The translations under genes were made by a program, and so were the position numbers. DNA of 64,000 nt from Podarcis muralis (taxonomy: Eukaryota), in NCBI RefSeq assembly GCF_964188315.1, contig NC_135667.1, positions 25,172,001-25,236,000 on the forward strand. Direction: 5' to 3'. Below, one piece after another: positions 1-64,000 of the stretch; positions within the stretch are counted from its first letter, which is position 1, and the number at the start of each line of letters is the position of its first letter. The notes beneath the pieces are model-generated. The model did not search any database. It worked only from the letters and a program-made list of their open reading frames with translations, and was not told the origin of the DNA.

Positions 1-639
1 ATTTCAAAGAGTGAGCAGAATTTGCACCTCATTTGGAATTGCAGCTCTTAGTTAAGTTGCCAAAGCTACAGAGAAAAATGGTGGAGTTATTTGGCCTTAC
101 TGCTCTCCAGCATCATGTGTTTCTGGAAACAGTGGCACAGTGACTTTAAAGCTCTGGAGAACACCTTGGGGATCTTTTCTACACAGCATCAGAAGAATTC
201 TCCAGGTGCCCACAGTGAAAATAAGACCCCATCTGTTGTGCATTAATGAAGAAGTCCTGCCCAAAGCATCTAACAAGGGAAAACCACAAAGCAAAATATC
301 AACCCAATTGCTATTTGTATATTATGAACAGAGATTAGCCAAGAACAGAGATGGGAATTTCAGGCCCAAGGATCACTTGTCTAGGCCTGCCAGGTTCTCA
401 GTATTCTGTCCAGGCTAAACCCTCTACCAAGCCACACCTCTCACCAACCTTAATTTTAATCCTTTTTAGCATTTGTATCCTGCTGGGATGTGTCCTTGAA
501 TGTGTCCTTAAAATTATGAACAGTCGGTTCGTTTTTGTTTTACTTCAGATAAATATTTTTAATAAATAAATAATCTATGGTAGCTGTTCAGAAGCATGTT
601 AGATGTAGAGTGATTTCTTTATTCCTGGAGTATAAGAGA

Positions 640-1665
640 AATCGGGTCCTCCCTTAAAGAGGGCATGTATTGCGGTGAGACCTGGAGAACCGACACCCTG
701 TGTTGTGGGTGGGTACGATTGGTCAGCCACAACACCCGATTGGTAGGTCTCTCGAAGCTGGGTGCAATCTGGCCAATGGGACACAAAGGGACCTATTTAT
801 GCCCATGGGAGCCAGTGTGGTATAGTGGTTAAGAGCGGTAGTCTCGTAATCTGGGGAACCGGGTTCGCTTCTCTGCTCCTCCTCATGCAGGTGCTGGGTG
901 ACCTTGGGCTAGTCACACTTCTTTGAAGTCTCTCAGCCCCACTCACCTCACAGAGTGTTTGTTGTGGGGGAGGAAGGGAAAGGAGAATGTTAGCTGCTTT
1001 GAGACTCCTTCGGGTAGTGATAAAGCGGGATATCAAATCCAAACTCTTCTTCTCCTTCTCCCATGCAAGTGACCCAGAGTTTCCTCTTTCGGCACGTGCA
1101 TTCAGAACACCTGCCCACCTCTCCCTATATTTTGGGCTTGCATGCTTGACCTTGCTATGCCCTCGTGTGTTGTCTGTCATTAGGACAGGGGCACGGCAGG
1201 AATTTTCCCCACTTGGCTGATTAGCTGTTGCCATTTGGGTTTCGCCTGCCGCATAGCAAATCGTTACAACTTGTAAGGTTGCGGATAGGCTCTGGTTCAG
1301 GTGATAGGGATGGGAGAATGCTCTTGCCATCCCTATGTGAAGATCATTAAAGGAATCCAGGGACTCAATAGTTTGGTCAACCCCTGAGAGGGGGTTGTGC
1401 CCGTGCCTGAGTCCAGGGGGGCATTTGGGTGGTGGAGTTAGCCCGTTCCTGGCTTTCCGCGTATCCAGGTGTTCACCCTTGGCTGACCTATGCTGGAACC
1501 CTGGGTCAGCGCTACCTGCATGGCAGGGAGCTAGTCGAACCAGAGCCTATGCAACCAGTCACTTTCTGTAATCAATAAAGATGTGGCCAAAATTCTGCCA
1601 AAAACCAAAACCAAATTTGAGTCAAGTGTGAATTTATTTAAGGGGGCAGTTTCTGGGTCTGAACA
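640..1665 (+). mobile_element. Solo LTR-like element, copy 1, interrupted by a Squam2 SINE
   Basis: CCAAT-like (ggccaatgg) and TATA-like (tatttat) boxes, AATAAA at ~1574, ends ...gaaCA; shares the core cttgaccttgctatgcc...gcaaatcgt.acaacttgtaaggttg with the 2357 and 58460 copies. The 5' boundary is approximate. Confidence 0.65.
807..1059 (+). mobile_element. Squam2/POM-type tRNA-derived SINE
   Basis: tRNA-like head gccagtgtggtatagtggttaagagc...gggttcg, (CTT)n tail, cccatg repeated at both ends (probable TSD). Confidence 0.9.
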
Positions 1666-2356
1666 CATAAATAAATAATCTGTGGTAGCTGTTCAGAAGC
1701 ATGTTAGAGTGCTTTCTTTATTCCTGGAGTATATAAGAGATATGTCATGAAATCATTCAACACACAAACACAAAGCATTATCAATTTATAAAGAGACTTG
1801 TGAAATAGCATAACCTGAATAGACAGAAGAGGGCAGCAAACAATAAATAAATAAGTTGTTTCATGTGACTCATTATATTTGGTCTGGTGGGGTTAGTTTC
1901 CTGGCTTTCTCTCTTTCATACTCTCCTATGATTTCCCCTCCAACACACACAAACGCCTCTGCAGTGGCGGGGGGGGGGGGGGCAGCTGACTTGCCTACAA
2001 ATATATAAAAGCACCATGCAGCATTTATTTGACTGAAATTAAATCAAATGCTTCTCACTCTTGGGATTCCTGCAATGAACCGCACACAGAAAAAGTATTT
2101 GGTAAGAACTCTTTCTCTATATCCAACACAGGCTGCCATTACTAAGACTGTGGGTCTTCTTGTGATTAATCCCTTCTTGGCTTTTCTTCCCTGGCCTGTT
2201 TTCATTTCCTGGAGGGATGTCTTACAGGCCTGAACCAATGAGGAAGGGGCTTCCAAATTAATCCTCATTTACCTTGCTATGAGTTGTGGGGGGGGGGAGC
2301 AAACTATAAGGAAAATGTGCTACTCAGTGGAAAATGTGCTCCACTCAGCTGGGTGA

Positions 2357-3178
2357 TGTGAAGACCAGAACTGACAAAGCGTGTTCTCCCTAGCAGAGAG
2401 CACGTGTTGCGGTTGGGAACAGGCCACCCTCCGGTGACTAGGCAAATTTAGTTGAATCCCGACCATTTAAATGGTTAAACTGGGTTGCTGGGGTGTTTTG
2501 ATTGTTGCCAATTCGGAGGAGGGGTCAGAGTCTATATATACAGGGGCCAGACTTTGGCACGGCCTCTTGGCCGTTTTGCATCGGATCACCCGCCCTCCCT
2601 CCCTTGTTTAAGGGGGGTATTGAAGGTTTGCTTGACCTTGCTATGCCTGTCATGGGGTCGTTCGCCTTGGTGCGAGGGCCTGGTAGGAATTTTGCCATCT
2701 GGCTGATTGGCTGGTGCCATTTGGTTTTTGCCTACTGCGTAGCAAATCGTCACAACTTGTAAGGTTGGCGGTTAGGCATTGGTTAAATTGGTGCTTGGAG
2801 GGGTAAGTGCCTACCCCTCCAAATGATGCGAATGGGAATTCCGTTAAAGGAAATCCAGGGGCTTGCCATTCTTTCGTCCTTGTCCCCGGAGTCGGACTTG
2901 GGCCGTGCAAGCCCCACAGGAACATGAGGGTGAGAAGTAATGGTCTGGTTCCCGGCTTTATTTCTCACCCAATACTTGTTTCCCACGCTGGCTTCCACTG
3001 GTGTCCGGAAGGCCAGCTCTGTCCCTGAGGGCAAGGACAGATAGTCATAACCAATGCCTAAGCAACCACTCACATTTTTTGTATTTGAATAAAGTTGTGG
3101 CCAAAAATTATGCCAAAAACCTTAAACAAAAATTGATGTGTGAAGTGTGAATTATTGGGGGGCTACTGTGACTCAACA
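2357..3178 (+). mobile_element. Solo LTR-like element, copy 2
   Basis: TATA-like tatatata at ~2534, aataaagttgtggcc near the 3' end, ends caaCA; homologous to copies 1 and 3. The start is approximate and no TSD was resolved. Confidence 0.65.
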
Positions 3179-4127
3179 CGCAAAAGTTTTCATTTAAGTG
3201 TTATCTCTGCTGCAGGATTAAGAGTGTATTTTATTAATAAACTCATACCTCTTAAATTAACAGTGCTCACTCATTCATTGCTGTCCCTGAAAGCATTGTC
3301 CACAATCAAGGTAGCAATCTCAAATAGAGTTGGGAGATGCTCAACTCAATGGAACTTAACCTCCATATAGACATGTATAAGTTTATGGTATAAATCAACT
3401 CCTTTGCACTTCCAGACACAGCTGAGACCACCTGTTCATATAATATTGTAAAAGATATGTGTGAGGAATGAGAACACAGTTTATTACACTCACTTCAAAT
3501 ATGAATGGTGAGACATTTTAGGGAAGAGTTATTATGGAAGTTTGGATTTCTTATGAAAGTGGTCATTGGGCATTTATTGGAATTTTGTAATATTTGAGTT
3601 AAGCACAAGTAGATGTAAGGCTGAACCACCCCAGCCGACAGCCAAATCCACTGCTCCCATATAAGCTCTCAAGAAAGACAGACAGTATTCTAATATGTTG
3701 TTAGCTTTTTAGACTCCACAGCTTCCAGATTCTGTCTGACACTAACTGCTATCTCCTCACTTTTTCACACAAAGATCTAGCTTGATTATATCAATTGGCA
3801 AGCAATTTAGTTCCTATGGCAACATCTGATCTCTAATTAATAAAAGAGATCATTCACAGGCCAAGTCATAAGGCAACCTCTTGTCTAAAATTGGGATCAA
3901 GAGATGGAAAGGATCCTGGAGACCATCTAGTCCAATTCTGCCCCACAAAGTTATATTAGCATATATGCAAATAGAGAAAAATGAAACAAAAAGTTGAAGC
4001 TATTTTGCAATGTCAAAGTATTAATGATTTGCTAATTCAATTTCCTGTTTTATCACTAATAATGTATTTTGGTTTTCCACCCTAATAATGTATCAGCAGA
4101 TAAAAATCTATCTATGAAGCTCATCCA

Positions 4128-5066
4128 ATGGGTCATGTCTGTAATGAATCCGCTCCATCTGAATTCATCTTCCTGGCATTTTCGAAGCTTAATGAATGGC
4201 GTTTTCTCTTCACTGGATTTCTGCTCATCACTTATCTCTTCACACTGATGGGGAATGTTCTGATCATAATTCTTGTCTGCTTACAACCAAATCTTCAAAC
4301 TCCCATGTACTTCTTTCTGAGCAATCTATCCCTCCTGGACATCTGCCAGACTACAACCACTATTCCACAGATAATAGTGCATCTGATCTCAGGGACAAAT
4401 GCCATCTCACATGAAAGATGTAAGATGCAACTCTTTTTCTTCATCTTATTCATTGGTACTGAGCCACTCCTGTTGGCTGCCATGGCTTATGATCGTTACG
4501 TTGCCATCTGCAATCCTCTCCGCTATAATGTGGTCATGAATTACAAACTCTGTGCCCAACTAGTGTCAGCTTCTTGGTTCACAAGTTCACTCAATGCCAC
4601 CATCCACACCCTTCTCACATTGCGCCTGCCCCTTTGTGGTATCAATAAGATCAACTACTTCTTCTGTGACATCCCTCCCCTCCTAGCTATTTCCTGTGGT
4701 GATATCTCTGGTAATATTATTGCCATGCTGGCTGCTAGCCCTATAATGGGCATCGGACCAGGCATGTGTGTCCTCCTTTCCTATATTCACATCATCTTGA
4801 GGGTTCTGAAAATGCATTCTTCCTCTGGGATGAGGAAAGCCTTTTCAACTTGTGCTTCTCATCTCACAGTTGTCCTGCTATTTTATGGCAGCTCTATGTT
4901 TCAATATGTCAGGCCCTTCTCCAGCTACTCACTTAGCAAAGATAGCAAGATTGCCCTTTTTAACAACATACTCTCCCCTTTGTTGAACCCACTGATCTAC
5001 ACCCTCAGAAACAATGATGTGAAGGGGGCACTGCAAAGGAGAATGATGAAGAAAATTATTTCCTAA
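4128..5066 (+). CDS. Olfactory receptor OR1 (class II-type 7TM GPCR), 312 aa, intact
   Basis: Single-exon ORF with OR motifs: N-glycosylation [63 protein letters not shown]. Confidence 0.97.
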   Translation: MGHVCNESAPSEFIFLAFSKLNEWRFLFTGFLLITYLFTLMGNVLIIILVCLQPNLQTPMYFFLSNLSLLDICQTTTTIPQIIVHLISGTNAISHERCKMQLFFFILFIGTEPLLLAAMAYDRYVAICNPLRYNVVMNYKLCAQLVSASWFTSSLNATIHTLLTLRLPLCGINKINYFFCDIPPLLAISCGDISGNIIAMLAASPIMGIGPGMCVLLSYIHIILRVLKMHSSSGMRKAFSTCASHLTVVLLFYGSSMFQYVRPFSSYSLSKDSKIALFNNILSPLLNPLIYTLRNNDVKGALQRRMMKKIIS

Positions 5067-6099
5067 AAGAGGTGGAATACACAGATAGCACGAAATCCTT
5101 AGCTTTACTTTTGAATTGTGCAGGGTAGTGGAAGTTAGAGTTCGGAGCAGTGTAACTAGGACCCAGAATGTCATTTTTTTCTGTTGGAATCAAAAGGTCT
5201 CAGGGGTGTGTTCCAAACAGTGCTGTAAAAATAAAGAAATCTGTCATTGTTTCTGAGGGGGGCACAATCCCAAAGGATATGCATTTCTATTTCATGTTCA
5301 ATGCACTTGAGAAGGTTTTTAGACTGTCAATAGGAGCAGGGTTCTGAGATTACTTCATTGTTGCTAAGATGCCCAAGGTCTTGTAAATGCTTCTGCCTCA
5401 TTTTTCAACCTCCCTTCCTGCCTATGATTCCTGATCAGAAAAAAAGACCCTTGGGAGACCTCATGATGTGTACTCCTGAGCTTGGATGGAAATTCAGGCA
5501 CTCAGGAAGGATGAAGGCGAGGCTTTTCAGGTGGTGGAACTCACTGGAACTCAGTTCCTGCAGCTCTCAGGTGGACACCTTTGCCATTGTAAGAGAACAA
5601 GGGAGGTGTTCATTGTGAGCTTCTCGAACTTTCTCCCCTATAAAAATAGCACTGGATGAAGGGTTCAGACCACTGGTAAGATGATCTGTAGAACAAAATA
5701 AAAGGAGACTTGAAATTCATAAGCACTGTTCAGCCACTCCTTTTTGATAATTTTCAGTCACAATTTTCTCTATAATTGATGGAGGGTTTTTTAAAGGGGA
5801 AATTTATTTATTGCTTATACCACACTAATTTGTGAAGGTAACAATGTAAAGTTTATGTTTTTCAGGCTTATGGTACTGTTAATATAAGCTTTATCACTGG
5901 AGTCTATTTGGACTGATCTTTAGGGACTTTTATTATCAGGGACTTCACATTATTTTCTAAAAGAAAGTACTTATAAAAGTGTCTACTTTAGACAACTGCC
6001 CTCTCTGTTGTCTTTCTCTTTCAACAAGCTGTTTAAGTTGAGATCTGTATTGCATTTTTTAAATCACTTTTTACAATTGTAACTGATAAAACCAATAAA

Positions 6100-6490
6100 A
6101 ATATATACTGCCTCTCACCGTGAAACTCATAAATCAAAGGGATTCCCCAGTGCCTGCCTCAGTGTTGTGCTGCATTTTATTTCATTCAACGTTTTCATAT
6201 GCCTTGGATTTTAAAACTATGAGCTTTCCCCTGGAGAAACTCTATCTTGGCCTCCTTCTTCTCTTGTCTCCACTTCTGCCTCTGCTACAGCCTCTTCCTG
6301 TTCACTAAATCTTGTTACCTTTTCATCTTCGGATACCTCCTCTTCCCAGTCTTCTCCCTCTTCCCCCTCTGAACACACATCATTACCCCACTGCCACTCC
6401 CTAAGCTCTGAGCCTTCTTTCTTTGGTGGTTCTCCAGCTGGTTCCTCCCACCATTCCTCTATGTCCGACCTGCAGTCCAGGACCTCAGCA
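6100..6490 (-). mobile_element. Degenerate LTR of the acidic EEWWE family
   Basis: The minus strand reads DIEEWWEEP...EWQW...SEGEEGEDWEEE, like the LTRs at 27960 and 45298; AATAAA on the minus strand at ~6175. The left boundary is unresolved. Confidence 0.5.
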
Positions 6491-7344
6491 AGGTAAGTAG
6501 AGCAGTTAATGTGCATAACCACCCACGACTGTCCAACAGTCATTGTGGAGACTATGCACATAATTCTTCGTGGAAGAGGATATTCTTCACATTCCCTAGT
6601 CAGTACACACAGTCTCCAACAGAACTTGAGAAATAGGCATACATTGACTGGAGTTTGTACATTCTCTGGCCATTGTGCACAATCCTCCAACAGATCTTAC
6701 GAAACTTACTTTCCCCATAACATATAAACTCTTCAAAGTTTCTAAGTGTCCTCACAGTATTTTTTAACAACTTTGTTTTCCATGAAAAATGACCAAATAA
6801 TGTGACTCATTAAATTTATACCAGTGGGACTAATTTCCAGGGGGGTTTCCATGCTCCCTTTGGCTCTCCACCTCCAGGCAACCACACACATGCCACCACA
6901 CGGGGGAGGCCCAACTAGCATGTTCACAAATATATACAAAAGCACTATGAAGCCTTTAATGCATTGAAAAAATATAGGATAATTTGCACACTTTGGCTTT
7001 CTGCAATGAACTTCAACACAGAGAAGGTATTCAGAAAGAACACCCCCTCCCCATTTGGGTGGCCAAGGTTTAAATTACGTTTAAAGGATTCTAGTTGATA
7101 AGACTTGCAGGTATCTCAGTCTTCTGTAAATTCCACTGAATGCAAATCCGATATTTAATGCTAAGCTGATACTGAATGTGTTTCAAACTGTCTTTTTTAA
7201 GGACAATTTGAATGTAAGAAGAGCCATGTCAAATCAGACTACAACATCATTGCAGTTCAGTATACATTTATCACAGTGACAAGCCAGATACTTAAGGGCA
7301 ACCCTCAAGGAGAAGATTTTAAATGTTTGATGTTTCAATGTGTT

Positions 7345-7425
7345 TTTGATATTTTGGTGGGAGCTGCTCAGAATGGCTGGGGCAACCCAGTCAGATGGGC
7401 GGCATATTATTGTTGTTGTTATTAT
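7345..7425 (+). mobile_element. L2 3' tail remnant (homologues at ~11955 and ~16648)
   Basis: gggagctgctcagaatggctggggcaacccagtcagatgggcgg followed by an ATT-like tail; found at the same place upstream of OR2, OR3 and OR4. Confidence 0.7.
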
Positions 7426-8748
7426 TTAAAAGCGGGTTCTCTGTAGTCCATTTGTGAAAAGGGTAAAACCTTCCCACCACTCCCATGGTCCTGATCTGGA
7501 TTGGGGCCCTGCAAACAACTTTTCCTGAAAAAGAAATAAAGTAGTTGGTGCTTTGCTTCCGGAAGCAAGATTCAAGGTGTTGTGTTGCAACTTTCCTTAC
7601 TACGTGTCCAGATGAAAAAGGGTGTGGTAAGGAGATGCTATCTGTTCTGTTGGGTGCCACAGTGACCTGAACTGACATGTTGGCATTTGCATTTTTGTGC
7701 TGCTGTGGAACTTAGATTGTAGTTCAGATGACAGCCTTAGTCATCTTCAGCTAAGATAACTCAGCCATTCTTCAACATGTTTCTCCATTGATACTGCAAT
7801 TGTAAATGCACTTTGTTGTGAATTTTCACCATTGGACATAATTTAACTTATTTCCAAATAGATGTGCATACTAAACAAAAGTAAACAATTTATTGTATAA
7901 AAAATTGTATTTAGTAGAGTAAGATGTGCATAACATGCATGTATTCCTGGAAATAACATTCACAAATACATTATATTAGAAGAAATGGGTTAATAAACTG
8001 TATATTATGAGAAATAGGCAGTAAAATGCTGCTGAATTTTCAAAAGGGGTTTTCTTTTAATAAGATGCCAGTTAGATGTGGAAGTGTGGAGAAGTATGGT
8101 GGGAGGTGAACTGAAATTGAAAGATTTGCCCATCCTTAGGTGAACACGCAGGCTACTCATGTAGAGATTGATATTCTGTTGGACTCAGACCACATATTTT
8201 TTTTCTTCTCAAAGAGATCTAGCCAGATTCTATAATATTTATCTGCAGTGGTTTTAATATGTATACATCTCTTAAGAGTCTGTTCCATCCATGCAGCAAT
8301 TGACAAGTTATCTAGTTCCCATGGCAACATAACAGTTTTAATTTACTTAAAAGGAGATCTTCCTAGGCCAGTTCAGAAATGATAAAGTAAATTCTTGGAT
8401 CAAAAGAAGGAAAGGAATCTGTAGGCTACCCAGTAAAAAAACTCCTCTGCCCTGTCAAAGCTTACATTAATATATTCTGAAAAAAGTAAGAATTAGTCAA
8501 AGCTCCTTAGCAATCCTAAGAATTTGTGATCAAATGTTGCGAAAGAAATTGCAGGAAATCAACTTAATCTTCTCACAGGTTGCAACATTAATATATAGAT
8601 AGCTAAAAATGAAACAAGTTGAAGCTACATAGAAAGAGTAAAAGTCTAACACTTCTTCCATTGTTCATTAAATTTTCTGCATCACCACGACAAATAACAT
8701 ATTTTTGCTTCTGTCCACAGAAAAAAATCAATCTATTAATGTAATAAA

Positions 8749-9681
8749 ATGGATGTCAGTAATGAAACCACACCTTTCGAATTCATCCTTCTTGCATTTT
8801 CAAACAGTAATGAATGGAATTTCCTCCTTTCTGGATTTCTGCTCATCACTTATCTCTTCACATTCATGGGGAATATTCTCATCATCACATTTGTCTCCAT
8901 AGAACCAAGCCTTCAAACTCCCATGTACTTCTTTCTGAGCAACCTATCCTTCCTAGATGTCTGCCAGACTACCACCACTATTCCACAGATAATAGTTCAT
9001 CTGATCTCAGGGACAAATGCCATATTGTATGAAAGATGCATTATGCAACTATTTTTCCTTGTTTTATTCATTGGTGCTGAGGCACTCCTGTTGGCTGCCA
9101 TGGCTTATGATCGTTATGTTGCCATCTGCAATCCTCTGCACTACAATGTAGTTATGAATTACAAATTTTGTGCCCAGCTGGTGTCAGCTTCTTGGCTCAC
9201 AAGTTCACTCAATGCCACCATCCACACCCTTCTCACATTGCGCCTGCCCCTTTGTGGTATCAATAAGATCAACTACTTCTTTTGTGATATCTCTCCTCTC
9301 CTAGCTATCTCCTGTGGAGATATCTCTGGTAATATTATTGCCATGCTGGCTGCTAGCCCTGTAATGGGCATCGGACCAGGCATGTGTGTCCTCCTTTCCT
9401 ATATTCACATCATCTTGAGGGTTCTGAAAATGCATTCTTCAGATGGGATGAGGAAAGCCTTTTCAACTTGTGCTTCTCATCTCACAGTTGTCTTGCTTTT
9501 CTATGTCAGTTCTATTTTTCAATATATCAGGCCCTTCTCCAGCTACTCACTCAGCAAGGATAGCAAGATTGCCCTTTTTAACAACATACTCTCCCCTTTG
9601 TTGAACCCACTGATCTACACCCTCAGAAACAAAGATGTGAAGGAGGCACTGCAAAAGAGAATGATGAAGAAAATACCATGA
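8749..9681 (+). CDS. Olfactory receptor OR2, 310 aa, intact
   Basis: [58 protein letters not shown]; splice acceptor ttctgtccacAG about 30 nt upstream of the ATG. Confidence 0.97.
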   Translation: MDVSNETTPFEFILLAFSNSNEWNFLLSGFLLITYLFTFMGNILIITFVSIEPSLQTPMYFFLSNLSFLDVCQTTTTIPQIIVHLISGTNAILYERCIMQLFFLVLFIGAEALLLAAMAYDRYVAICNPLHYNVVMNYKFCAQLVSASWLTSSLNATIHTLLTLRLPLCGINKINYFFCDISPLLAISCGDISGNIIAMLAASPVMGIGPGMCVLLSYIHIILRVLKMHSSDGMRKAFSTCASHLTVVLLFYVSSIFQYIRPFSSYSLSKDSKIALFNNILSPLLNPLIYTLRNKDVKEALQKRMMKKIP

Positions 9682-10614
9682 AATTCTTGGCTTTACTTTT
9701 TAATTGTGCCGGGGAGTAGAAGTTGGGGTTTGGAGCAGCATAACTAGGGCCCAGAATCTCATTTTATTGTGATGGTACAAAAAGGTATCAGGGTTGTATA
9801 CCAAACAGTGCTGTAAAAAATAATATTAAAATAAATAAAAATCCTGCCATCAAGTTTTTTGGCTGGACACCACCAAAGGTTACATATTTCTGCTTCATAT
9901 TTGGTACACTTGAAGATTTGTTTAGAATGTCAGTTGGTGCAGGTTTCTGGGGTTACTTGATTGTTGCTAAGATGCCCAATATTTTCTTTCCAGTCAACGC
10001 TCCTTTAGGATTTCTCAGCCTCCCTTTCTCCCTTTGATTCCTGATTGGAAAAAGACTCTTGAGAGTTTACCTTATGATTTGTACTTCTGAGCTTGGATGG
10101 AAATGCAGGCACTTAGGAAGGATGAAGGATTGAGACTACTGCAGCTAATCGGAGTTGTCATAGAAGTGGGGCAGTTGAAATGGCACTTTGTTAAGGTTGG
10201 AAACGCCCAGGAGTTGCCTAGCATTGAATTCTGTCATGGTGCAAGCTAAGTATGCAGGGTCTAACTGGGTGACCTAGTTGAGAGATTCCAACAATGTATA
10301 GGGTATGTCGTAGCTGTTCATTTGCCCTATTGTATGGGTATAAGGGTGAGGCCCTCTTTATAGCGCTGACCATTCCCAGTGCCTTTTTACTCAGGATTTC
10401 AATAAGGTTGTGCAGAACGTTTAACATACGTAAACCTTATTTCATCAAGAGAACGGTGGGGCCGAGGGATGACTGGTCCTGTCATCCAGTGACCCATGTA
10501 GCTCTGTAAGAATCTTAACCTGGGAATCTCACAGGGCAAAATGGCCCCAAACTCTTCAAAGTTTCTAAGTGTCCTCACAGTACCTTTATCAACTTTGTTT
10601 TCAGTGAAAAATGT

Positions 10615-10920
10615 CCAAATAATGTGAATCATTAAACTAATACCAGTGGGAATAGTTTCTTATTTTGTTTTTTCTACACTCCCCTTGGTTCTCCACCACC
10701 AGACACTTATACACATGCCGCCACACTGGGGAGGCCCAACTAGCATGCTTGTAAATATATAAAAGCACACACTGAAAGATAATAGGAGTTTGCAATCTTT
10801 GACTTACTACCATGAACTGCAACACAGAGAAAATATTCATTAAGAACGTCACCTCCCCATTTGGGTATCCATGATTTAGACACAGTTTAAAGGATTATAA
10901 TTGGTAAGTCTTGCAGGTAA
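10615..10920 (+). promoter_or_regulatory. Candidate OR promoter and 5' non-coding exon, conserved upstream of OR1-OR4
   Basis: TGTGA(C/A)TCATTA (TAATGA homeodomain site, reverse complement) about 130 bp before a TATA-like box at 2002, 6931 (variant tatatacaaaag), 10756 and 15385; downstream conserved cag|GTaact donor at 10917 (also ~15549 and ~7091). Confidence 0.55.
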
Positions 10921-11523
10921 CTCAGTCTTATATAAATGCCTCTCAATGCAAATTTGATGTTTAATGCCAAGGTGATACTAAACATATTTCAGTCCGTCTT
11001 TTCTAAAAATAAATTGAAGCTAAGAAGAGCCATGTCAAATCAGAGTACAGCACCATTGTAGTCTAGTATCCAGATCTCACAGTGACCAGCCAGATACCTA
11101 AGGGCACCCCCCCAAGCAGAAGCTGAGTGCCACAGCATTCTCCCAACTTGTGACCCCCATCTACTGGCATTCAACGGCACACATTGCCTCAGACAGCAGA
11201 GGCAGAAAGATAGTCATTATAGTCATGGATAGCTTTAACCTTCATGAATTGTTCAATTGTACAGAACTGGCATGGATATATCCCCCCACTCAGATTTACT
11301 GTTCATAAAAAATGAGAGCTGGTGCATTTTGGCTCTTTATTTCTCTGTGCTGTCACTGTAGTCATTGGGGGAAGCATTCGTGGTGGTGTCTTAATCTCCT
11401 ATTTGTTTGCAGGAAGGCATTTAGTTTTGGAGCACCTGCTTTGTGGGATGCCATGGCAATCAGTAACAAGCAATGTTCAGAGATTGTTTAAAATATTCAT
11501 GTTTGCTTCATCATTCACTGAAG

Positions 11524-11661
11524 NNNNNNNNNNNNNNNNNNNNNNNNNNNNNNNNNNNNNNNNNNNNNNNNNNNNNNNNNNNNNNNNNNNNNNNNNNNNN
11601 NNNNNNNNNNNNNNNNNNNNNNNNNNNNNNNNNNNNNNNNNNNNNNNNNNNNNNNNNNNNN
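11524..11661. other. Assembly gap (N)
   Basis: Run of Ns. Confidence 1.
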
Positions 11662-12247
11662 CATAACAACCGCCCCTCCCTTTACTGTGTTTTATAGTAC
11701 ATTGTACACTGCTGTGATATAGTGGTCTATAAATCTGATAGTATCTCCAAGCTTGCTGAGCATTTAAAAAGGAAAGAAAAAACAAGTCTGATATGATCAG
11801 AACTAAGCTTGCACCATCAAGCCTGTTCAGTAGTGTTGCCTGTCCTAGAGAACACCTTCCCATCAGAAGTCAAGAAAATAAACAACTATGTGACTTTTAG
11901 AAGACACATACAGAATTTTTCAATGTCTGATTTTTTATTGTGCTTTTGATATTTTGCTGGCAGCTGCCCAGAGTGTCTGCAGCAACCCAGTCACATGGGT
12001 GACATGTTAATCATCATTATCTCTATCTAAGAGAGTGATATCTTATAGAGGATTTAATGTTGTGCCCAATTTGGAAATACTCAGAGAGGAGCCTTAAGTT
12101 ATGTATGACTTATGTAAATACATTGGAACAAGCATGAGTTTTAAATGTTTCTTCCTTTGTTCATTGAATTACCCCAGCTCCCCAAAAACCTAATAAATTA
12201 TTTTTTTCTCTGTCTATAGATAAAAATCATTTTACAAAGCTAATAAA

Positions 12248-13183
12248 ATGGATGTCAGTAATGAAACTGCTCCATCTGAATTCATCCTTCTGACATTTTC
12301 AAACAGTTATGAATGGTGTTTCCTCCTTTCTGGATTTCTCCTCATCACATATCTCTTCACACTGATGGGGAATATTCTCATCATCACTCTTGTCTCCATA
12401 GAACCAAGCCTTCAAACTCCCATGTACTTCTTCCTCTGTAACCTATCCCTCCTGGACATCTGCCAGACTACAACCACTATTCCACAGATAATTGTGCACC
12501 TGATTTCAGGAAGAAATGCCATCTCATATGAAAGATGCAAGGTTCAACTCTCTTTCTTCATCTTATTCATTGGTACTGAGACCCTTCTGTTGGCTGCCAT
12601 GGCTTATGATCGTTACGTTGCCATCTGCAATCCTCTCCGCTATAATGTGGTCATGAATTACAGACTCTGTGCTCAACTGGTGTCAGCTTCTTGGTTCACA
12701 AGTTCACTCAACACCACCATTCACACCCTTATCACATTCCGCCTGCCCTTTTGTGGTATGAATAAGATCAACTACTTCTACTGTGACATCCCTCCTCTTG
12801 TAGCTATCTCCTGTGGGGACATCTCTAGCAGTACTATTGCCCTGCTGGCTACTAGTCCCATAGTGGGGTTTGGACCAGGTATGTGTGTCCTCCTTTCCTA
12901 TAGTCACATCATCTTTAGAGTTCTGAAAATGCATTCTTCAGATGGGATGAGGAAAGCCTTTTCAACTTGTGCTTCTCATCTCACTGTTGTGCTGCTCTTC
13001 TATGGTGGCTCTATCTTTCAATATATCAGACCCTTCTCCAGCTACTCATTGAACAAGGATAGAATGATTGCCCTCTTTAATAACATTCTTTCCCCTTTGT
13101 TGAACCCACTGATTTACACCCTCAGGAACAAAGATGTGAAGGGGGCATTACAGAAGAGAATGATGAAGAAAATGTTGTCCTGA
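12248..13183 (+). CDS. Olfactory receptor OR3, 311 aa, intact
   Basis: Full OR motif set; close paralogue of OR4; acceptor ctctgtctatAG upstream. Confidence 0.97.
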   Translation: MDVSNETAPSEFILLTFSNSYEWCFLLSGFLLITYLFTLMGNILIITLVSIEPSLQTPMYFFLCNLSLLDICQTTTTIPQIIVHLISGRNAISYERCKVQLSFFILFIGTETLLLAAMAYDRYVAICNPLRYNVVMNYRLCAQLVSASWFTSSLNTTIHTLITFRLPFCGMNKINYFYCDIPPLVAISCGDISSSTIALLATSPIVGFGPGMCVLLSYSHIIFRVLKMHSSDGMRKAFSTCASHLTVVLLFYGGSIFQYIRPFSSYSLNKDRMIALFNNILSPLLNPLIYTLRNKDVKGALQKRMMKKMLS

Positions 13184-13671
13184 AATAGACTGATGTCAAT
13201 AAATCCTTGGATTTATCTTGTAGTAGTGCTGTTTAATTGAATGTGGGGGCTTGGAACACTATAGCTAGGGCTTAAGATTTCAGTTTTTGTTTCAAAGCCT
13301 GTGGGGTGTTCCAAATATTCAGTTTAATATTATGCCAAAATCTTTCCTCCCCACCCTTCCCCCCAAAAGAGAAAGATGGTGACATTTTTCTGTTTCATAT
13401 ACAGGGCACCTGAAAATTTGTTCATAATTTCAGCTTGAGGCTTTACCTCATGGTGGGTACTCCTGCACTTTGCAAGGATGAAGGGAGCAGACCAGTGGTA
13501 AAATGCTCTGTAGAGTGTACATAGAACTCAAAATTCAAATACCCTCTTCAACTGTTTCAAAAGTAAAGTAAGCACATCAGAAACCATCCATATCTCGATA
13601 TTTGTATTTCACTGAATTTTTCTCTGCCCTTTAAAAAAATGTCAAATACTTTTTTTCTAATTGATGGGGAT

Positions 13672-13672
13672 T

Positions 13673-13716
<44 letters not shown>

Positions 13717-13717
13717 T
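13672..13717. repeat. (TTTC)n microsatellite
   Basis: Direct reading. Other microsatellites: (AT)n 26189-26229, (GT)n ~27296-27338, ~40111-40152 and ~44392-44432, (CAA)n ~55687-55726, (TTAC)n ~56370-56402. Confidence 0.95.
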
Positions 13718-14659
13718 TGCACAGCACTATTTCATATCTTTCCAAAAATATAATAATGGAAAATCTCCAACACTTTTCTCTGACTTATGATACTGTTATT
13801 ATTGGCTTAAATATTGTAGCATACCAGGGCTTATCATTACATACTTGATCCCCCCCCCCCAGTTCACATTACTTTCTAAAAGTGTCTGCTTTAAATAGAC
13901 GTAATCTGTCTTTGGGTTTTTTGGCACCAACCGAACAACATCTTTCTGGAAGCCTTTTAAGTCAAGATGTCTGTTGGGATTTATTATTTTTTAAAAAAAC
14001 ATTTTTGTTTTGTTTAGTTTTATTGCTTGTTGTTTCCTGCTCTGAACTCCTTCAAGAGGAATCGCAAGATAGAAAGCTAAATAATTTTATTAATCATCAT
14101 TATCCAGATATATGTAGTGATAATGTTTTAAGAAAGAACAAATCAGATGAATTCTGTGTGTAACCTTTCAAACCTGGAATTCTTATTCCTTGCCTACATT
14201 TCTATTCCTGCTTGACTAACCTAAGTCCCACTGATTTTAATAGGCTTCCCCCAAGCAGGACCAAATTTGGATCCAGCTGTGTAATTTTAAATTGATGTGC
14301 AAGTGGTATACTTGGAAACAGTTGTATTTCATCAAAAATGACACATACTGGAAGTATGGAGATAGAATTGCTAATGACTTATATTTCATGTATTTTCTCC
14401 AAAGATTTAATCCTTTCAGGAAAAATAAAAGGTTAATACAGATACTGTGGCAACATCTTCCAATTAAACATTTGAAAACATGCCGTTGTTTATTACTCAT
14501 TTGATAAGACAGGGGGAGCAAAAAGCAATTTATTCATAAATAGTTGGAATTTGTTTGTGACATTCTGGCACGGTTGTCAGATCAATTCAGCTACACAATC
14601 CCCCCCCCCCCCCCCCCCGACTTCATTTTGATGCATCATATTATGGAATAGAACATTGT

Positions 14660-15060
14660 TGGCATCCATCTGTCTTGAGAGACTATGGAGTGTGCCTTAG
14701 GGGGTGAAGTCAAACTGCTGCATTAGTGGCACCAAAGTAACCTCCTTGGGGTGCAAGCCAGGGCAGTGTGTATGGAGGTCCTGGGCTGCCCAGATGACAT
14801 GACTCCATGCCATTGACCTCACTGATGTGGTCCAAAGTAAAGCAGAGCAAAACATTTGGCACCAGCCTGGCTGCAGGAGTTGCCAGAAGGAGGCATGCAA
14901 GGTACCATCCAATCGCCTTAGGGACTCCAGTCTGGCTTTGTGTAGGGTTTACTCCTTAATATTTTATTCTCCTAAAGAAATCCCACAAGTTAATGGCTTA
15001 GGATAAGAGTTTTCCTTCTCCTATAAGGACTACCATCCCAGGTTGATGAGCCCCATCTGC
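14660..15060 (+). mobile_element. Probable 5' region of an RTE-clade LINE (degenerate)
   Basis: Resembles a recurrent squamate repeat (ggaggtcctgggctgcccagatgac...ttctcct...ctacc.tcccaggttgatgagcccc) recalled from memory; the family assignment is tentative. Confidence 0.4.
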
Positions 15061-16114
15061 TTCATCCACAAATATGCTTTTGTTTTCCTCTGTTTAATCT
15101 GTGGTGAATACATTTGTAAGCTCTGTAAGACTCTTAACCTGAAGTTGGGTGGGAATCTCACATGGCAAAATGGCCCCAAACTCTTCAAAGTTTCTAAGTG
15201 TCCTCACAGTACCTTTGTCAACTTTGTTTTCAGTGAAAAATGTCCAAATAATGTGAATCATTAAACTTATACCAGTGGGAATAGTTTCTTATTTTGTTTT
15301 TCCTACACTCCCCTTGGTTCTCCACCACCAGACACTTATACACATGCCGCCACACTGGGGAGGCCCAACTAGCATGCTTGTAAATATATAAAAGCAAACA
15401 CTGAAAGATAATAGGACAGTTTGCAATCTTTGACTTACTGCCATGAACTGCAACACAAAGAAAATATTCATTAAGAACGTCACCTCACCATCTGGGAATC
15501 CAAGATTTAAACACAGTTTAAAGGATTCTAATTGGTAAGCCTTGCAGGTAACTCAGTCTTATGTAAATGCATCTCAATGCAAATATGATGTTTAATGCCA
15601 AGGTGATACTAAACATACTTCAGACCGTCTTTTCTAAAGATAAATTGAACCTAAGAAGAGCCATGTCAAATCAGAGTACAGCACCATTGTAGTCTAGTAT
15701 CCAGTTCTCACAGTGACCAGCCAGATACCAAAAGGCATACCCAAAGCAGAAGCTGAGTGCAACAGCAATCTCCGAACTTGTGATCCCCATCAACTGGCAT
15801 TCAACGGCACACATTGCCTCTGACAACAGAGGCAGAAAGATAGTCATTATAGTCATGGATAGCTTTAACCTTCATGAATTGTTCAGTTGTACAGAACTGG
15901 CATGGATATATCCCCCTACTCAGATTTGCTGTTCATAAAAAATGAGAGCTGGCGCATTTTGGCTCTCCTGGTGGTGTCTTAATCTCCTATTTGTTTGCAG
16001 CAAGGCATTTAGTTTTGGAGCAACTGCTTTGTAGGATTCCATGACAATCAGTATCAAGCAATGGTCAGAGATAGTTTAAAATATTCATGTTTGCTTCATT
16101 ATTCCCTGAAGTGT

Positions 16115-16345
16115 NNNNNNNNNNNNNNNNNNNNNNNNNNNNNNNNNNNNNNNNNNNNNNNNNNNNNNNNNNNNNNNNNNNNNNNNNNNNNNNNNNNNNN
16201 NNNNNNNNNNNNNNNNNNNNNNNNNNNNNNNNNNNNNNNNNNNNNNNNNNNNNNNNNNNNNNNNNNNNNNNNNNNNNNNNNNNNNNNNNNNNNNNNNNNN
16301 NNNNNNNNNNNNNNNNNNNNNNNNNNNNNNNNNNNNNNNNNNNNN
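16115..16345. other. Assembly gap (N)
   Basis: Run of Ns, paralogous in position to 11524. Confidence 1.
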
Positions 16346-16939
16346 ATATAACAACCCTCCACCCTTTTACTGTGTTTTATAGTACATTGTACACTACTAT
16401 GATACTCTCTGTTAAGTGGTCTATAAATCTGATTGTATCTCCAAGCTTGCTGAGCATTTAAAAAGGAAAGAAAAAACAAGTCTGATTTGATCAGAACTAA
16501 GCTTGCACCATCAAGCCTGTTCAGTAGTGTTGCCTGTCTTGGGAACATCCTCCCATCAGAAGTCAAGAAAATAAACAACTATGTGACTTTTAGAAGACAC
16601 ATATGGATTTTTTAAATGTTTGATTGTTTATTATGCTTTCAATATTTTGTTGGCAGCTGCCCAGAGTGTCTGCAGCAACCCAGTCACATGGGTGACATGT
16701 TAATCATCATTATCTCTAACTAAGAGAGTGATATGTTATAGAGGATTTAATGTTGTGCCCAATTTGGAAATACTCAGAGAGGAGCCTTAAGTTATGTATG
16801 GCTGATGTAAATACATTGGAACAAGCATGAGTTTTAAATGTTTCTTCCTTTGTTCATTGAATTACCCCAGCTCCCCAAAAACCTAATAAATTATTTTTTC
16901 TCTGTCTCTAGATAAAAATCATTTTACGAAGCTAATAAA

Positions 16940-17875
16940 ATGGATGTCAGTAATGAAACTGCTCCATCTGAATTCATCCTTCTGACATTTTCAAACAGTT
17001 ATGAATGGTGTTTCCTCCTTTCTGGATTTCTCCTCATCACATATCTCTTCATACTGATGGGGAATATTCTCATCATCACTCTTGTCTCCATAGAACCAAG
17101 CCTTCAAACTCCCATGTACTTCTTCCTCTGTAACCTATCCCTCCTGGACATCTGCCAGACTACAACCACTATTCCACAGATAATTGTGCACCTGATTTCA
17201 GGAAGAAATGCCATCTCATATGAAAGATGCAAGGTCCAACTCTTTTTCTTCATCTTATTCATTGGTACTGAGACCCTTCTGTTGGCTGCCATGGCTTATG
17301 ATCGTTACGTTGCCATCTGCAATCCTCTCCGCTATAATGTGGTCATGAATTACAGACTCTGTGCCCAACTGGTGTCAGCTTCCTGGTTCACAAGTTCACT
17401 CAACACCACCATTCATACCCTTATCACATTCCGCCTGCCCCTTTGTGGTATGAATAAGATCAACTACTTCTACTGTGACATCCCTCCTCTTGTAGCTATC
17501 TCCTGTGGGGACATCTCAAGCAGTATTATTGCCATGCTGGCTACTAGTCCTGTAATGGGCTTTGGACCAGGTATGTGTGTCCTCCTTTCCTATAGTCACA
17601 TCATCTTGAGAGTTCTGAAAATGCGTTCTTCAGATGGGATGAGGAAAGCCTTTTCAACTTGTGCTTCTCATCTCACTGTTGTCTTGCTTTTTTATGGCAG
17701 CTGTCTTTTTACATATGTCAGGCCCTTCTCCAGCTACTCATTGAACAAGGATAGAATGATTGCCCTCTTTAATAACATTCTCTCCCCATTGTTGAACCCA
17801 CTGATTTACACCCTCAGGAACAAAGATGTGAAGGGGGCATTACAGAAGAGAGTGATGAAGAAAATGTTGTCCTGA
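16940..17875 (+). CDS. Olfactory receptor OR4, 311 aa, intact
   Basis: Full OR motif set; tandem duplicate of OR3, 4692 bp downstream. Confidence 0.97.
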   Translation: MDVSNETAPSEFILLTFSNSYEWCFLLSGFLLITYLFILMGNILIITLVSIEPSLQTPMYFFLCNLSLLDICQTTTTIPQIIVHLISGRNAISYERCKVQLFFFILFIGTETLLLAAMAYDRYVAICNPLRYNVVMNYRLCAQLVSASWFTSSLNTTIHTLITFRLPLCGMNKINYFYCDIPPLVAISCGDISSSIIAMLATSPVMGFGPGMCVLLSYSHIILRVLKMRSSDGMRKAFSTCASHLTVVLLFYGSCLFTYVRPFSSYSLNKDRMIALFNNILSPLLNPLIYTLRNKDVKGALQKRVMKKMLS

Positions 17876-20328
17876 AATAGACTAATGTCAATAAATCCTT
17901 GGATTTATCTTGTAGTAGTGCTGGGAAATTGAATGTGGGGGCTTGGAACACTATAGCTAGGGCTTAAGATTTCAGTTTTTGTTTCAAAGCCTGTGGGGTG
18001 TTCCAAATATTCAGTTTAGTAGTATGCCAGAATCTTTCCTCCAATTTATTGAACACCCCCCCCCCAGCACTATTTCATATCATTCCTAAATATTGTAATG
18101 GAAAATCTGCTTAGTTGGAAGATGCTATCTGTATTAACCTTTTATTTTTCCTGAAAGGATTAAATCTTTGTTGAAAATACATGAAATATAAGCCATCAAC
18201 AATTCTATTTCTATACCTCCAGTATGTGTCATTTTTAATGAAATACAACTGTTTCCAAATATAGCACTTGAGAGCTGGATCCAAATTTGGTCATGCTTGG
18301 GGAAAGCCTATTGAAATCAGTTAGGGTAGTCAAGTACGAATAGAAATGTAGGCAAAGAATAAAAATTCCAGGTTTGAAAGGACTACCTTCCCAGGTTGAT
18401 GAGCCCCATCTGCTACACACACCCACACACATGCACACACACACTACGTTGGTTAACCGCTTTTGTTTTGCTCTGCTTAATCTGTAATGTAATTATCATT
18501 GCATATTGTCTTTTTCTTTTCTGTTATCATAACCAATAAAATAATGCATTTCCATCATGACACTTGTTGGCATCTGTTTCAAGAAACAATAGAGTGTACC
18601 TCCACAGTGAAGTGGAGCATTAGTAGCACCAAAGTGACTATTTAGGTTGTTAATATTGTGCATATGGAAACAGGGAGCTGCCTGTACTCGGAGTTTTAAT
18701 TTGTCAGATACAATCATGAGCTTACATTATTGGTATGGTATTGATATTGTCTTTTTAAAAAGCAGTTATTAAGTGGTTACATAAATAGACACTGATTTCA
18801 TTAAAAATATGTTCTTTTTGAGAAACCTCTGGTCTTTCAGATGTTGCTTGAGTATAGATCCCATTGCACCTAACCATTAGCCATGTTGCCTGGGGCTGGA
18901 GGGAGTTGGAGTCCACATTACATCTGAGGACCATAGTTTCCTGCCCTTGTGTTATGCTTCAACTATATAAGATGTTAACTGCAATTTTTAAATGCCATTT
19001 TTAGCATCACTTGATATCTTTCAGAAACTAGTGTTGTCTGTGGTCCACTTGTGAAAAGCATAAAGCCTGCACACCAGACCCCTAGTCTTGATCTGGATGG
19101 TGGGCCTGCACATTTCTTTACTTTTTAAAGAAAGTAGTTGGTGTTTTGCTTCAGGAAACAAGATTCACAGTAATTTATTGCAACTTGCATTACTACAGGC
19201 TGAGATCAACCAGGGTATGAAAAAGAGATGAAGCTGGGTAGCATGGAGACCCAAACTGACATCAAATACCTCGTATTTTCACATGAGCATTTGGTTTTTT
19301 GTGCTACTATGCGGGGAAATGTGAGAACTGAAACACAATTAACCTTGATAATGCATACTTCTCAAAATTTTGTAACATGGCTCCTCTGCCAAATAAAGCA
19401 TGCATTTACTGGGTTGTGGTGTTGGTGCCTAAAATTCATAAAAAAGTGTATATTTGGGAACATTTACAATAAAATACTGAGGAATAGTCATGAGGATTAA
19501 AAGAAGAAGACTTTAATATAATGTGGAAATCTGAATAATTGAATTGAAATGGGGGGCATGGGAGAAACTGAGAGAAACCAACACTGACAGATTCACCCAT
19601 CACTACTTAGAGTTTGGACAAGAAATGAACTGTTTATCTTTAAAATGGTCAGGCAAATATCACTTTTTAAAAGAAGGTGTTAACCTGCTATAGGAACTAA
19701 CCCTAACCTTCATGGCACAGGACCTCCAGAGATGCATAGATATCAACCCCATGCCACTCTAAGGTTTATGAAATTAATTCAGGTGAAAAGAATGATTAGT
19801 GGGGTGACAGCAGTTTGAGTCAGAGCATCATGGAGCTTTCGCATCTGAAGACTAACAAGATCTCAGGGTGCTTGCTGTCTCCCTGGAGATCTGATGCAGG
19901 AGTCGTGAGCTTGGCTATCAGAATCTTTAAGTCATATTGCTACCTGTGCTTAGCCTGTGTGCTCATGGGATCAAGTGTTGAAAAGCACCCTAGAGGCCAT
20001 GCAGTCCAACTCCCCTCACCCCAAAGCTTACATTATTATATACGTACAGTTAATAATGAAAGAGTAAGTGGAATCTGTTTAGTAATACTAATAATTTGTA
20101 ATCAAGAATTAGGAAGGACCCTGTAGGCCATCCACCCAGACTCCTGACAGGTTGCAACATTAATATATAGTTTTTTTAAAAAAAGAATTAAGTCGAAACT
20201 ACAATGCAAGAGTAAAACTAAAATACTTCTTCCTTCATGTAAGTTTCTCCAAAACACAAACACCTCAACAAATATATTTTCCCTCTCTGTCCATAGATTA
20301 AAAAAAAACATTTTGTGAAGCTAATAAA

Positions 20329-20375
20329 ATGAAAGCAGTAATGAAACTGCTCTATCCAAATTCATCCTTCTGGCA
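20329..20375 (+). pseudogene. OR 5' stub of the OR1-4 subfamily, frameshifted and truncated
   Basis: atgaaagcagtaatgaaactgctctatccaaattcatccttctggca resembles the OR3 start atggatgtcagtaatgaaactgctccatctgaattcatccttctgaca with a 1-nt loss; the upstream acceptor and intron are homologous to those of OR2; unrelated sequence follows. Confidence 0.8.
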
Positions 20376-20596
20376 CCCATTGCAGTGACCTCTACCTGCA
20401 GGGGGGGAAAGGCCTAGTGTAAGATGGGTAAAAAAACTGCACAGGACAACATTATGGGATTTAAAAATTGGCCACAACTTCGTTCATTCCAGATGTAGGT
20501 AGGCTTTGGCTGAAGCATTGGGCGTATATCCATTCTCAACCCCATGTTTGGGGCAAGGGGCTGAGACTTGAGCAGGGTCAAACTTGGAGTGGAAGG

Positions 20597-23263
20597 GTCG
20601 GCCAATTGGTGCCAAAGAAGGACAGAACTTTCTTTTTGTATGCCACAACAGCAGCAAGAATACTTATTGCAAAGTACAGTGGTGCCTCACAAGATGAAAT
20701 TAATTCGTTCCGCGAGTTTTTTCGTCTAGCGAATTTTTCGTCTTGCGAATCACGAATTCCCATAGGAAAATCAATTAATGCGTTCCTATGGTAAAAAAAA
20801 GTCCAAACAAAGCCAAATTTGGTACAACAAGAGTTTATTAAGTGCTCTTTAAAGTCACACATACTGTAAAAAGCATTTCAAAAATTGAAGGAACAATAAT
20901 TTAAGTTTCTAAACATGACAGAAAAACATTTAAAAATCAACAAAGGGTACAGTTCATTTTCTAAGACTCTGGGGGACAACTCGAAGAAGGTTCCTCTTCC
21001 ACTCTTTGCTTCTTGCTGAAGAACCTGTCCATGGTCTGCTGCTTCATCTGCCTTTTCAGACCTCCCTGAAAGGCGACATGACCCTCGTATCAAAAGTGTT
21101 CACAAGGTCATGTGCCACGTGTTTCTCAGGGTGGTGCCGCTGTGCAAAAGCCTGCACATTCTTCCAGTTCAGGCAAATGTCCCTCAGTTCTTTGGAGGAC
21201 AGCCGTTCCTCAGTTGCTTCCTCCTCTTCCAGCGAGGCCTGCTCCTGCGCAGCCTCTGCCTGCAGTTCGACCAGCTCCTGGGTGGTCAGCTCATGGTTGT
21301 GCTCCTCCACCAGCTCGCTGATGTCCTCCTCTGTGACCTCCAGGCCCATGGTCCTCCCCAAGGCAACAATGTCCTGCACCACTGTTGACTCTGGTGCATC
21401 AGAGTCACTTGGTGCCACACAGTCCGGCCACAGGCTGCGCCAAGCGCAATTCAAATTTCTCTGGCTTATCCCGTTCCAGGCCGTGGTGATCATCTTCAAG
21501 CAGGTGACGATGTCGAAGTGGTCCTTCCAGAATTCCCGCAGGGTGATGGTGGTGCAATCAGTCACCTCGAAGCATCGCCTGAAAAGCTCCTTGGTGTAAA
21601 GTTTTTTGAAATTGGCGATGAGCTGCTGATCCATCGGCTGGAGCAGTGGCGTAGTGTTAGGCAGCAGGAACATGATGCTGATGAAGCTGAACTCCTCCAG
21701 CAAGTCCTCCTCAAGGCCTTTAGGATGAGCAGGAGCATTGTCCATCAGAAGCAAAGCCTTTAGCGGCAGGTCGTTGTCCAGCAGGTACTGTTTGACAGCA
21801 GGGCCAAAAGCATGAATGACCCAGTCCAAAAACAGCACACGTGTGACCCAAGCCTTACTGTTGGATCGCCACATGACACTCAGCCGCTCCTTGTTGACCT
21901 TGTGTTTCTTGAAGGCCCGTGGGTTCTCTGAGTGGTACACCAGCAGGGGCTTGATCTTCAGGTCGCTGCTTGTGTTGGCACAGAAGAGCAGGGTCAGACG
22001 GTCCTTCATGGGCTTGTGGCCAGGCAACTTGGCCTCCTCCTGTGTGATGAAAGTCCTTTTGGGCATCCTCTTCCAAAACAGCCCGGTCTCGTCGCAGTTG
22101 AAGACCTGCTGTGGAACGTAGCCCTCCGTCTTCACAACCTCCAGGAACTCCGCTGCAAAGTCTTCAGCCGCAGAAACATCAGAACTGGCAGCCTCTCCAT
22201 GCCAGAAAAAAAACACACAAGCTTCCAGATTCTTGCAAACCCCTCCCCAACTGTTCCCCCAGCCACCCACCACACAGAAATTCAAATCCAGAATTTGTTT
22301 TAAAAAAACAGCAGAGTGGCCCAATGGTCACAGAAAATCATAAAAATGCAGAAAAAAACACACAAGCTTCCACATTCTTGCAAACCCCTCCCCAACACCA
22401 ATTCCTTGAATTCCAAACACCCCAACCCAAAATCCAAAACCCCCCAAAAAAGTTTTAAAAGCTTAACTTACCAAATGGCTGCAAAAGAAGTTTTGGAAAA
22501 GCTTCAAAAATCACCAAAGTCTTTAAAAACCTCAAAAAAGGCTACTATGTACACTGCGTTCTATGAGTTGCTCCTCGAAGTCAAGTCACAACTGCATTAA
22601 TGGTGTTAAGAAAAAGGAAACAAACTTGCAAGACGTTTTCGTTTTGCGAAGCAAGCCCATAGGGAAATTCGTCTTGCGAAGCAGCTCATAAAATGGAAAA
22701 CCCTTTCGTCTAGCGAGTTTTCCATCTTGCGAGGCGTTCGTCTTGCGGGGCACCACTGTATTGGAAGACACAAGATCTACCCACCCGGGAAGAATGGCAG
22801 ATGAAGGTGATGGACTATATGGAACTGGTGGAAATGACTGGCAGAATCCGAGACCAGGGAGAAGAGTCGGTGGAAGAAGATTGGAAAAAGTTTAAAGTCT
22901 ACTTACAGAAATACTGTAAAATTAATGAATGTTAGAATGATGTTGGATAAGAAGTTAAGTGGTTTTTAGCTATAATGCTATAAAGGAATATGAAAAAATG
23001 GATTATTAACAGGTAAAAACTTAATGTTATAATACTTTAAGATTAAAGACTAGGACAAACAAAGAGGGAAAGGATTTGCTGAACTAACAAATTGAACTGC
23101 AATACAAAAAAGGGAGGTGTGAGGAGGTCCGGGAAACAAGCAAATGAAAGATAAGTAATGGAGAGATAGAATTGTTTTTAACTATTTTTATTTTGTATTT
23201 TTCTTTTTTCTTTTTCATTTTGTAATATTTTGAAAATCTTAATAAATATCTTTTTTAAAAAAA
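20597..23263 (+). mobile_element. 5'-truncated L1-clade LINE 3' end with a nested Tigger
   Basis: 18-bp TSD caaacttggagtggaagg (20579-20596 and 23264-23281); the empty site is present in unit B (~39876); rejoined coding reads ATTAARILIAKYWKTQDLPTREEW...EDWKKFKVYLQKY; A-rich tail. Confidence 0.9.
20677..22758 (-). mobile_element. pogo/Tigger DNA transposon, internally deleted (DDE domain retained)
   Basis: TA TSD; TIR cagtggtgcctcacaagatgaa / ttcgtcttgcggggcaccactg; minus-strand ORF with VFNCDETGLFWK, LLLMDNAPAHP, PLLQPMDQ (Tigger1/TIGD1-like). No CENP-B HTH domain is visible. Confidence 0.95.
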
Positions 23264-23450
23264 CAAACTTGGAGTGGAAGGACCACCTCAAGGAATCCCT
23301 GCCTCCCTAGACATGAGTGTTACATTTGTGGAGCCTCCCAGTCCTTTGTCAATTGCCCCAGAGGCTTGTCCTTCAAGGTATTCCCATATTTTGATTGAGG
23401 TCAGCATTGTTCTTGATTTATGAAAAGACAGCTACTCTTGCTAACACAGA

Positions 23451-23702
23451 GAAGAAGAAGAAGAGTTTGGATTTGATATCCCGCCTTTCACTCGCTTTAA
23501 GTAGTCTCAAAGCGGCTAACATTCTCCTTTCCCTTCCTCCCCCACAACAAACACTCTGTGAGGTGAGTGGGGCTGAGAGACTTCAAAGAAGTGTGACTGA
23601 CCCAAGGTCACCCAGCAGCTGCATGTGGAGGAGCGGAGACGCGAACCTGGTTCCCCAGATTACGAGACTACCACTCTTAACCACTGCACCACACTGGCTC
23701 TC
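23451..23702 (-). mobile_element. Squam2 SINE (unit A only)
   Basis: Reverse complement of the 807 element; absent at the paralogous site ~40060. Confidence 0.9.
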
Positions 23703-23989
23703 AAGGAGGTTCTCTCAAGGAAATGTACTGTTTCTTTTCTCTTTGTAAATGCATTTTTGTGTGCGTGTGTGTTTATAATCTTATAGAGGAACATACAATG
23801 AACATAAACATCAAGTATTCCTTACAAAGTAATGCAACATTAGGTACAATTGTGGCTATAGAATTCAAGATTTATTTATTTTTTGAAACATACATGACCT
23901 TTCTGTATGATTTAGTTAAGATGCAATTAACTAGCTAAAGCTCTTTGAAAAACCTCTGGCAGTCTTGCCTTGGTGGAAAAGCACTTGGG

Positions 23990-24100
23990 GTAGAAATCCC
24001 CAAAGGCATTATTGCATATATATGAAAGGAAACCGTGAAATCCACAAGCAACCGACACTGAATTCTACCAACAGGGAGAAGGCTCATCTCACAGGTAAGG
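23990..24100 (+). promoter_or_regulatory. Candidate OR5 promoter and 5' exon (paralogue 40370-40475)
   Basis: O/E-like tccccaaagg, TATA-like catatatatgaa, strong donor CAG|GTAAGG at 24095; tandem acceptor aAGcAG just before the ATG at 24811. Confidence 0.45.
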
Positions 24101-24810
24101 AAATGAATGTGTTATGGATGGGAGAACAAAATTTAGTGGGACACATCATTAGTTTGTATTGAAGAAATGCAATCAAAATGAATAAAGGTATGGCACCAGT
24201 TGTGATATAGTCAAATATAGAATGACTCTACTGACCTCTAACATACTATGAATTTTCATCTGCATGTAAGTGAATGAGAACTCATTCGGAACCAACAACA
24301 ATATTGGAGAAAATGTGCATAGAAATGTGTATATTAATGAAAACAGCTTTTGCAAACACATTGTATTAGGGAATGTTGCTTCAGAAATGTATATAGGAGA
24401 ATTATGCAGGTAAACAATTCCGAATTTTCATGTGGATTTTTTCCCCCCCTTAATGCAAGCAGATGCAAAGTTGTGGTGAACTGAACTCAAGCCTGGGGAA
24501 AAAGAGGAAGTGAGAAAGTGGATAGGGAGAAGTTTGTCTCTCTCTGTCACCTAATAGAAGAACTGTGTGGAGACATGCGATGAAACTGAAAGCTACAAGG
24601 TGTAGAACAGATAAATGCTAGTACTGCTTCAAAGGCAAACCACGGAATCCATTGTCACAAGAGACAGTGAATGTCAGCTACTTAAATGTAGAATCTTATC
24701 ATTATAGAGTGGGAAGGGACCCTTGAATGATTTTAAAAGGGTTTTAGACAAAGACTATCAGTTTCTCCTAGCCTCAACAGCTATGTTCTCCTTCCACTGT
24801 TTGAAGCAGT

Positions 24811-25770
24811 ATGCCTCTGAATGCCAGTCTCTTGGAATCAGATATGGAGGCAAAAAACCAATCAGAGCTTTCAGAATTCATCATCCTTGGCTTTAAAAAT
24901 CTGCAGGAGGTACACTACTTGCTGTTCAGTGGATTCTTGATCATCTATTTATTCACTGTGCTGTGGAATACCTTCATCATCACCGTGGCCATAGTGGACC
25001 AGAGGCTCAGAACTCCCATGTATTTCTTCCTTGGAAACCTCTCCTGTCTTGACATCTGCTACATCACTACCACCATCCCTCAAATGTTGCATCTCCTTCT
25101 GACAGAAAGTAGCACCATCTCCTACACAGGCTGTGTGCTCCAGCTGTTTTTCTTCTTTTCCTTTGTCGGCATTGAATGCCTTCTTTTAGCAGTAATGGCT
25201 TTTGACCGCTATGTAGCCATCTGCAACCCACTGCGCTATTCATTGATTATCAAAAGGAATGTTTGCCTGCAGCTGGCTACTGCCTCCTGGGTGGGTGGAT
25301 TTCTCAACTCTGCCGTACACACCTATTTTGCCTTTCAGTTACCCTTCTGTGGAGACAACCACCTAGATGCTTTCTATTGTGACATTCCACCATTGCTGAA
25401 ATTGTCATGTGGGGACATTTCCCTCAACCAAAAGCTCTTGTTAACCATTGGGTTGTTCATAGCCTGGACACCAATGTTCTGTATCCTTCTCTCATATGTG
25501 TACATAATTTCAAATGTTTTGAAAATAAGATCAACAGAAGGGAGGCAAAAGGCTTTCTCCACATGCTCTTCTCATCTAACAGTGGTTCTTCTGTACTATG
25601 GTAGTGCCATCTTCACCTATTTGAGACCTGTTCCCACAGAGTCATCGGTGAATACAAAGCTGATCCCACTTATGTATAGCATATTGACGCCCTTGTTGAA
25701 TCCCATTATATATACATTACGCAACAAAGATGTGAAGAAAGCTTGGCTAAACATAATGGGGAAGATGTGA
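24811..25770 (+). CDS. Olfactory receptor OR5, 319 aa (or 308 aa from the second Met at 24844)
   Basis: NQS sequon, [64 protein letters not shown]. Confidence 0.96.
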
Positions 25771-26012
25771 CTATTCTACACAACATAGCGTTACAAGTTG
25801 TGTCTTAACAGAGTCAGAAATGAGATTAAATTCATATGATACTGATATATTCATTTGTATTATTTTACAGCTGCAAGCTTTTCGATGTACTATACAATTT
25901 TTTATCATAGCACATTTCTTAAGACAAATATGAAATCAATAGTTGTCAAATTTACCTGTATTCTCCTCCATTCCAATGATTTTGATGTTTCTCTGTAATG
26001 TATATGTATCTA

Positions 26013-26185
26013 GATTCAGATAGGTAGCCGTGTTGGTCCGATGCAGTAGAAATATATATATATAGCTCTGTTCCAGTAACAAGAAGCCGAAAGCACCAGC
26101 CTGAAGATGACGAGTGAGACCTCGTCGAAACGTCGCCTAGACACCCCAACTTTTACACGGGAAGATACCCGAGGACACCAAAACC

Positions 26186-26231
<46 letters not shown>

Positions 26232-26253
26232 GTCCCGTAGCACCTTAGAGACT
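26013..26253. mobile_element. Nested Penelope-like fragments: a 3' end of family 1 (minus strand) split by a family 2 fragment (26064-26188, plus strand) between (TA)n tracts
   Basis: Outer parts gattcagataggtagccgtgttggtc and gtagcaccttagagact; the right-hand part matches the reverse complement of the Penelope terminus at ~50880-50905. The inner part carries a hammerhead motif. Absent in unit B (~43530). Confidence 0.7.
26098..26137 (+). ncRNA. Minimal type I hammerhead ribozyme motif (Penelope family 2)
   Basis: CTGAAGA-t-GACGAG-tgagac-CTCGTC-GAAA-CG-TC-gcc: core boxes, a perfect 6-bp stem II and a palindromic ACGT stem III; stem I is weak. Confidence 0.7.
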
Positions 26254-26671
26254 GGACATTTTTTATTATTATTTTTATATATGTATATGTATATTAGACA
26301 GACACTTGTGTGGGCCCATTCTCCTGAAACAGTGTGGAATACAGTGAAATTATTGTGATGTCTTCATTATATATTTATTTATACTATGTTTACCTTTTCC
26401 CATCCTTCAGTATTTATGCATTCCTCTCAAGTATATTGAAATAGTCTGGTTCCACTATGAGTCAATTGCAACCCACTTCAATCTGTCCCTGACACAAAAT
26501 AGGATTTGCCCCGCCTCTGCTATTTCTCCCCTGACCCTTCCAGTCAGCCCTCTTTCCTCCAAGACAAAAGTCCCTATTTTGGTGCAGAGAAAAATGCACA
26601 AGGTCTTGGAGGGCTCAGTTATTTCTCTAAATATTTAAACATTAAAGGAGAACATAAGTAGCTAGGGACAA

Positions 26672-26884
26672 GTAAAGGTAAAAGCTAAAGGACCCCTGAC
26701 AATTGAGTCCAGTCATGGACGACTCTGGGGTTGTGGCTCTGGGGTTGCGGCGCTCGTCTCGCTTTACTGGCCAAGAGAGCCGACGTTTGTCTGCAGACAG
26801 TTTTTTCGGGTCATGTGGCCAGCATGACTAAGCTGCTTCTGGCGAAACCAGAGCAGTGCATGGAAATGTCATTTACCTTCTGCT
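26672..26884 (-). mobile_element. Sauria SINE (Squam1) 3' part
   Basis: gtaaaggtaaa (ACCTTT tail, reverse complement), gacccctgac...gggtcatgtggccagcatgactaagc.gcttctggcgaa.ccagagcag; absent in unit B. Confidence 0.88.
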
Positions 26885-27293
26885 AACGCGTGCTCACATC
26901 TACGGATGTGGGTCGAAGTGTTGTATGGGCCTACACCCCGAGGAATGTCCTGATAGACCCTGGGTGCAGATTTTTGAAGGGGCATGAAGCAGTTGCCCCT
27001 GACAGGCACCTCTAGTGTGGCCCGGTCCAGCGCTCCTCTCCCAGCATCAGATGAAGCAATGCTAATGGAGAGGAGCTCCAGGCAGGGCAGTCCTTCTGTC
27101 TTCCAGGAACAGGAAGGATTTGAACAGGCAAGCACAGCGACAGCTTCTATGTAGAAGAAGTCACAGGGTGCTTGCACTTGCACTGTTAGATACGTGTACT
27201 AAGGTTTGCTTTTGTGCGTGGCCACACATTGCTCCAGCAGTCCAGCTCAGAGCACAAGCCTGGGGAGGGGTGCCAGCTGCCTACCCACCAGGA

Positions 27294-27341
<48 letters not shown>

Positions 27342-27679
27342 AGTGCACCTCAGGAGCTACTATGCTTTGTCAATAAAGAAATAAACTACCAGCTGTTTGT
27401 CATCATTAGGTTGTGTGTGCTTGAGTCACCAGATATGAAATTTCCTATCCCTGGTCTATAGTATTGCTTTAACTTGCTGCTCTTTCAAGGATCAAGTGTT
27501 TTGAATTTATTCATCATTTCAATGAACTCAAATGATAAATATACTACTACTTATAGCAATTATTTCAGATAGAACACTAAAAAAGAAGAAAAGCTTAGCC
27601 AATTCTTTTTTTTTTTAAGCTTAGCCAATTCTAAGCAAGTTGTACATGCCCTCTGAAGGAGCAGGTATGTAGTTTGGGG

Positions 27680-28800
27680 GTACTCATAAATGCTCTGCTA
27701 TCACTTGAGGCTCAGGTGTCCTTGGTGGCATGGAACATCTTCCATCAGCTTCGGCTGGTGGCCCAGCTATGTCCCTATCTGAACAGGGGTAGCCTGACTT
27801 CTGTTGTCCATACTCTGGTAACCTCTAGGTTGGATTACTGCAACACATTATATGTATGGCTGTCTTTGAAGACAATTCAGAAGCTTCAGCTGGTGCAGAA
27901 TTCAGAGGCCAGGTTGCTCACCAGGACAAGACAGTTGGGGCATATTACACCAATCCTGGTGTCAGGGACCGTGCTGAGGAGGGCTGCACTGAGGAAGAAT
28001 GGTGGGAGACACCCCCTCTCCCTGATCCTGAATCTTTGCAGGAGCAGGTGGATAGTACAGATTTGGAACAGTGGTTTGCAGAGGGGAATAGTTCAGAAGG
28101 CAGAAGCTGGGAAATACTGGGTGGGGGACTGCCAGCAGAAGAAGCAGTGGAAGATAGATGGTTAACAGATTTAGTCTCTGGACAGCATTCAGCCCTCCCT
28201 TCCCCAAAGACACAGAGAGCCCAGAAAGTGTTAAAATAGAAAGTGCAGAGGGTACAAAATCAGATTACAAGACATAGGAGTAACGTAAATTAATAGGGAT
28301 GGAGGGTGGGGGAGGGAGCCTTAATTGGGAGCACCACCATTTCTAGGGAGTTGTGTTCTTTTTCTCTCTCACTGTGATTATTAAAAAATCTAACTGGTAA
28401 GACGTTCCTTTCGTTTGATCTTCTTATTTACCACCATGGGCGAGGAAGCCAATTCTCTTAAGCCTGACATCTGGCTCGACTGCAACGGCTGCCAAATAGC
28501 TTCCGGGTCCAATTTAATGTGCTGCTTTTGACTATAAAGACCTTAACGGCTCAGGACGGCAATACGTCAAGAACCGCCTCTCCCCATATAAACCGTCCTG
28601 GACTCTGCATTTATCATCTGAGGCCCTTCTTCACATGCCTCCTCCACATGAAGCCTGGAGGGCGGCAACACAAGAACAGGCCTTTTCTGTAGTGACTCCC
28701 TGTTTGTGAAATGCTCACCCCAGGAATGTTCACCTGGCACCTTCATTATACATTTTTAGATGCCAGTCAAAAATGTTCCTCTTCAACCAGGTCTTTGGCT
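27680..28800 (+). mobile_element. Old L2 LINE 3' fragment split by an LTR (unit A)
   Basis: SLEAQV..VA...FHQLRLV.QL.PYL...VTSRLDYCN..Y...KLQLVQN..ARLLT is L2 ORF2 C-terminal sequence; it resumes after 28470. Confidence 0.85.
27960..28469 (+). mobile_element. Solo LTR (510 bp) inserted in an L2 fragment
   Basis: TGTCAGG...CCTGACA termini, 5-bp TSD cctgg/tctgg, ATTAAA about 90 bp before the end; removing it restores L2 coding (HITPILA..H.LP). Confidence 0.85.
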
Positions 28801-29191
28801 GATAAATATTCTCCAGCCTTTAAAATGTGTCTGTGGGAAGTGGGGGGATAATGTTGATGAATAAAGGATGACTGTCACAAAACCCTGAGAGAAAGGTGAG
28901 AAGATCATAAATAGCCAGGGGTCCACCACCACCAAAGGCCTCTCTTCTCTCTGTTTTCGTCACTGTGGCAGCAGGAATATAACAAAAACGTTGTCAATTC
29001 AATAAGACTGCAAACCTAGTCCCACTTACCTGGGAATAAGCCCTATTGATATCAACCAGACATTCTTCTGACTAGACAAAATTAGGATTGTGTTCTTATT
29101 CTAGTATGAAGCTGTTTCTGGATAATTTGATAAAAAACCCAGTTTTACTTCCAATTCCTTGATTTTATATGGTTGTTTTATTTTCCTATTT

Positions 29192-29436
29192 GGAGAGCCA
29201 GTGTGGTGTAGTGGTTAAGAGCGGTAGATTCGTAGTCTGGTGAACTAGGTTCGCGTCTCCGCTCCTCCACATGCAGCTGCTGGGTGGCCTTGGGCTAGTC
29301 ACACTTCTTTGAAGTCTTTCAACCCCACTCACTTCACAGTATTTGTTGTGGGGAAGGAAGGGAAAGGAGAATGTTAGCTGCTTTGAGACTCCTTCGGGTA
29401 GTGATAAAGCGGGATATCAAATCCAAACTCTTCTTC
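29192..29436 (+). mobile_element. Squam2 SINE (unit A only)
   Basis: Same consensus with CTT tail; empty site at ~46470. Confidence 0.9.
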
Positions 29437-31060
29437 ATCTATCCTCAGTCACAGCCAAAGAAGGCTGAGTTCATCTTAATCATCAGGTACATTTATTAAA
29501 AGATTATTCTGTTCTATTTCAAGGCATGCCAATTAATTTTCACAATCAATCAGAATATTTGCTGCTTTTTCTTTGGAAAACAGGGTGGATTTCTCTTGGG
29601 CAGAAAATCCTCAAAGGCCTCCTTCATATTTGTGCCTATATAAGCAACAGTGCTTCACTGAAATTAATAAATTGCTCTAGGTTGAAATCCTTCTAGGTTG
29701 AAAAACCACACAGGCAACAAAAGCATACTTTTCTATACAACCTGATGAAATACTTCATTGGACCATATGTCGCTTATCCATATTTATAATATATCTGTCA
29801 TTTTCTTGTTTTATAGAACATTAGAAAGAAAATGGCACCATCAAGAATGGCAGCATCTTAAACTAGGTGATGTTGATAGAGAAGAGATGAATCAGGAGCC
29901 ACAGTGATGTTATTATTTTCGGTTTAGTCTTCAAGAAGTGACTTGGGAACTGGAAGAGAACTTCAGCTGTGGAGAGCTTCAACCACCCTCACTACTGTGA
30001 TATTTGCCTTCATCAAATTCTATTTCGTTCCTTGAAATTCCTCAGATGTTTCTTCAGATTTGCTTCAAAACATTGTGTTGTATGAACTATGGTGACAACA
30101 CAATTCAAGATCTTATCAAGGGTCCTATCAGTGAAGGTGAAGGGTTCTTCAGCTTGACTTCTAACTGGATGCCCAAGAAAGTTGAAAGGCAGGTGACATC
30201 TGCCGCAAATCTGTACTAACAACCTCCTGTATTGTTTCTTGTGGTTCTTGCACTGAGATATGAGGAACAATCCAGACAAAATTCTGCTATTTTGCTGGAA
30301 CATAATTTGCTTCCTTTCACTGTCTAGCAGAGCAGAAACTTCACAGCCCATTTCAAAAATTAGTGTCAGTGCTAGAGATTTGGAACCAGAGAGCATAGAT
30401 GTGCTAGCAATGGTCTGTGTATGCAGTTTTCTAAGATGAATGATCTAATGGAGAATGTTTCATGGCTATTACAACTGGAGATCATACTGAAAATAATATT
30501 GGATCAGGGTTCCCAAGGTAAGATAGATTTGTATACTTAAAGTTATGCTTTAAGAAAAAGTCCTTTCAAACTTCTGCTCATTATGTTCAAAGGATAAAGC
30601 GTAGGGATTGCACGAGTTCCATATTTGCAACAGCCAGTTATTTCTCAATAGTCTGTCTTACTCCTCTAACCATAAAAATGTTCGCCACACACGTCATATT
30701 GATAGCCTTCTTGCTAGTATTTGGTGATAAGGACCCATATGGATTTGAAAATATCAGTTGGATTCACGGCACTCTACATAGATCACCTTCCATATTAGTA
30801 CTTTAGGGATAAGAGCTGATTATGGTATGCTAGGATTTCTTCTGGCAGTGATAAATCCGCAGTGCTTTTGCAGGAAATGTCACAGAGTTATCCTCAGACA
30901 GAAGGATTATCTCTTCTCAAAGAAAGGTCCATCAGAATCATACCTCTGTCATCTTCTGCACTTTATATTGAATATAATGCCAGTGTCACACTATTTATTA
31001 ACATTATCACAATTCATTTCCCTCTTCTCTACAGAAAATCAATTGTTTATTTGCCAAGGT

Positions 31061-31984
31061 ATGGAGGCACAAAATGAAACTGGCCTGTCTGAGTTCATCA
31101 TCCTAGGTTTTAAACTTCTGCAGGAGGAACGTATTTTTCCCTTCAGTGCATTATTAATCATCTATCTTTTCACTGTGCTGTGGAATACCTTCATTGTAGT
31201 AATTACATTGGTGGATCAGAGGCTCAGAACTCCCATGTATTTCTTCCTTGGGAATCTCTCCTTTCTTGACATTTGCTACACTACCACCACAATACCCCAG
31301 ATGTTGGCTCACCTTCTCTCTGAGAGAAACAACATTTCCTACATGGGTTGTGTGCTCCAGGTGTATTTTTTCTTCTCCTTTGTAGGCACTGAGTGCCTCC
31401 TTCTAGCAGTGATGGCATTTGACCGCTATGTTGCCATATGCAACCCTTTGCGCTACACACTGATTATAGGCAAAACAATTTGTCTCCAACTAGCCATGGC
31501 CTGCTGGACTGGGGGTTTCCTCAACTCAGCTGTGCATACAACTTTTGCTTTCCAACTACCGTTTTGTGGGAAGAACTGCCTTGATGCTTTCTACTGTGAT
31601 ATTCCCCCACTACTGAAGCTATCATGTGGTGATACTTCCCTTAACCAAATCCTCTTGCTATCTATTGGTCTTTTCATAGCTTGGACTCCATTACTTTGTA
31701 TCCTTTTGTCATATACCTACATCATTTCAACTGTCTTAAAAATAAGGTCTTCTGAAGGGAGACAAAAGGCTTTCTCCACCTGTTCCTCTCACCTCACTGT
31801 AGTCCTTTTGTACTATGGCAGCTCCATCTTCACTTACCTGTCTTCAAACAGCAGTCACTCCTCAAATTATGCCAGGCTTATTCCAGTGATATACAGTGTC
31901 TTGACACCACTCTTAAATCCTATCATATACACTTTACGCAACAAGGATGTAAAGAGTGCCTGGAGAAGCATGATTAGACATACA
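31061..31984 (+). CDS. Olfactory receptor OR6 (MEAQNETG...), last codons and stop lost in the N gap
   Basis: OR motifs are complete through [23 protein letters not shown], then Ns from 31985. The ORF-track extension to 30827 crosses a splice acceptor (tctctacAG at 31034), so the true start is taken as the ATG at 31061. Confidence 0.93.
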
Positions 31985-32137
31985 NNNNNNNNNNNNNNNN
32001 NNNNNNNNNNNNNNNNNNNNNNNNNNNNNNNNNNNNNNNNNNNNNNNNNNNNNNNNNNNNNNNNNNNNNNNNNNNNNNNNNNNNNNNNNNNNNNNNNNNN
32101 NNNNNNNNNNNNNNNNNNNNNNNNNNNNNNNNNNNNN
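31985..32137. other. Assembly gap (N)
   Basis: Run of Ns truncating OR6. Confidence 1.
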
Positions 32138-32510
32138 TAACACACATTCACAGATTATAGACCTACACTCATTTTTTAAATGTATGCTTGCTTTTAGAAT
32201 ATCATAGTCACACATTGAGTCTGTTGTGGATTAAAGTAATCACAACTTCTGAAAAGTACCAGCTGGTTTCTGACTTGTTTCTTATGTCTTATGCACCATT
32301 CCTTGTTGACAAAATTGACTGAAATGTTTTGAAATGCCAGTTACGTTCAATTGTGTATTCTATGTTACTGTGCAAAAACCTGACATGAATATTTTGCTAT
32401 GAATATAAACTCCACATATTTCTTCTACAGTCCTCCTATTCTCTCTCTCTCTGTGTGTGTGTGTGTGTGTGTGCATGTATTTGTGTGTTGTATGTATTCA
32501 AATGTTTTCG

Positions 32511-32646
32511 AGGTTACAAGCATGAGTTTGACCAAACTGCGGGAGGTAGTGGAGGACAGAGGTGCCTGGCGTGCTCTGGTCCATGGGGTCACGAAGAGTC
32601 GGACACGACTAAACGACTAAACAACAACAACAACAACAACAACAAC
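32511..32646 (+). mobile_element. RTE-BovB LINE 3' end
   Basis: catgagtttgaccaaactgcgggagg.agtggaggacag...ggggtcacgaagagtcggacacgactaaacgact followed by a (CAA)n tail; absent in unit B. Confidence 0.88.
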
Positions 32647-33939
32647 ATGTATTCAAAACAGATTATGCACCATTATGGATGAGGCTCTATATGTCTAAAG
32701 ACACATAAGATTGAATTGCTAAAATAAATCTGTTGTGTGGCAGAACAGAGTTTACTCAAAACAAATTATGGAAGGTGTTGGCAATGTGGCAGCTTTCAAA
32801 CATTGTGGAAGATAATCCCCATTATCTCAGACAAGTGAAATTGTTGTTTGGGGCAAATGGCACCAAAAATGCAAAATAACTGAAGAGAAACATGTTGGCT
32901 ACCTCTCCAGTAATAAAAAAGAGATATACCACTTTTTATTTAATCCTACCAGTGCCTGCTTGGAGACTCTTAACCACAGGCCAGCACTGCTACAGTGCAA
33001 TCCTATAGATGTCTACTGATCACTGCTAGATCAGACTAAGAAATCAAGCATCCTGTTTCCCTCATTGGGCCACAAGATGAGTGGAAAGCTCAAACACAGC
33101 CAACAGCTGTGTTTTACACAGTCTCTGAAACTGGAGGTTCCACAGAGTCAACATGACTAGGCACCACTGATGACTGGTAGCTGCTGCTGGACTTAGTTCC
33201 AATGAATGTGTCTTGTTAGGAGCCATCTAAGGACAAACTAGACATGGGATTAAATGTATGTTTGCATTTAGCATGCAAGGTTTTTAGATGTGCAAATACC
33301 GTCAGCTATGGGAAGGAACTGGAAATTATCAGGACTGAAATAGATGGTGAGGTGGAATTGAACCCGTTTCTCCCTGCTGCACTCCTTTTCTAAAGCTGGC
33401 ATTTAGTTTAGAGGGAAATCTCTGACTGATGAACACCCTGTATACAAGGTTATCATGGTGTATTGCACTATATTTAAAACAAAATAAAACATAAATATTA
33501 CATCCCCTCAGTGGGTTAAACTGTCAGTGCTGCCTGCTACAGTTCCTGAGTCACAGCAACAGAATCCATAGTTACACTAAGTATTTGGAAAGCAATGGAG
33601 TCTTATAGGATTTTGGTTGTTGTTGTTAAGGAAAGTGATAGGAAAATGCCCTGGGGAGTGTAGGAGATGTGATTTGTGCAAACAAATCAGAATGGATGTT
33701 CAACAGATAGCAGAAGTCACCTCCAATAGATAGCATCTCCAAAAAGCTTTGTGAAAATCACAATACTATTTAATAAACTGGTTGCATGGAACTAACACTT
33801 GACCTAGAAATCATTGTCAAGATAGCCAGATCACAAAGTCCTGCACAGCATGGGGCTTCTTCACCCAGCCTAGTGCTGCTCTCTTGGAGCCAGATTCTAC
33901 TTTGCATACCCTGAAAACAAACCCTTGAAATAAACTCAA

Positions 33940-34320
33940 CTTAATTGAATCTCTGTGCTCATTGTCCTTAGGGAGTGGAAAAGTTAACAAGGTTGGAACT
34001 GAAGGGAGTTGTGTTGTTTCAAATGCTTCAGGGAAATGAGGAGTTTGTGCTAAGTCAGATATGGATTTATATTTCAATCAAATGTACCCTTGTGAATAGT
34101 ATTTTGATGCCTGTGAAGATGCTAGATGGTCCAGTCATCCACCAACTTCCTATTTTCTGCTCCAGTTTTCACACACACACACTGATCAAACTTTTTAAAA
34201 GCCAGAGATTCCTGGGGAATATACAGTTGTTTCTTCCAATTCTGCTCTACATTTTAAACAATCTATCTCATCTGAAACAGATGGCAGCTGGAATGTGTTT
34301 CGTGTAAAAAGCAGGTAAAT
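33940..34320 (+). promoter_or_regulatory. Candidate OR7 promoter (homeodomain plus O/E-like sites) and donor; homologues near 52240 and 60040
   Basis: TAATTG at 33942, TCCTTAGGGA at 33965, TTCCTGGGGA at ~34210, cag|GTAAAT at ~34314. Confidence 0.4.
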
Positions 34321-35992
34321 TATTACTAATAGGTTTATGATGTTAGAACTATTGTTGGCAAGAAAAAAGATAGGCATAAAAGAGCATTCCTGGGGCAAGT
34401 ACTCTTTGGTGACAGAATCCCAGCTGGACTAAAAATCACAAAACATGTAGCAAAGTAAAGTACAGATATATAGGCTATAAAATCTGTAAAATATATAATT
34501 CTAAGTTCCTTCCAAGGTTCCCCTCTTCCCCACAATAAAAAGACTGCACGTTTGGTAAGTTAAAAATGATTTACTCATAAACTCTCCAAAGGAGATATTC
34601 ATGTGCTTTTCCATACAGCATTCAGAAAGAATTGCACAGGCAGTAAAACTTGGCTTAGTTACAGTGGTGAAAGTTCCTATATTATTGGTTTTGGAACTTA
34701 ATAGTGGTCTGTAAGAGCTATGAGGTTTGTGTTGCAGCAACCAGCTCAGATATCGTCTTGATTAGCTTGTCTGACCCAAGGTGAGCTAAGCTCAACATGA
34801 CAGCTTGCTCCATGATTTTTGCCTCTTTATGCATGAATTGGACTTTTCAAAAAACATAATTTTATTAATCTAGATTTTCAAGATAGCCTACAATAGAGAA
34901 CCATCAAACAAATTAAAAACAAATAAAAGCAGATTAAAACTAGACTTAAGAATTTCAGTTATATGAGGCTCATTATAATGCATAAACATCAGTTTCCCTA
35001 CTATACCCATGTAATGTGTGAAGCAGTAGGTTGGTTATCACTTTGTGAGTAATGGAAAGGGGTTAGCAAGAACCACATTTTCAGTGCATATCTTATGCAG
35101 GACAGAATATAAGATACTTAGAAAAAGATGCTGTGATTACTAAGGTCTAGGATAGATTTCTAAAAAGCAAGTTATGCCAATTTTCCTTTAAACATCTGGA
35201 AATTAAGAAAGAAAGATTGCCAACAAATGTGAAGAAATTATCCAAAAAATGGGGAGGGGGGAGAGAGAGATGTGAAAACTCACGAATCAATGTCAGTAAA
35301 AAGAATACTTATTCATTTTAAAGCTATGACTCTTACTGTTAAAACGAATAGAATTTTAAAGGCAAATCAGTTGATTACGTAGTTAGAAAAGGTTAAGTTC
35401 AGTTGTTTGATATTATGCACATATGGGTATTTGCATATTAATAAATTATATGTTCTAAATTACTACATTGAACAATATATGTTAAAGACAATAGATATTA
35501 CCAGACGTGTAATACAATGTGTGAAAAACAGAATATTTGGGGACACCTCATCGTTTCCCTCTCTGAATTATTGCAGAGGTATGAAAAAGGTGGATGTTTG
35601 AATAAAGCAAGGGTGCAGAAGTAATGAAAGGGTGGGAAGTAGCTGTTTTAAACAATGGCAAAAGTTTGAATAAAGTTGATGTGGGGGGATCCAGAGAGGA
35701 AAGTGGCACAGTTTTAAATGACATAAGAAGTTTGATTGATGGTGAGGTGAACAAACACTGGGTGTGTGTTTTGTTTTAAAAAGCAGTTTTGACAAGGAGA
35801 AATAACAGAGATGATTAGAACACACAAGCGGATTCCAAAAAGAGAAAAATTGTATGGGCAGTGAACAATACCACATCATATTGCAGCTTAGTGGCATCAG
35901 CATGTTCAAGTGATTCCTTAGTGATATGGAATTTCAATCAGGACACCAGTTATAGATACACTTATCATTGCAGGTGGAGTCTTTCGGGTGAT

Positions 35993-36922
35993 ATGTGGAT
36001 TCAGAATGAGACCTCCGTGAATGAATTCATTCTTCTTGGCTTCACCAGTCATCCAACATTGCAACGTATCCTATTGACACTGTGCCTAGTCATATATCTC
36101 ATCACTTTATTTGGCAACAGCCTCATCATCTTCTTGATCTGGGTTGACTCCCGCCTCCATACAGGAATGTACTTTTTCATTGCTAACCTTTCTTTCTTAG
36201 ATATATTTGGCACACAGGTCACTTTCCCCCAGATGCTATTCCATATGGCTTCCAGAACCAATAATATCTCTTTCAACAGATGTATGGCTCAACTCATCCT
36301 GATGCTGTTCTGTGGGATGACTGAGTGCTTCATCCTGGCTCTCATGGCATATGATCGCTACGTGGCCATATGTCAACCACTGCGGTACCCAACCATCATG
36401 AGGATGCAAGTATGCATCCAGATGGCAGGAGCCTGTTGGTTGGGTGGCTTATTCAATGCTGCAGCACTGACAGTTATCACCATAAATTTCCCCTTCTGTG
36501 GGCCCAACCAAATCAACCATTTCTTTTGTGAGGAGCCTGCTGTGTTGCAGCTGGTTTGCATGGACACCTATACAGTAAGAGTCCTCATCTTTGCCCTGAG
36601 TGTCATTGTGCTCATGTTGCCTTTCACTTTTATAGTAATCTCCTACATCCACATTGCCAGGGTGGTGTTCAGCATAAACTCAGCAGAGGGACGGCAACGA
36701 GCTTTTTCCACTTGTGCTACCCATCTCACTGTTGTCACGTTGTTCTACACCACCATCAGCTTCACTTACTTGCAGCCCCGGTCTGAACGAGCTGCAGACC
36801 AGGAGAAGAAAGCTTCTGTTTTCTATGCTTTTTTCTCCCCAATGGTGAACCCTGTCATTTACAGCCTGAGGAACAAGGATGTTAAAGGAGCCTTGTTCAA
36901 ATTGATGGGGAAAGTAAGCTGA
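35993..36922 (+). CDS. Olfactory receptor OR7 (MWIQNETS...), 309 aa, intact
   Basis: LHTGMYFFIANLS, MAYDRYVAICQPLRY, FFCEEPAVL, RAFSTCATHL, NPVIYSLRNKDVK; acceptor tatcattgcAG at ~35973. Confidence 0.96.
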   Translation: MWIQNETSVNEFILLGFTSHPTLQRILLTLCLVIYLITLFGNSLIIFLIWVDSRLHTGMYFFIANLSFLDIFGTQVTFPQMLFHMASRTNNISFNRCMAQLILMLFCGMTECFILALMAYDRYVAICQPLRYPTIMRMQVCIQMAGACWLGGLFNAAALTVITINFPFCGPNQINHFFCEEPAVLQLVCMDTYTVRVLIFALSVIVLMLPFTFIVISYIHIARVVFSINSAEGRQRAFSTCATHLTVVTLFYTTISFTYLQPRSERAADQEKKASVFYAFFSPMVNPVIYSLRNKDVKGALFKLMGKVS

Positions 36923-36939
36923 GTCTCACCTTTAGAAAG

Positions 36940-37260
36940 GGGTTCCTGTCTTTAAAAATCAGGAAAGAAATGGTTGTATGGAAGAGGTGGATGAATTTGG
37001 GTATATTAACGTTATACCAACTGATAAGCAAAGAGGATGAATTTTATATATATTCCATCTTATGAGACAAATATAGAATACCTATAAATGCTCAATGGCA
37101 GTATCTCCAGATAAAAGACTTGCTAACCACCATCTACGGACTAGGAACTTTTACAGCCTCAGAGACCCCAGAGATGTTGAAGCAGCTGATTCATTCTTAA
37201 ACAACAACAACAAAACGACCATCAACCTATATAAATCTTTGTTATTAGCAAACTATTTGA
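36940..37260 (+). mobile_element. Old L1-clade fragment directly after the OR7 stop (paralogue at 55427-55770 after OR9)
   Basis: Homologous in reverse to 57524-57850; contains a (CAA)n expansion; absent after OR10. Confidence 0.6.
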
Positions 37261-38430
37261 TATATAGGTATTGCTGGATTAATGGAATAAAGAATTAGAG
37301 ATCTGGAAAACACAGTTTGGCAGTATCTACCTCTTACATATCCAAGGAAGTTAGTCTGTTCCACATACTTTATATGCACAGCAGAAGAAACCAGTATAGC
37401 CAAGGCAAAAACAGCTGCAATGGGCTTCTCACAGTGTTGATTTAAGCCCAAACCTCACTATCAGAAAACCTCTTTGTTCAGCATTCATCCTGATTTGTTT
37501 GTGGGGAGATTGGATTATGTCTGTTATCTACTGATAGTCCATTCTGATTACTTTACAAGGCAGATAGATGGTGTTGCATTGGGGCAAATGTTATCCTACA
37601 CTTCCCAGGGCATTTTCCCATCACTTTTCTTATTTGAAAAAGCCCAACTCTGGGGGACAAATGGAACCTTTCACTCTCTCACTTTTGTCTTTGCACCTGA
37701 CCTTGAACCCAAACCATGAAATGATCCACAAGAAATTTTGTTGTGAAAAGAGTGACATCACAAAAGACAAAGAGCATCATTTGCTTAATGGGGTTGCTAC
37801 AGGTATAGCAATTGTATATTTATTTATATATTTTATATGATACAAATGTTTACATACTTACTTACAATAAATGTAGCCCATGCCCATCTTTGCTTCTCAC
37901 ACTTTTGTCTGATTCACACATAGATAGAGATGTTTAGAGATGCTACCCTGCTGTTCTAAGTGGATATATGTTGTATCAGCTGTTGTATCAAAGATATCCA
38001 GAATGATATATTTCTTTAAAAATCATTTGATCAGAACAGAACTAACCCTAACCTTCATGGCACAGGACCTCCAGAGATGCATAGATATCAACCCCATGCC
38101 ACTCTAAGGTTTATGAAATTAATTCAGGTGAAAAGAATGATTGGTGGAGTGACAGCAGTTTGATTCAGAATATCTTGGAGCTTTTGCGTCTGAAGACTAA
38201 GAAGATCTCAGGGTGCTTGCTGTCTCCCTGGAGATCTGATGTAGGAGTCGTGAGCTTGGCTGTCAGAATCTTGAAGTCATATTGCTACCTATGCTTAGCC
38301 TATGTGCTCATGGGATCAAGTGTTGAAAAGCACCCTAGGGGCCATGCAGTCCAACTCCCTTCGCCCCAAAGCTTACATTATTATATACTTACAGATAAAT
38401 GAAAGAGTACGTGGAAGCTGTTTAGTAATA

Positions 38431-38687
38431 CAGTCATACCTCATGTTACGTTTGCTTAATGTTACGTTCTTTCAGGTTATGTCCTATGGCAACCCGGAAG
38501 TACTGGAAAGGGTTACTTTTGGGTTACGCCGCTCGCTCGCATGCACAGAAGTGCAAAATGACTTCACGCGCATGCGCAAAATCGGCAAATCGCAACCCGC
38601 ACATGCACAGACACGCAGCGGAGGGTTGCACTCTTTTCATGTTGCAAACGGGTCTCCGGCATGGATTCCATTCCCAAGGTACCACTG
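38431..38687. mobile_element. Tc1/pogo-type MITE (257 bp, unit B only)
   Basis: TA|cagtcatacctc...aggtaccactg|TA; empty site tagtaatactaataa at ~20080-20095. Confidence 0.8.
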
Positions 38688-38771
38688 TACTAATAATTTG
38701 TAATCCAGAATTAGGAAGGACCCTGTAGGCCATCCACCCAGACTCCTGACAGGTTGCAACATTAATATATA

Positions 38772-39455
38772 CCATATTTTTCGCCCTATAGGACACACTT
38801 TCCCCCCTCCAAAAATGAAGGGTAAACGTGTGTGCGTCCTATGGGGCGAATGCAGGCATTCGCTAAAGCCTGGAGAGCGAGAGGGGTCGGTGCGCACCGA
38901 CCCCTCTCGCTCTCCAGGCTTCAGGAAGCTATCCGCAATCCTTGCAAGCCCGGCGGGAGGTCCCACAGGTTCGCAAGGCTTGCGGGCAGCAGCCTGCAGC
39001 CCACAAGCTCAGGGGATAGTGGGGAGGTGGTGCGCCGCCACCCCGCTATTCCCCGACCTGATCTGAAGGCTGGCGGGGGGGGGAGAAGCAAGCTTACTTC
39101 TCCCCCCCCCCCGCCAGCCCCACAAGCTCGGGGGATAGCGGGGAGGCAGAGCGCCGCCACCCCGCTATTCCCGGACCTGATCTGGAGGCTGGCGGGGGGG
39201 AGAAGCAAGTTTGCTTCTCCCCATCGCCAGCCCCATAAGCTCGGGGGGCAGCGGGGCAAGCCGCTGCCCCACAGAGGCTAGAGATGCTGTCCCTGAAGGC
39301 AGAAGAGGGAGACGGAGCGCTCCGTCTCCCTCTTCTAGCTTGTGGATGGCTGTGCAAACCTGGGGGGGGGAAATAAATTTTTTTCCCTTGATTTCCCCCC
39401 CAAAAAACTAGGTGCATCCTATGGGCCGGTGCGTCCTATAGGGCGAAAAATACAG
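38772..39455. mobile_element. pogo/Tc2-type non-autonomous element (684 bp) with a GC-rich internal tandem repeat
   Basis: TA TSD; TIR ccatatttttcgccctataggac / gtcctatagggcgaaaaatacag; ~120-bp internal repeat present about 2.3 times; empty site at ~20165. Confidence 0.85.
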
Positions 39456-39624
39456 TAGTTTTTTGTGTGTGCTTTTCAAAGAAACAAGTCAAAATTACAA
39501 TGCAAGTGTAAAATTAAAATACTTCTTCCTTTCTCATGTAAGTTTCTGCAACACACAAATACATCAACCAATACATTTCCCCTCTCTGTCCATAGATAAA
39601 AAAACATTTTGTGAAGCTAATAAA

Positions 39625-39672
39625 ATGAATGTCAGTAATGAAGCTGCTCTATCCAAATTCATCCTTCTGGCA
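39625..39672 (+). pseudogene. OR 5' stub MNVSNEAALSKFILLA, paralogue of 20329
   Basis: Sixteen OR N-terminal codons followed by the same non-OR sequence as in unit A. Confidence 0.82.
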
Positions 39673-40109
39673 CCCTATCGCAGTGAACTCTACCTGCAGG
39701 GGGAAAAGGCCTAGTGTAAGATGGGTATAAAAACTGCACAGAACAACATTATGGGATTTAAAAATTGGCCACAACTTTGTTCATTCCAGATGTAGGTAGG
39801 CTTTGGCTGAAGCATTGGGCATATATCCATTCTCAGCCCCATGTTTGGGTCAAGGGGCTGAGACTTGAGCTGGGTCAAACTTGGAGTGGAAGGACCACCT
39901 CAAGGAATCCCTGCCTCCCTAGACATGAGTGTTACATTTGTGGAGCCTCCCAATCCTTTGTCAATTGCCCCAGAGGCTCATCATTCAAGGTATACCCATA
40001 TTTGTATTAAGGTCACCATTGTTCTTGATTTATGAAAAGACAGCTACTCCTGTTAACACAGAGAGTTCTCTCAAGGAAATGCCCTGCTTCTTTTCTTTTT
40101 GTAAATGCA

Positions 40110-40155
<46 letters not shown>

Positions 40156-41499
40156 CTTATAGAGGAACATACAATGAACACAAACATCAAGTATTCCTTA
40201 CAAAGTAATGCAACATTAGGTACAATTGTGGCTATACTATTCAAGATTATTATTTTTTTGAAACATACATGACGTTTCTGTATGATTTAGTTAAGATACA
40301 ATTGACTAGCTAAAGGTCTTTGAAAAACTTCTGGCAGTCTTGCCTTGGTGGAAAAGTCCTTGGGGTAGAAATCCCCAAAGGCATTATTGCATATATATAG
40401 AAGGAAATCGTGAAATCCACAAGCAACCCACAATGAATGCTACCAACAGGGAGAAGGCTCATCTCACAGGTAAGGAAATTTAGTGGGACACATCATTAGT
40501 TTGTATTGAAGAAATGCAATCAAAATGAATAAAGGTATGGCACCAGTTGTGATGTAGTCAAATATAGAATGACTCTCTACTGACCTCTAACATACTATGA
40601 ATTTTCATCTGTATGTAAATGAATGAGAACTCATTCGGAGCCAACAGCTCAACTGAAGTTAGTTGCAGTTAATACCTATTGATATTTATTTTAAGTCATG
40701 AATAACTTGACCCAGTGGTTTCAATTGACATATAAAGTGCAACCTTACAGATAACTACTTAGTCTATCTCAATGAGTTTAGTAATGCTCACTCAGAGACA
40801 ACTTTCTTCAGGTATGCAGCCATAGTGTGGCTCTGACACAAAGCATTTTAAAGGATAATGAAAAACAATTATTTAATAAAATGTCACACATTAGTGGTAA
40901 CCCATGGGATCTCACATTCTGAACTTTTGTCCACATCTGTTGTTGTTGTTGTGGTTTTTTTGTTGCATGTGTGTTTATCATCTTCTTTGTGTTTGGATTT
41001 CCACATATGGGAAAGCAAATATTTGCCCAATAGATTAGAATTAGTTTTTGTGTGCTGCAAATGAATTTGTCCATGTATTCTATATGTCCTTACATGATTG
41101 CTTAATTATAAGATAGCCAGAGGTTTGAAGCAGGCAACAGTAGATTGAAAAGAAATATGAAAAATCAGATTAGAAATCCCCTAAGAAGAGTTAACATATA
41201 ATATTTGACAATCCAACTAACCGTGCACTTCTTGAATTTCATCCTTTAAAAGCCATTGTGTATAAGAGAGAGTGCTTCTAAATGACATAGTGAATTTAAT
41301 TGATGGACTCAGTGGCTACCAGATTATACCGATGGTTTTCTTTAGGGTTTTCAGAAGAGGACATGTTAAATGTAGGTGTATTTAAACATCAATATACATA
41401 TGTCAGGGAGCCCAAGCCTAATTAGGATTTCCCATCTGTGAACACTCAAGTGTCTAAATATTTGGGTATGTTGTCAATGTTTGAACAATTGACACAGAA

Positions 41500-41795
41500 A
41501 GCACCTGGTTAGCTCAATTGGTTAGAGTCTGGTGCTGATAGCACCCTGGTTGCAGGTTTGATCTCTATATGTGACAGCTGCATATTCCTGCATTGCAGAA
41601 GAGGGGGTTGGACTAGATCAGCCTTTCTCAACCTGTGGGTTTCCAGATGTTGTTGAACTACAACTCTCATCACCCCTAGCTAGCAAGGCCGGAGCTCATG
41701 GATGATGGGAGTTGTAGTCCAACAACATCTGGGGACCCACAGGTTGAGAACCACTGAACTAGATGATCCTCAGTGGCTCCTTCCAATTCTGTAAT
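41500..41795 (+). mobile_element. Squam3-type tRNA SINE split by a hAT MITE
   Basis: A box ggttagctcaattggttagag, B box ggtttgatc, CR1-like tail ggactagatgatcctcag.ggctccttccaa. Confidence 0.75.
41619..41756. mobile_element. hAT-type palindromic MITE (138 bp)
   Basis: TIR cagcctttctcaacct / aggttgagaaccactg, 8-bp TSD gactagat/aactagat, long internal inverted symmetry. Confidence 0.85.
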
Positions 41796-42346
41796 GTGGC
41801 TTTCCACACCACACCCCATCAAAAGAAAATGTGAATAAAGAAATGTATATTAGGGGGAAATGTGCATAGAAATGCATATATTAATGAAAACAGCAAATGC
41901 AAATGTATTATATTAGGGAATGTTGCTTGCAGAAATTAGGAGGAATATGCAGATAAACAACTTTGAATTTTCATGTGATTTTTTTTTGTTTTTGTTTTTT
42001 TAATGCAAGCAGATGCAAAATTGTGGTGAACTGAACTGAAGGCTGGGGGGGGAAACAGAGAAAGAGAGTGGATAGGGAGAAGTTTGTCTCTCTCTGTCAA
42101 TTAAAAGTAGAAATGTGTGGAGACATGCAATCAAGCTGCAAGCTACAAGGTGTAGAACAGACAAATGCTAGTACCCCTTCAAAGGTAAACAACGGAATCC
42201 ATTGTTAAAAGAGACAGTGATTGTCAGCTAATTAAATGTAGAATCATAGCATTATGGAGTTGCGAGGGACCATTGAATGACTTTCAAGGAGTTTTAGACA
42301 AAGACTATCAGTTGCCCCTAGTTCTCCTTCCACTGTTTAAAGCAGT

Positions 42347-43306
42347 ATGCCTCTGAATGCTAGTCTCTTGGAATCAGATATAGAGGCAAAAAACCAATCA
42401 GAGCTTTCAGAATTCATCATCCTTGGCTTTAAAAATCTGCAGGAGGTACACTTCTTGCTGTTCAGTGGATTCTTGATCATCTATTTATTCACTGTGCTGT
42501 GGAATACCTTCATCATCACCATGGCCATAGTGGACCAAAGGCTCAGAACTCCCATGTATTTCTTCCTTGGAAACCTCTCCTGTCTTGACATCTGCTACAT
42601 CACTACCACCATCCCCCAAATGTTGGATCTCCTTCTGACAGAAAGTAGCACCATCTCCTACACAGGCTGTGTGCTCCAGCTGTTTTTCTTCTTCTCCTTT
42701 GTCGGCATTGAATGCCTTCTTTTGGCAGTAATGGCTTTTGACCGCTATGTAGCCATCTGCAACCCACTGCGCTATTCATTGATTATCAAAAGGAATGTTT
42801 GCCTGCAGCTGGCTACTGCCTCCTGGGTGGGTGGATTTCTCAACTCTGCCGTACACACCTATTTTGCCTTTCAGTTACCCTTCTGTGGAGACAACCGCCT
42901 AGATGCTTTCTATTGTGACATTCCACCATTGCTGAAATTGTCATGTGGGGACATTTCCCTCAACCAAAAGCTCTTGTTAACCATTGGGTTGTTCATAGCT
43001 TGGACACCGATGTTCTGTATCCTTCTCTCATATGTGTACATAATTTCAAGTGTTTTGAAAATACGATCAACAGAAGGGAGGCAAAAGGCTTTCTCTACCT
43101 GCTCTTCTCATCTAACAGTGGTTCTTCTGTTCTATGGTAGTTGCATCTTCACCTATTTGAGACCTGTTCCCACACAGTCATCGGTGAATACAAAGCTGAT
43201 CCCACTGATGTATAGCATATTGACTCCCTTGTTGAATCCCATTATATATACATTGCGCAACAAGGATGTGAAGAAAGCTTGGCTAAACATAATGGGGAAG
43301 ATGTGA
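42347..43306 (+). CDS. Olfactory receptor OR8, 319 aa, duplicate of OR5
   Basis: Nearly identical to OR5; the second Met is mutated to Ile (ATA). Confidence 0.95.
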   Translation: MPLNASLLESDIEAKNQSELSEFIILGFKNLQEVHFLLFSGFLIIYLFTVLWNTFIITMAIVDQRLRTPMYFFLGNLSCLDICYITTTIPQMLDLLLTESSTISYTGCVLQLFFFFSFVGIECLLLAVMAFDRYVAICNPLRYSLIIKRNVCLQLATASWVGGFLNSAVHTYFAFQLPFCGDNRLDAFYCDIPPLLKLSCGDISLNQKLLLTIGLFIAWTPMFCILLSYVYIISSVLKIRSTEGRQKAFSTCSSHLTVVLLFYGSCIFTYLRPVPTQSSVNTKLIPLMYSILTPLLNPIIYTLRNKDVKKAWLNIMGKM

Positions 43307-43964
43307 CTATTGTACACAACATATCGTTACAAGCTGTGTCTTAACAGTCAGAAATGAGATTAAATTCATATCATACTAATATACTCATTTATCTTATTTT
43401 TCAGCCACAAGTTTTTCAATGTACTATACAATTTTTTATCATAGCACATTTCTTAAGACAAATATCAAATCAATAGTTGTCAAATTTACCTGTGTTCTCC
43501 TCCATTCCAATGATTTTGTTGTTTCTCTGCATGTATGTATGTATGTATGTGTATATTAGACAAACACTTGTGTGGGCCCCTTCTCCTGAAATGGTGTGGA
43601 AGACAGTGATATTATTGTGATGTCTTCATTATATATTTATTTATACTATGTTTACATTTCCCCATCCTTCAGTATTTATGCATTCCTCTCGAGCATATTG
43701 AAATAATCTGGTTCCACTATGAGTCAATTGCAACCCACTTCAGTCTGTCCCTGACACAAAATGGGATTTGCCCTGCCTCTGCTATTTCTCCCCTGACCCT
43801 TCCAGCCAGCCCTCTTTCCTCCAAGACAAAAGTCCCTATTCTGGTGCAGAGAAAAATGCACGAGGTCCTGGAGGGCTCAGTTATTTCTCTAAGTGAAGTT
43901 CAAAGGGAACTTAAACGTTAAAGGAGAACAAATTAGGGACAAGCATGCCCTCTGAAATAGAATG

Positions 43965-44036
43965 TAAACTTGGAACATGTGCAGAGGAGTGCAACCAAGA
44001 TGACCAAGGGTCTGGAAACCAAGACTTATGAGGAAC
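43965..44036 (+). mobile_element. CR1 LINE fragment
   Basis: Translates KLEHVQRSATKMTKGLETKTYEE, the typical CR1 ORF2 C-terminal motif LERVQRRATK. Confidence 0.7.
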
Positions 44037-44390
44037 CAGGGGTGTTGTGGGGGGGGGGTGCCAGTGAGGCCATGGCCCTGGGTTAAGATTTTTGAGGGGA
44101 CATAAAGCAGTTGCCCCTGGCAGGTGCCCCTAGCATGGCCCAGCCCAGCGCTCCTCTCCCGGCATCAGAGGAACCAATGCTCATGGAGAGGAGCACCGGG
44201 CAGGGCTGTTCTCCCGTCTTTCAGTAACAGGAAGGATTTGAAGAGGCAAGCATGGTGAGAACTTCTGTGTAGGAGAAGTCACAGGGTGCTTGAATTTGCG
44301 CTGTTAGATACGTTTACTTGGGTTTGCTTTTGGGCATGGCCAGCTCAGAGCGCAAGTCTGGAGGGGGTGCCAGCTTCCTACCCACCAGAA

Positions 44391-44434
<44 letters not shown>

Positions 44435-44574
44435 ACTGCACCTCAGGAGCTACTATGTTTTGTCAATAAAGAAATAAACTATTAGCTGTTGGTCATTCTT
44501 AGGCTGTGTGTGCCTGAGGCACCAGACATGAAATTACCTATCCTGCTGCTTTAAGGATGAAGATGATGTTATGT

Positions 44575-44807
44575 AAAAAAAAAATTTTAAATGTCCAGTA
44601 GCACCTTAGAGACCAACTAAGTTTGTTCTTGGTATAAGCTTTCATGTGCATGCACACGTCTTCAGATACACTGATTCAAAAGTCACCAGACCCTTATATA
44701 TAGTCAATCACCCATCTCCTTCTATCCTCCTGAGAAAAGCCCCACCCCACCCTCCCACTATATATAAGGGTCTGGTGACTTTTGTTTCAGTGTATCTGAA
44801 GAAGTGT
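44575..44807. mobile_element. Penelope terminal (pLTR) fragment with inverted arms (unit B only)
   Basis: Reverse complement of the 50820-50905 terminus, plus a ~45-bp inverted repeat (44660-44704 and 44758-44801). Confidence 0.8.
44632..44669 (-). ncRNA. Minimal hammerhead ribozyme motif (Penelope family 1, variant)
   Basis: The minus strand reads GTAT-CTGAAGA-c-GTGTGCATGCACAT-GAAA-GC-TT-ATAC. Confidence 0.7.
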
Positions 44808-45064
44808 TGGTTGGTTGATTTAAATTAAGAGTGCTATATAAATGTACTAAATATATAAATAAATACAATCCTGGCTATCAAGTATTTTGCATTCATTAGT
44901 CATTTCAATGTACTCAAATGATAAACATACTACTACCTATAGCAATTCTTTCAGATAGAACACTACAAAAAAAGAAAGAAAAGAAAACCTTAGCCAATAC
45001 TAAGCAAGTGGTACACTCCTTCTGAAGGAGCAGGTACATAGCTTGGGCGTGGAGTGTCTTCTAT

Positions 45065-46110
45065 GAGCTTTGGCTGGTGGCCCAGCTATGTCCCTATCTG
45101 AACAGGGATAGCCTGACTTCTGTTGTCTATGCTCTGGTATCCTCTAGGTTGGATTACTCCACCACGTTATACGTGTGGCCATCTTTGAAGACAATTCAGA
45201 AGTTTCAGCTGGTGCAGAATTCGGAGGCCAGGGTGCTCACCAGGGCAAGACAGTTGGGGTATATTTCACCAATCCTAGCTCCACTGCACTGGCTGCCTGC
45301 CAAGGCTCTATCAAAGCTTCAGGGAATTATGATCCCTCCCCCGATGGCAGTCAAAAGGCAAATAACCGAAAGAGTTCTTACCATATAATTTATTCATTAT
45401 TCATAGAGAGAGACAAAGAATGCTGTCTTTACAACAATGGTGTTACTCCAACTGAGCTGCTCCCCCCTCTCTTCCTAGCAACAGCATTTCCCCTTAAGGT
45501 GGCTATCAGGGGCTAATTGTCTCTGAGTCCTTCATTCTTCTACTTTCAATGCACATTGAGTTCTGGGAGAAGGGGGGTCAGAAATGCTCTCCAGTGATAA
45601 TGTGTCAGCTGGCTGCTCTGGTTGTGTCACCCACTTCTCTTCTCCCAACACCCCCCAACTCTTCTGTTCACCTGTCTCTGAGCTGTGACCTTCCTCAAAC
45701 CACTGCTGTAATTCAATACTGCCTTCCTCTTCTCTGGAAGGTTCAGGGGAGAGCACGTCTCCATCATTCCTCCTCAGTCGAGTCCCTGACACTGCCAATT
45801 AGCTTCCGGGTCCAATTTAATGTGCTGCTTTTGACTTACAAAATCTTTAATGGCTCAGGACCGCAATACTTCGTGGACCACCTCTCCCCATATAAACCAT
45901 CCCAGACTCTGTGTTTTTCATCTGAGGCCCTTCTTCACGTGCCTCCTCCACGTGAAGCCTGGAGGGCGGCAACACAAGAACAGGCCTTTTCTGTAGTGAC
46001 TCCCTGTTTGTGAAATGCTCGCCCCAGGGATGTTCACCTAGCACCTTCATTATACATTATACATTTTTAGGTGCCAGCCAAAAATGTTCCTCTTCAACCA
46101 GGTCTTTGGC
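45065..46110 (+). mobile_element. Old L2 LINE 3' fragment split by an LTR (unit B)
   Basis: Paralogue of 27680-28800; LPISFRVQFNVLLLTYK...QAFSVVTP continues after 45792. Confidence 0.85.
45298..45791 (-). mobile_element. Solo LTR (494 bp) of the same family, reverse orientation, in the paralogous L2
   Basis: TG...CA termini, perfect 5-bp TSD ctgcc, AATAAA on the minus strand; the minus-strand start tgtcagggac matches 27960. Confidence 0.85.
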
Positions 46111-47655
46111 TGATAAATATTCTCCAGGGATAATGTTGATGAATAAAGGATGACTGTCACAAAACCCTGAGAGAAAGGTGAGACGATCATAAATAGCCAG
46201 GTGTCCACCACCACCAAAGGCCTGTCTTCTCTCTGTTATGGTCACTGTGGCAGCAGGAATGTAACAAATACATTGTCAGTTCAATAAGACTGCAAACCTA
46301 GTCCCACTTACCTGGGAATAAACCCTGTTGATTCTAACCAAACATTCTTCTGACTAGACAAATTTAGGATTGTGTTTTTATTCTAATATGAGGCTGTTTC
46401 TGGATAATTTGATAAAAACCCAGTTTTACTTCCAATTATTGATTTTATATGGTTGTTTTATTTTACTTTTTCCTCATCTATCCCCAGTCACAGCCAAAGC
46501 CGGCTGAGATCATGCATGTTAATCATCAGGTACGTTTATTAAAAGATTATTCTGTGCTATTTCAAGGCATGCCAATTAATTTTCACAATTGATCAGAATA
46601 GTTGCTGCTTTTTCTTTGGAAATAGGGTGGATTTCTCTTGGGTAGGAAATCCTCAAAAGCCTCCTTCATATTTGTGCCTATATAAGCAACAGTTGCTTCA
46701 CTGAAATTAATAAAATCTTCTAGGTTGAAATCCTTCTAGGTTGAAAAACCACACAGGCAACAAAAGCAGACTTTTCTGTACAACCCAATGAAATGGTTTC
46801 ATTGGACCATATGTAGTTTATTCATAGTGATAATATATCAGTCATTTTTTTTAATAGAACATTAGATAGAAAATGGCACCATCAAGAATGGCAGAATCTT
46901 CAAGTAGGTGATACTGAGGGAGAAGAGATGAATCAGCAGCCACAGTGATGTTATTATTTTGGATTTAGTCTTCAGGAAGTGGAGAGCTTCAACCACCCTC
47001 ACTACTGTGATATTTGCCTTCATCAAATTCTATTTCGTTCCTTGAAATTCCTCAGATGTTTCTTCAGATTTGCTTCAAAACATTGTGTTGTATGACTATG
47101 GTGACAACACAATTCAAGATCTTATCAAGGGTTCTATCAGTGAAGGTGAAGGGTTCTTCAGCTTGATTTCTAACTGGATGCCCAAGAAAGTTGAAAGGCA
47201 GGTGACATCTGCCGCAAATCTGTACTAACAACCTCCTGTATTGTTTCTTGTGGTTCTTGCACTGAGATATGAGGAACAATCCAGACAAAGTTCTGCTATT
47301 TTGCTGGAACATAATTTGCTTCCTTTCACTGTCTCGCAGAGCAGAAACTTCACAAACCATTTCAAAAATTAGTGCCAGTGCTAGAGCTTTGGAACCAGAG
47401 AGCATAGATGTGCTAGCAATGGTCTGTGTACGCAGTTTTCTAAGATGAATGATCTAATGGAGAATGTTTCATGGCTATTACAACTGGAGATCATACTGAA
47501 AATTATATTGGATCAGGGTTCCCAAGGTAAGATAGATTTGTATACTTAAAGTTATGCTTTAAGAAAAAGTCCTTTCAAACTTCTGCTCATTATGTTCAAA
47601 GGATAAAGTGTAGGGATTGCACGAGTTCCATATTTGCAACAGCCAGTTATTTCTC

Positions 47656-49527
47656 AATAATAATAATAATAATAATAATTTATTATTTATACCCCGCCCA
47701 TCTGGCTGGGCCTCCCCAGCCACTCTGGGCGGCTTCCATAAAAACCAAAAATACAATAAAATATCACATGTTAAAAACTTCCCTGAACAGGGCTGCCTTA
47801 AGATGTCTCTTGAATGTCAGGTAGTTATTTATCACTTTGACATCTGCTGGAAGGGCGTTCCACAGGGTGGGCGCCACTACCGAGAAGGCCCTCTGCCTGG
47901 TTCTCTGTAGCTTTGCTTCTCGCAATGAGGGAACCGCCAGAAGGCCCTCGGCGCTGGACCTCAGCGTCCGGGCAGAATGATGGGGGTGGAGACGCTCCTT
48001 CAGGTATACTGGACCGAGGCCGTTTAGGGCTTTAAAGGTCAGCACCAACACTTTGAATTGTGCTCGGAAACGTACTGGGAGCCAATGCAAGTCTTTCAAG
48101 ACCGGTGTTATATGGTCTCGGCGGCCGCTCCCAGTCACCAGTCTAGCTGCCGCATTCTGGATTAGTTGTAGTTTCTGAGTCACCTTCAAAGGTAGCCCCA
48201 CGTAGAGTGCATTGCAGTAGTCCAAGCGGGAGATAACCAGAGCATGCACCACTCTGGCGAGACAGTCCGCAGGCAGATAGGGTCTCAGCCTACGTACCAG
48301 ATGGAGCTGGTAAACAGCTGCCCTGGACACGGATTTGACCTGTGCCTCCATAGACAGCTGTGAGTCCAAAATGACTCCCAGGCTGCGCACCTGGTCCTTC
48401 AGGGGCACAGTTACCCCATTCAGGACCAGGGAATCCTCCACACCTGCCCGCTTCCTGTCCCCCAAAAACAGTACTTCTGTCTTGTCAGGATTCAACCTGA
48501 ATCTGTTAGCCGCCATCCATCCTCCAACCGCCTCCAGACACTCACACAGGACCTTCACCGCCTTCACTGGTTCTGATTTAAAAGAGAGGTAGAGCTGGGT
48601 ATCATCCGCATACTGATGAACACCCAGCCCAAACCTCCTGATGATCTCTCCCAGCGGCTGCATGTAAATGTTAAAAAGCATGGGGGAGAGGACAGAACCC
48701 TGAGGCACCCCACAAGTGAGAGCCCAGGGGTCTGAACACTCATCCCCCACCACCACTTTCTGAACACGGCCCAGGAGGAAGGAGCGGAACCACTGTATAA
48801 CAGTGCCCCCAGCTCCCAGCCCCTCAAGACGGTCCAGAAGGATGCTATGGTCGATGGTATCAAACGCCGCTGAGAGATCCAGCAGAACTAGGAAACAGCT
48901 CTCACCTTTGTCCCTAGCCCGCCGGAGATCATCAACCAGTGCGACCAAGGCAGTTTCAGTCCCATGATGAGGCCTGAATCCCGACTGGAAGGGATCCAAA
49001 TGGTCCGCTTCTTCCAGGCGTGCCTGGAGTTGTTCGGCAACCGCTCGCTCAATCACCTTGCCCAGGAATGGAAGATTTGAGACTGGGCGATAGTTGGCCA
49101 TCGTGGCCGCATCTAAAGATGGTTTTTTAAGAAGCGGTTTAATAACCGCCTCTTTCAGCGGGTCTGGGAAGGCTCCCTCACGGAGGGAAGCATTCACCAC
49201 CCCACGAAGCCCATTGCCCAGTCCTTCCCGGCTAGCTTTTATAAGCCAGGATGGGCAAGGATCCAGGAGACAGGTGGTTGGTTTCACTCGTCCAAGCAGC
49301 CTGTCCACATCCTCGGAGGTAACAGATTGGAATTGATCCCACTCAACTTGACTAGACAGAACTCTAGCACTCTCCCGCCCCGGCCCTGCTCCCACGGTGG
49401 AGTCTACTTCTTCCCGAATCTGAGCGATTTTATCTGCAAAAAACTTTGCAAAATCATTGCAGGAGAACATGTGGCCCGTACTGGGCCCCGATGTTGCAGG
49501 TGGTTCCGCTAAATTGTGAACCACCTG
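47656..49527 (-). mobile_element. Young 5'-truncated L2-clade LINE with an uninterrupted 586-aa RT ORF (47764-49524)
   Basis: NYRPVSNLPFLGK, QSGFRPHHGTETAL, LLDLSAAFDTIDH, GVPQGSVLSP, YADDTQLY; (TTA)n tail; empty site in unit A at ~30645-30655. Confidence 0.95.
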
Positions 49528-49747
49528 AAATAGTCTGTCTTACTCCTCTAACCATAAAAATGTTCGCCACACAAGTCATATTCATAGCCTTCTTGCTAGT
49601 ATTTGGTGATAAGGACCCATATGGATTTGAAAATATCAGTTGGATTCACAGCAATCTACATAGATCACCTTCCATATTAGTACTTTAGAGATAAGAGCTG
49701 ATTATGGTATGCTAGGATTTCTTCTTAAAAAGGATTTCTTCTTCTTT

Positions 49748-50917
49748 GTTAACCAACTGACTGACAAACATATCTACATGCCTCTAGCTACCATCCCAAA
49801 CATACCAAACAGTCCATTGTATATAGCCAGGCACTACGTTACAGCCGTATCTGTTCCAATTCTACAGACAGAGACTCTCACCTAAGAGATCTACAGCAAA
49901 CCTTTTTAGAACTAAAATACCCAGCAGATGAAGTTAGACAACAGTTCAACAGAGCCAGACTGATAACCAGAGAGAACTTGCTGCAAGACAGACCCAAAAA
50001 AGAAAATAACAGAACACCTCTAGTCATCACATACAGCTCCCAAGTTAAAACAGTACAACGCATCATCAGAGATCTACAACCTCTCCTGGACAATGACAGT
50101 TCTCTTTCTCAAGCTCTGGGAGGAAGACCTTTCATTGCCTACTGACAGCCACTCAATCTTAAACAACTCCTAACCCACAATAATACTACAACCAGACTTA
50201 ACACGGACACTGGCACCAGAGCCTGCAATAAACCCAGATGCCAACTTTGCTGCCACATACACCCAGACAACACCATTACTGGCCCCAACAACATCACACA
50301 TACCATCTCGGGACTATTTAATTGCTCATCGTCTAACATTGTGTATGCCATCAAATGCCAACAGTGTCCTTCAGCTCTCTATATTGGACAAACAGGCCAA
50401 ACCTTACGCCAAAGAATAAACGGACGTAAATCTGACATCAAGAATCACAAGACAGAGAAACCAGTAGGAGAACACTTCAATCTCCCAGGACATTCTATAC
50501 AAGATCTCAAAGTAGCTGTTTTACTACAAAGGAATTTCAGAAATAGACTGGAAAGAGAAGCTGCTGAATTGCAACTCATTACCAAACTTAAAACCATGGA
50601 GAGACCTGGTCTGAACAAAGACATTGGATTCTTATCTCATTATACATGACAAAGCCATTTTTCACCTTCTCACCCCTTGCTTTTTCCTGTAAGACCTATT
50701 GCAGTCATTAAGAGTCGTCAACAGGCTCATCACAGCTATCTGCCAATCACCCATTCCCACCACCCTTCTGAGTAATACCCCTCCCAACCTTCTCACTATA
50801 TAGAAGGATCTGGCAACTTCTGTTTCAGTGTATCTGAAGAAGTGTGCATGCACACGAAAGCTCATACCAAGAACTAACTTAGTTGGTCTTTAAGGTGCTA
50901 CTGGAAGGAATTTTTTT
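49748..50917 (+). mobile_element. Penelope-like retroelement 3' part (RT thumb plus GIY-YIG endonuclease), running into the gap
   Basis: In-frame PTD*QTYLHASSYHPKHTKQSIVYSQALRYSRICS...CNKPRCQLC...VYAIKCQQCPSALYIGQTGQTLRQRING..SDI...VGEHFNLPGH; TGA stops at 49762 and 50143 (probable CGA decay); hammerhead in the 3' terminus. Confidence 0.93.
50830..50867 (+). ncRNA. Minimal type I hammerhead ribozyme motif (Penelope family 1)
   Basis: GTAT-CTGAAGA-a-GTGTGCATGCACAC-GAAA-GC-TC-ATAC: stem I GTAT/ATAC, palindromic stem II, AGCT stem III, cleavage predicted after C50863. Confidence 0.8.
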
Positions 50918-51401
50918 NNNNNNNNNNNNNNNNNNNNNNNNNNNNNNNNNNNNNNNNNNNNNNNNNNNNNNNNNNNNNNNNNNNNNNNNNNNNNNNNNNN
51001 NNNNNNNNNNNNNNNNNNNNNNNNNNNNNNNNNNNNNNNNNNNNNNNNNNNNNNNNNNNNNNNNNNNNNNNNNNNNNNNNNNNNNNNNNNNNNNNNNNNN
51101 NNNNNNNNNNNNNNNNNNNNNNNNNNNNNNNNNNNNNNNNNNNNNNNNNNNNNNNNNNNNNNNNNNNNNNNNNNNNNNNNNNNNNNNNNNNNNNNNNNNN
51201 NNNNNNNNNNNNNNNNNNNNNNNNNNNNNNNNNNNNNNNNNNNNNNNNNNNNNNNNNNNNNNNNNNNNNNNNNNNNNNNNNNNNNNNNNNNNNNNNNNNN
51301 NNNNNNNNNNNNNNNNNNNNNNNNNNNNNNNNNNNNNNNNNNNNNNNNNNNNNNNNNNNNNNNNNNNNNNNNNNNNNNNNNNNNNNNNNNNNNNNNNNNN
51401 N
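50918..51401. other. Assembly gap (N)
   Basis: Run of Ns; the right edge is paralogous to 32138. Confidence 1.
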
Positions 51402-53398
51402 NGATAGATCTAACACACATTCACAGATTATAGACCTACACACATTGAGTCTATTGTGGATTAAAGTAATCACAACTTCTGAAAAGTACCAGCTGGCTTC
51501 TGACCTTTTTTCTTATGTCAATATGTACCATTACTTGTTGACAAAATTGACTGAAATGTTGTGAAATGCCAGTCACATTAAATTGTGTATTCTATGTTAC
51601 TGTGCAAAAACCTGACATGAAATACTTGCTATGAATATAAACTCCACATATTTCTTGTACAGTCCTCCTATTCAATGTGTGTGTGTGTGTGTGTGTGCAT
51701 GCATGTGTATCCCCTAAGTGGGTTAGATTTCCTATGTAAACTGTCAGTGCTGTCTGCTACAGTTCCTGAGTCATAGCAACAGATTCAATAGTTACACTAA
51801 GTATTTGGAAAGCAAAGGGGTCTAGACTTCCCTCCTCGTTCTTTGAGCCACTCTCCTGTTGAATCTATAGGCCATAGCATGTCATATAGGATTTTGGTTG
51901 TTGTTGTTAATGAAAGTGATAGGAAAATGTCCTGAGGAGTGTAGGAGATGCGATTTGTGCAAACAAATCAGAATGGATGTTCAACAGATAGCAGAAGTCA
52001 CCTCCAATAGATAGCATCTCCAAGAAGCTTTGTGAAAATCACAATACTATTTAATAAATTGGTTGCATGGAAGAACTAACACTTGACCTAGAAATCATTG
52101 TCAAGATAGCCAGATCACAAAGTCCTGCACAGCATGGGGCTTCTTCACCCAGCCTAGTGCTGCTCTCTTTCCCACTTTCTGGTTCTTGAGGGCAGATTCT
52201 ACTTTGCATACCCTGAAAACAAACCCTTGAAATAAACTCAACTTAATTGAATCTCTGTGCTGATTATCCTTAGGGAATGGAAAAGTTAACAAGGTTGGAA
52301 CTGAAGGGAGTTGTGTTGTTTCAAATGCTTCAGGGAAATGAGGAGTTTGTGGTAAGTCAGATATGGATTTATATTTCAATCAAATGTACCCTTGTGAATA
52401 GTATTTTGATGCCTGTGAAGATGCTAGATGGTCCAGTCATCCACCAACTTCCTATTTTCTGCTCCAGTTTTCACACACACACTCACCAAACTTTTTAAAA
52501 GCCAGAGATTCCTGGGGAATATACAGTTGTTTCTTCCAATTCTGCTCTACATTTTAAACAATCTATCTCATTTGAAACAGATTGCAGCTGGAATGTGTTT
52601 CGTGTAAAAAGCAGGTAAATTATTAGCAACGGGTTTAGGATGTTAGAACTATTGTTGGCAAGGGAAAAGGTAGGCATGAAAGAACATTCCCTGGGCAAGT
52701 ACTTTTTGGTGACAGAATCCCAGCTGGACTAAAAATCATAAAATATGCAGCAAAGTAAAGCACATATATATAGGCTATAAAATCTTTTAAAAATATCATT
52801 CTAAATTCCTTCCAAGGTTCCCCTCTTCCCCACAATAAAAAGACTGCACGTTTGGTAAGTTAAAAATGATTTACTCATAAACTCTCCAAAGGAGATATTC
52901 ATGTGCTTTTCCATACAGCATTCAGAAAGAATTGCACAGGCAGTAAAACTTGGCTTAGTTACAGTGGTGAAAGTTCCTATATTATTGGTTTTGGAACTCA
53001 ATAGTGGTCTGTAAGAGCTATGAGGTTTGTGTTGCAGCAACCAGCTCAGATATCGTCTTGATTAACTTGTCTGTCCCAAGGTGAGCTAAGATGGACATGA
53101 CAGTTTACTCCATGGTTTTAACCTCTTTATGCATGAATTGGACTTTTTTAAAAAACATAATTTTATTAATCTAGATTTTCAAGATAGCCTACAAAAGAGA
53201 ACCATAAAACAAATAAAACAAATAAAAACAGATTAAAACTAGACTTAAGAATTTCAGTTATATGAGGCTCATTATAATGCATAAACATCAGCTTCCCTTC
53301 TATACCTGTGTAATGTGTGAAGCAGTAGGTTGGTTATCACATTGTGAGTAATGGGAAAGGGTTATTAGCAAGAACCACATTTCCAGTGCGTATCTTAT

Positions 53399-53644
53399 GC
53401 CAGTGTGGTGTAGTGGTTAAGAGCGGTAGTCTCTTAATCTGGGGAACCGGGTTCGCGTCTCTGCTCCTCCACATGCATCTGCTGGGTGACCTTGGGCTAG
53501 TCACACTTCTTTGAAGTCTCTCAGCCCCACTCACCTCACAGAGTGTTTGTTGTGGGGGAGGAAGGGAAAGGAGAATGTTAGCCGCTTTGAGACTCCTTAA
53601 AGGGAGTGAAAGGCGGGATATCAAATCCGAACTCTTCTTCTTCT
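53399..53644 (+). mobile_element. Squam2 SINE (unit B only)
   Basis: Same consensus; it replaces about 16-20 bp that are present at ~35095-35115 in unit A. Confidence 0.9.
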
Positions 53645-54479
53645 ACTTAGAAAAGGATGCTGTGATTACTAAGGTCTACGATAGATTTCTAAAAAGCAAG
53701 TCATGCCAATTTTCCCTTAAACATCTGGAAATTAAGAAAGCAAGATTGCCAACAAATGTGAAGAAATTATCCAAAAAATGGGGAGGGGGGAGAGAGAGAT
53801 GTGAAAACTCACGAATCAATGTCAGTAAAAAGAATACTTATTCATTTTAAAGCTATGACTCTTACTGTTAAAACAAATAGAATTTTAAAGGCAAATCTGT
53901 TGATTACATAGTTAGAAAAGGTTAAGTTCAGTTGTTTGATATTATGCACATATGGGTATTTGCATATTAATAAATTATATGTTCTAAATTACTACATTGA
54001 ACAATATATGTTAAAGACAATAGATATTACCAGAAGTGTAATACAATGTGTGAATTATTGCAGAGGTATGAAAAAGGTGGATGTTTGAATAAAGCAAGGG
54101 TGTAGAAGTAATGAAAGGGTGGGAAGTAGCTGTTTTAAACAATGGCAAAAGTTTGAATAAAGTTGATGTGGGGGGATCCAGAGAGGAAAGTGGCACAGTT
54201 TTAAATGACATAAGAAGTTTGATTGATGGTGAGGTGAACAAACACTGGGTGTGTGTTTTGTTTTAAAAAGCAGTTTTGACAAGGAGAAATAACACAGATG
54301 ATTAGAACACACAAGTTGATTCCAAAAAGAGAAAAATTGTATGGGCAGTGAACAATACCACATCATATTGAAGCTTAGTGGCATCAACATGTTCAAGTGA
54401 TTCCTTAGTGATATGGAATTTCAATCAGGACACCAGTTATAGATACACTTATCATTGCAGGTGGAGTCTTTCGGGTGAT

Positions 54480-55409
54480 ATGTGGATTCAGAATGAGACC
54501 TCCGTGAATGAATTCATTCTTCTTGGCTTCACCAGTCATCCAACATTGCAACGTATCCTATTGACACTGTGCCTAGTCATATATCTCATCACTTTATTTG
54601 GCAACAGCCTCATCATCTTCTTGATCTGGGTTGACTCCCGCCTCCATACAGGAATGTACTTTTTCATTGCTAACCTTTCTTTCTTAGATATATTCGGCAC
54701 ACAGGTCACTTACCCCCAGATGCTATTCCATATGGCTTCCAGAACCAATAATATCTCTTTCAACAGATGCATGGCCCAGCTCCTCCTGACTCTGTTCTGT
54801 GGAATGGCTGAGTGCTTCATCTTGGCTCTCATGGCATATGATCGCTATGTGGCCATATGTCAACCACTGCGGTACCCAACCATCATGAGGATGCAAGTGT
54901 GTATCCCGATGGCAGGAGCCTGTTGGCTAGTAGGCTTCTTCAATGCTGCAGCACTGACAGTTATCACCCTAAGTTTCCCCTTCTGTGGACCCAACGAAAT
55001 CAACCATTTCTTTTGTGAGGAGCCTGCTGTGTTGCAGCTGGTTTGCATGGACACCTACATAGTAAAAGTCCTCATATTTACCCTGAGTGTCCTTGTGCTC
55101 ATGTTGCCTTTCACTTTTATAGTGATCTCCTACATCTACATTGCCAGGGTGGTGTTCAGCATAAAGTCAGCAAGGGGACGGCAACGAGCATTTTCCACTT
55201 GTGCTACTCACCTCACTGTTGTCACAATGTTCTACACCACCATCGGCTTCACTTACTTGCAGCCCCGGTCTGAACAAGCTGCAGACCAGGAGAAGACAGC
55301 TTCTGTTTTCTATGCTTTTTTCTCCCCAATGGTGAACCCTGTCATTTACAGCCTGAGGAACAAGGATGTTAAAGGAGCCTTGTTCAAATTGATGGGGAAA
55401 GTAAGCTGA
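54480..55409 (+). CDS. Olfactory receptor OR9 (MWIQNETS...), 309 aa, duplicate of OR7
   Basis: Same motif set as OR7; positional paralogue in duplication unit B. Confidence 0.96.
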   Translation: MWIQNETSVNEFILLGFTSHPTLQRILLTLCLVIYLITLFGNSLIIFLIWVDSRLHTGMYFFIANLSFLDIFGTQVTYPQMLFHMASRTNNISFNRCMAQLLLTLFCGMAECFILALMAYDRYVAICQPLRYPTIMRMQVCIPMAGACWLVGFFNAAALTVITLSFPFCGPNEINHFFCEEPAVLQLVCMDTYIVKVLIFTLSVLVLMLPFTFIVISYIYIARVVFSIKSARGRQRAFSTCATHLTVVTMFYTTIGFTYLQPRSEQAADQEKTASVFYAFFSPMVNPVIYSLRNKDVKGALFKLMGKVS

Positions 55410-55684
55410 GTCTCACCTTTAGAAAGGGGTTCCTGTCTTTAAAAATCAGGAAAGAAATGGTTGTATGGAAGAGGTGGATGAATTTGGGTATATTAATGTT
55501 AGACTAGCCGATAAATGAAGACGGTGAATTTTATACATATTCCATTTTAAGAGACAAAGACAGATTACCTACAAATGCTCAATGGTGGTATCTCCAGATA
55601 AAACACTTGCTAATCACCATGTAAGGACCAGCAGTTTTTTCAGCCTCAGAGACCCCATAGATATTGAAGCAACTGATTCATTCT

Positions 55685-55727
<43 letters not shown>

Positions 55728-56370
55728 AACAGCCAGTAACGTATATAAATCTTTGTTATTAGCAAACTATTTGATATACAGGTATTGTGGTAGGAATTGA
55801 ATAAAGAATTAGAGATCTGGAAAGCACAGTTTGGCAGTATCTACCTCTTACATATCCAAGGAAGTTAGTCTGTTCCACATACTTTATATGCACAGCAGAA
55901 GAAACCAGTATAGCCAAGGGGGGGAAAAGCTGCAATGGGCTTCTCACAGTGTTGATTTAAACCCAAACCTCACTATCAGAAAACCTCTTTGTTCAGCATT
56001 CATCCTGATTTGTTTGTGGGGAGATTGGATTATGTCTGTTATCTACTGATAGTTCATTCTGATTACTTTACAAGGCAGATAGATGGTATTGCATGGGCAA
56101 ATGTTAGCCTACACTTCCCAGGGCATTTTCCCATCACTTTTCTTATTTGAAAAAGCCCAACTCTGGGGGACAAATGGAACCTTTCACTCTCTCACTTTTG
56201 TCTTTGCACCTGACCTTGAACCCAAACCATGAAATGATCCACAAGAAATTTTGTTGTGAAAAGAGTGACATCACAAAAGACAAAGAACATCATTTGCTTA
56301 ATGGGGTTGCTACAGGTATATCAATTGTATATTTATTTATATATTTTATATGATACTAATGTTTACCTAA

Positions 56371-56404
<34 letters not shown>

Positions 56405-56871
56405 TAAATGTAGCCCATGCCCATCTTTGCTTCTCACACTTTTGTCTGATTCACACATAGAGTGAGATGTTTAGAGAGGCTACCCTGCTGTCCTAAGGGG
56501 ATACATCTTATATCAGCTGTTTCAATGATATCCAGAATGATGTATTTTTTAAAAAAATCATTTGATCAGCACATGACATTTAAACAAATCCTCCTCCAGC
56601 ATACGGAAAAGTGTGTATTTAAAATTTGTTGGGCAGAAGCATTATCCCTATTGCATCTCTAACAGTTGGATACCTTAGATAGCCCCCTTTAAAACAAACG
56701 TAATTAGGTCTAGTATATTCTAAGTATTTTTTGTTGTTGTATGAGCCTCAATTTAAGGTCCAGAGACACCCCTGTTAGAGCAGTTAAAACAGTTTCCCAT
56801 TGTGTAGTCAAAATTGAGATCTCTAATTCTTTCTTCCAACCCTCCCTCAGTACCTGCATATCAGATTGGTT

Positions 56872-57472
56872 TTGGCCTCGGTCCTGTATACCTGAAGGAG
56901 CGTCTCCACCCCCATCGTTCAGCCCGGACACTGAGATCCAGCGCCGAGGGCCTTCTGGCGGTTCCCTCATTGCGAGAAGTGAGGCTACAGGGAACCAGAC
57001 AGAGGGCCTTCTCGGTAGTGGTGCCCGCCCTGTGGAACGCCCTCCCATCAGATGTCAAAGAGATAAATAATTACTGTATTTTTTGCTCTATAAGACACAC
57101 CAGACGACAAGACGCACCTAGTTTTTGGAGGAGGAAAAAAAGAAAAAAAATATTCTGAATCTCAGAAGCCAGAAAAGCAAGAGGGATCACTGCGCAGTGG
57201 AAGCAGCAATCCCTCTTGCTGTTCTGGCTTCTGGGATAGCTGCGCAGCCTGCACTCGCTCCATAAGACGCACACACATTTCCCCTTACTTTTTAGGAGGG
57301 AAAAAGTGAGTCTTATAGAGCAAAAAATACGGCACCTCACATTCAGAAGACATCTTAAGGCAGCCCTGTTCAGGGAAGTTTTTAATATGTAATGCTGTAC
57401 TGTTTTTAACACTGATTGGGAGCCGCCCAGAGTGGCTGGGGAAACTCAGCCAGATGGGCGGGGTATAAATAA

Positions 57473-57523
<51 letters not shown>
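56872..57523 (+). mobile_element. L2 LINE 3' end with a nested MITE
   Basis: Highly similar to the 3' end of the 47656 element (GPVYLKERLHPH.SARTLRSSAEGLL); (TTA)n tail at 57474-57523. Confidence 0.9.
57074..57332. mobile_element. pogo/Tc2-type MITE nested in an L2 3' end
   Basis: TIR ctgtattttttgctctataagac / gtcttatagagcaaaaaatacgg; left flank TA, right flank CA. Confidence 0.8.
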
Positions 57524-58445
57524 TTCTTATAACAAAGATTTATATATGTTGTTGGATGTTTTTGGGTTTTTTTTGGCAGGAGGTTGCATGTAAGAATTAG
57601 TCAACTGCTTCAATATCTCTGGGGTCTCTGAGGCTGTAAAAGCTGCTGGTCCGTAGATGGTGGTTACCAAGTGTTTTACCTGGAGATAACTGCCGTTGAG
57701 CATTTGTAGGCAATCTGTATTTGTCTCTTAAATTGGAATATGTATAAAATTCATTCTCTCCGTTTATCAGCTGGTCTAATGTTAATATACCCAAATTCAT
57801 CCACCTCTTCCAAATGACCATTTCTTTCCTGATTTTTAAAGATGGGTTTCCCCACAAAGTCCTTTTGTCGTGTGGAAAAATGTCAAATTTATATTTTTGG
57901 GACATATGGTGCCATATTGTTCGAACTGATGTTATTGTTTCAATAACATCTTGAGTATGCTACATAGGAATATTCCAAAGCAGCCCAATTTAGACAGTTG
58001 TTGTCAGTTATGGGTCTCCAGAATTGTGTACCTGATGCTAAATATGCTTTGTGATACAATTCTAAGCCTGGGATCCGAAATCCTTCTCCTTTAATTTAAA
58101 CATATGTTTTTTTCATTGTCCTATATTGAAATATTTGTGGCAGAAGGTAACTGAAACTATCAATAGAACTGTATGGAACAACTTATATTTACAGAGCAAA
58201 ATATCCCCTTGAATTATATACACAGCACATGAAACCTTACAAAAGGACAATACGAGTGGACTCCCCGTGCTCTTACCACAGCAAAAAGACTGATCCTGAT
58301 GAATTGGGGCAGGGGGGCGGGGATGCGGCTCTCTTCTACAATTGGATTGAAGGCTTATAAACTTGCAGCATATGAACAACTTGCATACAAACACAGATTT
58401 GCCATGGACAAATTCAATATTTGGAACCATTCTTATAAATACTGT
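57524..58445. mobile_element. Old L1-clade fragment with a minus-strand part (57524-~58040) and a plus-strand part (~58050-58445)
   Basis: Minus strand: LWGNP...WKRWMNLGILTLDQL...LRDKYRLP. Plus strand: HMFF.CP...LW.KV..TI, TTAKRLILMNW, IWEPF. Confidence 0.65.
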
Positions 58446-58459
58446 AATAGGTTAAGATC

Positions 58460-59276
58460 TGGTGAAGTACAATAAAGCGTGTTCTCCTTATGGAGAGCAC
58501 GTGTTACAGTGGGGTCTAACAGGCCACCCCTCTGTTGCTGGGTGGGATAATTTAGATGGCCATTGGCAGTGACTGGCCTGTTTGGGTTATTGGGGAAATT
58601 TTGATGTTGCCAATTTATGGGATAGACCAAAGGCTTTATACACAGGGCACGCAGCATTGAGCTTTCTCTTTCGCTGCGTGCACCGGATCACCCGCCCACC
58701 CTAATTTAGGGCTATTGTGTTTGACCTTGCTATGCCTGTCATGGGGTCGTCTGCTGTTGGGGGAGGGGCCTGGTAGGAATTTTGTCCATTTGGCTGATTG
58801 GCTGGTGCCATTTGGTTTTTGCCTACTGCATAGAAAATCGTCACAACTTGTAAGGTTGCAGTTAGGCATTGGTTAAAAATTGGTTGATGGAGGGGTAGGG
58901 ATTGGCTGTGCCTGTGCCTCCAATACTGCTGCTGCAAGGGAATTCCGTTAAAGGAATCCAGGGGCTTGCCATGCTTTCATCCACATCCCTGGTGTGGGGC
59001 TTGGGCCATGCAAGCCCCTGGGAGCATGTAGGGAGAGATGAGGGTCTGGTGCCCGGCTCCATTTTCTTCCCAATATTGTTTTCCCTTACTGGCTTTTGCT
59101 GGAATCCGGAAGTCGGTTCTGTCCCTGGGCGGGGACTGATAGTCATAACCAATGCCTAAGCAACCACTCACATTTAGGCATTTTAATAAAGTTGTGGCCA
59201 AAATTATGCCAAAAATCTTAAAGAAAAATTCTGTGTGAATTGTGATTTATTTGGGGGTGGCTTGGGGACCTTGACA
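58460..59276 (+). mobile_element. Solo LTR-like element, copy 3
   Basis: aaagcgtgttctcc...gagagcacgtgtt start shared with copy 2; aataaagttgtggccaaaattatgcc; ends ttgaCA. Confidence 0.65.
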
Positions 59277-60589
59277 TGCAACAACCATGTAAAGTATACA
59301 GTTTGGGGTTCCCCCTCCCTCCTTTATTTTCCCTTCTACACAGGTTCTGTTTCTTTTCTCTCTCTTTTATTTACGTCTCACTATGTTTAATGCACATATA
59401 ATTATGTACTTTTTGAACTTTCAATAAAGATGTTTTTTTAAAAAATGCTGATACAATAAAACCAACAAATATCAGGTAGGGTCCACTCACATCTACTGCC
59501 CTAGAGAAATGGTGACACTTGCATGACCTCCAAACAACTGTGTCACTGCTGCTTACCTGAAAGTAGAGCAGCCAGGAGAAGGCAGCATCAAGGCCACACA
59601 CACCCCTTTTCATATTGCAAAGTAGCACCTCTCTTGCAATTTTGGTGTGTACTCTTTTGGACAAGGGGGTGTTACAGGAAACTGCAGGTAGTAATCAATT
59701 TATTTATGTTAATTGAAATCAAGATTCCAGCCTTTGATTTTTTTTTATTTGATTTATTTTAAGAGGACTCAGCTAAAATAATAATCAAGTGCTGAACAAT
59801 GAAAACCACAATCCAATGCAAGTTTACTTAGAAGTAAGACACACTGGTTTTAATAGAATCTTCTCCATAGTAAGTGTGCCCAGGACTGCAGCCTTACCCT
59901 CCTCAACCAACCCCCTGCCCCCACAATGCAGGCCTCCCTTAACCAGCCTGCTGCTGTTCTCTTTCCCAGTTTCTGGCTCTTGGGGACATATTCTCTTTGG
60001 CAAACTCTGAGAATAAACCCAGGAAATAGCTCAAGTTAACTGTGTCTCTGTGCCATTGTCTTTAGGGAATGAAAAAGTTAACAAGTTCAGAACTGAAGGG
60101 GTTTGTGTTGTCTCAAATGCTTCAGGGAAAGGATTTTTGCAAGTTCCAATATGGATGTATATTTTAATCAACTGTACCCCTATAAAGAGCATTTTGATGC
60201 CTTTGAAGGCATCCATAACCATCCTATTTTCAGCTTCAGTTCTCTTTCTCTCACACCCACTGACTCAGACCTCTAACTTTTAAGAAAAAGAGATCCCTGG
60301 ACTATGTACAATCATTGCAATTTATACGATCATTGCCAATTATTCTGTACCATTTTGGAAAAGATTTGCCTCACCTGAAACCAATAGCAACTGGAATGGG
60401 TTTCATGTAACCAGCAAGTAAATGATTAATAATAGTTTTATGAGGTTAAAGCATTTGTTTCTTTTCCATAACTATGTACATGTGTAAAGCAATAGGTGTG
60501 GTATTACTTTGTGTGTCATGGAGTATGCTTAGCAATAATCATATTTCTTGTGCGTATCTTGTGCAGGGCTGAAGAGAAGACTTTTAAGT

Positions 60590-60793
60590 AATAATAATAA
60601 TAATTTCTATTATTTATACCCCTCCCATCTGGCTGTGTTTCTCCAGCTACTCTGGGCAACTTACAGCATTTATGAAACATAGTAAAACATCAAACATTAA
60701 AAACTTCCTGATACAGGACTGCCTTCAGATGTCTTCTAAAAGTTATGTAGTTCTTTATGTCCCTGACATCTGAAGGGAGGGTGTTCCACAGGG
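60590..60793 (-). mobile_element. L2 3' end, degenerate
   Basis: (AAT)n followed by tttataccctcccatctggctg...gccttcagatgtcttct, the reverse complement of the L2 terminus. Confidence 0.8.
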
Positions 60794-60871
60794 AGTAAAT
60801 ATATTAAATGTTGTAGGCTTTATACTTTACAGAAGCAATCCTCAACAATGTCCTTCAGATACTTTTTAACA

Positions 60872-61040
60872 TACCATATTTTTCTGTGTATAAGACTAGG
60901 TTTTCCCCCCTTAAAAATAATGTCCAAAATTAGGGGGCATCTTATACATGGATAGTGTCTTCCCCCATTTTCTTAAATCTGAGTCTCCCAAAATAGGGGG
61001 CGTCTTATACATGGGGGCAACTTATAGATGGAAAAATACA
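60872..61040. mobile_element. Short pogo/Tc2-type MITE
   Basis: ta|ccatatttttctgtgtataagac ... cttatagatggaaaaatacag|ta. Confidence 0.7.
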
Positions 61041-62768
61041 GTAATTTCCACCATCTCTGACCATGATAACTGGTGCATATAAGGAAGAGCCATAGCTCAG
61101 CATGCAGAATCTCCCTAAGAGTTACCTGTTGCATACAGTGAGAAAGATGTAGTGAAACAAAATTATATAATCTGCAAATGTGCTTGCACATTATCCCTCA
61201 TAATTTGATTTATATCTTGAAGTTCAATTTGTGGATTTAAAAGGTTATTGGAGGCATCTTTAGATACAATGAATATACATGTATTGCAAGGTAGTTTTAA
61301 AAACACAAAACTATTGCTTATAGCTTGTAAATCAACAAACGAGTGAGTTCTGAATCAACTCAAATGCAATAGAATATTTGCAGGCAATCTAAAAAGGTGA
61401 TGCTTTGTGAAATTACTAGGTCAGTGCATGCATCAAAGTGGTACTTCTTTTAGTCGATATAAGAGCCAAATATAATTGTGGATGCATTTTGTTGAAGCAA
61501 CAGTTTTTAATAGGGCAATCCCATGCCTGGGATTCATTTCTGAATATATTCCTATTGAGTTGAATGAGGATTACTGTTAGGCGAGAGTGTGTGGAATTGT
61601 ACTGTAAGAGGCAATGTAAAATATTGTATGCAATATGCATTCCTCATTTCAAATCTCTGTTGGGGTAAGAATTCAGAGGGTAGCTTTTGGCAAGCTGTTA
61701 TTTTTTTAAACTTCAGCCACTTGCCAGATCTTTTCTTTGGAATGGTTTGATAGCACTTGCCTGCCTTGCATAGTCATCTGCACAAGGGATGAGATTGCTT
61801 AGAAATGTACCAATGATTTAACCATTTAAAAAACATGTTTAAAATGTTAAATAATATATTTTTCCTTTAAACATTTGTAAATTAAGAAAATAAGATTGCA
61901 AACAGATGTGAATTTTTTTCCATGAAGGGGTGGATATGAAAATTCATAAATCAGTAAGTCAGTAAAAAATACCTATTCATTTAAGAGCAATTGCTTCTAA
62001 TAATTAACAACATAAAATTCTGATTCTATGCATTTAATGTAGAAAAAAGGAATCACAAATTAATTGTACTGCCATATATATATTTTTACATTTTGTTGCC
62101 ATTGCTATTGCCTCAGAAAAAGCTGTGTCAGAAGGATATGACACTGTGACACACTTATTATGTAAATCCTTCAAAATATGCACATGGTACTAGAGTCTTC
62201 ATTAGTATACACAAATTGATCAATCCTCTAAATTTCTGCACTGAACACTATAATGTTGAATGTTACCGGATCAGAAGTAAACTGTGGAAAGCTACCACAA
62301 AATATTTGAAGACTCCATATATTTTATCTCTCTGACTTGAGGGAGGTGAGGTAAAGAAAACGGTAGATGTTTGAATAAAGCAAGGGTGAAGGAATAATGA
62401 AAGGGGCAAAAGGAGCTGTTTTTAACAGTGACAAATGTTTGAGTAAAGTGGCAGTGGAGGGACCCAGAGAGGAAAGTGGCACAATTTTAAACAACAGCAG
62501 AGGTTTCATTAATTGTGAGATGAAGGAACACTGGGTGTGTGTTTTGTTTTTAAAAAACAGTTTTAACAAGGAGAAATAGCAGAGACACACGAGCTGACTC
62601 CAAATAGAGCAGAAAAAGAGAAAAATCGTATGTGCAGTGAACAATACAACATCATATTAAAGCTAGGTGGCATCAACATGTTTGAGTGATTGCTTAATGA
62701 TATGGCATTTCAATCAGGACACCAGTTATAGATACACTTATCATTGCAGGTGGAGTCTTTTGGGTGAT

Positions 62769-63698
62769 ATGTGGATTCAGAATGAGACCTCCGTGAAGGA
62801 ATTCATTCTTCTTGGCTTCACCAGTCATCCAACATTGCAACGTATCCTATTGACACTGTGCCTAGTCATATATCTCATCACTTTATTTGGCAACAGCCTC
62901 ATCATCTTCTTGATCTGGGTTGACTCCCGCCTTCATACAGGCATGTACTTTTTCATTGCTAACCTTTCTTTCTTAGACATATTCGGCACACAAATCATCT
63001 TCCCCCAGATGCTGTTCCATATGGCCTCCAGAACCAATAATATTTCTTTCAACAGATGCATGGCTCAGCTCATCCTGATGCTGTTCTGTGGGATGACTGA
63101 GTGCTTCATCCTGGCTCTCATGGCATATGATCGCTATGTGGCCATATGTCAACCACTGCGGTACCCAACCATCATGAGGATGCAAGTGTGTATCCAGATG
63201 GCAGGAGCCTGTTGGTTAGGAGGCTTCTTCAATGCTGCAGCACTGACAGTTATCACCATAAATTTTCCCTTCTGTGGACCCAACCAAATCAACCATTTCT
63301 TTTGTGAGGAGCCTGCTGTGTTGCAGCTGGCTTGCATGGACACCTACATAGTAAAAGTCCTCATCTTTGCCCTGAGTGTCATTGTGCTCATGTTGCCTTT
63401 CACTTTTATAGTGATCTCCTACATCCACATTGCCAGGGTGGTGTTCAGCATAAACTCAGCTAGGGGACGGCAACGAGCTTTCTCCACTTGTGCTACCCAC
63501 CTCACTGTTGTGACATTGTTCTACACCACCATCAGCTTCACTTACTTGCAGCCTCAGTCTGAACACGCTATGGAACAGGAGAAGAAAGCTTCCATTTTCT
63601 ATATTCTTTTCTCCCCGATGCTGAACCCTGTCATTTACAGCCTGAGGAACAAGGATGTTAAAGGGGCTTTGCTTAAAGTCATGGGGAAAGTCAACTGA
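62769..63698 (+). CDS. Olfactory receptor OR10 (MWIQNETS...), 309 aa, older paralogue of OR7/OR9
   Basis: Full OR motif set; upstream flank (~60000-62700) is clearly more diverged from the OR7/OR9 flanks than those are from each other. Confidence 0.96.
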   Translation: MWIQNETSVKEFILLGFTSHPTLQRILLTLCLVIYLITLFGNSLIIFLIWVDSRLHTGMYFFIANLSFLDIFGTQIIFPQMLFHMASRTNNISFNRCMAQLILMLFCGMTECFILALMAYDRYVAICQPLRYPTIMRMQVCIQMAGACWLGGFFNAAALTVITINFPFCGPNQINHFFCEEPAVLQLACMDTYIVKVLIFALSVIVLMLPFTFIVISYIHIARVVFSINSARGRQRAFSTCATHLTVVTLFYTTISFTYLQPQSEHAMEQEKKASIFYILFSPMLNPVIYSLRNKDVKGALLKVMGKVN

Positions 63699-64000
63699 AT
63701 CTCACCTTTGGAAGGGCTGTGTGTGTGTGCATTTGGTGTCTAAAGCCACTTCATTGACACCATTGAATCCATTGCTAATAAATGTCACAGAAGGACATTG
63801 CAGCAACTGTTGGGACCAAGTAGTGTTTGGTGTTGGAGTAACAAATAGATCTTTAAAGGTAGCATTTTTATGTGGTACCCAAATCTGTCTTTCCTGATAC
63901 TCTAACCATTATATACTGGCAGCCCTATATGATGACATTTTATATGTGTGATGTTTTACTGTGGCTTTGTAATTTGTTGGGGCAATTCAGGACTCAGCTA

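Follow-up and report, generated by a model that had tools for sequence, protein, structure and literature searches.

The U3 of a lizard chromovirus LTR probably encodes the C-terminal tail of Pol

An acidic, Trp-rich reading frame lies in the U3 of a solo LTR at position 27960 of our window, which is the whole 64,000-nucleotide stretch of Podarcis muralis DNA that we analysed. This frame is very probably the C-terminal end of Pol from a squamate Gypsy chromovirus of the Tf1/sushi type, and the tail was likely a disordered tether or nuclear-import segment. An earlier note on this DNA had offered two explanations: an undescribed accessory protein comparable to nef or sag, or a C-terminal tail of pol. 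The second is borne out by junctions at which integrase and chromodomain sequence reads into the LTR frame. The note's retroviral analogy does not hold, as the element is a Gypsy chromovirus and not a retrovirus.

The features of the window are listed in Table 1. The LTR at 27960 belongs to a subfamily that we call c1, and its frame reads VRDRAEEGCTEEEWWETPP...QWFAEGNSSEGRSWEIL...PSPKTQRAQKVLK before the stop. The sequence and translations that had been reported for this frame agree with the DNA. As claimed, it has no ATG: there is no in-frame Met in the c1 frame. The other two forward frames of this LTR have early stops, and the one frame that is open across c1 copies begins at LTR base 2. 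The frame had been described as about 280 nt long. The frame itself is real, but that end point, the stop at 28237-39, is specific to this copy, as it is found in just 3 of the 30 best family copies. Because the stop at 28291-93 is present in 27/30, the frame of the family has about 110 codons, not 92. Besides the premature stop, the window copy is broken by a patch (~28171-28197) where the register is lost from one shift until a second, compensating one; SLDSI, a motif of the family, is found there in another frame.

The ends of the c1 LTR and its 5-bp target duplication match the Sushi-type pattern TGTYANR...CNTNACA, which is tabulated for Sushi in PMC3601003 (Table 3). A scripted check found the 5-bp duplication in 17 of 30 fetched c1 copies. 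The R start in Table 1 was deduced by position from a c2-type 5' LTR with its PBS (L309) and from family Y (see below), not from c1. c1 is extinct.

Table 1. Features of the window that relate to the LTR frame
Feature	Positions	Strand	Remarks
Left target-site duplication, 5 bp	27955..27959	+	right copy has a one-base mismatch
Solo LTR, subfamily c1, Tf1/sushi-type chromovirus, TGTCAGG...CCTGACA, 510 bp	27960..28469	+	fits the Sushi att motif
Putative U3-encoded Pol tail frame, ~110 codons in the family	27961..28293	+	junctions, selection, AlphaFold model
Inferred R start (self-primer position), ~30 bp beyond the family stop	28323..28333	+	position only
Poly(A)-signal-like ATTAAA	28380..28385	+	
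Right target-site duplication, 5 bp	28470..28474	+	differs from left copy by one base
Solo LTR, subfamily c2, 494 bp, with the same tail frame, decayed	45298..45791	-	perfect 5-bp target duplication
c3 LTR fragment with the same acidic Trp-rich frame	6276..6460	-	82% identity to bases 22-207 of the complete c3 LTR

The earlier note had grouped the c1 LTR with diverged copies at 45791 and 6490. These do carry the same frame, but they belong to separate subfamilies, c2 and c3, and the c3 copy is only a fragment. Since the three window copies represent three subfamilies, their differences record evolution between source elements. Genome searches found at least 1,471 candidate copies of c1, 2,159 of c2, and 2,608 of c3, with possible overlap between these counts. 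The best 40 copies of c1 have 82-87% identity over the whole length.

The window contains a tandem duplication, with blocks at 23709-38038 and 40065-56573 that are mostly 83-94% identical. The c1 LTR at 27960 and the c2 LTR at 45791 are independent insertions in opposite orientation; they hit paralogous positions in the two blocks that differ by ~19 bp. The host repeat at these insertion sites is presumably an L2-like LINE remnant. It was found as the flank of 0/59 other LTRs, so we saw no target preference, and the paired insertion may reflect coincidence or a local hot spot. A second set of tandemly duplicated blocks occupies the left portion of the window (4097-5517, 8653-10128, 12149-13350, and 16842-18042; 83-95% identical). 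Outside the window, a truncated end of a c2-type element is present in clustered copies at 78.11-78.46 Mb of contig C7 (G000; L058, L059, L068-L073, and L078). These copies were probably spread by local segmental duplication.

To find the sequence upstream of the LTR, we searched for a purine run (the polypurine tract, or PPT) followed by the start of the LTR, which led to three fetched loci with common upstream sequence. There, an integrase SH3/GPF region is followed by a chromodomain, a short linker that runs through the PPT, and then VRD..EEEWW. When used as a query against the genome, this internal piece had 43 matches. We scored 20 distinct junctions, all of them decayed, whose LTR start came from a script (12 further chromodomain loci without such a start were excluded). 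Of the 20, 12 are in phase with the LTR frame and 8 are out of phase (p = 0.013 versus an expectation of 1/3). With a four-copy cluster collapsed and one c1-like junction read by eye added, 10/18 are in phase (p = 0.043). One locus (L100) has a single open frame of 421 codons that runs from the integrase core into the LTR. Its matches to Pfam's SH3_Tf2-1 and Chromo are above the cut-off (for Chromo, 26 bits versus 25.1). Because the chromodomain, linker, and PPT read into the LTR frame, both here and in family Y (23/30 junctions; see below), we take the frame to be the C-terminal tail of Pol. Also, the junctions confirm the proposal of an ORF with an internal start and an end in U3.

LTRs of c1-like, c2, and c3 type are all preceded by the chromodomain motif. 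Using tblastn, we found PR-RT-RH-IN-chromodomain followed by a c1-like LTR (L302/303). In another element (L309), gag and pol come after a c2-type 5' LTR. The order PR-RT-RH-IN, seen with tblastn in L302/303 and others and with Pfam in the Pol of family Y, is that of a Tf1/sushi chromovirus. In L309, the PBS and the R start form 10/11 pairs, including 3 G:U pairs, as read by eye. A pattern search for a c1 or c2 5' LTR with its PBS gave 25 matches, none of which was then followed by gag, and no c1 5' LTR was found. As a side observation, a near-intact retrovirus-like pol and env (L063, reverse complement, 3-5125) lies within a few kb of the end of a decayed chromovirus.

The earlier note had suggested looking for full-length elements with two LTRs. 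The 10-kb stretches that we fetched contained no c1 or c2 element that was intact with two LTRs, so the continuity of Pol and LTR in c1 and c2 rests on decayed copies. However, a young sister family, Y, includes a full-length element (L176) whose LTRs are 99.3% identical and which contains gag and a 1,347-codon pol, and in this family the pol frame enters U3. L176 itself is out of phase at the Pol-LTR junction. Among its 30 closest relatives, 23 junctions are in phase, and in 19/30 the frame continues for 209 codons in the 757-bp LTR. As the Y Pol stop is at LTR base 629, the whole of the inferred U3 lies within the frame. The PBS of Y is an 11-nt perfect complement to LTR bases 610-620. A PBS that is complementary to the start of R is described as a signature of self-priming in the Tf1/sushi group (10.1101/2022.12.06.519325, PMC6317226). 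In family Y, gag and pol are overlapping ORFs with a -1 frameshift; the c1 and c2 copies are too decayed to show their arrangement. Family Y (L178) also has a degenerate chromodomain, without a Pfam match, and an extra internal segment of ~150 residues before the PPT, which is acidic and contains Trp.

In a tree of integrases (36 rows, none dropped), c2 and c1b, a close relative of c1, are sister to the group that contains Y (support 100/100), and all of these belong to a squamate clade (support 99/98). The next proteins outward are chromodomain-bearing Gypsy proteins from amphibians, fish, and fungi; this tree was built without named sushi-ichi or Tf1 references. The tails of c1 and Y are not homologous to each other.

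The tail might instead be a separate accessory protein, made from a spliced or subgenomic RNA, from an internal start, or by protease cleavage, and acting as an acidic transactivator or an antagonist of host defence. We consider this very improbable. nef, sag, and foamy-virus Bet are analogues for such roles, and the acidic residues of the tail, mixed with Trp and Phe, look like activation domains. An in-frame ATG two codons upstream of the LTR in family Y would suit an accessory protein as well, and cleavage of the tail from Pol is compatible with the DNA. On the other hand, the in-frame c1- and c2-type junctions have no stop and no ATG from the chromodomain to the LTR, which argues against a nef- or sag-like protein. 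Also, three RNA runs contained no splice joints on Y, with low coverage that was partly read-through and an internal depth mostly below 10x. Among the sequencing runs that were listed as containing the sequence, none is recorded as RNA.

To check for selection on the frame, we aligned 80 natural LTRs as DNA, without regard to frame, and used pairwise comparisons to compute the net omega between subfamilies. In the Pol frame, net omega was 0.37 (interval 0.19-0.59) between c1 and c2 and 0.26 (0.14-0.48) between c1b and c2. Between c1 and c1b, which are close subfamilies, it was 0.70 (0.38-1.34), which is not significant. In contrast, omega was 1.4-2.0 in the other sense frames. The antisense frame that shares its third positions with the Pol frame had omega of about 0.4-0.9 and contains stops; its low omega is the expected shadow of the Pol frame. 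In the downstream LTR, omega was never clearly below 1. Part of c2 is out of register with c1 in the DNA alignment, which should add noise. The comparison of dN/dS by frame between subfamilies thus upholds the suggestion that the frame was under purifying selection, and it does so for this frame only. The 5 and 6 synonymous third-position changes that had been counted in two hand-aligned blocks are present in the sequences.

Variants that are shared by at least 3 copies are more often synonymous in the Pol frame than private variants, which occur in one copy (44% versus 27%; p = 0.0005, or p = 0.017 with CpG masked). There was no such difference in the other U3 frames, and in the downstream LTR, one of 12 tests gave p = 0.03. 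Private variants are neutral in all six frames. Comparing Y to four relatives gave omega of 0.29-0.43, with all intervals below 1. Y relatives that are 27% apart share the 209-codon frame and its stop, and one of two Y3 copies is frameshifted. The signal in this frame exceeds chance: purifying selection acted on the tail in the Pol frame only, while the source elements replicated.

We also considered tolerated read-through, in which Pol lost its stop and acquired a tail with no job, so that the conservation would reflect enhancer motifs in U3 or GA-rich composition. Omega is moderate (0.3-0.4), the tails vary greatly between families, and U3 is under promoter constraint anyway. Also, short extensions into the LTR appear to be common in relatives from fish and frogs, where the position of the LTR is inferred. 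However, constraint on DNA motifs would not favour the third positions of one frame, and the enrichment of synonymous changes among shared variants is seen in the Pol frame alone. Both the retention of the frame and stop among diverged Y relatives and the recurrence of W-containing motifs in c1, c1b, and c2 also speak against read-through, which we view as very improbable.

The tail peptide of c1 has an acidic, Trp-rich part, followed by SP(K/R)TRR and a basic helix: residues 1-78 include 24 D/E and 4 W, and residues 79-110 include 8 K/R. The motifs EEWW, QWF, SWExL, and SP(K/R)xxR are common to c1, c1b, and c2. When we used AlphaFold on six natural copies, we obtained no fold (pTM 0.24) and one confident helix at residues 84-108. 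The residues before this helix are predicted to be an acidic, Trp-studded disordered region. We speculate that SWEIL could be read as an LC3-interacting motif and SP(K/R)T as a CDK site. The c1 tail had no match in Pfam and no usable match in the ESM Atlas. A weak search for longer proteins that contain the c1 tail passed 0/148 candidates, and a profile of six c1-type tails had no match among 240 fetched related proteins.

Among database proteins, those from Anolis and Podarcis extend for 94-317 residues beyond the last helix of the chromodomain, versus a median of 21 for 75 unlabelled matches. The Anolis proteins end in a tail of 95-105 residues that is acidic and then basic, and the Podarcis proteins share this plan. 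Matches from fish and frogs mostly have shorter or unrelated extensions. Judging from the junction pattern, the Anolis and Podarcis tails presumably lie in LTRs. These proteins have been automatically named "Gypsy retrotransposon integrase-like protein 1," without mention of an LTR-encoded tail. The earlier note had allowed that the peptide might already be annotated as the tail of an integrase. An automatic gene model from Podarcis (P0121) does include a Y-type LTR tail, which is not marked as LTR-encoded, but the c1 tail is unmatched. The last residues of some Anolis and Podarcis Pol tails are RRSARI or RRSARL (P0001-P0004, P0049, P0136, P0140, and P0143). RRSARL is described as an HMGN-type motif that binds the acidic patch of the nucleosome (PMC12487698). 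The RRSxR core of this motif was found in 0/30 c1, 0/20 c1b, and 1/30 c2 copies. Separately, four database entries from Rhineura and a frog (P0010, P0057, P0078, and P0202) have pieces of chromovirus integrase or chromodomain inside models of host genes (TM9SF2, MBNL1, a KRAB protein, and a transglutaminase). These fused models are probably annotation artefacts, or possibly exonisation.

As the junctions show, Pol lacks a stop before the PPT and continues in register from base 2 of the 3' LTR. The tail would stay on integrase and supply motifs for nuclear import or tethering. Solo LTRs that arise by recombination keep the tail without a start, and the tail then decays neutrally. Because the bases of the tail also serve as U3, the promoter region is double-coded. 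The integrase tethers of Ty1 and MLV, in which a short tail motif selects target sites, are our working model; there, the coding sequence of the tail lies in the internal part of the element and not in U3. By analogy, we think the odds slightly favour short motifs of the tail contacting chromatin or host nuclear proteins and thereby shaping import or target choice beside the chromodomain. The IN1 tail of Ty1 is described as binding AC40 of Pol III (PMC10050235), and MLV IN as binding BET proteins (PMC4027182). For these tethers the partners have been identified, whereas the lizard tail is a putative tether.

The two families differ in where they are found. We identified at least 1,008 exact 3' junctions of Y. 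On contig C1, 12/57 of the Y junctions are in the last 0.23 Mb, and 16 are in the first 0.32 Mb of contig C2. Among the best 40 copies of Y, 17 lie no more than 0.6 Mb from a contig end, versus 0.63 expected. For c1 solo LTRs, 0/40 are near contig ends, so there is no positional bias. In 11 stretches that were selected as terminal (L320-L330), Y and its relatives, with LTR identities of 65-93%, are embedded in TTAGGG arrays and in a subtelomeric satellite of 500 bp. Several Y-type insertions share the same position in the satellite, in both orientations. The clustering of Y could arise in part from retention in DNA with low recombination or from amplification along with the repeats. A bolder idea, which we consider doubtful, is that U3 encodes a family-specific targeting module in squamate chromoviruses and that the 209-codon tail of Y steers integration into telomeric repeats and a subtelomeric satellite. 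With the targeting module in U3, the LTR and the integrase tail would evolve and swap as a unit. If this is true, then Y would be a vertebrate LTR retrotransposon that targets telomeres, an animal parallel to the CRM elements of plants. We found no description of telomere-clustered Gypsy elements in squamates in the accessible literature.

Thousands of repeats in this lizard genome that pass as non-coding LTRs are remnants of a protein segment that was under selection. In family Y, which is young, the whole of U3 is protein-coding, with the promoter and the integrase tail on common bases. Surveys that use reverse transcriptase or the integrase core would overlook such U3-encoded tails. Also, if the tail sets target choice, then the dispersed c1 and the end-clustered Y offer a natural comparison of site choice by vertebrate chromoviruses.

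It is useful to compare the lizard elements to other elements with coding sequence in the LTR. The coding sequences of HIV nef and MMTV sag overlap the U3 of the 3' LTR, and these are separate genes with their own start and spliced RNAs. In contrast, the lizard frame is the end of Pol, and in c1 it has no start codon of its own. The closest precedent is the CRM and Reina chromoviruses of plants, not HIV or MMTV.

In group A of CRM, which are centromeric chromoviruses of plants, the Pol ORF is described as extending into the 3' LTR, where it encodes the CR motif, a putative targeting domain (PMC3059260). The lizard Pol ORF likewise extends into the 3' LTR. The CR motif of CRM group A replaces the chromodomain, whereas the lizard elements have a chromodomain upstream of the PPT and an unrelated tail of 110 residues in the LTR. 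CRM elements use tRNA-Met priming in plant hosts, while the lizard elements have a PBS of the self-priming type (in family Y), belong to a squamate clade, and have a vertebrate host. In Beta vulgaris, Bingo 1-4 and 7 are described as having their chromodomain ahead of the PPT, with an ORF that runs on into the flanking LTR (PMC3605345); this is the same layout as in the lizard element, but in a plant clade.

The vertebrate Tf1/sushi chromoviruses (the V-clade) have the same domain order as the lizard element and are probably of the same clade; the c1 tail itself is unmatched. Active chromoviruses are described from reptiles (PMC3670739), and PMC3601003, which models Sushi LTRs, does not contain "ORF" or "open reading frame." In the accessible literature, which excludes subscription papers and Repbase, we found no account of long, selected, U3-encoded Pol tails in squamates; an earlier mention is possible. 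The extension of Pol into the 3' LTR is already published for plant chromoviruses, and the lizard case is a real feature that is a variant of that layout.
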